The notes below the pieces were generated by a model. It saw nothing but the letters and a program-made list of their open reading frames with translations. It was not told the origin of the DNA and did no database searches. Positions 1 to 64,000 of a DNA stretch of 64,000 nucleotides are shown in pieces. The stretch is from the IMG/VR virus record IMGVR_UViG_3300047491_000541. One strand, 5' to 3'. The stretch comes from an uncultured virus (IMG/VR IMGVR_UViG_3300047491_000541). Taxonomy: Duplodnaviria > Heunggongvirae > Uroviricota > Caudoviricetes. Position 1 is the first letter of the stretch. Each line of letters opens with the position of its first letter. Position numbers and translations under genes: made by a program.

Positions 1-17
1 TTTTTTCTTACGTCCAT

Positions 18-43
18 ACATTACCGATTCTTGGCTTGAATAT
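18..43 (-). promoter_or_regulatory. conserved phage promoter-like motif (ATATTC-N12-GGTAATGT)
   Basis: Matches a motif found 11 times upstream of minus-strand genes with an invariant 12-nt spacer. Confidence 0.65.
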
Positions 44-74
44 GGATAAAAAGTTTTTTGTTCAAAACGTTGCA

Positions 75-320
75 TCAATCAAACAGATCGGTTAAGAACC
101 CCTTTTCAGTCAGGTCTTCCTTGTTCTTATTTGCCCGATTCTGAGCCGCCGCAAGCTGATTCGCCGTGAACAACAGACAACGCTCATTGCTTCCATCCGC
201 ATCCTCGACATGAACGGCAGTATATTCCAATGCCGCATTCGAGAATCCTGGACGATTCAAGTTCTTGACTCGTATGAGTCTGCCCTTGACCACTCTCACC
301 TTATCGATCTTCTGAGCCAT
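75..320 (-). CDS. hypothetical protein
   Basis: 81-aa ORF with GGAGGA RBS upstream. Confidence 0.7.
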   Translation of the reverse strand: MAQKIDKVRVVKGRLIRVKNLNRPGFSNAALEYTAVHVEDADGSNERCLLFTANQLAAAQNRANKNKEDLTEKGFLTDLFD

Positions 321-340
321 ATCGTCCTCCTCTTTCTTCT

Positions 341-1441
341 CTACATGTGAATCCCAAGAACTTGATCAACTCGCACACATTTATACGAGGACAATTTCTC
401 TAGAGTCACGCCATCCGATAAATACCCAACGCTCGTATCCCAACCGATCTTTTGAATCACCTCACGGCGAACCAAGACCTGCAACGCATCAATATGATAC
501 AACTTAACCGGGTCCCCAGTCAACACTTTTGGTGGCTTGCCAAGAACACCCTCATTAAGAGGTCCAAAATGAATGATCTTGCACACACAAAAGTCTGCAT
601 CGGATTTCTTAATAGCCTCAACCATCTTTTCGAGAAAATCAGGCAGAATCAGATTATCATCATCGAAGAATAGGACATACTCACCCTTTGCCTGTTTCAT
701 CATCTCGGCTCTCACCGTATTACCGAAATCGCATTCTTTCTTCGTCGTCGTATAACAATACCTAACTCTACGATCTCCTATTCCATCAACGAGTCTTGCA
801 ATACCCTGCTCATTTTCACCATCCGAACACACTATCTGCTCCCAATCCTTCTCGGTTTGAAGCAGCATACAGTCAATGCATCTACGCACCACCTGCGGAT
901 CACGATGATAGGTTGGAGTGATAACTGTCACCTTTACAGAACGACATTCAGGCTTAAGTTCATCTAAGCTCTGCACACCATCCACCAGAGACTCATATTC
1001 ATTTCCCATTCTGGCAGACTCTCTCAATCGTTCTCGTTCCTTTGGATTATCCCTTAGATAAGCCAGCCAATGCATCGCCCACTGTTCATTACTGAAAAGC
1101 CAACCAGTCTTTTGGTGTTCCACTACATCCTGTGAGAATCCATCTCTTACAACAACAGCCACACCAGCCTTGACCAATTTCAAGTAATCAGACTTGTTTG
1201 CAATTCCGATCCTTGAGAATAACGCCACATCAGCCTCTCGAATCAACAAATCAAGACTCTCATCATACGGAACAAATTCGACTCCATCTCTAGGAGTGAC
1301 TCCAACCGCCCCCTTCTGCATCACAATCCTTCGAGTATTTTCAAAATTGGCTGTCACACGAATAAACTCGGATATACCCCATCCATTATCCACAGTGACT
1401 ATTGTGTATTTCTTTTCAGCCATATCGACACAGAATTCCAA
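341..1441 (-). CDS. glycosyltransferase, family 2 C-terminal domain
   Basis: VTVITPTY, IVCSDG, GEYVLFFDDDN (DxD) GT-A motifs; likely start at MAEKK. Confidence 0.85.
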   Translation of the reverse strand: MEFCVDMAEKKYTIVTVDNGWGISEFIRVTANFENTRRIVMQKGAVGVTPRDGVEFVPYDESLDLLIREADVALFSRIGIANKSDYLKLVKAGVAVVVRDGFSQDVVEHQKTGWLFSNEQWAMHWLAYLRDNPKERERLRESARMGNEYESLVDGVQSLDELKPECRSVKVTVITPTYHRDPQVVRRCIDCMLLQTEKDWEQIVCSDGENEQGIARLVDGIGDRRVRYCYTTTKKECDFGNTVRAEMMKQAKGEYVLFFDDDNLILPDFLEKMVEAIKKSDADFCVCKIIHFGPLNEGVLGKPPKVLTGDPVKLYHIDALQVLVRREVIQKIGWDTSVGYLSDGVTLEKLSSYKCVRVDQVLGIHM

Positions 1442-1596
1442 AGATAAGAGGACGATAATAGCAATGAGTTAGTATGATCGGCAAGTAGTTTGCCGACAGT
1501 CTGCTCGACAATGTAGCGGACGATGTATTGAGGGGGTATAATAACTCCACCGGCTTTGCGGACCTCGGACTTATCCTCGATTTAAACCATGAGATA

Positions 1597-2085
1597 CTAC
1601 TTCGAGATTAACTGACGTGAAATCGCCAGAAGCTCTTTGACGACACTTGCCTTTAGCCGTATTTTCTTTGTTGCGTTGGCAACACGCAAAACAGCCTCAG
1701 CACCACCAGATTCCATCTCTTGCTCGAAATCATTGAACTTCATCTGAGTGTTCTCGTGAGTAGCGAAGTTGATGATATTCAGAGTTGTGAATGGACCCGC
1801 ATTTCTCTTACCCCAGATCAAAATGGCATCCATTGTATCCTGACGATCCCTAGAATAGAACTCGAATGTGGTATACGATCCATGACCACGAACACGCATA
1901 ATCGGAGCATGTTCCATCAGGAACAGCAGATACTTTTCACGATCCTTGATGTTCTTTGCCAATGCAGAAATATGTTCGGGAATGCCAAGCTTGGCAGCAT
2001 TCCTGTCATCACGAACCCATCTTTCGTGTTCATCGATGGGGAAAATCTTCCCTGAATTGTAGTTGATCCAATATCCTTCTTGCAT
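1597..2085 (-). CDS. hypothetical protein
   Basis: 162-aa ORF with AGGAG RBS. Confidence 0.7.
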   Translation of the reverse strand: MQEGYWINYNSGKIFPIDEHERWVRDDRNAAKLGIPEHISALAKNIKDREKYLLFLMEHAPIMRVRGHGSYTTFEFYSRDRQDTMDAILIWGKRNAGPFTTLNIINFATHENTQMKFNDFEQEMESGGAEAVLRVANATKKIRLKASVVKELLAISRQLISK

Positions 2086-2170
2086 GTTTATCTCCTATCT
2101 CCTATCTACAGGCGAATATCAAAAAAATATCACATGACGAGACGATCTCTCACCAATAATCGCCTATTTA

Positions 2171-2410
2171 CTACTGGACTTCCCAACTTCCGGAATACTC
2201 GATTCCGTCTTCTGGATCACGACTGGTCATGCGGATGTTATCGAAAAGCTTTCCGCTGTTGTATCCATCTGCCATTTGTTCTCGAATACGAACCATAGCA
2301 ATCTCTTCCAGTGCCTCGACATGGGCTGGCTTAATCGCTTTCTTGTCGCTTCTCCACCACCGATAAGTGATGCTTACCTTCCGTTCCATCTGCTTCATCA
2401 TTCGTCTCAT
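2171..2410 (-). CDS. hypothetical protein
   Basis: 79-aa ORF with AAGGA RBS, same strand as neighbours. Confidence 0.55.
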   Translation of the reverse strand: MRRMMKQMERKVSITYRWWRSDKKAIKPAHVEALEEIAMVRIREQMADGYNSGKLFDNIRMTSRDPEDGIEYSGSWEVQ

Positions 2411-2445
2411 TCCTTTACTTTGGCTTATACCATGTCCAACATTTT

Positions 2446-2940
2446 TTATTCTCCCAACACCACGAACCGATAGACTTCGCCGCGATCCAGATTCAATGTC
2501 CGATACATGTGATCCCGTTCCAGTTCAACCCATAGCGTGATAAGCTGGTCCCCATCCTTGCTCTTCCAGACCCGGTGAACCCGTCCTGTATACCGATCAC
2601 GAGGCAATCCAAGTTCCTCAGCCCTGGTCGCACACTTGATAGCCTGCGATGTCGGAGTCCCAAACGACTTGTAGTGAATGTGAACCCTCGTCCCATCCTC
2701 GATGCCATGCGGCCACGGAGCCGCTGTTACACCATGAACACGCCCAAGAGCCTCAAGGACATCCGTCTTGCTCATGACCGGCGAAGATACTCCTCCAACG
2801 GCCTGAACCGTCTGTGTATTCACCGGAGCCGCATTGGATGGCGTCTTAGTCACTTGGGTCGCCATCTTGCGAGCCATCGCCCTTGCCACTGCCGCCTTAA
2901 TCTCTGTCGCAGTCATGTTCATCTCCTTCATACAGCTCAA
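2446..2940 (-). CDS. hypothetical protein
   Basis: 164-aa ORF; probable start at MNMTATE after AAGGAG. Confidence 0.6.
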   Translation of the reverse strand: MSCMKEMNMTATEIKAAVARAMARKMATQVTKTPSNAAPVNTQTVQAVGGVSSPVMSKTDVLEALGRVHGVTAAPWPHGIEDGTRVHIHYKSFGTPTSQAIKCATRAEELGLPRDRYTGRVHRVWKSKDGDQLITLWVELERDHMYRTLNLDRGEVYRFVVLGE

Positions 2941-3393
2941 TATGACAGAACTGTTCTACTTGGCAACACGATCACATTTTCGCATCGAAGTTCAAATCCT
3001 CAACCGTGTAGTCTCCGATGTTGTCATGCTCCGCATATCCAGCCCCCAGCAATTCCGATGGCAACGTTGATGCAGAAACCTTGTCCCTCACATTCCTCAA
3101 GCACGTCGCCCTGCCGCATATTTAGTCGCCTTGCCAGATCGCGGATGCTGATTGGATCGTCTTGCCTGTCGCGGACAATGCGAACAAGGCGTTGGAGTTT
3201 ATCTTTCACTCGCTTCGCTCCTTTCAGAAAACTCAACTTTGTCGTTCGCAACCTTACGACGGGAATATTCCATCTTCGTATGGTTCCGCGCTCGGCTATA
3301 CTCGGTGAAGAATGCGCCGATGGCAAAGCACAGATCACCCATCCAATCAAAAACATACGCCAACGGAATGAACCAACCGGCGTCCCTCAACTT

Positions 3394-3463
3394 GCGAACA
3401 ATTCGCTTCACTCTATGCCTCCTTCGCATCGCTCACTCGACAAGAGTGAGCTTGGTCGTTCGC
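3394..3463 (+). repeat. attC-like recombination site
   Basis: GCGAAC..GCTTCACTCT / AGAGTGAGC..GTTCGC imperfect palindrome with one extra base in the left arm. Confidence 0.75.
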
Positions 3464-3603
3464 CTTTATCGGCAGATGGTATTGCCCGATTGCCTTACAA
3501 ACTGGACATCCGTACCCGCTAACGTATCCTGGCACCTGGCTATACGGCACATTATCAAACGGGCAAAGGCGTTCTCCTTTGCGAGGCCGACGCTTCGGGA
3601 ATG

Positions 3604-3673
3604 GGCGAACAATGCTCTTCACTCTACGCCCTTCGCTTCGCTCACTCGGCAAGAGTGAGCTTTGTCGTTGGGA
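3604..3673 (+). repeat. attC-like recombination site
   Basis: Near-copy of 3394-3463; its R'' GGCGAAC is the exact complement of the upstream core GTTCGCC at 3458. Confidence 0.8.
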
Positions 3674-4221
3674 GAATCGCTCTCCATGCTGTCGTCGGCC
3701 GGAAGAATGAACACGCCCTGCAACGCCTTCGCCTTGCGGTACGCCTCCAACGCTCCCGGGTAGATGCCGTCTTTCTCTGCGCCCCACAGTTCCATTCCCC
3801 GCGCCAGCGCAGCGATAAGTTCGAGCGCCTTGTCGATCGCCTTCGGGCTGTGCGGGCATCCATCGTGGTGCCCGGTCAGAAATCGGTGTGTGGGATCGAG
3901 ATCGCACCAGTTGTCACACTCGCACGGCGGTGGAGAGGTACGGCAACCAGCCGCCGCCGCAAAGTTTTTATGTCTGGCGGCGGCTGCCGCTCTGGCGCAA
4001 AAGTCAGCTTTGTTGTTCGACCTGCCAGCCTCACATCCTGCTTCGTCTCCCAACGGAGGCGATTTATCTGCGTCTCCAGTAGGCTGCTTCTGAATCCCCA
4101 ATTCCTTCTCCTTGAGGTTATTTGCCCGTTCCAGTTGATCTGCCACTCGTTTGAGTTGCCGACTAATTGGAGGCAACGTCGAGTCAAAGAGTTTTCGCCA
4201 ACCACCCGTAAAGTCCGGCAT
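3619..4221 (-). CDS. hypothetical mosaic protein ending inside an attC-like site
   Basis: 200-aa ORF whose C-terminus (NDKAHSCRVSEAKGVE) is the translated attC. Confidence 0.45.
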   Translation of the reverse strand: MPDFTGGWRKLFDSTLPPISRQLKRVADQLERANNLKEKELGIQKQPTGDADKSPPLGDEAGCEAGRSNNKADFCARAAAAARHKNFAAAAGCRTSPPPCECDNWCDLDPTHRFLTGHHDGCPHSPKAIDKALELIAALARGMELWGAEKDGIYPGALEAYRKAKALQGVFILPADDSMESDSPNDKAHSCRVSEAKGVE

Positions 4222-4222
4222 C

Positions 4223-4696
4223 TTATTTTCCTCTCTGAAGGTTATTGATCACATCCCGACCATACGCCACAGTCCTCTTGTTTTTCCAACCGTTAGGACC
4301 ACCATTATGAATCCGAGCATAGACTTCCACCGTCGGAATTTTACCCGTCTTCTTCTCATATCTCTCGCCATAGTGATTGAGGTAGACACGAAACGCCCAC
4401 TTTGCCTTCACAGGGTCTTTCATGTCCGCCAAAGTCAGCTTCGACTTGCCCCACTTCGCCAAAACGTCCTTCCCGGCGAATTTGTTCACGTCATCCAGAT
4501 AGGGTTGCCGAATTTGAAGCAGACCATAAGCCTTATGCCGAAGATGCTTGTCACCGACTGCGTTCACATCCCATTTGACATTTTCACGATTGACAACCGC
4601 AGTGTAGAAACTGTCAACATCAACATGCAGAGAATACCGATCTGCACGAACAGTAACCACCGACGCCATCAAAAACAGCATAAATAGAGTTTTCAT
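4223..4696 (-). CDS. lysozyme-like protein (i-type/destabilase-like) with N-terminal signal peptide
   Basis: AYGLLQIRQPYLDD and ARIHNGGPNG motifs; hydrophobic leader MKTLFMLFLMASVVTVRA. Confidence 0.75.
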   Translation of the reverse strand: MKTLFMLFLMASVVTVRADRYSLHVDVDSFYTAVVNRENVKWDVNAVGDKHLRHKAYGLLQIRQPYLDDVNKFAGKDVLAKWGKSKLTLADMKDPVKAKWAFRVYLNHYGERYEKKTGKIPTVEVYARIHNGGPNGWKNKRTVAYGRDVINNLQRGK

Positions 4697-4702
4697 ACTC
4701 AC

Positions 4703-4728
4703 ACATTACCAGAATTTCACCAGAATAA
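4703..4728 (-). promoter_or_regulatory. conserved phage promoter-like motif
   Basis: TTATTC-N12-GGTAATGT, 6 nt before ATG at 4696. Confidence 0.7.
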
Positions 4729-4816
4729 GGTTTTTATTTTGGATTGCTCATAAGGCCATGCTCTTTTCAAAAGAGTGAAAACGTCCTGTCGGATTAGTCC
4801 CTACTTTCCGTTTTAA

Positions 4817-5170
4817 TTATATCACATCATCAGGATCGTCCTTGACACCATCGATGATCCTAAGGGCATCACAGGAATTGAACGGCTCACCGTTGTCATC
4901 CACGATCTCTCCATTCTCGACATTCTTACGGACGGGCTGACCGTTCAGAGTTATCCCATGCACAACAGGAAAACGAGCCTCAAAACGAGCTTGTTCCTCG
5001 TCGTCCAAACGTTCAGCATCCATTGCCCAAGCCTCGTCGTCAGCAATCTGCTTCAGAATGGCTTGCTGATCCTCAAACTCATCCCCTTGAACTTCGATGT
5101 CCTGTGTCTCATGCATTTTCATCACCTTAGTTGATTCCGGTTCTGCCGGGGTCAGCCCATCGCTGGTCAC
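4817..5170 (-). CDS. acidic hypothetical protein
   Basis: 117-aa ORF downstream of a promoter motif. Confidence 0.55.
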   Translation of the reverse strand: MTSDGLTPAEPESTKVMKMHETQDIEVQGDEFEDQQAILKQIADDEAWAMDAERLDDEEQARFEARFPVVHGITLNGQPVRKNVENGEIVDDNGEPFNSCDALRIIDGVKDDPDDVI

Positions 5171-5198
5171 GCAGGAGAATCCTTATAATCACTCATGT

Positions 5199-5224
5199 AC
5201 ATTACCAAATCTGAGCCAGAATAA
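5199..5224 (-). promoter_or_regulatory. conserved phage promoter-like motif
   Basis: TTATTC-N12-GGTAATGT. Confidence 0.7.
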
Positions 5225-5239
5225 GGATAAAAAAATATG

Positions 5240-5278
5240 AAAACGAAAACCCCATATCCCAATGGGATACAGGGCGTT
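5240..5278 (-). terminator. rho-independent terminator
   Basis: Minus strand CCCTGTATCCC-ATT-GGGATATGGGG followed by TTTTCGTTTT, just after the AAA ATPase stop. Confidence 0.65.
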
Positions 5279-5300
5279 ACGACGCTAATACTCATCCTTC

Positions 5301-6758
5301 TTAAACCACTTGAAGAATCATTTTCGTCAGCAGCTTATTATTGGTGATCCATTGATGTGATTTCCCGCCGTCCTTGTGCCGTGCAAGACGGAGACAGATA
5401 TTGTGCCTCATATCCTCTGGAATGCTCTCTATCGTTATGAATTTCTGGAAATTCTCGATTCTCGTCTTGTCCGCCTTCGTGTCTGATTGCACGAGATAGG
5501 CAAACAATCGATCAAAGATCACGCCCAGAACATCCACTCGCTTCTCACGATCACCCATGAGTTTCTCGACGTGAGTCAATATCCACGGCCAATCTCTGCC
5601 TGCCAGAATCTGCTCCGGCTCAATGACGAGTTCGACATCCCGCTCCATGAACACGATCAATGAGGATACCGTTTCTTCGTCCAAGAGAGACATCGCAATT
5701 CTCTTGAACCGTCTTACATTTTCCTTGGAAGACAAGTCTGGAATCCTTTTCATATCCCTGAAACACTGGGCCAGAGTCCGAGGATTCGTCCGCTCCTTAC
5801 CGATCATCATTTCGGGATAGCGAAGCAGATAGCTGATTCCGCGAGTATCCAGACCAGCCGATTGTGCCCAAACTGCCCATTCCTTCGCATCATGCAGAAG
5901 CGTGATGGAACGGAAACGAGTCAAGATGGCACTGTCAATGGAGGTCACAAGATAGTCCTGCTCATCAGGATTGGCCGTTAGAACGATGTTACATCCCACT
6001 GGCAGCTTCCACGACACCATGCCATGGTTCTGCAAAAGCTGCATGATGCCCTTGATAATTCGCACACTAGCCCGGTTCCAGTCATCCAGCAGAAGGATGC
6101 TTGGCCCAGGATCAGAAGGAACCCAATCCGGTGGAGCATACCTTGTTTGAACGCCAGCAGAAGGCATGATCTGCCAGCCGTCCTTGAACCAACCATGACT
6201 CACCTCTTCAGGAACCCACACTTCCTGTGGACCACCTTCTCCGGCCTTAGCGACCTTGATGTGTCTGGAAGGCATTCCGTGAAGATCGCCCATTTCCTCG
6301 AACTGCGCGATTGGAACGTCATAGACGGTATAGCCGGGATAGTTTTTGCCCTGCCAGATCACAGGCTTATTACAATGCTGTTTGACGATAGCTGTTTTTC
6401 CAGTATTGTGAGAAACAATTCCGTTGGCATAATAAGCATGTTCATCGCTTAGAACTTCCCAATCATAGGTATCTCTCTTCCCCAAACGCTCATTGGCGAC
6501 GATGGACTTAAACCCGTCTTTTGTTTCGACCTTGTCGGTCTCCACATCGAGACGCTCAACCGTCTTCCAACCACCTTCTGTCATAACAAGGTGATCGTCA
6601 GAACACCCGAGAGAACTTCCATCTAGTCTCAAAAGATAGCACTCTTTTTGCCTCTTCAGATAAAGGTCTCCGATGGTCTTCCATCCTTGCGGCGTCTTGA
6701 CCTCGTATTGCCCGCCACTCTTGGCTAGTTCAAAAAAGTCTGCAATTTTCATTTTCAC
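5301..6758 (-). CDS. split-intein C-fragment (118 aa) fused to the C-extein of a MoxR-like AAA ATPase
   Basis: CSDDH (block B), TYDWEV (block F), YYANGIVSHN|T (block G, +1 Thr), then TGKT, Walker B LLLDD and LTANP. Confidence 0.85.
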   Translation of the reverse strand: MKMKIADFFELAKSGGQYEVKTPQGWKTIGDLYLKRQKECYLLRLDGSSLGCSDDHLVMTEGGWKTVERLDVETDKVETKDGFKSIVANERLGKRDTYDWEVLSDEHAYYANGIVSHNTGKTAIVKQHCNKPVIWQGKNYPGYTVYDVPIAQFEEMGDLHGMPSRHIKVAKAGEGGPQEVWVPEEVSHGWFKDGWQIMPSAGVQTRYAPPDWVPSDPGPSILLLDDWNRASVRIIKGIMQLLQNHGMVSWKLPVGCNIVLTANPDEQDYLVTSIDSAILTRFRSITLLHDAKEWAVWAQSAGLDTRGISYLLRYPEMMIGKERTNPRTLAQCFRDMKRIPDLSSKENVRRFKRIAMSLLDEETVSSLIVFMERDVELVIEPEQILAGRDWPWILTHVEKLMGDREKRVDVLGVIFDRLFAYLVQSDTKADKTRIENFQKFITIESIPEDMRHNICLRLARHKDGGKSHQWITNNKLLTKMILQVV

Positions 6759-6808
6759 GATTTATTTTGCCTTTTGGTCTATCTATCATTTTCTTATTGT
6801 ATTTGGGA

Positions 6809-7075
6809 TCATTCCGGTTTTGGATTTACAACGATGATTTTGTGACACCCAGTATCGCTGATTTTCCTGACCTCCACTTCGGTATCAGCAAGCACGCAAC
6901 CCGAGTGCCCCCAGATGCAAGTAGCGAACCGCTCATCCGATCCCGATGCTTCTGCATCTCTGTTGGATTGAAAAGCGTCTTCGAGAAATTCCCTGAGACC
7001 GTCATAATGGACTTGATCACCGTAACACCCCTTCAGGGAATGTTCCTTTTCGTTTGTATCCTTCTTGTCCGCCAT
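6809..7075 (-). CDS. AAA ATPase N-extein fused to a 29-aa split-intein N-fragment
   Basis: CIWGHSG|CVLADTEV: first half of Walker A followed by intein block A. Confidence 0.8.
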   Translation of the reverse strand: MADKKDTNEKEHSLKGCYGDQVHYDGLREFLEDAFQSNRDAEASGSDERFATCIWGHSGCVLADTEVEVRKISDTGCHKIIVVNPKPE

Positions 7076-7082
7076 AATTACC

Positions 7083-7619
7083 TCACAACCTCTCGTACTT
7101 GACCCGGAACGAAACATCTCGCTTTAAGCACTTTGACAGAGCCTTCAGGGCATCCGCATACTGCAATGATGTCGTCACTCCAGTTTTCAACTGATCCCGC
7201 AGGACATCCGATGAAACCTTTAGTGTCTCCGTCACCACGGATCGGATGCCAGCCTTGGTCAATGCCTCAGCCGCACGTTCGACATCAGCCGGAGGAAGTG
7301 TCAGAGTCATGGTTCGTTCGACAATGCCACTCAGGATGCCATTGTCGATAGCCTCACGAACCTGTGGGAACTGTTCGGCACTCACATCCAAGTCCACCTT
7401 CTCGACCGCGGAAACGACCACTGCCGCTGTCTTACCCAGAAGCCTGACACTCAACTCATCGCCATCGAGTTGATCCTTTGCGGAGTTGGTGATTTGAAGT
7501 TTGAGTCCCTTGTCTTCATACGACAGGTTCTTGATTTTGTTATCCACGTCATAACCATGATCGATAATCGCCGAAATGTCTTCTGATGCTGTTACTGCCC
7601 TGATCTCTCTCTTTGCCAT
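7083..7619 (-). CDS. hypothetical protein
   Basis: 178-aa ORF in operon, AAGGGT RBS. Confidence 0.7.
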   Translation of the reverse strand: MAKREIRAVTASEDISAIIDHGYDVDNKIKNLSYEDKGLKLQITNSAKDQLDGDELSVRLLGKTAAVVVSAVEKVDLDVSAEQFPQVREAIDNGILSGIVERTMTLTLPPADVERAAEALTKAGIRSVVTETLKVSSDVLRDQLKTGVTTSLQYADALKALSKCLKRDVSFRVKYERL

Positions 7620-7681
7620 GATTTTACCCTTTCACATTTCCAGCCGGATTAATCGGCTGACTCACTCACTCGCCATTATAC

Positions 7682-8338
7682 TCAAGCAACTCTGACTTCT
7701 GATTTTCCGTCTTTCTCACTCATCTGATAAACCTTGTCGGCATATGCTTGAAGCGGATGATGATGTGTTGAGAAGATAATCTGCATCCCCAACTGCTCGG
7801 TCAATGCCCGTAAGAACTTACCCACCAGTTCGATCTTGTTCGTATCGATGTGCTTCCAACATTCGTCTAGGATACAGACCTTATCTGTCTTCCTCGATCC
7901 GACCAACACCATGAGCCTGAGAGGCACACTGATCGTATCTGACACACCACCACCGATACCATCCATATCTCTACGAACCTCTCCCGCCTTGATGTCCCGG
8001 ACCATCTCGATTTCAAGATTGGAGCGACCACCCTTCACGGAATAAGAAAGTTCGACCCGATAGGAGTCGTCATAGATGAGTTTGAGAGCCTCTGATACGA
8101 CAGACTCGATCTTGCCCTTCATCGCGCCACGACGACCATCCGCCAAACCAGTCAGAAAGTTTAGAGCTTCCTTGGCTAGGTCTAAAGATGCAACGAGTTC
8201 GAGAATGCGCTGCTCCGCCGTATCGAGTTGGCGATTTAGCAACGCATTCTCGTTCCGTTTCTTTTCCAGCTCCTTCTTCCGAGCGTCAAGTGTTTGTTGT
8301 GCTGTAATCACACTTATCCCCGGCGTTGGAACAAACAC
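7682..8338 (-). CDS. Rad50/SbcC-like ABC ATPase C-terminal half
   Basis: Coiled coil, then signature-like DGIGGG, Walker B CILDE and H-loop STHH; no Walker A; true start uncertain. Confidence 0.75.
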   Translation of the reverse strand: MFVPTPGISVITAQQTLDARKKELEKKRNENALLNRQLDTAEQRILELVASLDLAKEALNFLTGLADGRRGAMKGKIESVVSEALKLIYDDSYRVELSYSVKGGRSNLEIEMVRDIKAGEVRRDMDGIGGGVSDTISVPLRLMVLVGSRKTDKVCILDECWKHIDTNKIELVGKFLRALTEQLGMQIIFSTHHHPLQAYADKVYQMSEKDGKSEVRVA

Positions 8339-8854
8339 GCTTGCACGTCTCGCACAGATAATCGCCGGATTCGTTGTCGCGCCACAACTTCATTGGTCTC
8401 CTTTCGCTCCCCGGAAACGGAGCGCCTGTCGTTGGCACGATTCATCTTCTCGGCGTACAGCACCGCTTTCCGCAGTGCCGTCACCGGCGTTCCGCGAAAC
8501 TGAACTCGCTGGCCGTCATTCGGCGGATAGGCATAATGCACGTATCCGCAGTCTCTGGTGAAGTACAAATACAGGTCGGTTCGCCCGACAAACCAACCAG
8601 TGTCTCGCGGAAGCTTCGCCGCACGCTTCTCCCACTGCAACCGAGTTCCAACCATTCGCCGCACCTTACGGGCGACCCGCTTGCGTTTCTTTGTAGTCAT
8701 GCATTCTCCTTGGCCGCCCGAAGGTGAGCGGTCGTCTTGGTCATTCATGGTGTTCCTCCTTGGCCGCCGGTCAGACTCCGGCGGCGTTGGAACGAACACG
8801 CTTGCACGTCTCGCACAGATATTCGCCAGATTCGTTGTCGCGCCACAACTTCAT
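8321..8854. repeat. 73-bp direct repeat (8321-8393 and 8782-8854)
   Basis: cggcgttggaacRaacacgcttgcacgtctcgcacagata...ccacaacttcat in both copies. Confidence 0.9.
8646..8740 (+). repeat. attC-like site (degenerate R')
   Basis: R'' TTCCAAC complements GTTGGAA at 8325; arms CGCCGCACCTTACGGGCG / CGCCCGAAGGTGAGCG with two extra left-arm bases. Confidence 0.7.
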
Positions 8855-8951
8855 CGGCTTTCCGGTCGTCTTCAATGCGCTGGCGTCGGAGCGTCCGCAT
8901 TGGTTGCACTCGCTAACACAATCCAATCTGATTGGCAGTCGCGTGAATCGC

Positions 8952-9356
8952 TCAGGCATGTTCGCCTCTCTTCGGCAAGTCATTAGGACACACCCTAATC
9001 TTATCCGCCTTGTCATCAATAACGACACTCATCCCCAAGATGGATTCGGTTTTGGCATCTTTAGCCCACGCCCACTTGAGGAATTGAGCAACAGTTACTG
9101 CCTCGGTATATGCCTCGTACTCTTCCGTGGGCATCACCACAACAGCTTGTTTTTCCACAATGGGAATACAGGCAACCGCTCTCCTGCCGCGAACTATTGC
9201 CTTCGCCAATTCCCTCACGCTCCTGCCGCGAACTATTTCCTCCGCCATTTCCCTCAGAACATCATCAACTTCCTTCTTTGATACTTTCCGACTCATCTCT
9301 TTGACGACACTCTTTCCGAAAACCGCCTTGTTCTGAATACCGCTTTGCTTTTTCAT
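8952..9356 (-). CDS. hypothetical protein
   Basis: 134-aa ORF with AAGGAG RBS; internal EIVRGR/AIVRGR duplication. Confidence 0.6.
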   Translation of the reverse strand: MKKQSGIQNKAVFGKSVVKEMSRKVSKKEVDDVLREMAEEIVRGRSVRELAKAIVRGRRAVACIPIVEKQAVVVMPTEEYEAYTEAVTVAQFLKWAWAKDAKTESILGMSVVIDDKADKIRVCPNDLPKRGEHA

Positions 9357-9703
9357 GTCTTCTCCTTGTTTTAAGACCAGTTAGTTCAACCCACTTCAAG
9401 ACGGGAGTCACATAAACTTGTGCCGTCCACAAGACTCCCATTTTGATGCTCTTCGTATTGTTACGACAACGACTACTTTCAATCAACTCCGAAGCGTTGA
9501 TTGGAGCTCGCCCCCCATAGCAAGACGCAAAGCTGCGAACTCCTCTAAATTCATCTCAATCCGAGCAAGGACTTCTTTATTCTTCTCAAACTCGAAGAAC
9601 CAATCCGCAATAACACTAGAAGTCCGATTGCGACTTCCTGAAACTCCTCAAGAGACGGAACATCTTCGAGTTCGATAGGATGGTCATAACAAAGGGCTGC
9701 CTA

Positions 9704-9895
9704 CTACACTGCTTTCCGAGGCAGAGCCCCGACGATCTGATCGTGGTCGATGCGTTCGATGGTCTGGTCCTTCATACGGACGAGGTAACGCATCTGTCGA
9801 TGCCCACGGTATTTATTCAGGATCACTGCCGGAATCGGGCGAGCCGAATCATCCCACTTAGTCTTGATCTTATCACCTACGTTATACGTCTTCAT
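9704..9895 (-). CDS. small hypothetical protein
   Basis: 63-aa ORF with AAGGAG RBS. Confidence 0.6.
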   Translation of the reverse strand: MKTYNVGDKIKTKWDDSARPIPAVILNKYRGHRQMRYLVRMKDQTIERIDHDQIVGALPRKAV

Positions 9896-9971
9896 CTGAT
9901 CTCCTTTTTACATTGACACAACCGGACAATCCGGCATGTCTTATTATACTCACACAACAATTTCTTTTTGT

Positions 9972-10055
9972 TTCATCCCCACTTCTTTGTGAGGTAAAGA
10001 GCCCTCGTTTCTGCAAACCCACCGACGATTCATCCCCACGCATGAGAGGGTAAAG
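9972..10055. CRISPR. two degenerate type I-E-like CRISPR repeats (possible mini-array)
   Basis: TTCATCCCCAC...GGTAAAG at 9972-9999 and 10029-10055, about 29 nt apart, in an intergenic gap. Confidence 0.35.
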
Positions 10056-10086
10056 TGGAAATTTGAGAAAAAATCTTTACTTTTTG

Positions 10087-10299
10087 TTATCCACGAACTT
10101 TCACATTCCCACAGGTGACTCTCACGGTTGTCCCCTGAAGTGCAGCCAATCGCACTCCGAACTGCGCTTCGGATACATCGTCCTTGTCAGTCAGTTCGAC
10201 GTGAAATCCGGCTTTAGTTAAAGCCCGTGTGATGACTCGTGCCGCTGTCGATTTCCCTGCGCCACGATCACCAACAACTAGGACATTCAATGCGCTCAT
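10087..10299 (-). CDS. small P-loop-containing protein
   Basis: GDRGAGKS Walker A-like motif; GGAG RBS. Confidence 0.55.
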   Translation of the reverse strand: MSALNVLVVGDRGAGKSTAARVITRALTKAGFHVELTDKDDVSEAQFGVRLAALQGTTVRVTCGNVKVRG

Positions 10300-10577
10300 A
10301 CAAATATCTCCATGTAAAAACCAAAGATTTTTCTTCGGATTTTTACTCGATCTCGAAATACGCAGCAGCGTCAGCAGCGATGGCGTCGATCATTCGCCAG
10401 TCACCGGAGATGGGACCCAGAGACCGCAGCCCGCCCATCCCGTGACCACTGGAGAAGTATCGCTCCACATCCGACCTGCGGATCGTTTCCATCTCGCCGT
10501 CGACCTTGATCTTCCAAACACGCTTCTTATTCATGCCTTGCCTCCGCTCTAAACACACTCGATCATATCGCCGACTT

Positions 10578-12551
10578 TCACGCCTGACCTCCAATCATTT
10601 TCCAGAGCTGGTCCTCAGAGATAATCAACGTGCCGCACTTCTTAGCCTTCTCTGTCTTGCTCGACTGACTCGAAGCATCTGCCTGAACGAGATATGTGAC
10701 ACCACGGGAAACACTTCCCTTGTTCTCACCGCCAGCTTTTTCAATCTCGATCTCGATTTCCTTACGACCCTTCGACATGGCTCCTGTGAGAACGAAACTT
10801 TTTCCGGCCAGAGGTCCAGACGAATCCTTGACCTCGATGATGTCAATGGCTTGAACCAACCGACCAATCATGGGAGTTATTGCCAGCAAACCATCGACGA
10901 TTTTCCTAGCCGTCAGCGTGCCGATTCCGGGCATACCCGTCAGATCACCAGTAGTCGCAGCCAAAACATTGGCGAGAGTTTTGTATTTCTTGGCGACATC
11001 CTTCGATGTGGTTGTCCCTAAACCATCGATCCCAAGTCCATCCAGAAAGACAGCGAGAGGAATTTCGGATTTCCCGAGAATAGCTCTCTGAGCTTTCTGA
11101 GCCGACGACTTGCCCCCGGTCACAGCCATAAGCTGCTCTTCGGTCAGATAATACAGATCGGGAATATCCTTGACGAATCCCTGACGACAGAGTTCCCGAA
11201 CAATGCCAGAACCGATCCCCAACACATCCAGAGTTTTCGTCCAATGCAGGACCCGGCGTTCAAGCTGAGCCGGACACATCGGATTGGTGCACCACAGATT
11301 GACTTCTTTCTCGTCGATGGAGACACGACCACCGCACGACGGACAAAATTCGATGGGCTTCTCGTAACCGGATTCACAACCGTGACGATCCACAACGCGA
11401 ACCACGGCTGGAATAATATCTCCCGCTTTCTCCAGCAGGATTTTATTACCAACCATGATTTCCAGCTCCCGGATTCGAGCGTAGTTGTGAAGCGTGATAT
11501 TGGAAATCGTAGAGCCAGCCAAGAGCGTCGGCTCGATCCGTGCCATCGGAGTCAGGCGACCCGTCCGTCCGACCTGCCAGTCAATGCAAAGCACGTTGGC
11601 GGTCTGTTGCTCAGGCTTGAATTTGAAGGCGATTTTGCCGAGAGGGTGATGCTCGCTCGAATCCCAACCAGCCTCTTCTTGGTCTTCGATGGAGTCCAGA
11701 GAGATGACCAAGCCATCAATCTCGAAATCCAATGTCGGACGCATAGTTTCCCATTCGAGAGCGACAGCCTCAAATTCGGAGATGTCCATCACCTGCATAC
11801 CAGCCAGAGGGACACCCGGAAGATTTGTAACCATCCATGCCCTCTTCTCGCTCTCGGTCTTGAACCGAGGCGCACCTACCACGTCGTAGGCGAGAACGGA
11901 AAGGTCACGACTAGCCGTTTCCTGCGGGTCCTGAGCCATCAGAGAACCAGTGCCGAGGTTCCGAGGGTTGGCTCCCTTGACTCCAGACGCCGTGAGCCGC
12001 TTGAAAACCGAGCGAGGCATGATGACTTCAGCACGAACTTCGACAGTCTGACCAGTCCCGATGGACTTGGGAACAGACCGAATCGTCCTTACATTATCCG
12101 TCACATCCTGACCGACCCGACCATCGCCACGAGTCGCTGCTTCGACGAGCTGGCCATCATCGTAATTCAGACGACTGGCACAGCCGTCGACCTTGGGCAT
12201 GACCACGATCTTGCCGTTGCACCGATCATATTTCCGATACCACGACATGACTTCGGCGGCGGAGGTTGCCTTATCCAGTGAACCCATCTTTTGACTGTGC
12301 GTCACCTTTCGCCCATAGGAAGGCGTTGCTCCGACGTTGTTCAAGACCGCTATCGCCTCTGCGATTTCCGGGGCTGTATGATCAATCTCTTCCAGATTCT
12401 CTGCCAGATTTTTAAGCTCCGAAACCAGATCATCGAATTCGGCATCAGTGATTTCGGCAGTCCCGTTGTAATACGACTGTGAGTAGCCCGGAATCAACAG
12501 GACCAACTCTGAAATCCGCTCGGTCATTTTATTCTTATTCATATTGCTCAT
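10578..12551 (-). CDS. ligA: NAD-dependent DNA ligase
   Basis: PKVDG (KxDG), ATRGDG, NPRN, EIDGLV, WQVGRTG, KAGDIIP, Zn finger CPSC..C..C, HhH, BRCT (LAGKSFVLTG). Confidence 0.97.
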   Translation of the reverse strand: MSNMNKNKMTERISELVLLIPGYSQSYYNGTAEITDAEFDDLVSELKNLAENLEEIDHTAPEIAEAIAVLNNVGATPSYGRKVTHSQKMGSLDKATSAAEVMSWYRKYDRCNGKIVVMPKVDGCASRLNYDDGQLVEAATRGDGRVGQDVTDNVRTIRSVPKSIGTGQTVEVRAEVIMPRSVFKRLTASGVKGANPRNLGTGSLMAQDPQETASRDLSVLAYDVVGAPRFKTESEKRAWMVTNLPGVPLAGMQVMDISEFEAVALEWETMRPTLDFEIDGLVISLDSIEDQEEAGWDSSEHHPLGKIAFKFKPEQQTANVLCIDWQVGRTGRLTPMARIEPTLLAGSTISNITLHNYARIRELEIMVGNKILLEKAGDIIPAVVRVVDRHGCESGYEKPIEFCPSCGGRVSIDEKEVNLWCTNPMCPAQLERRVLHWTKTLDVLGIGSGIVRELCRQGFVKDIPDLYYLTEEQLMAVTGGKSSAQKAQRAILGKSEIPLAVFLDGLGIDGLGTTTSKDVAKKYKTLANVLAATTGDLTGMPGIGTLTARKIVDGLLAITPMIGRLVQAIDIIEVKDSSGPLAGKSFVLTGAMSKGRKEIEIEIEKAGGENKGSVSRGVTYLVQADASSQSSKTEKAKKCGTLIISEDQLWKMIGGQA

Positions 12552-12603
12552 TCGTATTTCATCGGCATCGGGAATTGATTCCCGATGCCGACCCTTTCTC
12601 TTC

Positions 12604-13734
12604 TTACGCCGCCTGATACATACCACGACCACAGCGGACGATTCGCTTTTCGCCCTTGTTGATCGCCTTGGTCAGCCCGGAGATGAAGCTCTCATAGGGA
12701 GCCGCACAGGTCGTCTCATAGAGACCGGCCTTAACGGCCTCATCCATGATGTCACGAGAGGCGAGGGGCTTGCCGATTTTCGCCAGAACGACAAGGGCGG
12801 CTTCAACCACCGTCTTTCCACCGCCGACCTTGACCTTCGTCTTCCCACCGCCGACCTTGACCTTCTCGACCTTATTGACCCCCGAAGTCGGGACACTCGG
12901 AACGCCCGACTGAAAAGAAATCTTCTCCGCAACCAGCTTGACCGCCGTTTCGATCTTCTCAGCGAGAGCTTCGTACTTCGCCTCTTCACCAAGGAGTTGC
13001 TGATAGACCTTCATCAGATCACGAGCTTCCTCAATGTCCTCATTCTTGCCCTGAATGCTCGACAGCCGTTCGATGCGACCGACAGCAGCGACAGCCGATG
13101 CCACACGATCTTCGACTTCCGCCTCGACCGAGCCCCAGACGTTCTGACGCTCTTCGGTGCCATCCATCACTCGCTCGACATAGATGTGAGACTGCGAGTC
13201 GAACTCAGCGATCAGCGCCTTCGCTTGATCCAGAATTCCTGCGAATTTTGCCGGAATGAAATAGATGCCGCCCGTCGGACGCTTGGCGACTCCGTAACAC
13301 ATCCGAATGACCCGACGCAAGAAATACCGGATGTCTTCATCCGTGATCTTGCCGGTCGCATCTTTGAGGACTTTCCTGAATTCGTCACTGAGATTGCCTG
13401 TCACCGATACCTCGCCGGTCGCCTTGTCCAGCTTGATTGTGGTGTGCTGCTCGAAGCCGACCGAGTCGCCGTCCTGTTCACGTTCGAGGATGCCATAGAT
13501 GACCGCATCCATGGTTTCCTTGACCTTCTCTCCGATCCGGCGATCATTGCGAGTCCGACGATTGTGAAAGCTCTTGACCGCCCGTGACACCTCCAACTGC
13601 CGAGAGGGAAGCTTCATATCCGAAACATCAAAACCGTGCTTCGCAAGCAAGGTCTGAGCCATCACGCCATCGACTGACGTTTCCGGCAGCGTCCACCACA
13701 CATTCACGCCCAACGAATCCGAATTCATACCCAT
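12604..13734 (-). CDS. hypothetical protein with C-terminal winged HTH (HARE-HTH-like)
   Basis: 376 aa; tandem KVKVGGGKT linker, then VEAALVVLAKIGKPLASRDIMDEAVKAGLY. Confidence 0.6.
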   Translation of the reverse strand: MGMNSDSLGVNVWWTLPETSVDGVMAQTLLAKHGFDVSDMKLPSRQLEVSRAVKSFHNRRTRNDRRIGEKVKETMDAVIYGILEREQDGDSVGFEQHTTIKLDKATGEVSVTGNLSDEFRKVLKDATGKITDEDIRYFLRRVIRMCYGVAKRPTGGIYFIPAKFAGILDQAKALIAEFDSQSHIYVERVMDGTEERQNVWGSVEAEVEDRVASAVAAVGRIERLSSIQGKNEDIEEARDLMKVYQQLLGEEAKYEALAEKIETAVKLVAEKISFQSGVPSVPTSGVNKVEKVKVGGGKTKVKVGGGKTVVEAALVVLAKIGKPLASRDIMDEAVKAGLYETTCAAPYESFISGLTKAINKGEKRIVRCGRGMYQAA

Positions 13735-13775
13735 CTCCCTGTTTTTTACCTCTTAACTACTAACCTCACACCCAT

Positions 13776-13801
13776 ACATTACCGGAATACGCCCGAAATA
13801 A
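13776..13801 (-). promoter_or_regulatory. conserved phage promoter-like motif
   Basis: TTATTT-N12-GGTAATGT. Confidence 0.7.
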
Positions 13802-13811
13802 GGAAAGAGCT

Positions 13812-14273
13812 TTACTCAACAGACCGTTTTTCATCATTTTCCCGCTTCCTGCGAGCCTTTGTGCCTCTCGCAATCGGTTCCAGACCCAATTCCTCACGCC
13901 GTTCCTCTCGAATCTCCCTCACGATCTCAAAGAGATGTGCCTTGACAGCATCAATCATAAAGGGTTCGCCATCAATCATCAGGCGAGACTCCAAGGACGC
14001 CAGATCAACCAAATCCTCAGAACCCTCTGTGGCAGACACCGACTGAGACTTTTTCTCGACGACCTTCTCGATGGTTCCCTTTTTATCATTGTCGCCAAAG
14101 GCTATTTCCATGACCTGCTTTAACGAAATTGAGGTGCCCTTGCCATGCCTACCTTTTTCCTTGAAGGCGATCTGTCCACCGTCTTCCGATGGCAGGAGCA
14201 CGACGAAAACGGGGTTCTGATTCCTAGTGAGTCCAGAATCGCGGATCAAAGACTTGTCCAAATTAGTCGGCAT
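13812..14273 (-). CDS. hypothetical protein
   Basis: 153-aa ORF with AAGGGG RBS. Confidence 0.7.
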   Translation of the reverse strand: MPTNLDKSLIRDSGLTRNQNPVFVVLLPSEDGGQIAFKEKGRHGKGTSISLKQVMEIAFGDNDKKGTIEKVVEKKSQSVSATEGSEDLVDLASLESRLMIDGEPFMIDAVKAHLFEIVREIREERREELGLEPIARGTKARRKRENDEKRSVE

Positions 14274-14287
14274 AACTTTCCCCCTTA

Positions 14288-15211
14288 TCAGCTTGTTGCG
14301 TTATTCCAGCGAACAGAACCATTTCTGATGTCCTGAATGTGATCATCAAATCGCTTCCCCAATCCTTTAGGCAAGTCAACCTGTCCGATCTGCTTTACGA
14401 CCTTGACCGATCCACACCAATACCAATATGGATAGGCAGACGGACTATCAAGAATTTGAATCGAATTCAAGACTTGACTCTTCAATTTTTCAGAGCCGCA
14501 AGACCTGTCCTCTATCGCAAGAAACTTTCGACCCTTTTCAGTTCCGAAGTCTAAGATGGCAACGAAGTTTCCATTCGACTTCATATAAATGCCTCCGATT
14601 TCCAAGTCCTTCTCTGGAATTGGACCCATACCACGGAGAGTCTGCGAGTCTGCAATCTCTTTAAAGAGTGTTGAGCCGACACGAACAATACGAACCTGAC
14701 TCCCCATCACGACCCATATAAACTCCGCCGTGAAATATGTCCCTACTCCCTGCGGACCATTCTTGTTCTCGATGGCTCCCTCAAGAAGACATTCAGTCAC
14801 CACGTCCTCACGCAAGTCCACCAGCCAACCCTGTGGAGTCAGAACCTTGTAGACTACTCCGCCCTCTCCACGACTTTCGATCCCGACCCACCGCAAGTCC
14901 GTAAACTCCGAATTGACAAACTCATTCGTATCAAAAAGCTTTGCCTTGCCTCCGTATTGTGACTCAGAAGCCCATTTACCAGCCGACGACTTGAAGGCAT
15001 CACTGTTGCTTGGAACGACAAAGGCAGCCCTAGCCGTAAACTTCGAGAACTTGGGAGTCTCCCTTGGAATAACACTGGAAGAGCTACTCTTAATATAGGC
15101 AATCATCCGTTTTGGAATGCGACCTTTCCGGCATCGAACAACCTCCACTCCTTCGACTTCGGCCTCTGAGTCCGCTTTTGATAACGCTTCAAGCACTTCA
15201 TTGACTTTCAA
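14288..15211 (-). CDS. hypothetical protein
   Basis: 307-aa ORF, TTG start after GGGAGG. Confidence 0.7.
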   Translation of the reverse strand: MKVNEVLEALSKADSEAEVEGVEVVRCRKGRIPKRMIAYIKSSSSSVIPRETPKFSKFTARAAFVVPSNSDAFKSSAGKWASESQYGGKAKLFDTNEFVNSEFTDLRWVGIESRGEGGVVYKVLTPQGWLVDLREDVVTECLLEGAIENKNGPQGVGTYFTAEFIWVVMGSQVRIVRVGSTLFKEIADSQTLRGMGPIPEKDLEIGGIYMKSNGNFVAILDFGTEKGRKFLAIEDRSCGSEKLKSQVLNSIQILDSPSAYPYWYWCGSVKVVKQIGQVDLPKGLGKRFDDHIQDIRNGSVRWNNATS

Positions 15212-15331
15212 TATAAAACCCTCCCATCAGAACGAGCCGCATCTACCTTCCGCTGACGATCGCGACTGCGACCCCGCCAAGAAGACCCAACTCCATTTTC
15301 GTTTCATCTACTGCCTTCTTATCGGTTAGGG

Positions 15332-15685
15332 TCACTTGGTTTCGATTTCACCAGTTGTCCAGTCAATAACCACAATGCCGTGCTTTTCGAGAACAGCATT
15401 ATGGTAAAGCGCGTCGCCTTCGGTGCTGAGTTTGTTGCCTTCGGCGCGAAGTCTGCGACCTTCGGCGAGGAGTGTGTTGCCTTTGGTGATGAGGTTGCAG
15501 ATTTCGTCGAAGTGCTTGTCGCCTTCGTCGAAGTGCTTGTTGCCTTCAGCGAGAAGCTTGTTGCCTTCGACGAGAAGCGCGTCGCCTTCGACGCGGAGAT
15601 TGTCTCCTTTGGCGATGAGCGCGTTGCCAAAGTCGTGGAGCTTGTTTCGTGTTTCCCATGAGTCTTGAATTGGTTCGTGTTTCAT
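15332..15685 (-). CDS. heptad-repeat array protein 1
   Basis: 117 aa, family termini. Confidence 0.85.
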   Translation of the reverse strand: MKHEPIQDSWETRNKLHDFGNALIAKGDNLRVEGDALLVEGNKLLAEGNKHFDEGDKHFDEICNLITKGNTLLAEGRRLRAEGNKLSTEGDALYHNAVLEKHGIVVIDWTTGEIETK

Positions 15686-15717
15686 ACTACCTTCTTATCG
15701 GTTGGGTTCAGTTTGGT

Positions 15718-16284
15718 TCACTTGGTTTCGATTCCACCAGTTGTCCAGTCAATGACCGCGTCAGGACCGTGTTTTTCAATAACAGCATCACGGTAGAGAT
15801 TGTCGCCTTTTGCAATGAGCCCGTAGCCGTTGGCGTGGAGCGCGTTGCCTTTGGCAATGAGCCCGTAGCCTTTGGCGGTGAGCGCGTCGCCTTTGGCGAG
15901 GAGCACGTAGCCTTTGGCGGTGAGCTCGTCACCTTTGACAAGGAGCTTGCAACCTTTGGTAATGAGCCCGTAGCCTTTGGCAAGGAGCCTGTGACCTTTG
16001 GCAATGAGCTTATCGCCTTCGGCGTAGTGGGTGTTATTTTCGTCGATGAGCTTATCGCCTTCGGCACGAAGCTTGTTGCCTTCGGCACAGAGCTTGTAGC
16101 CTTCGGAGCGGAACTCGTCGCCTTCGGAGCGGAGCTCGTCGCCTTCGGAGCTTAATTTGTTTCCTTCGACGTAGTGGTTGCTGCTTTCATCGATGAGCTT
16201 GTCTCCTTCAACGCGGAGCCTGTTTCCTTCGACGTGTAATTCGTTGCGTGTTTTCCATGAGTCTTGAATCGTTCCGTGTTTCAT
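15718..16284 (-). CDS. heptad-repeat array protein 2
   Basis: 188 aa, family termini. Confidence 0.85.
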   Translation of the reverse strand: MKHGTIQDSWKTRNELHVEGNRLRVEGDKLIDESSNHYVEGNKLSSEGDELRSEGDEFRSEGYKLCAEGNKLRAEGDKLIDENNTHYAEGDKLIAKGHRLLAKGYGLITKGCKLLVKGDELTAKGYVLLAKGDALTAKGYGLIAKGNALHANGYGLIAKGDNLYRDAVIEKHGPDAVIDWTTGGIETK

Positions 16285-16316
16285 ACTGCCTTCTTATCGG
16301 TTGGGGCCAGTTGGAG

Positions 16317-16610
16317 TCACTTGGTTTCAATTTCACCTGTTGTCCAGTCAATGACCGCGTCAGGGCCGTGTTTTACGAGAACGGCATTGCGGTAGAGCCT
16401 GTAGCCTTTGGCGTGGAGCGTTTCGCTTTTGGCGAGGAGTCTGTAACCTTCATCGATGAGCGCGTTGCTTTTGGCAAGGAGCCTGTCGCCTTCGGAGAGG
16501 AGCCTGCAACCTTCGGTGCGAAGTCTGTTGCCCTTGGCATAGAGCTTGTCACCTTTGGCGCGGAGCTTGTTGCGTGTTTCCCATGCGTATTGAATCGGTT
16601 CGTGTCTCAT
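16317..16610 (-). CDS. heptad-repeat array protein 3
   Basis: 97 aa from MRHEP, family termini. Confidence 0.85.
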   Translation of the reverse strand: MRHEPIQYAWETRNKLRAKGDKLYAKGNRLRTEGCRLLSEGDRLLAKSNALIDEGYRLLAKSETLHAKGYRLYRNAVLVKHGPDAVIDWTTGEIETK

Positions 16611-16624
16611 CTGCTGTCTCCTTA

Positions 16625-17107
16625 TCACTTGGTTTCGATTTCACCAGTTACCCAATCGATAATCGCATCAGAACCGTGCTTTGCGTGAACGGCATCGCAG
16701 TAGAGCACGTCGCCTTCAGCGCGGTGACTGCATGCCTTTGCGCGGAGTGCATTACCTTCGGCGAGGTGTCTGCGACCTTCGGCGTGGAGTCTGTGGCCTT
16801 CGGCGTGAAGGCTGCGGCTTTTTGCAGCGAGCAATTGGCCTTTAGCGAGAAGTCTGCTGCCTTCGACACGGAGTCTACGACCTCCGACGCTGGGATTATC
16901 GCCTTCGACGTAGTGGCTGCGGATTTCGACGAATCGCTCGTCGGCTTCAGTCCTGAGCTTATTGGATTCATCGGTTAGCCGGCTGCCTTCGACGAGGATT
17001 TTGTTGGCCGCGTCGAAGTGCTTGTTGGATTCAGCGCAGAGCCTACTAGCCTCGGCGTGTAATTCGCTGCGTCTTTCCCATGCGTCTTTGATCGGTTCGT
17101 ATTTCAT
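16625..17107 (-). CDS. heptad-repeat array protein 4
   Basis: 160 aa, family termini. Confidence 0.85.
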   Translation of the reverse strand: MKYEPIKDAWERRSELHAEASRLCAESNKHFDAANKILVEGSRLTDESNKLRTEADERFVEIRSHYVEGDNPSVGGRRLRVEGSRLLAKGQLLAAKSRSLHAEGHRLHAEGRRHLAEGNALRAKACSHRAEGDVLYCDAVHAKHGSDAIIDWVTGEIETK

Positions 17108-17129
17108 AACGTCTCCTTATCAGTTGGGG

Positions 17130-17654
17130 TCACTTGGTTTCGATTTCACCGGTTGTCCAGTTGATAACCACGTCAGGACCGTGCTTTGCGTGAACGGCAC
17201 AGGTATAAAGTACCTGCCCTTCGGCACGGAGCTTAGTACCCTCGGCGTAGAGCGCGTCGCTCTCAGCGCATAGCCTGTTGCCCTCGGCGCGGAGATTGCG
17301 GCCTTTGGCGCGGAACTTGTCGCCCTCGGCAATGAGCTTGTCGCCCTCGGCGCGTAGCTTGCCGCCCTCGGCGAGGAGCCTGTTGCCCTCGGAGTGGAGC
17401 TTGGTACCTTCGGCACGGAGCTTAGTACCCTCGGCACAGAGCTTGCTGCCCTCTGCGTAGAGCCTGTTGCCCTCGGAGTGGAGCTTGGTGCCCTCGGCGC
17501 GGAGTTTGTCGCCCTTGGCATAGAGCTTGCTGCCCTCTGCGTAGAGCCTGTCGCCTTCGACGTGGGGTCTGTGAAATTCAGCAACGAGCTTGCGGCTTTT
17601 GGCGAGTAGTTCGTTGCGTCTTTCCCACGCATCTTGAATTGGTCCGTGTTTCAT
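17130..17654 (-). CDS. heptad-repeat array protein 5
   Basis: 174 aa, family termini. Confidence 0.85.
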   Translation of the reverse strand: MKHGPIQDAWERRNELLAKSRKLVAEFHRPHVEGDRLYAEGSKLYAKGDKLRAEGTKLHSEGNRLYAEGSKLCAEGTKLRAEGTKLHSEGNRLLAEGGKLRAEGDKLIAEGDKFRAKGRNLRAEGNRLCAESDALYAEGTKLRAEGQVLYTCAVHAKHGPDVVINWTTGEIETK

Positions 17655-17674
17655 GGCGTCTCCTTATCAGCTAG

Positions 17675-17968
17675 TCACTTGGTTTCGATTTCACCGGTTA
17701 TCCAGTCGATACCCACATCAGGGCCGTACTTTGCGAGAGCAGCACTACGATAAAGCCTGTCACCTTCGGCGCGGAACCCGCTACCTTCGGCGCGGAGCCT
17801 GCTACCTTCGGCGAAGTGTGCGTCGCCTTTGGCAAGGAGCCTGTTGCCCTCGGCACGGAGTCCGCAACCTTTGGCAAGGAGCTCATCGCCCTCGGCGCTG
17901 TGCTTGTCACCTTCGGCGTGTAATTCGTTGCGTGTTTTCCATATGTCTTGAATTTGCCCGTGCTTCAT
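17675..17968 (-). CDS. heptad-repeat array protein 6
   Basis: 97 aa, family termini. Confidence 0.85.
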   Translation of the reverse strand: MKHGQIQDIWKTRNELHAEGDKHSAEGDELLAKGCGLRAEGNRLLAKGDAHFAEGSRLRAEGSGFRAEGDRLYRSAALAKYGPDVGIDWITGEIETK

Positions 17969-18000
17969 GCCGTCTCCTTATCGGTTGAGTCCAGTTAGGG

Positions 18001-18483
18001 TCACTTGGTTTCAATTTCGCCAGTTATCCAGTTGATACTAGACTCAGGGCCGTACTTTGCGAGAACGGCATCGCGATAAAGCTTGCCGCCTTCGCCAATG
18101 CACTTGTTTGCTTCAACGATGAGCACGTCGCTTTTGGCGAGAAGCGCGGTGCCTTCGGCGCGGCGTTTGTAGCCTTCGGCGCGGAGTCTGCTACCTTCAG
18201 CGAGGAGATTGCAACCTTCGACGAGGAACTTGTCGCTTTCGGCACGGAGCCCTCCACCCTCGTCGATGAGACTGCACCTTCTGGCGGTGAGCACGTCGCT
18301 TTTTGCGATGAGTGCATCGCCTTCGGAGCTGAGCTTGTTGCCTTCGGCGAGGTACTCGTCGCTTTCATCGATAAGCCTCTCGCCTTCGGCGCGGGGTCCG
18401 TGAAGTTCAGCAACGAGCTTGCGGCTTTTGGCGAGTAGTTCGTTGCGTGTTTTCCATGCGTCTTGAATTGGTCCATGTTTCAT
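18001..18483 (-). CDS. heptad-repeat array protein 7
   Basis: 160 aa, family termini. Confidence 0.85.
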   Translation of the reverse strand: MKHGPIQDAWKTRNELLAKSRKLVAELHGPRAEGERLIDESDEYLAEGNKLSSEGDALIAKSDVLTARRCSLIDEGGGLRAESDKFLVEGCNLLAEGSRLRAEGYKRRAEGTALLAKSDVLIVEANKCIGEGGKLYRDAVLAKYGPESSINWITGEIETK

Positions 18484-18505
18484 ACTGTCTCCTTATCACT
18501 TGGGT

Positions 18506-18736
18506 TTAATTGGTTTCGATTCCACCAGTTGCCCAGTTGATAACCACGTCAGGACCGTGCTTTTCGAGAACAGCATCGCGGTAGAGATTGTTTCCTGCGG
18601 CGCGGAGTCTGCGGCCTTTGGCGTGAAGCGCGTCGCCTTCAGCGCAGAGTCTGCTGCCTTCGGCGAGGAGCTTGTCGCTTTCGGCGTGTACTTCGATGCG
18701 TGTTTTCCATGCGTCTTGAATTGGTTCGTGTTTCAT
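18506..18736 (-). CDS. heptad-repeat array protein 8 (shortest)
   Basis: 76 aa, family termini. Confidence 0.85.
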   Translation of the reverse strand: MKHEPIQDAWKTRIEVHAESDKLLAEGSRLCAEGDALHAKGRRLRAAGNNLYRDAVLEKHGPDVVINWATGGIETN

Positions 18737-18750
18737 CTACTGTCTCCTTG

Positions 18751-19320
18751 TCAGTTGGTTTCGATTTCACCGGTTGCCTAGTCGGTACTGGATTCAGTGG
18801 CCATGCTCTGCAACAAGAAAGCATCGCGGTAAAGCGCGTCACCTCTGGCGAGGAGTTTTTCTCCGTCAGCGCGGAGTCTGCTACCTTCAGCGTGAAGGCT
18901 GCTACCTTCGGTAAGGAGCCTGTCGCCTTCGGCGCGGAGTTTGCTACCTTCAGCACGGAGTCTGCTACCTTCGGTGTGAAGGCCACAACCTTTGACGAGG
19001 AGAGCATTGCCTTTGGCGTAGCGATTGCAGATTTCGGCGAAGTACTTGTTGGCTTCGTCGAAGCACTTGCCGCCTTCAGTGCTGAGTTTGTTGGCTTCGG
19101 CGCGGAGCCTACAACCTTCGGCGAGGTACTCGTTGCTTTCATCGATAAGCCTCTCGCCTTCGGCGAGGAGTCTGCGACCTTCGACGTGAAGGCTGCGGCT
19201 TTTGGCGAGGAGTACGTCGCCTTCGGTGTGGAGCACGTCACCTTTGGTGACGAGCGCGTTTCCTTCGGCGTATACCTCGTTTCGTATTTTCCACGCGTCT
19301 TGAATTGGTCCGTGTTTCAT
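18751..19320 (-). pseudogene. heptad-repeat array protein 9 with damaged C-terminus
   Basis: C-cap scrambled (AFLLQSMATESSTD); conserved Trp codon is TAG; in-frame ATGEIETN follows. Confidence 0.7.
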
Positions 19321-19352
19321 GGTGTCTCCTTATCGGTTGGGGCCAGTTGGAG

Positions 19353-19877
19353 TCACTTGGTTTCGATTTCGCCAATTGCCCAGTCGATGACTGCGTCAGG
19401 GCCGTGTTTTGCACGAACGGCGCAGGTGTAAAGTGCGCGTCCCTCGGCGCGGAGCTTGTCGCCCTTGGCGTATAGCTTGTTGCCCTTGGCATGGAGCTTG
19501 CTACCCTCGGAGTGGAGCTTGCTACCCTCGGAGTGAAGCTTGCTACCCTCGGAGTGAAGCTTGCCACCCTCGGCGTGGAGCCTGCCGCTTTCGGCGAGGA
19601 GCGTGTCACCTCTGATGAGGAGCTTATCTCCGTCAGCGCGGAGCGCGCTACCCTCGGAGTGGAGCTTGCCACCCTCTGCGTAGAGCCTGTCGCCCTCGGC
19701 GAGGAGCCTATCGCCTTCGGCATATAGCCTATCGCCTTCGGCGTGAAGCTTGGTACCTTCGGCGCGGAGCTTGCTGCCCTCGGCGTATAGCCTGCTGCCC
19801 TCTGCGTAGAGCCTGTCGCCTTCAGAGCGGAGCTTGGTGCGTGCTGCCCACGCTTCTTGAATCGGTTCGTGTTTCAT
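19353..19877 (-). CDS. heptad-repeat array protein 10
   Basis: 174 aa, perfect SEGSKLH tandem runs. Confidence 0.85.
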   Translation of the reverse strand: MKHEPIQEAWAARTKLRSEGDRLYAEGSRLYAEGSKLRAEGTKLHAEGDRLYAEGDRLLAEGDRLYAEGGKLHSEGSALRADGDKLLIRGDTLLAESGRLHAEGGKLHSEGSKLHSEGSKLHSEGSKLHAKGNKLYAKGDKLRAEGRALYTCAVRAKHGPDAVIDWAIGEIETK

Positions 19878-19911
19878 CTACTGCCTTCTTATCGGTTAGG
19901 GTCAGTTGGGT

Positions 19912-20379
19912 TCAGTTGGTTTCGATTTCACCGGTTATCCAGTCGATACTGGACTCAGGGCCGTACTTTACAATAACGGCATTGCGGTAGAGCTTGTTGC
20001 CTTCGTCGTGGAGTCTGCTACCCTCAGCGCGGAGTCTACGACCTTCACCGTAGTGTCTGCGACCTTCGGCGAAGTGCGTGCCGGCTTCGGCGCTGCGCCT
20101 GCTGGATTCGTCGCGGAGTCTGCTACCCTCGGAGCGGAGTCTGCTACCCTCGGCTGTGAGTGCGGGCTTATCGACCTCGGCACAGAGCTTGTTGCCCTCG
20201 GCGCGGAGCTTGTTGCCTTCGTCGTGGAGCCTGCCGGCTTCGGCGTAGAGCCTGTCACCTTCGGCGAAGCTTTTGCTGATTTCGGCGAAGTGCTTGTCGG
20301 CTTCGACGCTGAGTTTGTCGCCTTCGACGTGTAGCTCGTTGCGTGTTTTCCATGCGTCTTGAATCGGTTCGTGTTTCAT
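19912..20379 (-). CDS. heptad-repeat array protein 11
   Basis: 155 aa, family termini. Confidence 0.85.
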   Translation of the reverse strand: MKHEPIQDAWKTRNELHVEGDKLSVEADKHFAEISKSFAEGDRLYAEAGRLHDEGNKLRAEGNKLCAEVDKPALTAEGSRLRSEGSRLRDESSRRSAEAGTHFAEGRRHYGEGRRLRAEGSRLHDEGNKLYRNAVIVKYGPESSIDWITGEIETN

Positions 20380-20401
20380 GGAGACTTCTTATCAGTTAGA
20401 T

Positions 20402-20716
20402 TCAGTTGGTTTCGATTTCGCCGGTTTCCCAATCAATGACCGCAGTAGGCCCATACTTTGCGAGAACGGCAGCGCGGTAGAAATCGCTGCCTTCGACGCG
20501 GAATCGGCAACCTAAGGCGATAAGCTTGTCGCCTTCGACGAGGAGTTTGTCACCTTCGACGCGAAGCTTATCGCCTTCGACACGGAGATTGTAGCCTTCG
20601 AAGCGGAGATCATCTCCTTCAGCACGTAGCTTACCACCCGCTGCGCTGAGATTGTAGCCTGTGAAGTAGAGCTTATTGCGTGTTTTCCATGCGTCTTGAA
20701 TTGGTTCGTGTTTCAT
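20402..20716 (-). CDS. heptad-repeat array protein 12
   Basis: 104 aa, family termini. Confidence 0.85.
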   Translation of the reverse strand: MKHEPIQDAWKTRNKLYFTGYNLSAAGGKLRAEGDDLRFEGYNLRVEGDKLRVEGDKLLVEGDKLIALGCRFRVEGSDFYRAAVLAKYGPTAVIDWETGEIETN

Positions 20717-20750
20717 CTACTGCCTTCTTATAAGTTGAGTTCAGGGGTTG

Positions 20751-21212
20751 TCAGTTGGTTTCGATTTCGCCAGTTTTCCAATCAATAAATTGATTGGGGC
20801 CGTGTTTTTCAATAACAGCATCACGGTAGAGCTGGTTTCCTTTGGCGTAGAGCTTGACGTTTTTTGCGATGAGCGCGTCGCCTTTGACAAAGAGCTTGCA
20901 GCCTTTGGCGATGGACTTGTAGCCTTTGGCAAGGAGCCCGTAGCCTTTGACAAGGAGCTTGGCGCTTTCGGCACGGAGTCTATTGCCTTCGTCGCGGAGT
21001 CTGTTGCCTTCGGCGAGGTACTCGTTGCTTTCATCGATAAGCCTCTCGCCTTCGGCGAGGAACCTGTCGCCTTCGGCGTGTAGCTTGTAGCCTTCGGCAA
21101 TGAGCTCGTTGCTTTCGGCGAAGAGCTTGACGCTTTCTGCGCTGCGCTTGACGCCTTCGGCGAGTAATTCGTTGCGTCTTTCCCATGCATCTTGAATCGT
21201 TCCGTGTTTCAT
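20751..21212 (-). CDS. heptad-repeat array protein 13
   Basis: 153 aa, family termini. Confidence 0.85.
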   Translation of the reverse strand: MKHGTIQDAWERRNELLAEGVKRSAESVKLFAESNELIAEGYKLHAEGDRFLAEGERLIDESNEYLAEGNRLRDEGNRLRAESAKLLVKGYGLLAKGYKSIAKGCKLFVKGDALIAKNVKLYAKGNQLYRDAVIEKHGPNQFIDWKTGEIETN

Positions 21213-21224
21213 AACGTCTCCCTA

Positions 21225-21770
21225 TCACTTGGTTTCGATTTCACCGGTTGTCCAGTCAATGACCGCATCAGGACCGTGCTTTGCGTGAACAGCATCACGG
21301 TAGAGATTGTCGCCTTTTGCAAAGAGCCCGTAGCCTTTGGCGTAGAGCGCGTCGCCTTTGGCGAGGAGCCCGTAACCTTCGGCGAGGAGCTCGTCGCCTT
21401 TGACAAGGAGCTTGCTACCTTGGGCAACGAGTCTGTAGCCTTTGGCAAGGAGCCTGTAACCTTTGGCAATGCGCTTGTCACCCTCGGCGTAGAGCTTATA
21501 GCCTTTGGCGCGGCGCTCGTAGCCTTCGGCACGAAGCTTGTAGCCTTCGGCACGAAGCTTGTTGCCTTCGGCGCGGAATTTGTTTCCTTCTACGTGGAGC
21601 TTGTTTCCTTCGTCATAGAGCCTGTCTCCTTCGGCGCGAAGCCTGTTGCCTTCAGCGTAGTGGTTGTTGCTTTCATCGAAGAGCTTGTCGCCTTCGACGC
21701 GGAGTTTGTTCCCTTCGGCGTGTAATTCGCTTCGTGTTTCCCATGCGTCTTGAATTGATTCGTGTTTCAT
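21225..21770 (-). CDS. heptad-repeat array protein 14
   Basis: 181 aa, family termini. Confidence 0.85.
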   Translation of the reverse strand: MKHESIQDAWETRSELHAEGNKLRVEGDKLFDESNNHYAEGNRLRAEGDRLYDEGNKLHVEGNKFRAEGNKLRAEGYKLRAEGYERRAKGYKLYAEGDKRIAKGYRLLAKGYRLVAQGSKLLVKGDELLAEGYGLLAKGDALYAKGYGLFAKGDNLYRDAVHAKHGPDAVIDWTTGEIETK

Positions 21771-21779
21771 GGTGTCTCC

Positions 21780-22001
21780 TTATCGGTTCGGCGGCAGCGA
21801 TGCTCCCATGCAGTTTGGGCACACGTATCGCCAAGAATAGGTCTCGCTCGGTGAAAACAGGCCGTGATACCCGCAACCCAGACAGGTCATGCGTCGGCGA
21901 CGTGACCGCCAAACAAGCCCATCGACGGGACGGCTCATAGCGCGTCCTTCTGGGCAAAGGTTCTTCCCCGGTCCTGCGTTTGGTGCCTGTCCGATGTTCA
22001 T
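21780..22001 (-). CDS. small CxxC..CxxC zinc-ribbon-like protein (cassette-borne)
   Basis: CLGC..CPNC; GGAGGG RBS inside the attC loop. Confidence 0.55.
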   Translation of the reverse strand: MNIGQAPNAGPGKNLCPEGRAMSRPVDGLVWRSRRRRMTCLGCGYHGLFSPSETYSWRYVCPNCMGASLPPNR

Positions 22002-22034
22002 TTCCCCTCCATGAGCCGCCCGTCATGGGCAGCG
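21787..22034 (+). mobile_element. attC gene cassette inserted at an array junction
   Basis: Begins after G of GTTCGGC (21786) and ends at G of GTTAGAT (22034); removing it restores the normal junction. Confidence 0.8.
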
Positions 22035-22040
22035 TTAGAT
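21908..22040 (+). repeat. attC-like recombination site (133 bp)
   Basis: R'' GCCAAAC; arms GCCCATCGACGGGACGGCTCAT / ATGAGCCGCCCGTCATGGGC with two extrahelical bases; R' GTTAGAT. Confidence 0.85.
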
Positions 22041-22502
22041 TCACTTGGTTTCGATTTCACCAGTTTCCCAGTTGATAACCACATTAAGGCCATGTTTGCA
22101 GATCGCGGCATTGTGATAAAACCTGTCGCCTATGGCACGGATCCTGCTACCTTCGTCGAGGAATCTACGACCCTCGGTATAGAGAGTGTCGCTTTTGGCG
22201 CGAAGCCCATCGCCTTCGGCACGGAGCCTAATGCCTTCAGCGCGAAGCTTGACGCCTTCAGCGTGAAGGCTGTGGCCTTTGGTTCTGAGCTCGTCGCCTT
22301 CGGTTAGGAGTCTACGACCTTCGATGCCGAGCTCGGCGCCTCTGGCGATGAGCGCGTCGCCTTCGCCGTAGAGCCTATTGGCTTCGGCGTAGTGGGTGTT
22401 ATTTTCATCGATGAGCTTGTCGCCTTCTACGCGAAGCTTGTCGCCTTCGGCGTGGAATCCGTTGCGAATTTCCCACGCATCTTGAATCGTCTCGTGTTTC
22501 AT
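22041..22502 (-). CDS. heptad-repeat array protein 15
   Basis: 153 aa, family termini. Confidence 0.85.
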   Translation of the reverse strand: MKHETIQDAWEIRNGFHAEGDKLRVEGDKLIDENNTHYAEANRLYGEGDALIARGAELGIEGRRLLTEGDELRTKGHSLHAEGVKLRAEGIRLRAEGDGLRAKSDTLYTEGRRFLDEGSRIRAIGDRFYHNAAICKHGLNVVINWETGEIETK

Positions 22503-22530
22503 GGTGTCTCCTTATTGGTTGAGTTCGGGG

Positions 22531-22845
22531 TTACTTGGTTTCAATTTCACCTGTTGTCCAGTCGATGACTGCATCAGGGCCATACTTTGCGAGAACGGCA
22601 GCGCGGTAGAAATCGTTGCCTTCGACGCGGATCTTGTGGCCCTCGGCGATGAGCTTGGCGCCCTCGGCACGATGCTCGTCGCCTTTGGCGAGGAGCTTGT
22701 CGCCCTCGGCACGACGCTCGTCGCTTTTGGCGAGGAGCTTGTCGCCCTTGGCACAGCGCTTGAAACCCTCGTCGCGGAGCTTGACGCCCGCGGCGTAGAA
22801 TTCGTTGCGTGCTTCCCATGCATCTTTGATCGGTTCGTGTTTCAT
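22531..22845 (-). CDS. heptad-repeat array protein 16
   Basis: 104 aa, family termini. Confidence 0.85.
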   Translation of the reverse strand: MKHEPIKDAWEARNEFYAAGVKLRDEGFKRCAKGDKLLAKSDERRAEGDKLLAKGDEHRAEGAKLIAEGHKIRVEGNDFYRAAVLAKYGPDAVIDWTTGEIETK

Positions 22846-22867
22846 AACGTCTCCTTATCAGTTGGGT

Positions 22868-23434
22868 TCACTTGGTTTCGATTTCACCGGTTGTCCAGTC
22901 AATGACTACGTCATGGCCGTACTTTGCGTGAACAGCATCGCTGTAGAGATTGTCGCCTCTGGCGCGAAGCCTGTTTCCTTCGGCGAGGAGTTCGTTGCTT
23001 TCATCGATGAGCTTGTAGCCTTCAGCGTTGAGCTTGTCGCTTTCGGCGTGGAGCTTATTCCCTTCAGCGTGAAGTCTGTAACCTTCAGCGTGGAGGTTGA
23101 CGCCTTCGGCGATGCGCTTGTTGCTTTCATCGATTAGCGCGTCGCTTTTGGCGCGAATCACGTCGCCTTCGACGCGGAGCGCGTTGCATTTGGCGCGTAG
23201 TCTGCTACCTTCGGTGAGGAGTCTGCAACCTTCGGCAAGAAGCGCGTCTCCTCTGACGAGGAGCTTGTTTCCTTCGTCATAGAGCCTGTCTCCTTCGGCG
23301 CGAAGCCTGTTGCCTTCAGCGTAGTGGTTGTTGCTTTCATCGAAGAGCTTGTCGCCTTCGACGTGGAGCTTGTCGCTTTCGGCGCGTAATTCGCTGTATG
23401 TTTCCCATGCGTCTTTGATCGGTTCGTGCTTCAT
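22868..23434 (-). CDS. heptad-repeat array protein 17
   Basis: 188 aa, family termini. Confidence 0.85.
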   Translation of the reverse strand: MKHEPIKDAWETYSELRAESDKLHVEGDKLFDESNNHYAEGNRLRAEGDRLYDEGNKLLVRGDALLAEGCRLLTEGSRLRAKCNALRVEGDVIRAKSDALIDESNKRIAEGVNLHAEGYRLHAEGNKLHAESDKLNAEGYKLIDESNELLAEGNRLRARGDNLYSDAVHAKYGHDVVIDWTTGEIETK

Positions 23435-23456
23435 GGTGTCTCCTTATCGGTTGAGT

Positions 23457-23729
23457 TCAGTTGGTTTCGATTTCACCAGTTTCCCAGTTGATACTGGATT
23501 CAGGTCCGTGTTTTTCAATAACGGCATCGCGGTAGAGCTTGTCTCCGTCAGCGCGGTGTCTGCGACCTTCGGCATAAAAGCTGCTGCTTTTGGCGAGGAG
23601 ATTGTCGCCTTCGGCGTGAAGTCTGTTACCTTCGGTGACGAGCTTGTTGCCTTCGGCGCTGCGCTCGTCGCCTTTGGCGTGTAATTCGTTGCGTGTTTCC
23701 CATGCGTCTTGAATTTGCCCGTGTTTCAT
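23457..23729 (-). CDS. heptad-repeat array protein 18
   Basis: 90 aa, family termini. Confidence 0.85.
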   Translation of the reverse strand: MKHGQIQDAWETRNELHAKGDERSAEGNKLVTEGNRLHAEGDNLLAKSSSFYAEGRRHRADGDKLYRDAVIEKHGPESSINWETGEIETN

Positions 23730-23740
23730 CTACTGTCTCC

Positions 23741-24112
23741 TTATCGGTTTGGATTCAATTGGACTCCGATTTCGCCGGTTGACCAATCGATGACTGCATC
23801 AGGGCCGTGTTTTTCAATAACAGCACAGGTATAAAGTACCCGCCCTTCGGCGTGGAGCTTAGTGCCCTCGGCGTAGAGCGCGTCGCTCTCAGCTCGGAGT
23901 TTGTCACCCTCAGCGCGGCGTTTGTCCCCCTCGGCGCGAAGCTTGTCGTCCTTGACACAGAGCTTGGTACCCTTGGCACGGAGTGCGTCGCCTTCGGCGT
24001 GGAGCTTGTCACCCTCGACACAGCGCTTGAAGCCCTCGGCGCGGAGCTTGTCGCCCTCGGCGCAGCGCTTGTTGCGAATTTCCCACGCATCTTTAATCGT
24101 CTCGTGTTTCAT
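23741..24112 (-). CDS. heptad-repeat array protein 19
   Basis: 123 aa; C-terminus runs into the junction (GEIGVQLNPNR). Confidence 0.8.
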   Translation of the reverse strand: MKHETIKDAWEIRNKRCAEGDKLRAEGFKRCVEGDKLHAEGDALRAKGTKLCVKDDKLRAEGDKRRAEGDKLRAESDALYAEGTKLHAEGRVLYTCAVIEKHGPDAVIDWSTGEIGVQLNPNR

Positions 24113-24140
24113 GGTGTCTCCTTATTGGTTGAGTTCGAGG

Positions 24141-24455
24141 TCACTTGGCTTCGATTTCGCCAGTTGCCCAGTTGATACTAGACTCAGGGCCGTACTTTGC
24201 AAGAACAGCATGACGGTAGAGCCCGTCGCTTATGTCGTGGAGTCTGCAACCTTCTGCGAGGAACTTGTCGCTTCTATCGAGGAATCTGCGACCTTCGGCG
24301 GTGAGCTCGTCGCTTTTGGCGCGGAGTGCGTCGCCTTTGGCGAGGAGCTTGCATCCTTCGACGTAGAGCCTGTCACCTTCAGTGCTATGCCTGTCGCCTT
24401 CAGCGCGGAGCTTGTTGCGTGTTTCCCATGCGTCTTGAATTTGCCCGTGTTTCAT
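24141..24455 (-). CDS. heptad-repeat array protein 20
   Basis: 104 aa, family termini. Confidence 0.85.
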   Translation of the reverse strand: MKHGQIQDAWETRNKLRAEGDRHSTEGDRLYVEGCKLLAKGDALRAKSDELTAEGRRFLDRSDKFLAEGCRLHDISDGLYRHAVLAKYGPESSINWATGEIEAK

Positions 24456-24469
24456 CTACTGTCTCCTTA

Positions 24470-25045
24470 TCAGTTAGTCACTTTGGTTTCGATTTCGCCA
24501 GTTGCCCAGTTGATACTGGATTCAGGGCCGTACTTCGCACAAACAGCATCGCGGTAGAGATTGTCGCATCCGACGAGAAGCCTGTTTCCGTCAGCGAGGA
24601 GTCTGCGACCTTCGGCATGGAGCGTGTCGCTTTTGGCGATAAGCGCGTCGCCCGCAGCGCGGAGCCTGTTACCTTCGGCGAGGAGCTTGTCACCTTCAGT
24701 GCGGAGTCTGCGACCTTCGGCGAAGTACTTGTTGGCTTCATCGATGAACACGTCGCTTTTGGCGCGAAGCGCGTCGCCCGCAGTGCTGAGCCTGTCGCCT
24801 TCGGCGCGGAGTCTGCGACCTTCGCCGTTAAGTTTGCAACCTTCGGCAAGAAGCGCGTCTCCTCTGACGAGGAACTTGTCGCCCTCGGCAATGAGCTTGT
24901 CGCCTTCGGCGCGAAGCCTGTTGCCTTCAGCGTAGTGGTTGTTGCTTTCGACGAGAAGCGCGTCGCCTTCGACGCTGAGCTTGTTGCCTTCGGCGTGTAA
25001 TTCGCTGCGTCTTTCCCATGCGTCTTGAATTTGCCCGTGTTTCAT
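24470..25045 (-). CDS. heptad-repeat array protein 21
   Basis: 191 aa (188 + VTN extension). Confidence 0.85.
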   Translation of the reverse strand: MKHGQIQDAWERRSELHAEGNKLSVEGDALLVESNNHYAEGNRLRAEGDKLIAEGDKFLVRGDALLAEGCKLNGEGRRLRAEGDRLSTAGDALRAKSDVFIDEANKYFAEGRRLRTEGDKLLAEGNRLRAAGDALIAKSDTLHAEGRRLLADGNRLLVGCDNLYRDAVCAKYGPESSINWATGEIETKVTN

Positions 25046-25069
25046 CTACTGTCTCCTTATCAGTTAGAT

Positions 25070-25363
25070 TCACTTGGTTTCGATTTCGCCAGTTGCCCAG
25101 TTGATAACCGCATTAGGGCCATACTTTTCGAGAGCAGCTTTGCGGTAGAGCTTGCTTCCTTCGTCGCGGATCGCGTCGCCTCTGGCAATAAGCCTATCCC
25201 CGTCAGCACGGAGCTCGTCGCTTTTGGCGAGGAGCTCATAGCTTTTGGCGAGGAGCTTGTCGCCTTCGAAGCTGATCTTGTTGCCTTCAACACAGAGCTT
25301 GTTCCCTTTGGCGCGGAGCTTGCTGCGTGCTGCCCATGCTTCTGTGATTGGTCCATGTTTCAT
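25070..25363 (-). CDS. heptad-repeat array protein 22
   Basis: 97 aa from MKHGP. Confidence 0.85.
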   Translation of the reverse strand: MKHGPITEAWAARSKLRAKGNKLCVEGNKISFEGDKLLAKSYELLAKSDELRADGDRLIARGDAIRDEGSKLYRKAALEKYGPNAVINWATGEIETK

Positions 25364-25364
25364 C

Positions 25365-25667
25365 TTATGATACCCTCCCATTAGAACGAGCCGCATCTAC
25401 CTTCTGACGATCACGAAGCCACTGCTCGTGTTCCTCTGCAGCCTTCCGTTTACGCTCCTCAGAGGCCAGCAGAGCCTCACGGTCATACTCTTGCACTGGC
25501 ATTGGAGACCCTACCCGACACGTCCGCCAGTGATCCGCCCAATTCTTCTGACGCATCGTCAAACCACAGGCACACTTGACGACGAGCTCGTCCAAGCGAT
25601 TCTGCTCCAGAACACTCTTTCGATTATCCATAAACAACCCTTTTCTCGGAATCTCCCTCACATCCAT
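25365..25667 (-). CDS. hypothetical protein (CxC..H..C possible Zn site)
   Basis: ORF directly after a promoter motif; KCACG..DHWRTC. Confidence 0.55.
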   Translation of the reverse strand: MDVREIPRKGLFMDNRKSVLEQNRLDELVVKCACGLTMRQKNWADHWRTCRVGSPMPVQEYDREALLASEERKRKAAEEHEQWLRDRQKVDAARSNGRVS

Positions 25668-25693
25668 ACATTACCGGAAATCGGTTAGAATAA
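25668..25693 (-). promoter_or_regulatory. conserved phage promoter-like motif upstream of the heptad array
   Basis: TTATTC-N12-GGTAATGT. Confidence 0.7.
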
Positions 25694-25952
25694 GGAAGAA
25701 ATTTATAGATAGACGAGATTGCGTAACCCGTTGGAACATAACACAATACGACTCAAAACTATGCCGACAGCACAATCTCCTGCCGGATAAGCACCGCCTC
25801 CATCCGACGATGACAGGCTTCAATTTGCTCATCCAGGTTGCCTTTCCGTCTAGCCTCATCCTGCTCGTCCTGTAATCGGAGAATTCGCCTATCGATCCGA
25901 GCGATAATGGCATCAACCTTTTTTTGATCGTTCATATAATACCTCTCAAAAG

Positions 25953-26249
25953 TCAATCCTGAATCATATTCCATCGTCCACGTTCAACGCCCTTGGTGTC
26001 GAACATCACAACGTCGAATCGTGCCTTTCCAGATAAATCTGGCGGCTTACTGACGAGAGCGATCTGCCCAATTGTGTAATCGGGCGTTCCGTCTTGTTTG
26101 TTCATCCCGTCTCCGACTTTCCAGTGAGGGTCTTCAACGTCAACATCCGGGACATCAGGACAACCATCTCCATCTTCAACAGGCTCCTCCAGCGGTGGTA
26201 TGGCGAATCCAATAGGCGGGCTTTCAAACTCTTCTTTAAGAAGTTTCAT
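25953..26249 (-). CDS. hypothetical protein
   Basis: 98 aa, AAGGAG RBS. Confidence 0.6.
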   Translation of the reverse strand: MKLLKEEFESPPIGFAIPPLEEPVEDGDGCPDVPDVDVEDPHWKVGDGMNKQDGTPDYTIGQIALVSKPPDLSGKARFDVVMFDTKGVERGRWNMIQD

Positions 26250-26258
26250 GCTTCTCCT

Positions 26259-26612
26259 TCACTGATGTTTCTTCAGAATTTCATCGAGCTTGCTCTGCAC
26301 GACTGCCAGATGCCCACCACTCTTAGTCCCATGCTCGATGCGACAGTTGACCTCAGTCCTGAGACGCAGCACATCCTCACGGAGACTATCGTAAGTAGAC
26401 TTTTTGTTGCCACGATCCGCATATTCTTTGAAAATGCGTAGCCAGTGGTCGCTTCCCTCACCAATGGGAGTCTGCGACCAAGTGAAGCCACACAGAATAG
26501 CCATGCTGAAGGAGATGACTAAACGATCAGCCTGACCAGGATCTAGGTTTTTCAAAAGTTTACTGCGAAGAGGCTCTTCGGCTGACTCAAACCACACTTT
26601 AATTGTTTTCAT
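26259..26612 (-). CDS. hypothetical protein
   Basis: 117 aa, AAGGAG RBS. Confidence 0.65.
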   Translation of the reverse strand: MKTIKVWFESAEEPLRSKLLKNLDPGQADRLVISFSMAILCGFTWSQTPIGEGSDHWLRIFKEYADRGNKKSTYDSLREDVLRLRTEVNCRIEHGTKSGGHLAVVQSKLDEILKKHQ

Positions 26613-27036
26613 ACATCTCCTTCATATACTGGGTTAATTTTCTTCTGCCATTCCTCAAACCGATATTGTGCCGTCAATGCCTCAACGACCTGTTCGACAA
26701 CATCAGAACGCCATCTGCCGCTGCGAGCGTTGTCAACATGGCGAACCGCCTTTGGGCGGTTGTCCGCCCGTCAACGTCGTGTTATCAATATAGGCGGCAC
26801 GATAAGGCCACCATATGACATGAAACCATGCTCGCAACCACGCCATCCAGAAAAACGGATATGCCCCAAGCGGGTACGTGTAGCCTTCCCAAAACGTGCC
26901 GGGACCACCAACCTGTCCGGTAACAGAAAACTTGCGAACAAGAGTCTTCATGCTCTTGTGCAGAAAGAAAAGCGGGACAGACCAACCACCAGCTTTATTC
27001 CCTACGACAATCGCCCCCTTGCTCAGAGGCTGGACT

Positions 27037-27264
27037 TCATCCTTTTTCCGCCATCGCATCTTGAATATCCTCCCGTCGTTTCTGTCGCATGATTTTAACC
27101 CATTTTTCCTTCTCACTCCGCTTCCACCGATCACTCCCGATAGGCATCTCGTCCGTGGTGACTGCCCTTTTGTGATCATAATCCCAGACATGCTCGACGG
27201 TCTTCCCGTCGGAGGTCACCTTGATCCCGCCTAACAGCTTACAGATTCTAGCCAGACCACCCAT
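27037..27264 (-). CDS. hypothetical protein
   Basis: 75 aa, GAGGA RBS. Confidence 0.5.
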   Translation of the reverse strand: MGGLARICKLLGGIKVTSDGKTVEHVWDYDHKRAVTTDEMPIGSDRWKRSEKEKWVKIMRQKRREDIQDAMAEKG

Positions 27265-27456
27265 TATAAACGATCCTCACACCTTCTCAACTGTTCGGCA
27301 GCAATTCGTAACGCACAACACGGCGCACGTCGCTGATTCCCTTGCGAATCGCCGTCCATTCATCCTGTTCTGGCTCCACCCAGATTGTTTTCCACCCACC
27401 ATTAGGTTGCACAAATCCATCTATGTGCTCTCCCGCAAGGAGTACACGGATAGAAT

Positions 27457-27529
27457 GCCCAACAAGACGATTGAGTTGACCTTCATTCCTCGCTGCGCTC
27501 ACTTCGCACCCTCAGCTTCCACGTTGGCG
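27457..27529 (+). repeat. attC-like site
   Basis: R'' GCCCAAC (6/7 complement of GTTCGGC at 27293), TGAG/CTCA arms, R' GTTGGCG; loop resembles that of 52221. Confidence 0.65.
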
Positions 27530-27839
27530 TAAAAGACCAAAGCGTTTTATCTGCCCTCATGGTCTCATGTACGGATCGTGGTGTTGTGAACACCTGTAAC
27601 CGATTTATGCCCTGCGTCCAGCACCCTAACTCGCACCCGTTCGCGTCCTCAAAATATACGCAAGGACCGTCTACCATCTGCTGACCAGTTATGCTCCACC
27701 GCCTGTCACGTAGGGTAACGACCGATACGCGGTGCACGGGCATTTGAAGTTCGCCTCGCATAAATACCAAAGCGTTGCCCCACGTGGGAACGTCATCATA
27801 TAACTTACCGTAGCTACGTTCCTCAATCAGCTTACACAT
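27483..27839 (-). CDS. cassette-borne hypothetical protein
   Basis: 118 aa between two attC-like sites. Confidence 0.55.
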   Translation of the reverse strand: MCKLIEERSYGKLYDDVPTWGNALVFMRGELQMPVHRVSVVTLRDRRWSITGQQMVDGPCVYFEDANGCELGCWTQGINRLQVFTTPRSVHETMRADKTLWSFTPTWKLRVRSERSEE

Positions 27840-27858
27840 ATCATCACTCCCTCGGAAC

Positions 27859-27918
27859 GCCCAACAAGGCGCGCCAGATTATTTCGCTCCACTCAAAATC
27901 TAAGCTTTGTCGTTCTGC
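27859..27918 (+). repeat. attC-like site (60 bp)
   Basis: GCCCAAC AAGGCG..AGATT / AATCT..GCTTTGTC GTTCTGC. Confidence 0.65.
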
Positions 27919-28277
27919 TTCACTGGCCACCGCGTCTTCCGCGCTTCCGCGAGGGATGCCGCACGGCGGCGGCGCTCCATTACGGTCAGCGTCTTCGGTA
28001 CGCCCTTGCCCATCTTGCCGAGTTCAGAGGCAAAGCGTGACAGTGGTTTCGACCCAGTGACTTCGTTTGCCGCTCGTCGCCCTGCCGTACAAGCCAGTGA
28101 CGGATGCACGGTCGTTATGGGGTCCGTTGCCATTCCCGATCCCGACTCCGTTTCGCTATCAGCCACTTGCGGCTGGCGGTACTTGTGGCTTGCGCCTTCC
28201 CGCATTTCGCTACTTCTTCGTCCGCCGGGCTTCGCGTCGGCTTTCCTGTCCTTTCGGCTTTCGTTTTCCACTGTCAC
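27900..28277 (-). CDS. basic hypothetical protein
   Basis: 125 aa, preceded by a sigma70-like promoter; ends in attC (NDKA). Confidence 0.45.
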   Translation of the reverse strand: MTVENESRKDRKADAKPGGRRSSEMREGASHKYRQPQVADSETESGSGMATDPITTVHPSLACTAGRRAANEVTGSKPLSRFASELGKMGKGVPKTLTVMERRRRAASLAEARKTRWPVKQNDKA

Positions 28278-28283
28278 GCCATC

Positions 28284-28312
28284 ACCATATCAGCAAAGCG
28301 GTTTACTGTCAA
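28284..28312 (-). promoter_or_regulatory. sigma70-like promoter
   Basis: TTGACA-N17-TATGGT. Confidence 0.55.
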
Positions 28313-28416
28313 CAAGAAATCTTCAACTATTTTCAGGCACCGGAAAGGCAAAACCAGCGGCGATTGTTCCGTTTGCTCCGACGCGCCGAGCATGTTCATT
28401 CGCTTGTCGTGCTTTT

Positions 28417-28926
28417 TTACTCGATTTCAAAAACCTTGTAACCTTCCCAGTCAGAATCACCGTCAAAACGAAGACTACCACCAGCCTCGCCAACAATCCT
28501 TGCGATCTTATCTGCCGTCTTGTCCGTCTGAATCTTGATATGGAACATCCCCATCACTTCAGGCCACTCAGCTCCTTTGGCTTTAGCCGCCTCATCCTCC
28601 AGTTGAAGCAGCCTCTGGTCCCACTTTTCCTGAGTCCACCCACATCCACGATTGGTGGACTCAGAAAAAGTCCTCCAATCAAACTTTCTAAACATTTCCA
28701 GCTCAGTCTGCTTAGGAGTGGCGAGAAACCACCCACGACACTTCCGATGCCCATATCCCTTTTCAGCTAGAGCTTTAAAACAACTGTTGCCACAGGTGCC
28801 ACAGCACGTCCCTGCACCAAGGTCCGCCAACTCCTGAACCGTGGCCTCGACAGCAACGGCACCTGAATCAGAAGACTCGCCATTATCTTCCAGTGCGTAA
28901 GTTTCCTCTACCGTAAGATTTCTCAT
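28417..28926 (-). CDS. hypothetical protein
   Basis: 169 aa, GGGAGG RBS. Confidence 0.6.
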   Translation of the reverse strand: MRNLTVEETYALEDNGESSDSGAVAVEATVQELADLGAGTCCGTCGNSCFKALAEKGYGHRKCRGWFLATPKQTELEMFRKFDWRTFSESTNRGCGWTQEKWDQRLLQLEDEAAKAKGAEWPEVMGMFHIKIQTDKTADKIARIVGEAGGSLRFDGDSDWEGYKVFEIE

Positions 28927-29190
28927 GTCTTATCCCTCCCAGTCTTTACTTCTTGATCGTCCTTGGTTTGATTGAAACTTCAATCTCATACCCGCATACC
29001 AACGTCAGCAAGGTCGGCCACATGCCGAAAATGAGAATCAACCAAGCCATCAAAGCCTCGCCACAATCCTTAGACTCGCACAATTCTGTTTCTTTTTTCC
29101 TTACACATCGTCGTCTTCTTTACTTTACCGGCTCTGAAATCGTATCCAGATATTCCTTCGCCAGCGGTTTTTTGACATTCAACAAATCAC

Positions 29191-30405
29191 TCACATGTAG
29201 TCAATGTTCTTCTGAGTGAATTCCTTGAGCAGGTCCTTACCGATAATCGCCATTGCCTGCTCGTTGTAAATCGCCTTCTCCTCTGGCAGCAGAAACTCAA
29301 ATATCACATAATAGATTGCCTTGCCCAAGTTTCCAAAAACTCGGTACATGTCGGCGATATGAACGATGTGAGCCGTGCTGAAAGGACTGACCAGCTTGCC
29401 CTGACGAATGTGATCTCGAATCGCATCACGAAACTTGATGACCATCGCTGCAACACGATCATCTCCGATCTTCTCCACCAGAATGTGCCGCTCAACCTCC
29501 TTGTCATAACCCATGCGGAAACAGACTGAGATACGATTCAGAAGGGAGATGTCAAGCGCATCAGTCTGAGCCGAATAGGCAGACGATTCAACTCCGGTTG
29601 CTCCACGACCGACCGTATTCGCCGCCATCACAATACGAAGCCCGCTGTGACCACGAACCACCCGACCACCATCCTGATCAATCACGAAGGTGCGCCGAGC
29701 ATCATCGGACTCCAGCAGACGATTGATACCGATTGCGACATGAGCAGACATCGAAGCCGCTTCGGTGATAAACAGGATTCCGGGAGCACCGACCTCGTTC
29801 CCCTGTTCATCCAATCCTTCCGTAAGAGCCTGTTCGACAAGTCCCTTCTGGAAGGAAATAATGTTCTGCTTCGTCGCGGGATCGACGACGATGGTTTTCT
29901 CGCCGAAAAATATTTCCGAACCCATGTCACCACGACAGTTGATCTGAAAGACCTTGCGACCCAATTCACGTCCCACGTAGTGAACCAGACGATCCTTGCC
30001 GCATTGAGTCGGTCCAGTCAACCAAACCACATGCGAGGCATCATCTGTCAAGACGGAAATCATATCACCGGCAATTGCGGGAACAACATACGAATGCTGA
30101 TGCCTCTTGAGTGTCGGTGTTGCCGTCGGCGGCTTCGGCTTTTTTTCATCAGACGGAATCTTCGGTTGAGTCACCGGAACGGTTTTCTGACCCGCCGTGA
30201 TACGCCGTATCACAAGAGTCGTCGAACCACCCTGCGGGAAATCAACGATGATATTCTCATTGCTGAGGTCAATGCGAGTTCGAGCCTTATGCAGGCTGCT
30301 AATGATCCCCGAAACCCGAAAGTCATTGATGTCAATCTCGATCCGGTTGCTGCCATTAAGCAACCCTTGAACTTCGCCAACCAATTTAGTCGTTTCCGGT
30401 GTCAT
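29191..30405 (-). CDS. CobS/MoxR-like AAA+ ATPase
   Basis: LTGPTQCGKD Walker A variant, LFITEA Walker B variant, AANTVGRG sensor 1, LDISLLNR, FSTAH. Confidence 0.75.
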   Translation of the reverse strand: MTPETTKLVGEVQGLLNGSNRIEIDINDFRVSGIISSLHKARTRIDLSNENIIVDFPQGGSTTLVIRRITAGQKTVPVTQPKIPSDEKKPKPPTATPTLKRHQHSYVVPAIAGDMISVLTDDASHVVWLTGPTQCGKDRLVHYVGRELGRKVFQINCRGDMGSEIFFGEKTIVVDPATKQNIISFQKGLVEQALTEGLDEQGNEVGAPGILFITEAASMSAHVAIGINRLLESDDARRTFVIDQDGGRVVRGHSGLRIVMAANTVGRGATGVESSAYSAQTDALDISLLNRISVCFRMGYDKEVERHILVEKIGDDRVAAMVIKFRDAIRDHIRQGKLVSPFSTAHIVHIADMYRVFGNLGKAIYYVIFEFLLPEEKAIYNEQAMAIIGKDLLKEFTQKNIDYM

Positions 30406-30436
30406 TTCCTATTCTCCTGTTGTTGTCCACATACAT

Positions 30437-30462
30437 ACATTACCGAATCACTTCCGGAATAC
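30437..30462 (-). promoter_or_regulatory. conserved phage promoter-like motif
   Basis: GTATTC-N12-GGTAATGT. Confidence 0.65.
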
Positions 30463-30469
30463 GAAAAAA

Positions 30470-31192
30470 TTATGCCATAAATCGACCAGCAAAGTAACCA
30501 ACTTCACGCCCCCAATCACTTCTTACTACCAACATCCTTTGATCCGATTCCATTGTCTCCCGAATGATATAGTAGAGATTGCCTTTTGTAAGTCCTTGAG
30601 CTCCAACGGCATCGATACACTCCACCTTCGGCTCGATCATGATGTCCCCGTCCCGGTCTATAGCAAACCGGAATTCCTCTGGAGATCGCCTCTTGTCTCC
30701 ACCTTCCACAGTGATCCACAAACATTCATCAACGCTTCTGATTTTTTTCCACTCACCATCAGTCTTATCAAGAACCATGACACCAGGATACACATTTGTA
30801 TAATCTAAGATGACGAACACATCGGAACTAATAAACCCCTTGTCCTTGATCGAGAAAAGCAAGCCAGTCTTATTCTCAGTTGTCACAGCTACATTTACCA
30901 CCACGACCACCTGACCGACCATTAGATCAGAAAATGGCTTGGTGACGACCGCATAGACCTCCTCCAAAAACTCGAAGTCCCAACGCTTCACGAAACTCGA
31001 TTCTTCATACCACTCCTCTGTATGGTCCATCAACCGAACCATTACACCAGAGTCATCCTTGACATCGATGAAGGAGCGAAATTTTGAAAAAGTGGAATTT
31101 GAATTACTGGCATCCTCGATTTCCGGCTCGACAAGATATACCTTGCCAGTCGTGAATCGCTCGTCTGTCCCTATGTAACGTGCGAATATCAT
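30470..31192 (-). CDS. hypothetical protein
   Basis: 240-aa ORF. Confidence 0.65.
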   Translation of the reverse strand: MIFARYIGTDERFTTGKVYLVEPEIEDASNSNSTFSKFRSFIDVKDDSGVMVRLMDHTEEWYEESSFVKRWDFEFLEEVYAVVTKPFSDLMVGQVVVVVNVAVTTENKTGLLFSIKDKGFISSDVFVILDYTNVYPGVMVLDKTDGEWKKIRSVDECLWITVEGGDKRRSPEEFRFAIDRDGDIMIEPKVECIDAVGAQGLTKGNLYYIIRETMESDQRMLVVRSDWGREVGYFAGRFMA

Positions 31193-31256
31193 CCTATCCC
31201 TTCAAGCTCTCTGAGGTCAACTTCCTGCTCTCTAAGAGACTCCTTCTTCACATCCT

Positions 31257-31991
31257 TCACAGATATGAAGTGCTTATGGGGAACTCTCGGAGTATCTGGC
31301 TGTATGATCCTGATTTTAAAATCAGGATCTTTTCAAGTTCCTTTGCGTGTTTGATCTTCCGCTGCTTCGCCTCACATTGATATTGATCAGGTGTCAAGAA
31401 CCGAACCTTGAAAAACTCGCCCTTCTGACCCATCTTGTCATAGACATACACCATCGTCTCGTCTTTGTGTTTCTTGACGAGATACTCGATACCAATATCG
31501 AAACGATCTTCAATACCGTCGTTGTCGATGCAGACCATAACCTCATCGAGTTGCACCAAGTTATCTCCGGGAGACTTGCTGATATTGACCTGCGGAGCCG
31601 GAAGCATAACATCGTCGGAAAGTGGTGAATCCGCATCCTTGTTACCCCAATCTTCAGGCTCAAGATTTTCCTTGATGCCAGCACTCTTCAAGTCCAGACG
31701 AATCGGAGATGCGCCATTAGCCTTCATATGATCGTCATACTTGACGCTCTCGATGTCAAGATACCCATCACGCTCCTGCTCCTTCCAGAGAGTTTGCTGA
31801 TATTGAACTGCGAAAGGCTCTTGATCGTAAGTCGCCTTCGCCTGCACATTCAGCTTCTTGCCACGGCGTCCCCATTTTGCCAACACAGTCCACTGGTCTT
31901 TACCCGTGTGCCGAATACAACACATGTAGACCTTGTCGTTATTTTGCGACGGTCTAAAACAGTGACCAACGATGTTGTTTTTCTTGTTCAT
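31257..31991 (-). CDS. WGR-like domain protein
   Basis: DKVY..WTVLAKWGRRG..GY pattern at the N-terminus. Confidence 0.55.
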   Translation of the reverse strand: MNKKNNIVGHCFRPSQNNDKVYMCCIRHTGKDQWTVLAKWGRRGKKLNVQAKATYDQEPFAVQYQQTLWKEQERDGYLDIESVKYDDHMKANGASPIRLDLKSAGIKENLEPEDWGNKDADSPLSDDVMLPAPQVNISKSPGDNLVQLDEVMVCIDNDGIEDRFDIGIEYLVKKHKDETMVYVYDKMGQKGEFFKVRFLTPDQYQCEAKQRKIKHAKELEKILILKSGSYSQILREFPISTSYL

Positions 31992-31993
31992 TC

Positions 31994-34063
31994 CTAAACC
32001 CGAACCTTACCTTCAGTGACGATCCTAGTGAACTCTCGGACAAACCCCGGACCAATCTCATTCACCTTTTCAAGATTTATAAACCACTCTTTGCCGTAAA
32101 ACGCTCTCGGCGATTCAGTCTGAACTCCGAATCCATAAACCTCGATGCCTTCCTTCCGAACTCGCTTACAAACCCTCTTCAAGTTGTCGCACATCTCTTC
32201 GTCATTGCCGTGACCAGCACAAGGCTCTCCGTCAGACAGCGAGAAGATCACCTTCCGCCGCTCAGGACGCTGCTTCAACCGAAACGCCGCATACTCGACA
32301 ACTTCACCGTCGATATTGTGATGGTGACAACCCGTATGAACCATGCGATGACGAACATTAACCCACTTCTCGCTAAAGAGCTTATAGTGATTGTAAACAA
32401 TCGGATTGACACGAGTAAAACCATCCATCTTTGGCATATCTCGTGATCCACTAGCATAAGCCGTCGTGGTTCCGATGATCTCAAACGGAATCCCGATGGA
32501 GTTTAAAGCCTCTCCAATCGCCATAGCCAGAAGTTGCACTTCATAGAAATTGCACATGCTTCCAGATTCATCAATCGTGATAGCGACAGCCACATCCAGT
32601 TTCATCCCGTCACGAGTCCGATAGAAAACATCGCGACTAAGATTCTTCGCAATCGCAACCAGACGTTGATGATCAATTTTACCCTGACGAAGATAAGGGT
32701 TCTTCCTGCACTTACTAAGACTACGAAGAGCCTGTTCCAGAGCACGAGTCATCGAAGTGACCGTCACAGACATCTGCGAGAGCCGTTCCCGATATGAAGT
32801 CTTATCAGATTCAGAAGTTTTCGGAGCCGAATGACGATCTAGGTCTCGACGAGACAAATACTTCTTATCCCCAGAAGGCAGATTCTTGAAGAACTCTTCA
32901 AGGTCCTCATTCTGAGCCTGTTCACGAGAAAGTCCGTCGAACTCGTCTTCCAAGTCCCGATGATCCTTACCGTCTCCCTTGCCGCCCTTCGGCTCATCAT
33001 TCTTCGGCACATAAGGAACATCGCCGCCAGCCTTCATGCTTCCATTGGGCTCGCCATCTCCATCTTCGCCGTTTTCTGAGTCAGGTTTGCTCTTGTTGGA
33101 CTTCCCACCATTCTTGCTTTCTTTACCACCCTTGCTCCCATCAGGTCCATCGTCTTCTGAATCTCCTTCAGAACCTTCGCCATTCTCTCCTTCGCCTTCG
33201 CCGCTATCCCCTTCTCCAGCATCGTCAGCACCCTCACCATCGCCCTTGTCCTTACCCTCATCAGAGTCATCACCCTTGTCGCCGGATTTCTTATCATCAC
33301 CCTTTTCGGGTTTCTGATTCTCGTAGTCATCAAAATCGTTGGAGCCTCCAGACTGAGGTTCGCCTCCCTGCTCTCCCTGCTCTCCCTGCTCTCCCTGCTG
33401 CTTTTTCTGTTCCTGCGGAGGAGGCTGATTCTGCTTCCACTCATCATTCACATCTTTCAGAAGCTTGTAAATGACTTTCGCCAGATCGAGAGCCTCATTG
33501 GCATTCTTGCACTGCTTGACCTTGATGAATTCGGAATGAGCGGCATCAACATAATCCTGAGCCTTGCGACCAAGATGCCACGCAGGTTGAATCCCCTCAA
33601 CCATAAAAGACATCGCACATAATGCTTCCCACAGAGGAGCGTCCTTTCCAGACGACATCTGCTCGGCAATCTTCCGATTATAGTAATGAGTATTCCAGTG
33701 GAAAACGACCGCACAACCCTTGTGCCGAGAAGACTCAACCGCTTCCATCCGACGATCCTCAAGGGCATTCCAAATCTCATGGAGTGCGCCCTTGGGATAA
33801 TCAGCCTTCGTAAGACTCGTCTCGTCAATGTGCCCAGCTTCGTGATAAACCCGACCACGTAGAAGCATCAGAGCTTCCTGAGTGATCCCGGATGCACAAG
33901 CCATACGGGGAATCCGAATGATCCTCTTGTAGATGTCGGCGTCAACGGCGGTCCCATTGTGGTAAACCACCTGAACATTTTTATCCCGCCCAATCCACCG
34001 AGCCAGAACAGACATGGCGTCTTCTGCCTCATGCTCGCCGTAATATGTCGCCGTATCGTTCAT
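31994..34063 (-). CDS. CobT-like vWA-domain protein
   Basis: N-terminal HEAGH..NALED.R.E, long acidic Gly-rich linker, MIDAS DESGSM, RRKVIFSLSDGEP. Confidence 0.85.
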   Translation of the reverse strand: MNDTATYYGEHEAEDAMSVLARWIGRDKNVQVVYHNGTAVDADIYKRIIRIPRMACASGITQEALMLLRGRVYHEAGHIDETSLTKADYPKGALHEIWNALEDRRMEAVESSRHKGCAVVFHWNTHYYNRKIAEQMSSGKDAPLWEALCAMSFMVEGIQPAWHLGRKAQDYVDAAHSEFIKVKQCKNANEALDLAKVIYKLLKDVNDEWKQNQPPPQEQKKQQGEQGEQGEQGGEPQSGGSNDFDDYENQKPEKGDDKKSGDKGDDSDEGKDKGDGEGADDAGEGDSGEGEGENGEGSEGDSEDDGPDGSKGGKESKNGGKSNKSKPDSENGEDGDGEPNGSMKAGGDVPYVPKNDEPKGGKGDGKDHRDLEDEFDGLSREQAQNEDLEEFFKNLPSGDKKYLSRRDLDRHSAPKTSESDKTSYRERLSQMSVTVTSMTRALEQALRSLSKCRKNPYLRQGKIDHQRLVAIAKNLSRDVFYRTRDGMKLDVAVAITIDESGSMCNFYEVQLLAMAIGEALNSIGIPFEIIGTTTAYASGSRDMPKMDGFTRVNPIVYNHYKLFSEKWVNVRHRMVHTGCHHHNIDGEVVEYAAFRLKQRPERRKVIFSLSDGEPCAGHGNDEEMCDNLKRVCKRVRKEGIEVYGFGVQTESPRAFYGKEWFINLEKVNEIGPGFVREFTRIVTEGKVRV

Positions 34064-34069
34064 ACCCAT

Positions 34070-34095
34070 ACATTACCGGAACCAGCCCGGAATAA
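34070..34095 (-). promoter_or_regulatory. conserved phage promoter-like motif
   Basis: TTATTC-N12-GGTAATGT, 6 nt before ATG at 34063. Confidence 0.7.
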
Positions 34096-34136
34096 GATAA
34101 AAAACGACACAATAAATGCAAAATATTCGTCGAGCT

Positions 34137-35816
34137 TTAAGATGCTCTATTGCATGGACTTATAGACACCAAACCCTTGTTTCCAGACTGCTTGAACTTA
34201 GCAACGAACTTGACGATCTCAGGAGTCACACGACCCTTCTGATTCACCGCCATCACCATCGACAACTTCAACAGATTCTTGATGTCACGACCAGAGAGGT
34301 TAGGCATCATCTTAACGATCCTCACGATCTCCGCACCCGTCAGCCCAACCACATTCTGTTCCGACATCACCTTCCACATCCGAACTTGATCACTCTCGCT
34401 CGGCATCTCGTAGGTAAACCGAGCCGTAGTCCGACTGATGATCGCATCATCCGTGAGCGTCCCACGGTTCGTTGTCATGAAAAGAACACCCTTGTAATAT
34501 TCCAATACGCGCAGGAAGACGCCCACGATGGCATTCTGCCGAATGTCATCGCCCCTTTCACGGATATAGACATCAGCCTCATCGAGTAGTAGAATAGCAC
34601 CCCATCTCTCCGCCCTCTTAAGCACTTCCTTGAGTTGTTCCTCGACCTTCTCCGCCGTAATTCCCAACTGGCTCGACTGCACTTTGTAGAGCGGGCGATG
34701 CATCTTTTCGCTGTAAACCTCTGCGGTCAAGGTCTTCCCAATACCAGGGGAACCTTCGATCAGAACGATTGTTCCGCCCTCCTTGCCGCCAACGATATCC
34801 GCGAACTTAGTCTTCGAGTGCTCAATGAGCACGGCCAGGAAATCCTTCACGTCCGTCGGAAGAATGAGTTTCTGATCTACCGTATCGTCATAGACATACG
34901 GCTCGGCGTTATTCACATGCACCCGATAATCAGCGTGCTCGTCCAGATCGAACATCTCATACACAGGATGAATAGGCAGCTTCCACACCTTCTCCTCGTT
35001 CTTGTCCCAATACGGCGAATGAATCGCATCCGCATCACGTTCACGATCAGGAGGATCCATCACCATCTTGGCAGGACGACCAGCCTGACCAACAGGACGG
35101 AAACTATTATTATACCAGCCCGCAATAAGTTTCGCCTTGCCTACCACAGACATCTGAAATCCGTCCACATCGCAATGCGCAAGATACCGCTTGACTTCCT
35201 TCTGGTATGATTCCATACGAGCTGGCGTCTCAAGATAGAAACCCTTGCCGGCTAGAATCTCACTCATCTTCTTTTGGCGAATATCCTCTACTTCAATTTG
35301 AATCGTCTTCCCCTCAGTGTTAGAGGATCCGCGAGACCCACGAAGCTTCCGTTTGTTCTCTCCCGTATTGATGCCGACCAATTCGATTGTTACAACCGCA
35401 GGTCCCATTTCCGTAGCTGTGAAATATTTGATCTCATTCACAAACCAAGGGACAAATTGACCATCCTGAGTCTGCTCAAAAAGATAGTGGTTTTGAGAAG
35501 CCTCAACAAACTTTCTCATGGCAGGCTCGACATGTTCCAGCCTGGAAACAACCGATCCATCCGGATTATCCTTGATCTCCATCCACTGCTGAACAACATT
35601 CTGGCTCAGCTTAGCTGACCGATCACCAGAGTCCGCCTTCTTTCCGAGATACTCATGAAACCTCTTGATGCTCGCATCAGACCAATCGGCAATGGAAATT
35701 TTCATCTTACCTTTGCCCGTGCTAAGGTTATACTTAGTCCCCAATACATCGACTTCATCAGCCGTCATGAGTCCTTTGATCTCATCAAACCACTCTTCAT
35801 TAACAATGACTCTCAT
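34137..35816 (-). CDS. AAA family ATPase
   Basis: GSPGIGKT, LLLDEAD, FLRVLEYYKGVLFMTTNR, LSGRDIKN. Confidence 0.9.
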   Translation of the reverse strand: MRVIVNEEWFDEIKGLMTADEVDVLGTKYNLSTGKGKMKISIADWSDASIKRFHEYLGKKADSGDRSAKLSQNVVQQWMEIKDNPDGSVVSRLEHVEPAMRKFVEASQNHYLFEQTQDGQFVPWFVNEIKYFTATEMGPAVVTIELVGINTGENKRKLRGSRGSSNTEGKTIQIEVEDIRQKKMSEILAGKGFYLETPARMESYQKEVKRYLAHCDVDGFQMSVVGKAKLIAGWYNNSFRPVGQAGRPAKMVMDPPDRERDADAIHSPYWDKNEEKVWKLPIHPVYEMFDLDEHADYRVHVNNAEPYVYDDTVDQKLILPTDVKDFLAVLIEHSKTKFADIVGGKEGGTIVLIEGSPGIGKTLTAEVYSEKMHRPLYKVQSSQLGITAEKVEEQLKEVLKRAERWGAILLLDEADVYIRERGDDIRQNAIVGVFLRVLEYYKGVLFMTTNRGTLTDDAIISRTTARFTYEMPSESDQVRMWKVMSEQNVVGLTGAEIVRIVKMMPNLSGRDIKNLLKLSMVMAVNQKGRVTPEIVKFVAKFKQSGNKGLVSISPCNRAS

Positions 35817-35839
35817 AAAAATCTACCCTTCTTGACAAG

Positions 35840-35865
35840 ACATTACCGAAAACAAATCGAAATAA
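35840..35865 (-). promoter_or_regulatory. conserved phage promoter-like motif
   Basis: TTATTT-N12-GGTAATGT. Confidence 0.7.
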
Positions 35866-35870
35866 GTAAA

Positions 35871-36317
35871 TTATTCCAACATAGTCCGTAACCGCATCAG
35901 ACGGCTACAGAACTCGTCACTGGTCAGGATCGTTACTTTGGGACTAGCCTTGCCTATGGAATGAGTTAGGACGGCATCTCCAGTCGCCCTAAGAGCCCTC
36001 CTGAAACTCTCGCTCTGATCGAACATCTCGCGATAGGCTAGATCGAGAAGCCTCTGATATTCGTCCGAGTCCCTATTGAAGACCTCTCCCTGCCAAAAGA
36101 GTTGCCTTGTCACCCACCACTTTTCACCTCTTCCAAAGACCTTGGCATTCCATCCAGTCAGAGCACAAACATGCTGCTGTGTTTCTTTATTCGAGAATTT
36201 TAGACTCTGCAACCAGCCTTCAAAAGACCGACACTCAACCCCATCAAACACAAAAGGATGAGACGCAAAATTGCTCAACGCACTGGCTGGATATTCATTT
36301 TTTGAGCCGATGTCCAT
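35871..36317 (-). CDS. T4 gp30.3-like / NADAR-family protein
   Basis: ALSNFASHPFVFDG..SFEGWLQSLKF..LFWQG..FRRALRATG..LTHSIG..TILT.DEFC. Confidence 0.7.
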   Translation of the reverse strand: MDIGSKNEYPASALSNFASHPFVFDGVECRSFEGWLQSLKFSNKETQQHVCALTGWNAKVFGRGEKWWVTRQLFWQGEVFNRDSDEYQRLLDLAYREMFDQSESFRRALRATGDAVLTHSIGKASPKVTILTSDEFCSRLMRLRTMLE

Positions 36318-36664
36318 CTTACATCACGTTATTGTCTCATACCGGGCTGTACGGTGTATACTCTTTACACGTTCGCGTTGCCGTTCTTCCTTTCATGCAA
36401 GACCGCTGATCCATACATGTGATGAATGAATGAGCGCAGTCGTCGCATGTTGCGGCCTTCATGGCTACATGGCCGCATGTAAGACACCGAACACATTTGC
36501 TGGGTCTATTCGTCACTCGCTGGCGTTCGTTATTCAATCCTCACCTCCATCGTTGTGCTTGCACTTGTGAAAGCGTGCCTTGAGCCGTGCGAAGCGTGGC
36601 GCGAACGTGCGCCCACAGTTGAAGCAGATCGCTGCGCCCGGGTGCCGGATGCGCTCGACAATAG

Positions 36665-36765
36665 GACTAACCATGCGCCGGACCGTACCGGCAATAGTCA
36701 CAAACCGTTTCTTCATAGTCTCAACTTTCTCCTGCTTTTGCTGGCCGGTCAGCTTGTCGTTCGGT
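36665..36765 (+). repeat. attC-like site (101 bp) with a gene start in its loop
   Basis: GACTAAC..GCCGGACC / GGTCAGC TTGTC GTTCGGT; loop holds RBS and ATG of MKKRFVTIAG. Confidence 0.65.
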
Positions 36766-37738
36766 ATCACACGCTCCGTTGTGGGTGTGCCGTCGAAGAA
36801 ACACAGATTGCGCTGTGCTTCATCCAGCGTTGGGAAAGAATCACAACACGCCGCTCCTACCCATGAATTGATCCACGCATCAACCCACCACCAGTGCACC
36901 AGCCAGTGCCGTTGCTGGATCACGTATTCCTTACGCCCGTCATGCATTGTCCGTTCAACGATTCTTGCCTTCATGTCGTCTCTCCTTTCGAGGACGCGCC
37001 AATAACCGCGTCCTTAGTTGCAATAAATGGCTCATTATTTCTCTTCGCCATCTTTTAGTCTCACCATTATACCCAGACGATGGTTCTGGACATCTCCCAC
37101 TTCCGCGCTATCCATCCAGCGTGAAAGTCTGTTGTCGTCGTCTCTGTTCCCGTGTTCCATCCATCCAAACAAAGACAGAGAGTGGACGGAAGAGACAAAC
37201 TGTGTTTCCATCACACCTTCTGTACTTTCACAATACAAAAACCGCTTGCTCATTTTTCACCTTCTTTTGATTGGACATCCCGCCAGTAGCAAAACTGGTC
37301 GCCAGGAACGTATTCAAACACTCCAAAGTCAGGTTGTCCCTCCGGGATTTGATTGCCGAGGCACCAATCCCGCCACCCGTTATCGACCCTCAATGAGATA
37401 ATGCTGTGTCCAGTCGTCGCGGTGCGACTTGTCCCAATTCCCAATGCCATCATCGTCCTTCTCCTTGTGTTACGGAACGCCCAGCATACTTTGCTTCGCG
37501 TCGATATAAAGCTGAGCTTGATAGTTGGGCGGCAACGTAGTACGTGCAACCTCAAACGCCGGATGGTCTACAGGGCAACGCGGATGCGTAGTGTCCACGA
37601 TCCGTGCAAGCACACGCTCAAGGGTGCGTATCCGCATATTGGCGGCTCCAAGCATCGTATCCGCATCGCCCCGGGCTTCTTCACAAGCTGACTCATATTC
37701 TTTATAGTTCATTTGTCTTTCTCCTTGTGTTGCGGAAC

Positions 37739-37797
37739 TCCCAACAAGGCGCTCCAGTTGACTTCACTTCGTTCGCGACTGAGCTTTGCCGTTCGGC
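37739..37797 (+). repeat. attC-like site (59 bp)
   Basis: TCCCAAC AAGGCG CTCCAG..CTGAG CTTTGCC GTTCGGC; extra C in L''; R'' matches GTTGGGC at 37524. Confidence 0.85.
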
Positions 37798-37951
37798 GCA
37801 TGTGTCCTGTCAGATGCATAAAGGTGCTCCGCTTGGCATTTACGGCATTCCAACAGGTTGAGCGTGACCGATCCTTCCTTCGAGTTGTCCGCCTTCAACA
37901 CGTCGAAACGGCGACTACCAAGCGTAACCCACTCGTGGTGGCAGAAGGCAC

Positions 37952-38052
37952 GCCGAACCAAGGCTCGCAGCGCACCCAAAACCCGCGCAATAGTTGTTCT
38001 CATATTCGGTCCTTCTCAGCGGTTTTTGGGCTGCTGAAGCCCATCGTTGGCC
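37952..38052 (+). repeat. attC-like site (101 bp)
   Basis: R'' GCCGAAC exactly complements GTTCGGC at 37791; CCCAAAA/TTTTGGG inner arms; R' GTTGGCC. Confidence 0.8.
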
Positions 38053-38397
38053 TTCGCTAGTACCTGTGCTATGTCTGACTCGACCAGCGTTGTCGGGTCG
38101 TCATTGTCACGCCTATAGGCGATCTCGTCGGCGGCGCGGGATAACAAGTCCAAGAAGTCGTCCAAGCGTACGGCTTCGCTGCCACTCGACTTCACGTTGT
38201 CGAGCGTCTCCTCGTTCCCAAACTGCGCATCGGGGTTTGACGGACGAACATCCTGCACCAAATTGCGGATGTCACGCATAGCCTCCATCGGCAGATCGAA
38301 TGCCGGCTCAATCAGTTCGTAATCAGGGACGTATCCGCGTTTGGCGTTGATGTTCCACAGCCGTATGGTCGCGAGCACGATATTCTGTTCTCTGTCG

Positions 38398-38595
38398 CTA
38401 AGGTTTTTCATCGTCTTCTCCTTCCAGGAAAGCGGCCCACTTTGCTTGCCGCTGAGCTTCTTCGACGGCTTCTTCATACCGTCGCTGTCTGAAATCAGGC
38501 AGCAAAGGAGCCAAGTCACCGTATTCGTCACAAAAATGTTCCCACTCAGCATCAACCTCCGAGCCGTGTTCTGAAAACCATTCGTCAAAAGTCAT
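38398..38595 (-). CDS. small acidic hypothetical protein
   Basis: MTFDEWFSEHGSEVDAEW after GGAGG; paralog at 47.9-48.0 kb. Confidence 0.6.
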   Translation of the reverse strand: MTFDEWFSEHGSEVDAEWEHFCDEYGDLAPLLPDFRQRRYEEAVEEAQRQAKWAAFLEGEDDEKP

Positions 38596-38754
38596 ACTAA
38601 CCTCCATCAAACGGTTAGAGCGTATTCGCTACGCTCTCCGCTCATCCTTGTCGTTGGCCTTCGCTAGTACCTGTTCTATGTCTGACTCGATACCCGTTAC
38701 CGGGTCGTCATTGTCACGCCTATAGGCGATCTCGTCGGCGGCGCGGGATAACAA

Positions 38755-38806
38755 GTCCAACAAGTCGTCCGAGCGTACGGCTTCGCCGCTCAACTTCACG
38801 TTCGGC
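38755..38806 (+). repeat. attC-like site (52 bp)
   Basis: GTCCAAC..GAGCG / CGCTC..GTTCGGC; degenerate copy at 38148-38202. Confidence 0.7.
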
Positions 38807-39037
38807 GGTACATGGCACACCACCGACTTTTCATCGAGTCTGCGTGCCAGATACTCTATGCGGTCGTATGTCCAGGCATAGCCATAACACCACAGCCACA
38901 GTCCGTCATGCAGGTGAATGAGCCGCGATCCGTCTCCGTTTCGCACCACACTTCCTGGCGGGAGTTGTGCCACGTTTGCGGCAGTTACTCGCTGCCCCGG
39001 TTCAGTTGTGCCCATCAGTCCAGTCCCAGCACGAAAC

Positions 39038-39135
39038 GCCGAACAAGGCGCTGCTGCCAACATGGTGTGGAGACTCGCTTTACTTTGCATTTGGAGTCCT
39101 TTCCTCCCCGCCACACGGCGGGGCTTTGTCGGCCG
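39038..39135 (+). repeat. attC-like site (degenerate R'), paralog of 47111
   Basis: R'' GCCGAAC complements GTTCGGC at 38800; aaggcgctgctgccaacat..ctttgcatttggagtcctttcc shared with 47111-47205. Confidence 0.65.
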
Positions 39136-39597
39136 GCAGAAAGTACCGATACTTTGCCAACGCTTCGCCTTCCGGCACATATCCGACCCTCCGCCCACGA
39201 ACAAGTTCACGAAGTGGCGTGATGAACTCAGTCGTGTACGGATACGACCCGTTCGCAAACGACGGTATGACGTTTTGCGGCCCGATTGCCGCATAAAAAG
39301 ACTCCATGTCTACTTCTACAAATGCGGTCATCGAACTACCTCATCTTTGTCGTTTGGTCCATATAGATTTCCTGAAGCTTCCCAGCATCCCAAATCTTGT
39401 GAAGTGTCCACATAACTCAGCTCCCTTTCCGTTTCTTCACTACAATCCGGTATCGCTCCGGGACACTCTCCGGCGATGCCAATCCCGTCCGCTGCACGTA
39501 TCGGTAAATTCGTTCGGCATGGGCGTGTCCACGCTTCTTCCGCTGTCTAGCACTTGCGTCTTTCACGATTTTACCGTGGAGCCTCCCTATCAGACCA

Positions 39598-39984
39598 TTA
39601 GACCAGCTCTGCGACGAGCTTGGTCGTGATCTTGCCAGCGCAGATCGTGGTCGTGGTCGCCTTGATCGCCGCAATGGCCTCTGCCGCCTTCGCCTTCAGG
39701 CCATCAACGAGGGCCTCGTCCGCCGTCACAGCCTCACGAACTAGGGCGTCCACCGTGACGCCATTGAGCTTCGAGAGAGCCGCAGCCAACAGGAGCCACG
39801 GGTCCGCCTTCGCCACGATTGCCGACTCGTAGTCATCGCCCTTCTTGAGCGAACCCGTGATCTTGACCGTGAAAGACACAGGATACTCACCGGCTTTCAC
39901 ATTCGCCCCGGCTGCCTTCATCGCCGTATCCTTGATGACCTTCGCCAGAGCAACCACTTCCACGCTTTCCATTGCCTTACTCAT
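39598..39984 (-). CDS. Ala/Lys-rich hypothetical protein
   Basis: ORF from MSKAMES downstream of a promoter motif. Confidence 0.7.
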   Translation of the reverse strand: MSKAMESVEVVALAKVIKDTAMKAAGANVKAGEYPVSFTVKITGSLKKGDDYESAIVAKADPWLLLAAALSKLNGVTVDALVREAVTADEALVDGLKAKAAEAIAAIKATTTTICAGKITTKLVAELV

Positions 39985-40028
39985 AACCGTCTCTCTCTTG
40001 TTGTTTGACTTAATCCCCTTACACCCAT

Positions 40029-40054
40029 ACATTACCGGAATCCAGTCAGAATAA
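40029..40054 (-). promoter_or_regulatory. conserved phage promoter-like motif
   Basis: TTATTC-N12-GGTAATGT. Confidence 0.7.
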
Positions 40055-40127
40055 GGAATAAAAATGAAAAATCGGCAGCCCATCAAAGCCTCCGAACTTA
40101 TTCACCATCAAGCACTTACGTCATTCA

Positions 40128-40610
40128 TCAGACGGAATCAGCCACATTGAGCGATATTCCTCTCATAAGAGATGGTTTTCGACGAGCTGGTTTTCGTTCT
40201 CCGACGGCAAACCGGATTTCATATATCCGTCTTGGATCGAGCCGTTTGATCGTATCTGAAACAGTCTCCCGGAATTGCTCTTGTCGCATCTCCTTGAACA
40301 GCCTCTCGTCCCCAATGTCTTGTTTGCCTCTCCCAACATCGCCATAAACGAAGATGAACTCGTGAGCATTTTCTCGAACTAGAGTCGGCTCCTTGAACTT
40401 GAAAGCCTTTCCATTGATCGTCAAAATCAGTTCACCAGCAAAGACATCTCGATACACTTCATCTATATAACCAGAAACTTTCTTTCCTGTCTCCGCATGA
40501 ATGAATGATACCATCCGATGAAGCATTCTATAAACAACATACCGATCACTTCGTGATGAATGCGATGTTTTGAATAAGCCTGCAGGTATTTCCAATTCAG
40601 GTTCCTTCAT
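40128..40610 (-). CDS. hypothetical protein
   Basis: 160 aa, AAGGA RBS. Confidence 0.65.
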   Translation of the reverse strand: MKEPELEIPAGLFKTSHSSRSDRYVVYRMLHRMVSFIHAETGKKVSGYIDEVYRDVFAGELILTINGKAFKFKEPTLVRENAHEFIFVYGDVGRGKQDIGDERLFKEMRQEQFRETVSDTIKRLDPRRIYEIRFAVGERKPARRKPSLMRGISLNVADSV

Positions 40611-40689
40611 ATCTAATTCCTTTCTTCCGTATAAATAGCACGATACTGAATCGCCGTCAAGCCCCGACCCTAGAGATGTTTACAGGAAA

Positions 40690-41667
40690 TCAATCTGAAC
40701 AAGCTCTCTGCATCCGCTTCAGATACTCCGCCAGCCCCTCCCGCCACGGCATGGGCGCAGTGCCGAGCAGCGCGGTGATCTTGTCCTTGGACAGGACCGA
40801 ATAGGCGGGGCGCCGCGCCCGCGTGGGATAGGCCGCCGTGTCGCACGGCTCGATGCGGCAGGTGCCCGGAACCATGCCCAGCCGCCGTCCCTCCCCGGCG
40901 ATGGCCGAGGCAAATTCATACCAGGTTGTTTCGCCGCCGTCGGTGACATGGTAGATGCCGGAAGCATCGGGAAAGCGGGTGATGAGCGCCAGGATCACGG
41001 CGCAGAGCGAGGTGACGCGGGTAGGCGTGCCAAACTGGTCTGCGACCACCTGGATGCGTTCCCGCTCACGCATCAGGCGCAGCATCGTATGGACGAAGTT
41101 GCCGCCGTGGCGCCCGTAGAGCCATGCGGTGCGCAGAATGATCGCGCCGGGACAAGCCTCCAGAACCAGTCGCTCGCCGTCCGCCTTGGTCTGCGCATAG
41201 ACGCCGATTGGGCAGACGAGATCATCCTCGACGTACGGACGGCGCCCTGTACCGTCAAAGACATAGTCCGTCGAGAGGTGGATCAGCCGCGCGCCGCAGG
41301 CGGTTGCGATCATCGCGCAATTGGCCGCGCCTTGAGCATTCAGCCGACGCGCCTGATCGGAATCATCCTCCGCCCGGTCGACCGCCGTGTAGGCGGCCGC
41401 GTTCACGACCCAGTCAATCCGCCGTCCCGCCGCAAACGCCCGCAGCGCCGACGCATCGCCGATATCGCATTCGCGATCCGTCCCCACGCAGGGCCGCCCG
41501 GCGGCGGCCAGCGTCTCGGTCAGCTCGCGCCCCAGCATCCCTAGGCAGCCGACCACCCACACCGCCGCCGGTTTGGCACGCGCTTCCGCGATGGATGCCG
41601 CACGGCGGCGCTTTACAAGGTCTTGCATCATGTCTATCAGTGTCATTTGTTCCTCCATGCCAGACAC
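40690..41667 (-). CDS. rfbD: dTDP-4-dehydrorhamnose reductase with foreign N-terminal extension
   Basis: GCLGMLG, NAAAYTAVD, HLSTDYVFDG, YAQTK, LRTAWLYG, VADQFGTPT, RRPAYSVL. Confidence 0.93.
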   Translation of the reverse strand: MSGMEEQMTLIDMMQDLVKRRRAASIAEARAKPAAVWVVGCLGMLGRELTETLAAAGRPCVGTDRECDIGDASALRAFAAGRRIDWVVNAAAYTAVDRAEDDSDQARRLNAQGAANCAMIATACGARLIHLSTDYVFDGTGRRPYVEDDLVCPIGVYAQTKADGERLVLEACPGAIILRTAWLYGRHGGNFVHTMLRLMRERERIQVVADQFGTPTRVTSLCAVILALITRFPDASGIYHVTDGGETTWYEFASAIAGEGRRLGMVPGTCRIEPCDTAAYPTRARRPAYSVLSKDKITALLGTAPMPWREGLAEYLKRMQRACSD

Positions 41668-41725
41668 CCAACAAATGGCGTTAGCCTACTTCGCTTCGCT
41701 CCGAGGCTGCGCCCCGTTGTTGGCT
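41666..41725 (+). repeat. attC-like site (60 bp)
   Basis: ACCCAAC..GGCGTTAGCCT / AGGCTGCGCC..GTTGGCT with CGCTTCGCT loop. Confidence 0.8.
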
Positions 41726-42479
41726 GTTCGGACGATCAAGAAAGCGTATCTCGATGCCCCAGTATCCCCATCCGATCATCAGCGATGCAGCGCATTGCCC
41801 GTTGTGCCGCTCGCGCAACCATAGTCCGCAGGACGGCCACAGGATAAAAACGTCATCTCGGTATGTGTGGAACTCAACCATGTAAACCTCCGTCTGAACA
41901 TCCGGCCATTTATTGGCCGTTATTGAGGTGTATCGCGCTGTTGACCCGCTCGATCAGCATAATCACGGCTCGCTCGCATCTTGCCTTGCCGGTCATTATT
42001 CAATCCCTAGCGCTTGGCGCATCTCTCTACGCGCTTGCTTTGCTCCGCGCTCAGTCCCGGCCTTGTGTCCGGCGAGCCATGCGTCCTTTACCTGCCGCAA
42101 CACGTCTTGTTCGTGGGAGTGTTCTCCGTTCATCAGCGTCATGAACTCTCCATCGTAATCCCACAACTCGGCCCGCTTCTCAGTCACGGATTCGCCGCCA
42201 TTCCCGCCGACCAGCGTGTCCTCAAACAGCAATGCGCTCACGTCGTCGCCCAGGTCGTAATTGCCTTTCGGTTCAATAGTGCAAACCATCTCACTCCGCT
42301 CGAAGTTTGATTTGTCATTCATGCCGCTTGCCTTTCGATAGGTTGTCGCTTGCCCATGTTGCATTCTACCCGGATTGCACCTTGCTCTTTCATCTTTTCC
42401 TTCCCGCCCCGGCTTGTGTTAGCTAGGGCATTGACGGGACGCTATTCAGTGCCCGTCATGCTGTTGTTATGCGCCCTAT

Positions 42480-43103
42480 TCATTGCTCAAAAAAGTCCTG
42501 ATAGGCCGTGCGACACGCCGTGCAGCCACACTCGCCTTTGCATGGGTCATTGCACTTTGCTGTGCACGTACACGGGATTCCGTCATACGGGTCAAAGATG
42601 CGCGAACCAGCGCCTCCACATGTATTCGCCTTGTTGGCAGGACAATCGGTGCCGGATGATTTGCAGTCGTCATGCGTGCGTTCCATAATGGTTTCGATTT
42701 CACCAGTTTCCCGGTTGATACTGGAGTCGGGTCCGTACTTCTCACAAACAGCATCGCGGTAGAGCGCGTCACCCTTGGCAATGAGCTTGTAGCCTTTGGC
42801 GCGGAGCGCGTCACCTTTGGCAAGGAGATTGCGACCTTTGGCGAGGAGCTTGTAGCCTTTAGCAATGAGCCCGTAGCCTCTGGCGTAGAGCCTGTTTTCG
42901 CCAGCACGGAGTCCTTGACCTTCGGCATGGAGATTGTCGCTTTTGGCAAGGTGCTTGTCGCCTTCAGCGCGGAGCTTGTTGCCTTCGGTAATGAGCTTGA
43001 CGCTTTCATAGAGGGGCCTGTCTCCTTCGACGATGAGCTTATTGCCCTCAGCGCGAAGCTTGTTGCGTGCTTCCCATGCGTCTTGAATCGGTTCGTGTTT
43101 CAT
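42480..43103 (-). CDS. orphan heptad-repeat family protein fused to a Cys-rich C-terminal module
   Basis: MKHEPIQDAW..GEIET, then CTCTAKCNDPCKGECGCTAC. Confidence 0.75.
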   Translation of the reverse strand: MKHEPIQDAWEARNKLRAEGNKLIVEGDRPLYESVKLITEGNKLRAEGDKHLAKSDNLHAEGQGLRAGENRLYARGYGLIAKGYKLLAKGRNLLAKGDALRAKGYKLIAKGDALYRDAVCEKYGPDSSINRETGEIETIMERTHDDCKSSGTDCPANKANTCGGAGSRIFDPYDGIPCTCTAKCNDPCKGECGCTACRTAYQDFFEQ

Positions 43104-43141
43104 CTACTATCTCCACCCGACCTTATCGTCTGTCATTAAGT

Positions 43142-43405
43142 CTATCTTTCTGGTTTTGGATTGGATTCCGAAGTCCGGTCAAGCCCGGCGTTCTGCACAT
43201 AGGCGGTTGCCGCTCCACAGGTACACTGATGCGCAGTTTTCCCGTGCTTCTGGCAGTTCCACCAGCCGAGGCTGGCGCGGTACTCGTGGACGGCAGCCCA
43301 CAGATCGGAGAGTGCCGCAATCCATTCCTCCGGCGTGCGCTTATCATTGGCCCACACGCAGAGCACCTTGGAGGCCGCCTGCTCAAGGCGTTCTGAATCC
43401 GTCAT
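43142..43405 (-). CDS. cassette-borne hypothetical protein
   Basis: 87 aa, GGAGGAG RBS. Confidence 0.55.
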   Translation of the reverse strand: MTDSERLEQAASKVLCVWANDKRTPEEWIAALSDLWAAVHEYRASLGWWNCQKHGKTAHQCTCGAATAYVQNAGLDRTSESNPKPER

Positions 43406-43879
43406 GTCTTTTCTCCTCCATCATACGTTTCTCCCGCCGGGTCGCCCACCCTGCACGGCTCGACGCTTCATGCTTTCGTTGACCTCGTGACCCGGCTGAC
43501 AGTCCCATGTGCCATCGGGGCGCTGCGCGTTGTGCGGAGGAACGTAGCCATCTGCGCCGCAGATGGCGCGGACCGCCTCAACGCTGATCCCCCAGCGCGA
43601 GGATAAGTAGCCGTCCGTGTAGTGGTTCCGTGCGGCGCGGGCAATCTTGCGGTGTTGGTCCCTGTCCAGCCCGTAGGCCATTGGGTGCAGTGATGCAAGG
43701 CCAACCATTGCAGGCACCGTACCATGATCCCGCGCCGGTGTTGTTGTTGAGGCAGTCGTTGTCATTCTGGCTCCTGTCCGGTGCTGCTGTTGGTCTGCTG
43801 ATAAGGTCCGTCGCCAAGGGCGTCACAATGATTACAGTATCCAGCAGGGTCAGTCGCTTTTTTACACGACGGGCAAACA

Positions 43880-43942
43880 GCAGAACAATCCGATGGAGAA
43901 CTATCGCCGCTTCGCGCCGAAGTCTCGGCTTTGTTGTCCCCA
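43880..43942 (+). repeat. attC-like site (degenerate)
   Basis: GCAGAAC..GGAGA..CGCTTCGCG..TCTC..GCTTTGTT. Confidence 0.55.
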
Positions 43943-44941
43943 ACCACCCGCGCATCCCGATCCATCATACGTTTCTCCCGCCGTGTCACCCACCCTGCAC
44001 GGCTCGACGCCGACGCATTGCTGTGACGCCGAAGCGTCGTTGCCAATGCGCCGCGCTCGTATGCCGACTTTTCCCAATCGGCGACCGTGCCGCACAAAAT
44101 ACGAAATGGCTTGATCTGGATAATCATCTTATAACCTCCTCGCCGTTCGGCGACTTCATCGCGATGTACTCCTCGAAAATCATTCGCAGGTCTGCGGCGC
44201 GACAGTTGCCGATGATCCTTGAACCAGGCTCCCACGAAATAGCGCAGCGCAGGCCGTGGGCAGCAACCGAAAGCAGGTCTCCGTCAGTGCATGTCGTCGA
44301 GCCGTCCGGTTCATAACTACCGTATGTCCGCTGTGCGTCTTTGTCATTCATGGTGTTCTTCCTGTGCCGCCGGAGTCTGACCGGCGGCGTTGTTGTGGCT
44401 CCGCTTCGCCTTTTCCTTGCGTGTATTCCACGCCCGCTTTCGGGCGGCGGCGGACGGCTGGCCCATCGCAAAACCCTTCTTTACCTTGGCCCGCCCCCCG
44501 GCCTGCGGGCCGGGGAGCTTCCATTCGTGATTGCAGGCGGGACACTTCATCGCAGTACGATCCCCTGTGAATCAAATGGCGCGAAACGCGACACCCAACT
44601 TTGGGTGTCCCCAAAGCACGCCCGCCCGATCCATGCGAAGGATGGAACGTCTTCCGTGTCAATCGTTCTTGCCCAGACGACCAATCCAAACAGTAGCCAC
44701 TCCTTTCGGAGTGACTGCTGTTCGAGAGATTTCCTAACGACTCGTAGTCGCACTTCGACTTTCACAAAGTCACCTCCTCTTCCATCCGCTTCACACACCG
44801 GAATGTCGGATCTCCGCCACAAACGCCGAAAGTCTTGCGGACCTTCTCGGCCCATTCGCGGACTTCGGCGAGTGTGGCGAACGTCTTGGTTTCTTCCGTT
44901 TCCTACACCGTCACGATGTACTGTTCTGTTTTCATGGCGCC

Positions 44942-44970
44942 ATTATCACATAAGCCGTTATGCCAGTCAA
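44942..44970 (-). promoter_or_regulatory. sigma70-like promoter
   Basis: TTGACT-N17-GATAAT. Confidence 0.5.
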
Positions 44971-45443
44971 CAACCATTTTCATCTTTTTTGCGCGCTGTT
45001 CGGCTTCCTCGGCTTCCAGTGTTCACACGTCGCCCACAGCCCAGAGATGATGCACGACCGCTTCCGGCCCGCCGACTCGTGCAGGCAGTGCTTCATAGCT
45101 TCCTTTTGCCATTCCCCGTCATGGTCCCAATGCTCGCAGCACATGCACACGCGGTCAGCCGAACCAGACGGTGGAGCATATTCGCTACCGCTCAATGCCC
45201 ACCTCCTTCCCGCAGTGCCGACACCGCCAGTCCCGCCAAAAACCTACGGCAGCGGCCGTGACGAGAAACATTGCTAGAACAATGAGCGGATGCCACCCGC
45301 CATTATGCCCACACTCGATGCAGTACATTGATCTCCCTTCCGCACCGGCTGACCCGAAAGGCCCACCAGCTCATCGAGCGGATGCGCTATCGCGTCCCGC
45401 TCCTGCTATTGTTACCCATCATACTCTCATTACCGTCCGGCCA

Positions 45444-45926
45444 TTATTGGCCGTTACTGAGGTGTATCGCTCTGTTCTCACACGGCATGTTCGGAGCATG
45501 AGAGTGCCCACACCTGTCGCAAAGGTCAGCCGTATGTCGCTTCAGCCCAGACATGTGCGAACAAGAGCATTGAGCGCGACTCGCTACCGCTCGCGGCTCA
45601 TGCTCGGCGTTATGCGTCGCTAGTGCAGCCAGGAACTCCCTTACCCTCTGCATTAGGTACTTGTCGCGCACTCGCTCGACAACGCCGCAGATTCCGCCGT
45701 GGTGCTCTTCCCATCGTCGACAACGCCGCTTGTACAGGTCTAGCATGTCGGCAAACGTGTAGGTGTTCCACTCGTTACTCCGGCCTTCTTCCCATCGCCA
45801 ATGCCATTGCGCCGCCAATTCGGCCTCTTCAAGCGCCAACAACTTATCGTCTGCCGTTCTAACTATCTCTGTCAGTACATCGCCAATCTGCCCTTGAGTT
45901 GGTTCATTCATTTGTTCCTCCTCCAT
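45444..45926 (-). CDS. cassette-fusion hypothetical protein
   Basis: 160 aa reading in frame through attC 45556-45615 (HNAEHEPRAVASRAQCSCSH). Confidence 0.55.
   Translation of the reverse strand: MEEEQMNEPTQGQIGDVLTEIVRTADDKLLALEEAELAAQWHWRWEEGRSNEWNTYTFADMLDLYKRRCRRWEEHHGGICGVVERVRDKYLMQRVREFLAALATHNAEHEPRAVASRAQCSCSHMSGLKRHTADLCDRCGHSHAPNMPCENRAIHLSNGQ
45556..45615 (+). repeat. attC-like site (60 bp)
   Basis: TGCGAAC..GCATTGAGC / GCTCATGC TCGGC GTTATGC; extra T; R'' 6/7 with GTTCTCA at 45474. Confidence 0.85.
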
Positions 45927-46130
45927 TCCATCTCATTACCGCGTCCGGCCATTTATTGTCTCGTCCCTGGCCATACCGTGATAGTCGTCACCTGCAGCGG
46001 ATCGCCCGTACCTGACGTGCGGTACGGTTGAGGCGGCTGGTTTATGCCAATCGTGATGTGGCAATTGCATTCCGGCATCCACGGGGCAAGTCCCTTGCCG
46101 CAGCGTGGGCATTGCCAGCCTACTGGAACC

Positions 46131-46275
46131 GGCGCACAAGGCGGCTCATCCCTACGACTGGCCTGTTCCTTGGTCGTGCTATCGTTCTTCTTCATGGTCG
46201 TGTTATCGGTCTTCTTCATGGTCATTCCTCCTTTTGTTATTTCCGGCCAGCCGAGGCTGACCGATGGCGTTACCC
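46131..46275 (+). repeat. long attC-like site, family ending GGCCAGCCGAGGCTGACC
   Basis: CCCTACGACTGGCC / GGCCAGCCGAGG arms; related ends at 50155, 50899, 51226. Confidence 0.55.
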
Positions 46276-46578
46276 ATCATACTCTCGTTACCGCCTCCGG
46301 CCATTTATTGGCCGTTATTGAGGCGTATCGCGCTGTTGTGTGCTGGCTCCATTTCCGTGTAGACGTATGCCCCGACATCATCGCTATCGTCGTGGGCTAC
46401 CCACCATACGTCGCCGCCGTGTCCCGGCACCATCTCCTTGACTGTGCCGATCACGCCTTCCGTGCGACACTCCAAGTGTCGCGGCTTGACGAACATTCCC
46501 GTAGTCTCACCGAGCTTCCCGATCTTCACCAACATTCCGATCTTCACTTCGCTGTCGTTCATATTTCCTCCAATCAGC

Positions 46579-46639
46579 ACCCAACAACGGGGTGCAGAAC
46601 TACCTCTCTTCGCTCGGAGTCTGACCACGAGCATTCGGC
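46579..46639 (+). repeat. attC-like site (61 bp)
   Basis: ACCCAAC..GGTGCAGA / TCTGACC..ATTCGGC; extra G in the left arm. Confidence 0.75.
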
Positions 46640-47163
46640 CTAAAGATCACCACCGCGCTTGCGAACGGCGCACAGTTGTTTGGTGCGTGTCGCCCATCGG
46701 CCACTGAAGGCGTCACTGGGCGGATGGATTTGCCGCCGGTCGTTTGGAATTTTAGTCGTCCGCGCACAAATCGGATTTCGCCTTTGATGGCATATTCATG
46801 CCACCATACTGAATCCGTCCGCGCTGGCACAAGGCACACCACAGTCGCGCCGTATTGGCTTTCCATGTAGGCTTTCTCCACCCACGCACGTATGACTTTC
46901 GCGCAGCGCGGTCCGCTGGTATATGGCGGATTAAGCCACACTGTTTCACCCGTCCACGATTGTTTCAGGCCGTCATCCTCCACCGTGTAGTGCTTAACGC
47001 ACTTGGCATTTTCGTGAGTGCTCGCAGCATCGAGCGTGAATCGAAACTCGGCGTTGAGCTTGTCGAAGAAGTCCTGCGGAGTGGCCCATTCTGATGTGGA
47101 CGCGCTAAACGCCGAACAAGGCGCTGCTGCCAACATAGTGTTGAGATTCAGCTCACTTTGCAT
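46600..47163 (-). CDS. phage-type DNA N6-adenine methyltransferase
   Basis: EWATPQDFFDKLNAEF.FTLDAA, DDGLKQSW, WLNPPY, LVPARTD..WW, GRLKF, APFAS; start MQSEL inside an attC loop. Confidence 0.88.
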   Translation of the reverse strand: MQSELNLNTMLAAAPCSAFSASTSEWATPQDFFDKLNAEFRFTLDAASTHENAKCVKHYTVEDDGLKQSWTGETVWLNPPYTSGPRCAKVIRAWVEKAYMESQYGATVVCLVPARTDSVWWHEYAIKGEIRFVRGRLKFQTTGGKSIRPVTPSVADGRHAPNNCAPFASAVVIFRPNARGQTPSEER

Positions 47164-47205
47164 TTGGAGTCCTTTCCGCCCCGCCGCAGAGCTTGGTCGT
47201 TGGCC
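47111..47205 (+). repeat. attC-like site (95 bp)
   Basis: GCCGAAC..GCTGCTGC / GCAGAGC TTGGTC GTTGGCC. Confidence 0.75.
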
Positions 47206-47817
47206 GGAAGAAGATGGAGCTCGAACAGGTTGTAGCATGGATGGCACTTTCCGATTTCGTCGGTGCATAGCCACCGCTGGTCGCCAATGTGCTTCGTCAG
47301 CGTGACGCGGAGGCGAGAACTGACAACGAATGCCTCGCGTCCAACAAGGCAATCGAGAGGTACGGCAACCCGCCGCCGGGGTTTCTTCTCTTGCATCACA
47401 GTCCTTTCTTGGCTGGTTGCCCATCACCGCTGGCGTTGGGCGAGGGAGGATTGCGCCTCCCCGCCGCGCGTGTTACAGCTCAATGCGCGATAACAGGTTC
47501 TCCATGCTCACGCGAAGCTGTTCGTTTACCCGTTCAGTAAGGCGTTCGATCTCTTCAGCCATTGGGGCCATCTGTTGTCGCGGTGCCGTGGGCTTCGCTT
47601 CGCACGGCGTGGTGTTTGGCCGCAGGACCATACAAATCCGCTGTTCGAGTTCGATGTAGACATCTTCCAAGTGCGCTATGGCATTCTCCAGCCTCACCAT
47701 TTGCTCCGTAATTTGCGGCTTCTGCTCTTCTACCGCAGCTCTGATTGTGCATCTCGATTCCATCTTCGTTCTCCCTGTCCCCCCGTGTTTTGTTGTTGCT
47801 GGTCGGACTGGGGAAAC

Positions 47818-47877
47818 GCCCAATCAGCAAATACAACCTATCTCGCTCCGCTCGAAGTTTGATTTATCACGTCGGCC
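47818..47877 (+). repeat. attC-like site (60 bp, degenerate cores)
   Basis: GCCCAAT..AAATACAA / TTGATTT..GTCGGCC; GCTCGAAGTTTGATTT shared with 42298 and 50511. Confidence 0.6.
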
Positions 47878-47920
47878 TTGACGCATATTGGGATGTTGGC
47901 TTCATTGTACCGCTGCATCT

Positions 47921-48026
47921 TGAAGTCAGACAGCAAAGGAGCCAAGTCACCGTATTCGTCTCAAATACGTTCCCACTCAGCATCGACCTCTGAACCATGT
48001 TCTGAAATCCATTCGTCGTAAGTCAT
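47921..48026 (-). pseudogene. decayed paralog of 38398-38595
   Basis: MTYDEWISEHGSEVDAEWERI*DEYGDLAPLL, TGA at 47961-47963. Confidence 0.65.
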
Positions 48027-48258
48027 AATAATTTCCAATCATCCTTGTTGTTCGATGTATCGGCTTTCGCAGCCTCGATTTCCTTTGCCGCACGGTGTCC
48101 AGCCATACGGCACTTGCCGGCGAGCCGCATCATCCCGCGTACAGTTTCGGTCAGAGCCATCCGGCAATCGAGGCAGACGGTGATTCCCTCGCTGCCGTTG
48201 CAGTACAGGGCAAGGTGCTTGGCGTCGACTGCAAGGCAGTCCTGCCAACAAATAGAAC

Positions 48259-48318
48259 ATTGAACAAAGTTATTCATGCTACCTCCCTCCTCTCGGAGCA
48301 TGACGCTCCGTGTTCTGC
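48259..48318 (+). repeat. attC-like site (60 bp)
   Basis: ATTGAAC..TTCATGCT / AGCATGA..GTTCTGC; ATG of MNNFVQC in the arm, GGAGG in the loop. Confidence 0.65.
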
Positions 48319-48635
48319 GGATGCTTCACGGCCTTGACGCTTATCGGGATGTTCGCCTTACGAATCACAACCTCGATGCGCGACTTACCAACGGGATTTG
48401 CCGAATGGCATCGAGTTCCGTCTTTCGGCCATACGCCATGCGCTTCCATCCAACACACAACCTTGTACCCGGTATCATCGCCTCCGAGGTCGTGATCCAG
48501 GCTGCACTCTACGACGTGCCCCTGTTCCAGAACGGAAATGGCTTCCGCGCTCGTCCTGGCAACAGTCCATCCGTAGAGCCCAAACCGTTCAGGATCGCGT
48601 TGATCGTCGACGAAAAGGCGAATAAGAGGATTCAT
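48279..48635 (-). CDS. cyclic-phosphate-processing receiver-like domain protein
   Basis: LFVDDQR..ART..EAI..SLDHDLG..TGY..HSANPVG. Confidence 0.75.
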   Translation of the reverse strand: MNPLIRLFVDDQRDPERFGLYGWTVARTSAEAISVLEQGHVVECSLDHDLGGDDTGYKVVCWMEAHGVWPKDGTRCHSANPVGKSRIEVVIRKANIPISVKAVKHPQNTERHAPRGGR

Positions 48636-48675
48636 GCTACGTCCTTTAGGCCGAGCATGATGCTCGGCGTTCGGC
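48617..48675 (+). repeat. attC-like site (59 bp)
   Basis: GGCGAAT..TTCATGCT / AGCATGA TGCTCGGC GTTCGGC; paralog of 48259. Confidence 0.65.
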
Positions 48676-48754
48676 GGATGCTTCACGGCGCCGTTGATCG
48701 TCTTGTCATTGTCCATCGTTTCCTCCCGGCGCGGATTCATCCGCGCCTGACTTG

Positions 48755-49198
48755 TTAATTCTGCCCATCACGAATGATGTTCGCCTTGGCCCCGCAGCGG
48801 AGGCACTGAAAGCGATGCGCGGCCAGCAGGTTTCCGTCAACCGCGCCAGAGCCGATGCGCGTCCACTCGTGCCGACACAAAAGGGACGGCAAAACCAGCC
48901 GTCGGACTGTACGGACAACCGCCGCAAGCGTGGTCAACTTAGCCCCTCCTCCTGGCTGTTTTTGCCGCCGGTCAGCGTTGCGTTTGGTAGATTTTGACAA
49001 AGCTACTGCCAAACCTGACACGACACTGGCAAACAGGACTGACCCAAAGAACAGCACCCCAATCAGATCACCACGCAGAGCGGACTTTACGACACCGTAT
49101 AGTAACGCTCCAATCACCGGGAGCACCAGCAGAAGGAGCGCCGTCCATAGCAATTTTCTTTTCATTCTGTATCCCCTTTCGAAGGCATAACTGCTCAA
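48755..49198 (-). CDS. membrane protein fused through an attC-like site to a Zn-ribbon module
   Basis: Two hydrophobic helices, then CRHEW..C..CG; attC-like element at 48889-48988. Confidence 0.5.
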   Translation of the reverse strand: MSSYAFERGYRMKRKLLWTALLLLVLPVIGALLYGVVKSALRGDLIGVLFFGSVLFASVVSGLAVALSKSTKRNADRRQKQPGGGAKLTTLAAVVRTVRRLVLPSLLCRHEWTRIGSGAVDGNLLAAHRFQCLRCGAKANIIRDGQN

Positions 49199-49430
49199 TC
49201 ACTTGTTCGCCTTATCAAGTCCGAGAACGAGCCTTTGCTTGTCCCAGATGATTCTGATGACTTGTGCGAGCTGAAAATCCACCATCGGCTCTAGTTTGAG
49301 CGCGACTCGCAAGTCCACAATTGATCCGTGGATTGCTTCATACAACTTTTGTTGCTTGTCTGCTGGCAGTTTCATGGTTCCTTTCCAGACGCCGAACCCG
49401 GCGCACGTCGCTCCACTTTGTCGTTCACAC

Positions 49431-49778
49431 TCAATCGATGTCCCAGTTCCGTAAGCCACACTTCGGGCAGACTGCCGTATCCTTTGCCCGATTCCACGAT
49501 TCCCACGTCCACCACTTCATGCGACGGACGTTCCGAATCTCCTTGGCAATCTCCAGTATCAGCACATGCCAAGAGAAGATGCGCGTACGACCATACGCCT
49601 CCTCGCCGAAAAGCATAATGCGTGGACGGACAAGCCATCGAATGTCCGACCACAGCTTCGTCAGTGGGTTGTAGCTCTTGTGCCAGAAGTCATCTTGCGA
49701 CCAGTGGCAACCCTTCGTGTGGCAATGCAAATACGCCATGTCAGTCTCCTTTCTGAATGCGCGAACAACTCGCTTCAC
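49431..49778 (-). CDS. cassette-borne hypothetical protein
   Basis: MAYLHC..C.WSQDDFW..CPKCG; AAGGAG RBS before MAYL. Confidence 0.6.
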   Translation of the reverse strand: MKRVVRAFRKETDMAYLHCHTKGCHWSQDDFWHKSYNPLTKLWSDIRWLVRPRIMLFGEEAYGRTRIFSWHVLILEIAKEIRNVRRMKWWTWESWNRAKDTAVCPKCGLRNWDID

Positions 49779-49804
49779 CGCGAAGGTGAGGCGCAGCGTT
49801 CACC
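49760..49804 (+). repeat. short attC-like site
   Basis: CGCGAAC..CTTCACC GCGAA GGTGAG..GTTCACC. Confidence 0.55.
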
Positions 49805-50478
49805 ACCCGCTTCCGTTCCGCCTGCGTCAGCGTCTTAGTCTTTCCCCTGCCCATGCGCCCCAGTGATTGCGCGGCCTTATTCACAGACATGGGATAACCT
49901 CCGCTTCACCGTCCAAGACCCACCGGCAAACCGTCCCGGTTTGCTCGGTCGCACCCTTTGCCAACCTTGCGCGGTGCACCTCGGTGTATGAGGTGCCCGG
50001 CATTCTGCACATCGGCAAGCCTCCGTCGCCGAACCAAAACTTTCCGCGCCCGTTGCCACGCACGATCTCCCGTCCGTTCCCGCCAACCATTGTCCATGCC
50101 TGCACGCTACGGGTGTCCCGCGACGACTTCTTGGTTGTTTTCATGTTTCATTTCGGGCCAGCCGAGGCTGACCGTTGGCGTGACTGGCATCCCGCTGTCG
50201 GAGCATACCGTTGAGGCAGAAGTTGAACACCGCCAGCAGCTCGTCCGGCTTTGCCGGTCGCCCCCACGCGGCGACGTACTGCTCGTCAATGTTACGCAGT
50301 ACCGGCCCCATCAGGTCGGCTGGGCCGTCCCCGTTGTACATCTCGTCCTCGGCATCACGCCCCGGCACCGCGTTCACCAGTTGCGGATTCGTCGGACACT
50401 TATGCGAGCAGTCAATCTGCCCGCGCTCTACGCTGTCGATTTTCCACCAGCCCATGACTCGTCTCCTTTTAATGCGCA

Positions 50479-50538
50479 CGCGAACAACCGCGTGCAGTTT
50501 ACGTCGCTTTGCTCGAAGTTTGATTTGTCGCGTTCGGT
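50479..50538 (+). repeat. attC-like site (60 bp)
   Basis: CGCGAAC AACCGCG..GCTCGAAGTTTGATTT GTCGC GTTCGGT. Confidence 0.65.
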
Positions 50539-51106
50539 TTATGGATTTCCTCGTATAGCAGCCCCGTCAGACGCATGATCCTTAAAGCGCGCGGCAAGTC
50601 GAACGGTGGAAGACTGTGAGCGTATGCCAGAATTGGAGCGCACACCGGGCACGCCTTCACTTGGCCGATGGTGGCAGAACAATGCGGTTCAGCCCTACGA
50701 CTGGCCCGCGCCTTGGTTATGCTTGCGGTCTTCTTCATGGTCTATCCCCCCTTGGTGTCTCCTTTCGATGAAAAAAGCCTAACACCCAGCTTTAGCCGTC
50801 GCCTGAAGCCTCGCCCGATCTGGGGCGTTCTGCGACAGCATCCACGCAACGGTTGTGCTAACGGTCTTCTTGGTCTTCTTGGTCTTCTTGGTCTTCTTGG
50901 CCAGCCGAGGCTGTCCGCTGGCGTTCGCCGTACATGCTTTCTGTGGACCAGCGTGGCAATGGTGGCAGAAGCCATATCCGCACCTGACGCACACTGGTCC
51001 GTTGTGGAAATCGCTCCCTTCGTAAGCTAAGATGTCCAGCGTTCCGTCTTTGTTGCACTTCCATACGTGACCACGAGCACCCCGTTTCGTTTCATAGGAA
51101 CGAAGC

Positions 51107-51258
51107 GGCGAAGAAGGCGATACAACCCTGCGGCTGGTCCTCGCTTCGGTTGTGCTAACGGTCTTCTTGGTCTTCTTCTTGGTCTTCTTCATGGTCTTCT
51201 TCATGGTCTGTCATCCTTTGTTATTCCGGCCAGCCGAGGCTGACCGATGGCGTTCCCA
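51107..51258 (+). repeat. long attC-like site with KKT microsatellite in the loop
   Basis: R'' GGCGAAG vs upstream GTTCGCC (50923); ggtcttct(t) repeats. Confidence 0.5.
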
Positions 51259-51695
51259 TCATACATTACCGAGTCCGGCAATTTATTAGGCATATCGCGC
51301 TATTCGGCTTCATCGTTTCGGCGTACTTCGCAGGGTCGATGTCTCGCAGTTCGGCCAGCATCTCAAGCCCGATCCTCCCCCACGTCGTAAGCGGAATCTT
51401 GTCTGGGTTCAGTATGTGCCGAGCAAGTCGATAGCAGAGCCCAGCTAGTTGCTCCTCCGTATTACGGGGAGCTGCGGTCGTTTCAGGTGTTGGCATCGGT
51501 CTCCTTTCGCTCCCCGTTTCCGGGAAGCACGGCGTTCTTGCCGCATAGCGGACTGTTGGCCTTCTCGCGCCGTTGCCACACATCAAGAGACATTTTGAGC
51601 GGCGCCGATATTGGACACCATGTACTTTGGTGCCAGACGAACGCGCCAAGGTGGTCGTACTCGATCTTGTCAGGCGTCTGCCCACAGAACGGACA

Positions 51696-51774
51696 GGCCA
51701 ACAAGTCAGCGGAGGTTATCTCCATTCCGTCGCTTCGCTTCTTCGTTTCCGAAACCTCACTTTTGTTGTTGGCC
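51696..51774 (+). repeat. attC-like site (79 bp)
   Basis: R'' GGCCAAC exactly complements GTTGGCC at 51555; GAGGTT/AACCTC arms. Confidence 0.75.
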
Positions 51775-51936
51775 TCGTTGACGCATAGCGGGTTGTTCGG
51801 CATGTACCCTGCACGCAGTGCGTCACCCAATGCTTCTTTTGCAAGTTCCGATGGCTCTTCGCCGATGCTCACCATGTAGCGGCACTGGTCCTTCAACGCA
51901 TCGGCCAGCTTACATGCGATCTTGAATGCTTCAACC

Positions 51937-52009
51937 GCCGAACAAGGCGGTTGAGCCGTACATTCATTCCGCTTCGCTTCATTCATAACGCTCACCTTTC
52001 TAGTTCGGC
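51937..52009 (+). repeat. attC-like site (73 bp)
   Basis: R'' GCCGAAC exactly complements GTTCGGC at 51795; GGTTGAGC/GCTCACC with extra T. Confidence 0.85.
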
Positions 52010-52220
52010 GCAGACAACCACTTTGCAACGTCCGACGGCCTTACCATGCCGTCGCTCGTGCGCTTCCGCTGCCCACGGCCAAACGTGTCCGGGTCCATCC
52101 CACGTATCGTCCACGCCCCGGCGCACCGGCGTTCACCATGCTCGCTGTACGCGACGACGTTTCCACCGCGTCCGACTCGCCACCGCCACCTTGTCCCGGA
52201 AACGGTCAACAGACGACCGC

Positions 52221-52296
52221 GCCGAACAAAGCGTCGGAGGCTACCTTCATTCCTCGCTTCGCTCGTCATTTCGGAGCCTCAACTTTCTAGTTTGTC
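52221..52296 (+). repeat. attC-like site (76 bp)
   Basis: R'' GCCGAAC exactly complements GTTCGGC at 52003; GAGGCT/AGCCTC arms. Confidence 0.8.
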
Positions 52297-52544
52297 TCGA
52301 AGACGTGGAACACCTGCGCCCCTTCACGCATCTGGACCGTGCCGACGTACTGCCCCGGCTCGTCGGGCAGGTAGAGGCCCGTCCAGTACACGCGGAACGT
52401 GCGCGGGCAGGTTTTCGCGTTTGGGTCAACCAGCGCCCACAGGTGCGGCTCGCCGTGTTGATCCTGAACCGCCAGCAGCTTCGCGCCGTGCGGCATGTCG
52501 ATTGTCGTTTCCGGTTTCAGTGTCCATTTCCAAATCGTCTTCAT
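52287..52544 (-). CDS. small conserved phage protein
   Basis: MKTIWKW.L..MP.GA..L.VQ.Q..LWALVDP..TG..YVGTVQ..FHVFE pattern. Confidence 0.65.
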   Translation of the reverse strand: MKTIWKWTLKPETTIDMPHGAKLLAVQDQHGEPHLWALVDPNAKTCPRTFRVYWTGLYLPDEPGQYVGTVQMREGAQVFHVFETN

Positions 52545-52579
52545 CGTATCGTATTCTTTCCGCACTGGCCGACCAAGAA

Positions 52580-52637
52580 GGCCAACCAGCACATCGAAGC
52601 GACGGCTACCCGCCGCGCTTCATGCTTTCTTTGGCGG
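52580..52637 (+). repeat. attC-like site
   Basis: GGCCAAC..ATCGAAGCG / CGCTTCAT..TTTGGCG; next R'' CGCCAAC at 52831 matches. Confidence 0.6.
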
Positions 52638-53104
52638 TACGCTGGCGCTGTCGGTGCTCCCGGCAGTGGTCCGCGCGGCAGTAGCCGCCATTGTGCTTGG
52701 TCATAGCCTCGCATCCGGGCAGGGCGCAACGGTGTGCCGTGCGCTCAGTGGGTCGGCGTATCCCGCAGGCCGCAAGCGCCTGTTGTGATCTTTCGTGGTC
52801 TCCTCTCGCCATCAAAGTCCAGACGGCACCCGCCAACAAGGCGGTGGAGAGAGCCTGGTTATCCGCGCACTTGCTGCTTGTCGTCATGACGTTTCCACTC
52901 CCCATTATTGCCCCATCTCGTCTGTGAAGTACCAGGTCGTCCCGTTGCACTTCGGGCACTTTGCCTTTTCAATTTCCGCCTTTGCTTCTTCCCTCGATAG
53001 CCGCTCCAAGACGATGCCGAACGGTTCTGTTTTCTCGAAGCCGTCCCTGTTCTCACAGTCCTTGCACCTTGCCCAGTTTACCGACTTTCCCATGTGTCCT
53101 CCAA

Positions 53105-53386
53105 TCAACGTCCTCCATCGTGCCGAGGCGCATCCCCGTCGTTGGAAATCATTGCAAATCCGTCGTCTATCCGTTTTCGGAGCGCGTCTGATGTCGGAAG
53201 GTCTAGCATTGACGCGCCGACCGGACACACACGCGCCGGGAACTCGTGCTTGCGGCATTCATCCGGTCTGCGGTCGTAGATGCCGCAGAATACGAACGCC
53301 CCGCGTTCAACAAGGTGCGGACATGGTTTGGGAGCAGACAGAGGTGACATCCGCTTACAGCAGTCGCCACAGTGCAGACAGTACAT
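53105..53386 (-). CDS. YkgJ-family (CxxCxxCC) Fe-S/Zn cluster protein
   Basis: CLHCGDCC..CPHL..CGIYDRRPDECR. Confidence 0.75.
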   Translation of the reverse strand: MYCLHCGDCCKRMSPLSAPKPCPHLVERGAFVFCGIYDRRPDECRKHEFPARVCPVGASMLDLPTSDALRKRIDDGFAMISNDGDAPRHDGGR

Positions 53387-53862
53387 TAGCGTACCTCCGA
53401 TCCAGAATATACCGACAAATGGCTGGTGCCTACATCGTCCCGCCCCGGCACATCACCGGAGTTATTGCCACACATCGGGCTGTTCGCATACTCAAACCGC
53501 TCGCGCATCTGTCGCACCTTGTCATGCGGCACGCCGTGTACGTTCTGCCACTCTCCACGCATCACGACTTCACGCACTTCGTAGCCGAGGCGCTTTGCCA
53601 CAGCGCGATAGTATTCCATCTCCCACAGGCGGGTAAACGTGTTTGAGACGACGCACGGGCGACCGGCCTCCATCGCCTGACGTGCTTTTTCCTGACACCA
53701 CTCGTGCGCCTGTTTGATCTTCTCCGGATCATATCCGCCGTTGGCGTCAAACCACTTGTCAGCCTCATAATGATCTGGAATGCCGAGCGTTTTGGCGTAC
53801 GTGGTCTTTCCACTTCCCGGCACGCCGCGAATCAAATAAAGAATTCGAACAGGGGTCGTCAC
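53386..53862 (-). CDS. P-loop polynucleotide kinase-like protein (AAA_33)
   Basis: LIRGVPGSGKTT, EAD, AHEWC, VVSNTF..WEM..Y, NVHGVP. Confidence 0.85.
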   Translation of the reverse strand: MTTPVRILYLIRGVPGSGKTTYAKTLGIPDHYEADKWFDANGGYDPEKIKQAHEWCQEKARQAMEAGRPCVVSNTFTRLWEMEYYRAVAKRLGYEVREVVMRGEWQNVHGVPHDKVRQMRERFEYANSPMCGNNSGDVPGRDDVGTSHLSVYSGSEVR

Positions 53863-54123
53863 CGTACACCTCCCACTGCGCGTCCGGTTGCCGGTGCGCC
53901 TGTGCGTTCGCCGTCTTTCCGTATATCGGACTGTTGGCCTAGAGCAATGCTTCGCATTTTTGGTCTTTCAGAACTCCGTCTTCCGCTCGTGCCTGTCCGC
54001 AGAACCCGAGAGAACACGTTAGATTCCCGCCCTCGTTTGAGAAGTGTTCGCAAATTTCGCGTTCTCCGAAATGCTCCCAGCAGTACGACCCGCTCGGAAC
54101 TTTTATCGGCAGGTTGACCTTTT

Positions 54124-54420
54124 TCATGTTCTCCTTTCGCACTGGCCGATGGCTGCGAGGGCGTAGCGCAGTGCCCGTTCTAGCTTTGCCGTTTCGTGTC
54201 CACGTTGTGCAAACTCATTCGCCCATTTCTCAGTCATGGCGGTCAGTTCGGTTTCGAGTTTTTGAATCCGCTCGATAGCCGCTCCTACCGTGTCGGATGA
54301 TCGCTTGTCTCCTTGACTCAGTAAGGCTCCTTGCAACTGTTGCAAGGCGCTTGTGAGGGTCAAGGACTGGCCTTGCTCTATGCTGTCCAGTTTAATAGTC
54401 GTATCCTTTTCGTTCTTCAT
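54124..54420 (-). CDS. coiled-coil hypothetical protein
   Basis: ORF from MKNEK downstream of a promoter motif. Confidence 0.5.
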   Translation of the reverse strand: MKNEKDTTIKLDSIEQGQSLTLTSALQQLQGALLSQGDKRSSDTVGAAIERIQKLETELTAMTEKWANEFAQRGHETAKLERALRYALAAIGQCERRT

Positions 54421-54451
54421 GCCAGCACTATCGCATAACCATTTCATACAT

Positions 54452-54477
54452 ACATTACCGAATTTCGGTCAGAATAA
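54452..54477 (-). promoter_or_regulatory. conserved phage promoter-like motif
   Basis: TTATTC-N12-GGTAATGT. Confidence 0.7.
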
Positions 54478-54607
54478 GAAAAAAATTTTTCAGTTTTCAC
54501 GGTTTTACCATATAAGTGAGATTTCTCACCCCTTATGCCAGTCAATAACAATTTTTTCAATTTCTGTCGCTCGGAAGGGACCGGAATCCCAAACAGGGTC
54601 TCGGAGC

Positions 54608-55438
54608 CTACGGGTTCCCGCGAGGTTCTAGCCCAGTGTTGGCACTACTGACGCGCCGCCTTGCCACCCGGCAAAACTCTTCATTCGCGTCAATTCCGAT
54701 GTACTTTCGCCCTGTCTCGTTGGCGGCTTCCGTTGTCGCGCCTGCACCGTTGTGCGGGTCAAGAACCACGTCGCCGGGGTAGGTGTAGAGTTTGATGAGC
54801 CTGCGCGGTATCTCCACCGGGAACACGGCTGGGTGTTCCTTGCAAGACGCCCCGCGCACGAACCACACGTCCAGCGTCCACGCCATCCACTCCGCCTTCG
54901 TCATATCTCCACGGACGCACAGGCCGCGCCCTTCACCTGACAACACCCGCCGACCGCGCCCGCCCTTCGAGAAAATCAGGATCGGTTCAGATGCACACCG
55001 TATGCTCGGTCCAGACGGGGAAAGGTACGTTCCCCATCCACAACCTCCGCCGCCACACCCGCCGCTTGTGTGGACGTTGTTCGAGTCCCCCTTGATCCAG
55101 ATGATCTTGTCAAGCATCGTCCATCCAACAGCCTTCGCCACGGTCTTGAACTGGAAAGGAACGTCCCGACGGGGCTTCTTACCCATCCACCACGGTAAAT
55201 TGACAGCAAGGCGGCACCCTGGCCGCGTCACCCTGAAAACTTCGCCAAGCCATGCTTCCGTCTGGCTCCAGTAGTCGCCCCACGGCAGAGCATCCGACGT
55301 TGTGCCATAGTCCTTGCCGCAGTTGTAGGGCGGCGAAGTCACGGTCAGATCAATGCACTCGGATGGGAGCGAAGACAAGACGGCCAGACGGTCGCCGTGG
55401 ACAATCTGCCCCAATAAAGCGGTGGAGGGTACGCTCAT
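54608..55438 (-). CDS. beta-class N4-cytosine/N6-adenine DNA methyltransferase
   Basis: IDLTVTSPPY, HPAVFP..IPRRLI, VLDPHNGAGATT, YIGID. Confidence 0.9.
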   Translation of the reverse strand: MSVPSTALLGQIVHGDRLAVLSSLPSECIDLTVTSPPYNCGKDYGTTSDALPWGDYWSQTEAWLGEVFRVTRPGCRLAVNLPWWMGKKPRRDVPFQFKTVAKAVGWTMLDKIIWIKGDSNNVHTSGGCGGGGCGWGTYLSPSGPSIRCASEPILIFSKGGRGRRVLSGEGRGLCVRGDMTKAEWMAWTLDVWFVRGASCKEHPAVFPVEIPRRLIKLYTYPGDVVLDPHNGAGATTEAANETGRKYIGIDANEEFCRVARRRVSSANTGLEPRGNP

Positions 55439-55466
55439 AACGGCAGAATCCTTTTGATTTCTCCTT

Positions 55467-55751
55467 TCATCGCGAATCCTTCCACGCTTTCCACGCTTTG
55501 GCGCGTGACCATGCGCCTAACTGTTTGCGGCACTTCGCGCTCGAATCACTGCAATCTGCGCCTAGCGACTTAGCAGGGCACTTCAAACAAGTCCTGTAGC
55601 CGTCAATGAGTCCAGCCAGTACCTGCACCTGCCGCTCGGCAATCTCCGCACGGGCGGTCAGGGTAGTAAGTTCTCGGTTCAGTGTATCCGCAAGCTCTCG
55701 TAATTCAACGGTCTGCTTGAATGGTTTGTCAATCTTCGGTTTCGCTCTCAT
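55467..55751 (-). CDS. hypothetical protein
   Basis: 94-aa ORF. Confidence 0.5.
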   Translation of the reverse strand: MRAKPKIDKPFKQTVELRELADTLNRELTTLTARAEIAERQVQVLAGLIDGYRTCLKCPAKSLGADCSDSSAKCRKQLGAWSRAKAWKAWKDSR

Positions 55752-55870
55752 CCCTTGCCTACCTTCTCTGCTGCGTGATTCTTTTCGAGAACGAACTTAA
55801 TACCCCAGTTTCCGCCCCAGAAGATCGTCTTCTAGTCGCCTTTAGTTCATCCACGCCTTGATTTCTTTTA

Positions 55871-56254
55871 TCAATCATCATCGTGTAGTTCGTCACAAAT
55901 CCGACTCGGTATCAGATCATCAAGCTCTGTACGATCATCGTCCTCGTCGTCTTTTTCACCCTCCTCGTCATCCTCGTCAACATCATTGTCCCGAGCAGAA
56001 CTCTTGATTGGTAAGTAATACCGAACATTCTTAACATCAGAGAATAGATAAGAATCCTCGTTGTCGCTCGACAAGTCCATAAAATCATTGTCCTTTATTC
56101 TCGGCCAACAAGGACCAATCTCCAAATTGTTCTTAAGCCGAATATCACAAAACTCTGGAAAAGGCTTGGTGTTTCTGAATGTTTCCCAAACCTTGCCCGG
56201 ACGAACATGATTGTCTTGCATCCAATCCGCTTTGTCAAAATCACTCATAATCAC
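55871..56254 (-). CDS. hypothetical protein with acidic tail
   Basis: 127 aa, GAGGAG RBS, downstream of a promoter motif. Confidence 0.65.
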   Translation of the reverse strand: MIMSDFDKADWMQDNHVRPGKVWETFRNTKPFPEFCDIRLKNNLEIGPCWPRIKDNDFMDLSSDNEDSYLFSDVKNVRYYLPIKSSARDNDVDEDDEEGEKDDEDDDRTELDDLIPSRICDELHDDD

Positions 56255-56282
56255 TCCTCATTTATCCCTTGTCATTCAAATC

Positions 56283-56308
56283 ACATTACCAAATGGACGA
56301 TGAAATAT
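56283..56308 (-). promoter_or_regulatory. conserved phage promoter-like motif
   Basis: ATATTT-N12-GGTAATGT. Confidence 0.6.
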
Positions 56309-56318
56309 AATTTATATT

Positions 56319-56615
56319 TTAAAAGTTTATAGGACCACTCCCTAAAACATAACCATCTGGATGATCGCCTACCGATTCCAATAGAGGTAAGAGCTTGGTC
56401 GAAGAGACGATCTGAGCCTCACCAGCCTCACCATACCGGATTGAAACCAGGGTAGCTCTCCGTGGAGGATCAGCAGGACTCCCGACTAGATTCTTAAATG
56501 CCTTCTCGACACCCTGAACCTCGGCGAAAAGCTGAACATTGATCTCGCCACTCTCTTCCTCCATCAACAACACGCCTAATTCTTTTCTCATGCACCTCTC
56601 CATTTCCAGAACCAC
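56319..56615 (-). CDS. hypothetical protein
   Basis: 98-aa ORF coupled to the RmlC stop. Confidence 0.6.
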   Translation of the reverse strand: MVLEMERCMRKELGVLLMEEESGEINVQLFAEVQGVEKAFKNLVGSPADPPRRATLVSIRYGEAGEAQIVSSTKLLPLLESVGDHPDGYVLGSGPINF

Positions 56616-57115
56616 TTTTTCTCGACCTTACGAATCATGTCTTCCACACTATATCTTGGATTACCCTCATGCCTCATCTCATCAGGAATGTCTTTCTTCA
56701 ATTTTCCACGATAGAGCTTGTCCGGCAAGTTGATAACCAAACCATCATCCTGACCGGTGTTCGCATAGGCATGAATGACTCCCGGTGGAACAACCACCGT
56801 AGTCGGCTTGGATACTAAAATCGTTTTCTTGATGCCATAAGTCTTAGAAAGAAAACGCTCATCCCAAAGCCTGACAACCCACTCCCCAGTCAAAAAGATG
56901 AATATGTCGGTTTGCTGAACATGCTCGTGTGGACCTCGCACGGTGTCCGGCTTCGTGCAAGAGATGTATGACATCGCTGGCATCACCGGAATATCCAAGT
57001 CATCCGAACGCCATACCTCCATGAGCCATCCTCGATGATCCTCATTCTTCGCGAGCAACTTGACCGAAACACCATCAATAAAATATCCAGATTTCCATTC
57101 CATTTTCCCCCCCAT
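56588..57115 (-). CDS. rfbC: dTDP-4-dehydrorhamnose 3,5-epimerase (RmlC-like cupin)
   Basis: IDGV..DHRGWLMEVWR, YIS.T..VRGPHEH..QTD, VVVPPGVIHAY, INLPD.LY. Confidence 0.8.
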   Translation of the reverse strand: MGGKMEWKSGYFIDGVSVKLLAKNEDHRGWLMEVWRSDDLDIPVMPAMSYISCTKPDTVRGPHEHVQQTDIFIFLTGEWVVRLWDERFLSKTYGIKKTILVSKPTTVVVPPGVIHAYANTGQDDGLVINLPDKLYRGKLKKDIPDEMRHEGNPRYSVEDMIRKVEKKWFWKWRGA

Positions 57116-57360
57116 ACACTCGTTTGCCTACATCAACGACTACCGTTCCATATTGTTGCTGTCCACGTCATCGTAAGCGGCCTTTAGTAAAACCTGCGCC
57201 ATCTCATATACACCCTCCGGACCATACTTGCATAACAACATATCCACAGACTCAGCCTCACTTGGATTGAAAGAAACAACCTCTTTGGGCAGACGAGATA
57301 CCGGAGAACATTCTTCGGTCACGCTACCGATTGGACCATTATAATTGCAATGTGCCATTA

Positions 57361-57756
57361 TCACCCTCCCTTTCGCTTTGGTTTACCTAACTTCTTTGCC
57401 TCATCCACGAAGGCATCAAGTGTTTTATTCACATATTCTTTCCAAAGGTCATTCGCTATGCGAGTCAACATCCCATTCTTCGCTATATCCTCAATCTTTA
57501 TAGGAACCCCTCCTATACGAATTTGAAGAGCCGCTAGACACTTCACAAGCATCTGCCCATCACCCTTGACCGTATGCACTAAAACGATGACTGTGGGCAG
57601 TATCCGTCCGTTTACCATGATGTCCACGGACCAATTACTTAAAGTGATCTCAGTTGCGGTGTCCCCAGCGTTGCCTTTATCATCAAAGTCCACCAGAATG
57701 TTCTGACCCGATGGACCCAATACCACATACCCATTTGGAATGTCTGTCGCCTTCAT
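57361..57756 (-). CDS. hypothetical protein
   Basis: 131-aa ORF in operon. Confidence 0.6.
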   Translation of the reverse strand: MKATDIPNGYVVLGPSGQNILVDFDDKGNAGDTATEITLSNWSVDIMVNGRILPTVIVLVHTVKGDGQMLVKCLAALQIRIGGVPIKIEDIAKNGMLTRIANDLWKEYVNKTLDAFVDEAKKLGKPKRKGG

Positions 57757-57889
57757 TTAACCCCTATCCCATTAATCATTCAAACTGTCGTATTCTACCC
57801 CGCCTGCCAACTTCCTGATAAGAAAAAACATCATTTCCACCGCAATCAGAACATAGTCCATCTATATGTCGAACACGTAGCACGTACAT

Positions 57890-58183
57890 TCATCTAACCC
57901 TCTCATCATCGTAAACATAAACCCTCCCACCCGGAAAATTGCCGACAGACATAGTCCTGTCAAACTTGTATTCACAACGACAATACCCGTACTTCATCCA
58001 CTCTCTTAAATCACTGGCGCTCTGAAACACCGTCCTGCTCAAACATAGGGAACACTCCACCCAATACCAAGTCTCATGCCCTAAAGCCTCATTCAAAACC
58101 ATCCTAAGCCGATCTAGAGTCATGACCTTGAAAAAGGAAATCTCCCTATCTACTTCTTGCTCTGCTTGAACTATCCCGCCCAT
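57890..58183 (-). CDS. hypothetical protein
   Basis: 97 aa with CxxC. Confidence 0.5.
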   Translation of the reverse strand: MGGIVQAEQEVDREISFFKVMTLDRLRMVLNEALGHETWYWVECSLCLSRTVFQSASDLREWMKYGYCRCEYKFDRTMSVGNFPGGRVYVYDDERVR

Positions 58184-58379
58184 TCTTTACCTTTTTGTTT
58201 TTACTAAACCACTTGATGCTATCATACCCCTTCCGGTATCGATCTATATCCTTGACCCGACTCACTGACCCCTTGCCCGCCTCATGCTCTCCTATCATCT
58301 TACCCCTCTCCAAATAACTCTGATAAACCACTAAATCTTCCGCTTCATCCACCCATGTACAAAAATAGCCATTTTCCAA

Positions 58380-58930
58380 AACCTCGAAATTTTAAATTTT
58401 GAAACACCCTTTCTCTAAATATCTTCTTTCAACCATTTTACCCCATTTCCTAAAATGTAAATTTTATAAATTTCCGAAACGTAGAATAGGCCCCCGCTCT
58501 TGAAATTCATTCAGCTAGATTTATAGCTGTCCTATCCTATCCTATCCTGTTAAACTTACCCCTCTGATTATACCCTATCTCTGATTATACCCTACCCTCC
58601 GCTTTCACGATGATCCTCCCCCTCCCACAGACACCATCTCTGACGGATCTGCAGGCTTTTTATAATTTTAATGTGTTCCACCAAACTGTAAAATGAGCGT
58701 AATAATATAATAAGCATAGTTTTCGCCCTTGACGGACTACACACCATTCTACTCTGTAAATAGTTTGCAATTGAATCACTTATGAGATTTTACAAGCATT
58801 TTTTACTTGATTCTGAAAGTGAGTGTAAATACCACTTTTCGTGAGTGTAAATACTTTCAAAAGTAAAGAAAAAAGTTTGGTTTTATACATCATAGGGGGA
58901 CTTGTAAGATTAACCCATTTTGGGTGTCAC
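58380..58930. other. AT-rich non-coding region with short direct repeats (possible origin or regulatory region)
   Basis: cctat x3, ctctgattatacccta x2 (58562, 58579), gtgagtgtaaatac x2 (58819, 58841); no ORF >=60 aa. Confidence 0.35.
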
Positions 58931-59685
58931 GTCCTCAGTAAGTCTTCGTTATCAGAACAGTTCTCTCCGAGTTTTTATCGCTAGGGATAGTGTCCTGCGG
59001 ATACCACATAGTCGGCTCACTATCGAATGAAGTCAGCTTGTAGCCCTGACACCGCTTTGCAAAATGAGACTCCAACATGTGGATACATGTAATGCAATTT
59101 CTTGGATCAAAATTCCCCAGACCAACTTTGTCTTTTTTCTCCGACATATGCCTAGCTTTTTTGATAGTTTTTGTCTCTATTTATGTCCTTATATGATACT
59201 ACCCTTACTTTTACCCTTACTTAGTGATTATTACCCTTTCTCGCCTTCTAGGTGGGGGGGGTCAATTTCTATTAATTACAAGTGACGTATAAACTGAAGA
59301 TTTTTCTATAGTATAGGAGAACATCAATTTACAACAGCGTGTGGAAATATTATTATGGGTGTTTGATTTCGACCCATCTTTTTGGTTATTAGAGGGGTGT
59401 TGGTTTCATTGTGTCTGACTTCATGCGTCCTTTTTGGGGCATATAAGATTCGATGTCCCATCTGCGTGTTTCGGCTTAACAGGACAGAACAAGCGACCGT
59501 TGAACAAAAGGTGGAAACACCTTCATGTGTCACGGGCTACGGTAATAAATGCCCATCCAAGAACCGTTGAAGTAGATTCATGGTGGCGTTATGGTCATGC
59601 GGATGACGCTGACCACAGGCGGTGCTTCGTTTATGATATTTGGACGGGAGTATGAGGCTTTCCTGTTGCCGGGAATATTGTGGCT

Positions 59686-60222
59686 TTAATCATTGGTCCA
59701 CCTCCATTTTCTAAACAATGATTTTTGTGATTGAGCTTTAAATTCCGTATTTGTGAATGAGTGTCCGGCAGCGTTGGTATAGACTGGCAGGTTATTCGTC
59801 ACATAGGCCAGATAAAATATTTTATTGACATCATTGGCAGCCAGAGCAGACGGGATAAAGGACCAGTCTACTTTGGCCATTTTGATGATTTGATCGGGAG
59901 CATTGGGGATCGGATTAGGCATAGCCTCAACGACGGTTGTATTACCGCCTCTGGCTGCGCTGAAAATCATAAGTGTGCAGATTAAGCCATAGAGGGTTTT
60001 GATTGAGAGTTTTTGCCCATTACTGGCAGTGACCATTAGGACGGCAAAGATGGCACTTAGTGACAGTGCTACGATAGCCGATGGCAAGACAGGGAAGGAC
60101 GAGCAAAGGCTCGTGGTGAAGGCCAGAACCATGGCTGAGCACGCTCCTGCCCCTACTACTGGCTTTGGACTGAGAAATTCGGACAGTTTGACTGCTTGTG
60201 AGGGTTCGACTGGTTCTGGCAT
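59686..60222 (-). CDS. membrane protein (three predicted TM helices)
   Basis: Hydrophobic segments in the N-terminal half; AAGGAG RBS. Confidence 0.65.
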   Translation of the reverse strand: MPEPVEPSQAVKLSEFLSPKPVVGAGACSAMVLAFTTSLCSSFPVLPSAIVALSLSAIFAVLMVTASNGQKLSIKTLYGLICTLMIFSAARGGNTTVVEAMPNPIPNAPDQIIKMAKVDWSFIPSALAANDVNKIFYLAYVTNNLPVYTNAAGHSFTNTEFKAQSQKSLFRKWRWTND

Positions 60223-60564
60223 GATTTTGGTCTCCTTGTTTTTGAGTTATCGTTCTATAGTGATAAATCGAAAAGGTCTGCCTGCAGGAGCCGAATTCAG
60301 TTTAGCGTCATTCTTGGAGGATTAATTGGCGACGGCTCTGATGATTTAGATATAGCAGACTGACCATTAGGTTTGCAATAGCCTCCGCCAACGACGACCA
60401 ATAATTTGACGGCAAAATACAAAAACAAAACAAAAATCAAACAGCCTAATGGCCCCCACCTGTCGTCGTCGTCTTCTGCTTCTTCTGCTTTATAGAGCCC
60501 GTACAGTTTTGCCACGTCGATGCAATGCTGACCCTCTGGAGTGGGTGGTTGTTCTGGGTTATCA

Positions 60565-61353
60565 TCACTCACTGAGATTACCTCTTCGTTGTCTCTTGCG
60601 AAAAGACCATTTATCAAAGCCATGAGATTCAGCCTTGATTTTGTCAAGAACTGGATGATCTTTTATTGATCCATCCCTTTTCACATCCCTCTTAGCCAGT
60701 TCATTTGTAAGATACCTCTCAATTGAATTAAATGCGGAAAATGGATCAATCCTCCGGTGCATCAGGACGACAGAAAGAACTGGATTTATGATAACTGAGG
60801 ATGAATACTGGCATAGTCCATCCCTTCTCGCGTAATTAGCATCATCGCCCATCATTTCTGGAACACCGTCGGCATGACAGAAAATAGGGGCATTCAATTT
60901 ACGATGCATTTCATCGATGGAGATTTTCTGAGCGACAGCATGACCGGGCAATTTTACGGCGGTAAAATCTATTGCGCCCCACGGCTTATCAGCTAGATCG
61001 AAAAGAGCCTTCATCCTTTTTTGGGGCGAGAAATCAAATGCATTTTTATCATTGATAATCTTGGACGGCAGATCATTATACGAGAAGACATAAGACTCCC
61101 GACCAGAAGTTGTGGTTATACGAGCCACTGGGATAGCTTTCCCGCAGAACCAAATGACAAAACCGAAAACGTCAACACCAGCAGGCTGCCTCTGAGGCTT
61201 ATAAATCCGCTCGCCAAGGAGAACTGGAGAAGGAATGGCAAATTTGACATCAACTACTTTTGGTTTTCTTTCCCAAGAGTAGGTTTGATCTGACATCATT
61301 TTATCACGAGCTAGATAGTCGTAATAGTCTTTGTATGTGCTAATTAGTTTCAC
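60565..61353 (-). CDS. conserved phage hypothetical protein
   Basis: MKLIS.YKDYYD start and KAESHGFDKWSFRK end. Confidence 0.7.
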   Translation of the reverse strand: MKLISTYKDYYDYLARDKMMSDQTYSWERKPKVVDVKFAIPSPVLLGERIYKPQRQPAGVDVFGFVIWFCGKAIPVARITTTSGRESYVFSYNDLPSKIINDKNAFDFSPQKRMKALFDLADKPWGAIDFTAVKLPGHAVAQKISIDEMHRKLNAPIFCHADGVPEMMGDDANYARRDGLCQYSSSVIINPVLSVVLMHRRIDPFSAFNSIERYLTNELAKRDVKRDGSIKDHPVLDKIKAESHGFDKWSFRKRQRRGNLSE

Positions 61354-61811
61354 TCTTGTCTTACTTCCTGTTCGATAGGTCTATTTTCTACTAAATTGGT
61401 ATGTCCATCGAGATAAAGAAAACGCACGGCATTAGTCCCCTGATAGTCCCCCGAACATACTGGACACTGAAATCTTGCATAGGTCGGAAGTCTTTTAATG
61501 GAATCACATACTGGGCAAGCCGGACTTGAAAACTCGTCGGTTTGACAAATTGAGCAAAAAATTTGTTTGGTTGGTTCTGGATTAACTTTGAGTCCCTTAG
61601 ATATGATTGACAACATCTTTTCCTTCTCCACTGGAGAGAATTCTCCTTCGGGTTTAAAGTTGACAGTCATACGGGAATAAGGCAAGGCAAGATATTGAGT
61701 GCCGTTCCCACCGACACAACCAGCCAAAATAAAACCAATAAACACGGTTGGCAACAATACCATCTTAAACATTCTCATCTTTTTATTCCTTTTTTTTAGA
61801 TAAAAACTCAT
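61350..61811 (-). CDS. putative lipoprotein with Cys motifs
   Basis: Lipobox-like LAGC after a hydrophobic stretch; CxxC x3. Confidence 0.55.
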   Translation of the reverse strand: MSFYLKKRNKKMRMFKMVLLPTVFIGFILAGCVGGNGTQYLALPYSRMTVNFKPEGEFSPVEKEKMLSIISKGLKVNPEPTKQIFCSICQTDEFSSPACPVCDSIKRLPTYARFQCPVCSGDYQGTNAVRFLYLDGHTNLVENRPIEQEVRQE

Positions 61812-62056
61812 TCATGGTCATTATACCCCTCAGACATGTTTTTATGAGATTCTTTCTTCATCTCTCACGACGATTGTCCCTGAAGGTACTTTATAAAACA
61901 TCCGTGGATGAATGTGATCCCATATCAATTGTTCCACATAGAACTTTACTAAAAACTACAGATTTTTCTTTAGTTTTCACAATCATGATCTTTCAGTTGA
62001 TATATCGGAAGAACAAAAAACTAAAGATTTTTCTTCACTTTTCTCATTTTACAATT

Positions 62057-62422
62057 TCATTCTGTCTGTCCAAGTGGATGCAAGATATGGATGACACCCC
62101 CTGCTGTGACGTGGAAATTTAAATGTTCAGGCAATTCTCGTAAACACAACTCTTGCAACTTAGACAGGATTGATTTCAAAAGTTCTTGACCAGACTTCAT
62201 CTTATTACTTCCACTGACATGAAGATAGAGTGTGTCATTATAATAATCCATAGAGACAATCATCCGGGTATTATCCTCAAAGTCGAAAATATTTTCCCGA
62301 TGATTTCCGGGGCGATCAGCACCCGCATTACACATCTTTTCAACGTCGTAGATTCGTTTCAGGGCAAACGGAAATCTTGCCGTCAGGTCTTGAATCGATT
62401 CTTTTTTAAATGGCAATCCCAT
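62057..62422 (-). CDS. hypothetical protein
   Basis: 121-aa ORF. Confidence 0.6.
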   Translation of the reverse strand: MGLPFKKESIQDLTARFPFALKRIYDVEKMCNAGADRPGNHRENIFDFEDNTRMIVSMDYYNDTLYLHVSGSNKMKSGQELLKSILSKLQELCLRELPEHLNFHVTAGGVIHILHPLGQTE

Positions 62423-62513
62423 AAAGTAACACCTATCGGTAATATCTACAACGAACTAAGCACAATCTGAATCATAATGATGATTATGAGGAAAGTTGAT
62501 GTAATATCGTCAC

Positions 62514-62777
62514 TCATACTCTTCCGATCCTCACGGTGATTTTCGTATGATCAAGCGTAATGTCCATCTCGGTCATGTTGGCATCTCGAAGCACCTTGTC
62601 CAGAGTAATCGCAGCCGCCTGAGCGGTCGTGCTACTGAATCCAACAGGATCATACAAATCCTTTGCAATCGTCCGAACGCCCCTAGCTAGAGTCTCATCA
62701 CTCCATTCCAGAAATGTCGGGGCTGCACGCTCGGCATCTGTCAACGTCTTGTCAAAATCTTCCACTTTGGTGCTCAT
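62514..62777 (-). CDS. hypothetical protein
   Basis: 87 aa, AAGGAG RBS. Confidence 0.65.
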   Translation of the reverse strand: MSTKVEDFDKTLTDAERAAPTFLEWSDETLARGVRTIAKDLYDPVGFSSTTAQAAAITLDKVLRDANMTEMDITLDHTKITVRIGRV

Positions 62778-63002
62778 GTCACAACTCCTTATTCTGTTTC
62801 TATTTCTTTTCTATTTCATCCAAGACGAGTTCCCAAACAGAATCCAGTGTCTCGTCTTCAGCCCAAGGAACATGCTTATCCGCCCATGTATCGAATGTGG
62901 CACGGCGAAATGAAGAATGCTTCATGCTTTTTACGAATGCCTTGGCTACATCAACGTTGATCGTGTTCTTTCCCATAGACCCTCCCATAATCCCAGTGAA
63001 CA

Positions 63003-63599
63003 TCAATTGGAGATCACAAATGGTTTACCACAATAAGGGCAGAACGCCCAAGACTTCCAACACTCTTCGCTACAGGTGGACTTCCCGCAAAGAGTCATCG
63101 GCTCATACTCGATATGCCCTGAAATCATGTCGTCAGGCTGCCGTTCACACCTCATCCCACACTTCGGCTTCTCAACCAGTTCCTTGATCGTGTCCGCCAA
63201 AGCCTTCAATCCTGCCGGAGTATCCACATGGTAATGACCACAGGCAAGCCCGTGAAACCAATCGCGAGGGCTAGGACACCCACAATGACCATCGATCCTT
63301 ACTTCCTGCCCAATAGCATTATGGAGTCTCTCTGCGGCTTTTACTTCGATCCCCGGTCCCTTGCAAACCCAGTAATTCCAAGACCGCTCGAATGTCCAGC
63401 CGTACAGTGAACCCATGATCGCTGACTTCACTTCGGCATTAAGATGTTGTCGACATTGATCCATGCCGCGACGAAGAAATTCGTAATTATTACGATGACG
63501 AAGAAATTCGTGGTTGTCGACATTGATCCCTGCCGCTTTCAACTCAGCAGCCAGGACATCATCTGTCTTCAAAACCCCAGCCATATTAGGAAAACTCAT
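63003..63599 (-). CDS. hypothetical protein with C-terminal Zn ribbon
   Basis: 198 aa, GGAGG RBS; FCPYCG. Confidence 0.7.
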   Translation of the reverse strand: MSFPNMAGVLKTDDVLAAELKAAGINVDNHEFLRHRNNYEFLRRGMDQCRQHLNAEVKSAIMGSLYGWTFERSWNYWVCKGPGIEVKAAERLHNAIGQEVRIDGHCGCPSPRDWFHGLACGHYHVDTPAGLKALADTIKELVEKPKCGMRCERQPDDMISGHIEYEPMTLCGKSTCSEECWKSWAFCPYCGKPFVISN

Positions 63600-64000
63600 T
63601 TCATGCCTCCAATCTAATATTCACGAATCCGGGTTGATCTGCACAAGGCTCACGCTCTGGTCCACCCTTAAGGTCTTTATTGCCCTTGCGAACGATTGCC
63701 CACCCGTTACCAGTCCAACACTCCTTCTGAGTGTTGGCGAATTCCTTGACCTCTTCATCTGTCCAATCCTCTGGAACACAGACTTGCATGTCTGACACGT
63801 TGATATACATTATCTTTGGTTTCATTTTATTCTCCCTTCTTAGAAAGAAGTTGTGGATCATCCGAAATGCCACCAGACAACCCGACCATATACTCCACAA
63901 AAGATGATCTTGTCTCAAGAGTAATCGGCAATGATGAAAAAACTGTATGAGTCCCGTAGTGTGGCTGAACTCCAATTAAGAAACCAGTGTCAATACATTT

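Follow-up and report, generated by a model that had tools for sequence, protein, structure and literature searches.

Why does a stretch of about 150 bp occur twice, nearly unchanged, at the 3′ ends of two genes that otherwise share no similarity? The question is raised by a locus in the window, by which we mean the whole 64-kb stretch of viral DNA that was analysed. According to the original prediction, the stretch is a mini-cassette closed by attC sites, the duplication of which created chimeric proteins. We consider it likely that the repeat encodes a small autonomous C-terminal module present on two unrelated genes, that this module was spread by recombination, and that the two local copies were partly homogenised.

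A repeat search within the window paired positions 38044-38182 with 38651-38789 (139 nt, 93% identity), which is the best pair by identity among those longer than 100 nt; the next two, D18 and D20, reach 83% and 87%. With blastn, the similarity covers 38044-38198 and 38651-38802 (155 columns, 91.0% identity, E 2.8e-57) and includes one 3-nt indel. The two near-identical copies of about 150 bp that had been predicted are therefore confirmed, and their edges lie within 3 nt of the coordinates originally given. The copies are 607 bp apart. A pairwise alignment of the copies that took in 60-80 nt of sequence beyond either edge, which had been proposed as a check, demonstrated that identity drops abruptly at both edges and does not extend well past them. 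Both edges carry AACG. The unit has neither a start codon nor a stop codon of its own, and the tails behind the two copies differ. The long ORFs of the window are almost all on the minus strand, and the repeat is read on this strand. Copy A (38044..38198, minus strand) forms the last ~52 codons of gene A before a private tail of 8 residues (module HMM E 3.6e-36), and copy B (38651..38802, minus strand), one codon shorter, forms the final ~51 codons of gene B ahead of a private tail of 6 residues (E 2.3e-35). When the module HMM was run against 1,619 six-frame peptides from the window and a related IMG/VR locus (L001), it recovered copies A and B only, and the next match had an E value of 0.34. 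At the protein level, genes A and B share 44 of 52 C-terminal residues (BLASTP E 2e-25), and the remainder is unaligned. It was thus correct to describe the unit as lacking a start codon and as supplying, in frame, the C-terminal module of two proteins that are unrelated in their remaining parts.

The ORFs to which the module had been assigned, 38016-38588 and 38629-39294, do carry it in frame, but they are maximal minus-strand ORFs that also cover upstream genes. The likely genes are shorter. Gene A (38016..38411, minus strand) encodes 131 aa followed by TGA; its ATG at 38411 stands after GGAGAAG, and the relatives P0004-P0008 use the same Met. Its start overlaps the end of an upstream gene of 65 aa. 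Gene B (38629..39090, minus strand) encodes 153 aa followed by TAG, and its ATG at 39090 overlaps the stop of an upstream 83-aa gene (ATGCAAAGTAA). The choice of this start is based on the family, whose conserved region extends N-terminally beyond the internal Met from which the gene caller started the relative P0009. The 65-aa gene (38398..38595, minus strand) lies between B and A, outside the repeat, and recurs at 47898-48037 as a decayed copy (83%), in which an in-frame TGA replaces a Cys codon of the first copy. The surroundings of the module are mosaic as well, and the 5′ junction of gene B is a repeated piece: the segment 39034..39141 (minus strand), composed of the last 11 codons of the upstream gene, a ribosome-binding site (RBS) and the first 19 codons of B, resembles 47107-47212, at the 5′ end of a Dam-like methyltransferase gene, with 83-87% identity. 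The nearest upstream copy of a 47-nt promoter-like motif, which has eight copies in the window, lies at 40016..40062 (minus strand), and we infer that genes B and A would be transcribed as one unit from there. Neither module copy contains a promoter-like or terminator-like site, and the four promoter-like and four terminator-like sites between 36,000 and 41,000 do not exceed the number expected from shuffled sequences.

One trivial explanation is an assembly artefact in which a single repeat was placed twice, and short-read contigs do break within the module. However, the copies differ at 10 of 139 positions and by one codon indel, and three DNA runs (X1-X3) contain 90-94% of the sampled words of the stretch. 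The runs come from two studies, with two runs taken from one sample, and one of the three may be the source of the window itself. Moreover, among the contigs listed, some from these runs read across three of the four module junctions into flanking sequence that is unique. We regard such an artefact as extremely improbable.

A second explanation is that A and B are old tandem paralogues, the N-terminal halves of which have diverged beyond recognition while the C-terminal part stayed alike. The two genes do lie close together in direct orientation and are similar in size. However, the predicted folds of their N-terminal domains, hereafter heads, are different. For the head of A (residues 1-57; 38241..38411, minus strand), AlphaFold2 predicts three helices (mean pLDDT 65 from an alignment of 10), and for the head of B (about residues 21-95; 38806..39030, minus strand) a beta-rich domain (pLDDT 94-98 from an alignment of 52). 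Each head also has a family without the module. When proteins were searched with A, 12 of the 19 candidates matched at E<=0.001: A, B, eight proteins with the A head and no module, and two proteins with the module on other N-termini (P0010 and P0013). Six of the eight A-head relatives are stand-alone proteins of 74-80 aa, so that the A head belongs to a family of stand-alone proteins of ~75 aa; the seventh, P0003 (88 aa), is an over-long call, and in P0012 the head is C-terminal. At L001 the A head carries another, unrelated tail. A search with residues 1-100 of B gave 52 matches among 138 candidates, that is, B and 51 relatives, none of which matches the module HMM. These relatives end shortly after a C-H-x-P motif: the tail behind the motif has a median of 9 residues, and at least 30 residues of other sequence follow in six of 49 proteins, a count from which the two relatives lacking C-H-x-P by the pattern used were left out. 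Four IMG/VR loci of the B family end 0-12 residues past the motif, and a search of viral contigs with protein B gave three confirmed stretches but no locus. IMG/VR viral contigs carry relatives of both head domains, and no synteny of neighbouring genes was found across the loci L001-L005. The heads of A and B are two separate families, most members of which lack the module, and the module is present on four further heads. Common descent of A and B as whole genes is therefore very improbable.

The integron reading, in which a promoterless mini-cassette bounded by attC points (G/TT) was duplicated through IntI-mediated insertion, has two features in its favour: GTT stands on the plus strand at both edges, and the small ORFs share one orientation. 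A recurring unit of about 150 bp among short ORFs of one orientation is what integron cassettes look like. However, the similarity does stop at GTT as described, and this GTT is the reverse complement of the Asn codon AAC on the coding strand and not a recombination core; the module starts N-V-K and ends A-N-D. No integrase family was found with PHROGs among the 128 minus-strand ORFs of the 64-kb window, or with Pfam among the 96 longest of them. Pairs of RYYYAAC and GTTRRRY 45-150 nt apart are absent from either strand of 36,000-41,000, and two pairs per strand occur elsewhere in the window. Inverted repeats of at least 8 nt are lacking in copy A and number three, of 8-11 nt, in copy B, and folding is no better than that of shuffled sequences (RNA z -1.07; DNA z -0.17 to -1.02 for both copies on both strands). 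Furthermore, an attC site would sit between ORFs, whereas the unit lies inside ORFs, followed by 6-8 codons and then a stop, and the surrounding context is that of a phage. The module thus differs from integron cassettes in lacking IntI, attC cores and a hairpin and in being translated inside genes. We abandon the mini-cassette, attC and integron frame of the original prediction, which is extremely unlikely to be true. Arrays of short ORFs in one direction that contain recurring units can pass for integron cassettes in phage contigs, and some caution is required.

The idea of domain shuffling does not depend on that frame. A tblastn-type check had been proposed for whether the module occurs with other N-termini, and profile and protein searches found three further proteins that carry it, in addition to one joint in population contigs that is described below. 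When the module profile was run against longer proteins, five of the 7,999 candidates scored matched at E<=0.01; besides A and B, these are P0010 (134 aa), P0013 (114 aa) and P0017 (216 aa). Once the module is removed, the N-terminal parts of these five bearers form 10 pairs, and BLASTP E<0.1 is reached by none. The N-termini of P0010, P0013 and P0017 have no relative within the window and no Pfam or PADLOC match. The module therefore occurs in different architectures, with five unrelated N-termini and one in-frame joint in population contigs, and because it was also found with other N-termini, domain shuffling was the right idea.

The module is rare, with five proteins in a database of 5.8 billion clusters. 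A search of the module against a representative library returned B and three long repeat proteins, and we judged the latter spurious, one helix being matched many times. In a set of 50,697 phage records, nothing matched the DNA of 37700-39400, and tblastn with the module (E<=1) was likewise without a match. Metagenome contigs scanned with the module profile and with protein A contained 329 and 302 pattern stretches, respectively, and viral contigs scanned with the module profile contained 67; none of these was confirmed. The module and B-family profiles had no match in the 86.6-kb record behind L001, which is a 22%-complete fragment. The sole match in genome contigs, L006, is antisense to a real gene and was rejected as a false positive. 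The module has no family in Pfam (E<=10), PHROGs or PADLOC, and the best hit of a sequence search of the PDB had an E value of 0.29. An Atlas lead to DUF1380 was discarded, as its score of 0.85 is under the search method's own bar and Pfam at E<=10 is not supportive. As far as sequence comparison can tell, the module is an undescribed domain family.

A repeated unit of this length that is found in unrelated genes could also be a selfish element, similar to a Rickettsia palindromic element or a MITE, that inserts at the 3′ ends of genes and is tolerated when translated. Rickettsia palindromic elements are repeats of ~100-150 bp that are translated as an extra segment in unrelated proteins; they are palindromic, occur in many copies per genome and lie internally in the proteins. 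The likeness is that a short repeat is translated in unrelated proteins, and the unit of ~150 bp with 93% nucleotide identity, the AACG at both edges, the lack of an own stop, the differing tails and a dN/dS of 0.88 between the copies would all suit such an element. However, the unit has no terminal inverted repeats, no palindrome and no stable fold, and it is present in two copies in 64 kb and in none of six related or candidate loci. Unlike the Rickettsia elements, the module is always C-terminal and its predicted helical peptide appears to be conserved; it is always read in one frame, with both local copies in frame. The pattern of conservation in the five proteins, which is described next, and the variable start of the population copy described below also speak against a selfish element, and we consider this origin improbable.

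Is the conserved entity the protein or the DNA? The local copies differ by 3 synonymous and 9 non-synonymous changes, and the resulting dN/dS of 0.88 is by itself no sign of constraint at the protein level. This value is indecisive between protein and DNA constraint because the count is too small and is affected by conversion. However, the alignment of four proteins has 33 invariant columns, and the changes at hydrophobic positions are conservative swaps (F/L, I/V). Across the five bearers, conservation follows a helical, amphipathic pattern, and the indels of the population variants are whole codons. Because of the invariant columns with conservative swaps and the codon-wise indels, protein constraint is tentatively favoured. 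Judged from the protein patterns alone, the module would be under purifying selection across lineages.

The similarities among the bearers change along the module. At three sites in module residues 4-15 (S/L, a codon indel and F/L), A agrees with P0010 and B agrees with P0013 and P0017. At four or more sites in residues 28-38, A and B agree with each other against P0010, P0013 and P0017. In addition, an identical core of 60 nt (38094..38153, equal to 38701-38760; minus strand) lies in the centre of the two local copies, and we take it to be a tract of gene conversion between them. Both the 60 identical nucleotides in the centre and the subtype-specific first 15 residues would follow from gene conversion. 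These patterns suggest two old module subtypes, the centres of which were probably homogenised within the genome.

Population contigs from the three DNA runs, which are freshwater and lake metagenomes, provide a view of the shuffling itself. The contigs are assembled from short reads and were matched at 85% likeness; no RNA run is listed as containing the stretch, and nothing of it was found in the one RNA run examined. A probable sixth partner of the module is encoded by a homologue (~87% identical) of the 67-aa gene at 37250..37453 (minus strand). In the contigs, 11 letters of other sequence come after this homologue, and the module follows from D-D-L-L-D-L-L onward. The joint connects 38769 (equal to 38162) to 37270 across the 11 bridging letters. 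Contigs of X2 and X3 reach 45 nt past it on their short side, and it recurs in X1 with a shorter reach. The frame is kept, because the one letter of the broken codon and the 11 letters make four codons. The joint is suggested by short-read contigs at 85% likeness that extend 45 nt past it, and the sixth partner should accordingly be taken as a probable one. Its module copy lacks the first 11 module residues, and the breakpoint of the module is therefore not fixed, as the end of a selfish element would be expected to be.

Some other variants in the contigs are insertions of one codon. A CGC insertion behind 38783 changes S-G-E to S-G-G-E, which is the form of P0013 and P0017, and a TCC insertion behind 38339 supplies one more codon at the position of the additional Gly of P0004. 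A further population joint, 38414 to 37720, links the start of gene A to a 32-nt RBS cassette that is present in the window at 37455-37486 and 37715-37746, and other contigs run from the A head into L001-like or other sequence. The A head and the 65-aa gene are covered 3-6 times as deeply as their flanks, and several genotypes therefore appear to share these pieces. Among the contig joints listed, none removes the 607 bp that separate the two copies, which carries little weight, as contigs drop rare variants.

The module is predicted to be a linker followed by an acidic two-helix hairpin of ~45 residues, with 12-13 Asp and Glu against 6 Lys and Arg. In model A, helices 81-103 and 111-125 follow a linker of pLDDT below 50; in model B, helices 107-126 and 134-152 follow the beta domain and a low-confidence linker. 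The pLDDT of the module is 61-84 in both models, values that come from a single sequence with no depth of alignment. A Foldseek search of model B against the PDB had a best E value of 0.079, and a fold search against BFVD reached 0.0018, with uncharacterised phage proteins. In a wide fold search with model B, the best Z was 5.0, and all of the matches fell on the helical tail and were not above the background for helical hairpins. Among them are docking and dimerisation hairpins (DEBS, 1pzq; rabies virus P, 8fuq), which resemble the predicted module in forming a terminal two-helix hairpin on a flexible linker (Z 4.5-4.8 to the module of model B). They differ in having no sequence relation to it, and as a Z below 8 is common for any helical hairpin, the similarity may be used as a lead to how the module works and for nothing further. 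A predicted hairpin with a broad hydrophobic face, held on a flexible tether, could not bury this face alone. For this reason, we tentatively propose that the module may be a shared handle, which would either dock different heads onto one partner or oligomerise via a helical bundle; this proposal is a possibility that we would put somewhat short of even.

An alternative role, which we think unlikely, is that of an address tag, for example for loading into the capsid, or of a propeptide removed by a prohead protease, in place of a docking handle. In all five bearers the module opens with a small-x-Glu motif (G-S-E, S-G-E or G-G-E), which is followed by A-V-R, and a flexible linker separates the module from the heads. 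Giant-phage prohead proteases cleave after Glu at A/S-x-E motifs, according to an excerpt of PMC5694885. However, the same excerpt places the capsid-targeting propeptides of T4 and phiKZ-like phages at the N-terminus (PMC5694885), and the window contains neither head genes nor a protease. Motifs of three residues also occur by chance. In its fullest form, this role would turn the module into an address tag that a lineage of jumbo-type phages can transfer between genes; its helical hairpin would deliver small effectors to one shared destination, with the head freed by a phage protease at the invariant small-x-Glu site. We regard this form as equally unlikely. If it were true, the destination might be the assembling capsid, for co-injection, or a compartment or machine built by the phage, and new cargo would be recruited by recombining the 150-bp tail onto a gene.

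The genes identified in the window point to a phage accessory region. The window contains genes for a NAD-dependent DNA ligase, a T4 gp30.3-like protein, two DNA methyltransferases and sugar-nucleotide enzymes, together with many orphan small genes. A CobT-like gene adjoins an AAA+ gene that matches a PHROG annotated as 'porphyrin biosynthesis', and the AAA ATPase at 34140-35816 shows 39% identity to proteins from two jumbo Bacillus phages, PBS1 and AR9. There are no head or tail genes within the window, and Rfam found no family in the whole window. The 86.6-kb IMG/VR contig that carries a head-domain relative is rated 22% complete, which indicates a very large genome. The window is probably an accessory-gene region of an uncultivated freshwater phage, probably of the jumbo type.

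Modular shuffling mediated by PeSL in T4-type phages was reportedly treated by Comeau et al. in 2014. The hyperplastic regions of T4-type phages undergo modular shuffling via PeSL cassettes, as stated by Arbiol et al. (2010; PMC2839356): recombination at short conserved sequences adds, removes or exchanges small non-essential ORFs that share one orientation and have no known function. The window resembles such regions in this respect, and also in having the repeated 47-nt promoter-like motif and a repeated RBS cassette with a population joint in it. The difference is that PeSL is an intergenic cassette of promoter and terminator, whereas the module is coding, lies within an ORF and has no promoter or terminator that we could find. 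Because the module is coding and lies inside the ORF, its exchange yields chimeric proteins and not swaps of whole genes. The process is a known kind of mosaicism of phage accessory regions, and the domain family itself is undescribed. We suggest that the module would be grafted onto the 3′ ends of genes when phages co-infect a cell or replicate, via recombination that is illegitimate or uses short homology, that in-frame products would be retained because they are useful, and that the two copies, at their distance of 607 bp, would exchange sequence by gene conversion.

The tail that is common to these unrelated orphan proteins offers a practical handle for finding the partner that they may share. 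This case is a natural example of how large phages build small proteins, in which one tail of 50 residues is placed, in frame, on at least five, and probably six, unrelated heads, and the shuffling is still visible as variants in lake populations.

The region 36500-40500 of the window is hypervariable in lake populations. Contigs from three freshwater/lake DNA metagenome runs presented at least three joints here, together with 18 loose ends among those listed and 131 more, and contig depth over 38242-38643 was 3-6 times that of the flanks. In one population contig, the start of gene A (38411..38016, minus strand) is joined to an RBS/intergenic cassette of the type that is repeated in the window at 37455-37486 and 37715-37746 (…GTTCCG-AACACAAGGAGAA…); a related 20-mer occurs at 27853-27872 and 39032-39051. 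A second kind of cassette spans a gene junction: it runs from the end of one gene through an RBS into the following gene, of which it covers the initial 19 codons. Its two copies (39034-39141 and 47107-47212; 83-87% between copies) are shared by gene B, which bears the same C-terminal module as gene A, and a Dam-like methyltransferase gene. When genome contigs were searched with the pattern of this module, the sole match was positions 2950-3507 of a locus in a Terriglobia MAG, which we rejected as a false positive lying antisense to a real 200-aa gene.

The 65-aa gene located between genes B and A has a second copy on the minus strand at 47830-48037, which matches 38467-38606 at 83%. An in-frame TGA occupies the position of a Cys codon (TGT) in the first copy, and the second copy is probably a decaying duplicate. 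A 153-aa protein (48282-48740, minus strand) gives a Pfam hit at E 2.5e-24 to the cyclic-phosphate processing receiver domain (cREC_REC) and is an unusual phage cargo.

Approximately 23 paralogous minus-strand genes, mostly in tandem, occupy 15300-25400 and 42483-43103. Their products share a constant N-terminus (M-K-H-G-P-I-Q-D-A-W-E) and a C-terminus that is likewise constant and ends in T-G-E-I-E-T-K, and they carry A-E-G-x-K-L-x-type 7-residue repeats (21-nt period) whose number varies; their Pfam matches are weak only and of the coiled-coil type. The AT skew of the window at 16-24 kb is unusual (-0.3).

A 47-nt motif occurs in eight minus-strand copies (5-51, 5186-5232, 13763-13809, 25655-25701, 30424-30470, 34057-34103, 40016-40062 and 54439-54485), each laid out as a T-run, CCTTATTC, approximately 10 variable nucleotides and CGGTAATGTATGG. 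The motif stands immediately 5′ of gene starts or overlaps them, and it fits the sigma-70 consensus poorly. It may well be a promoter or leader specific to the phage.

Several small genes at 46136-46271, 50140-50182, 50679-50925 and 51112-51254 have Lys-rich N-termini (M-K-K-T…) in common. They are also preceded by a motif of their own, common to them, which would encode G-Q-P-R-L-A in a different frame. We take these shared elements to be a further family of recurring 5′ modules.
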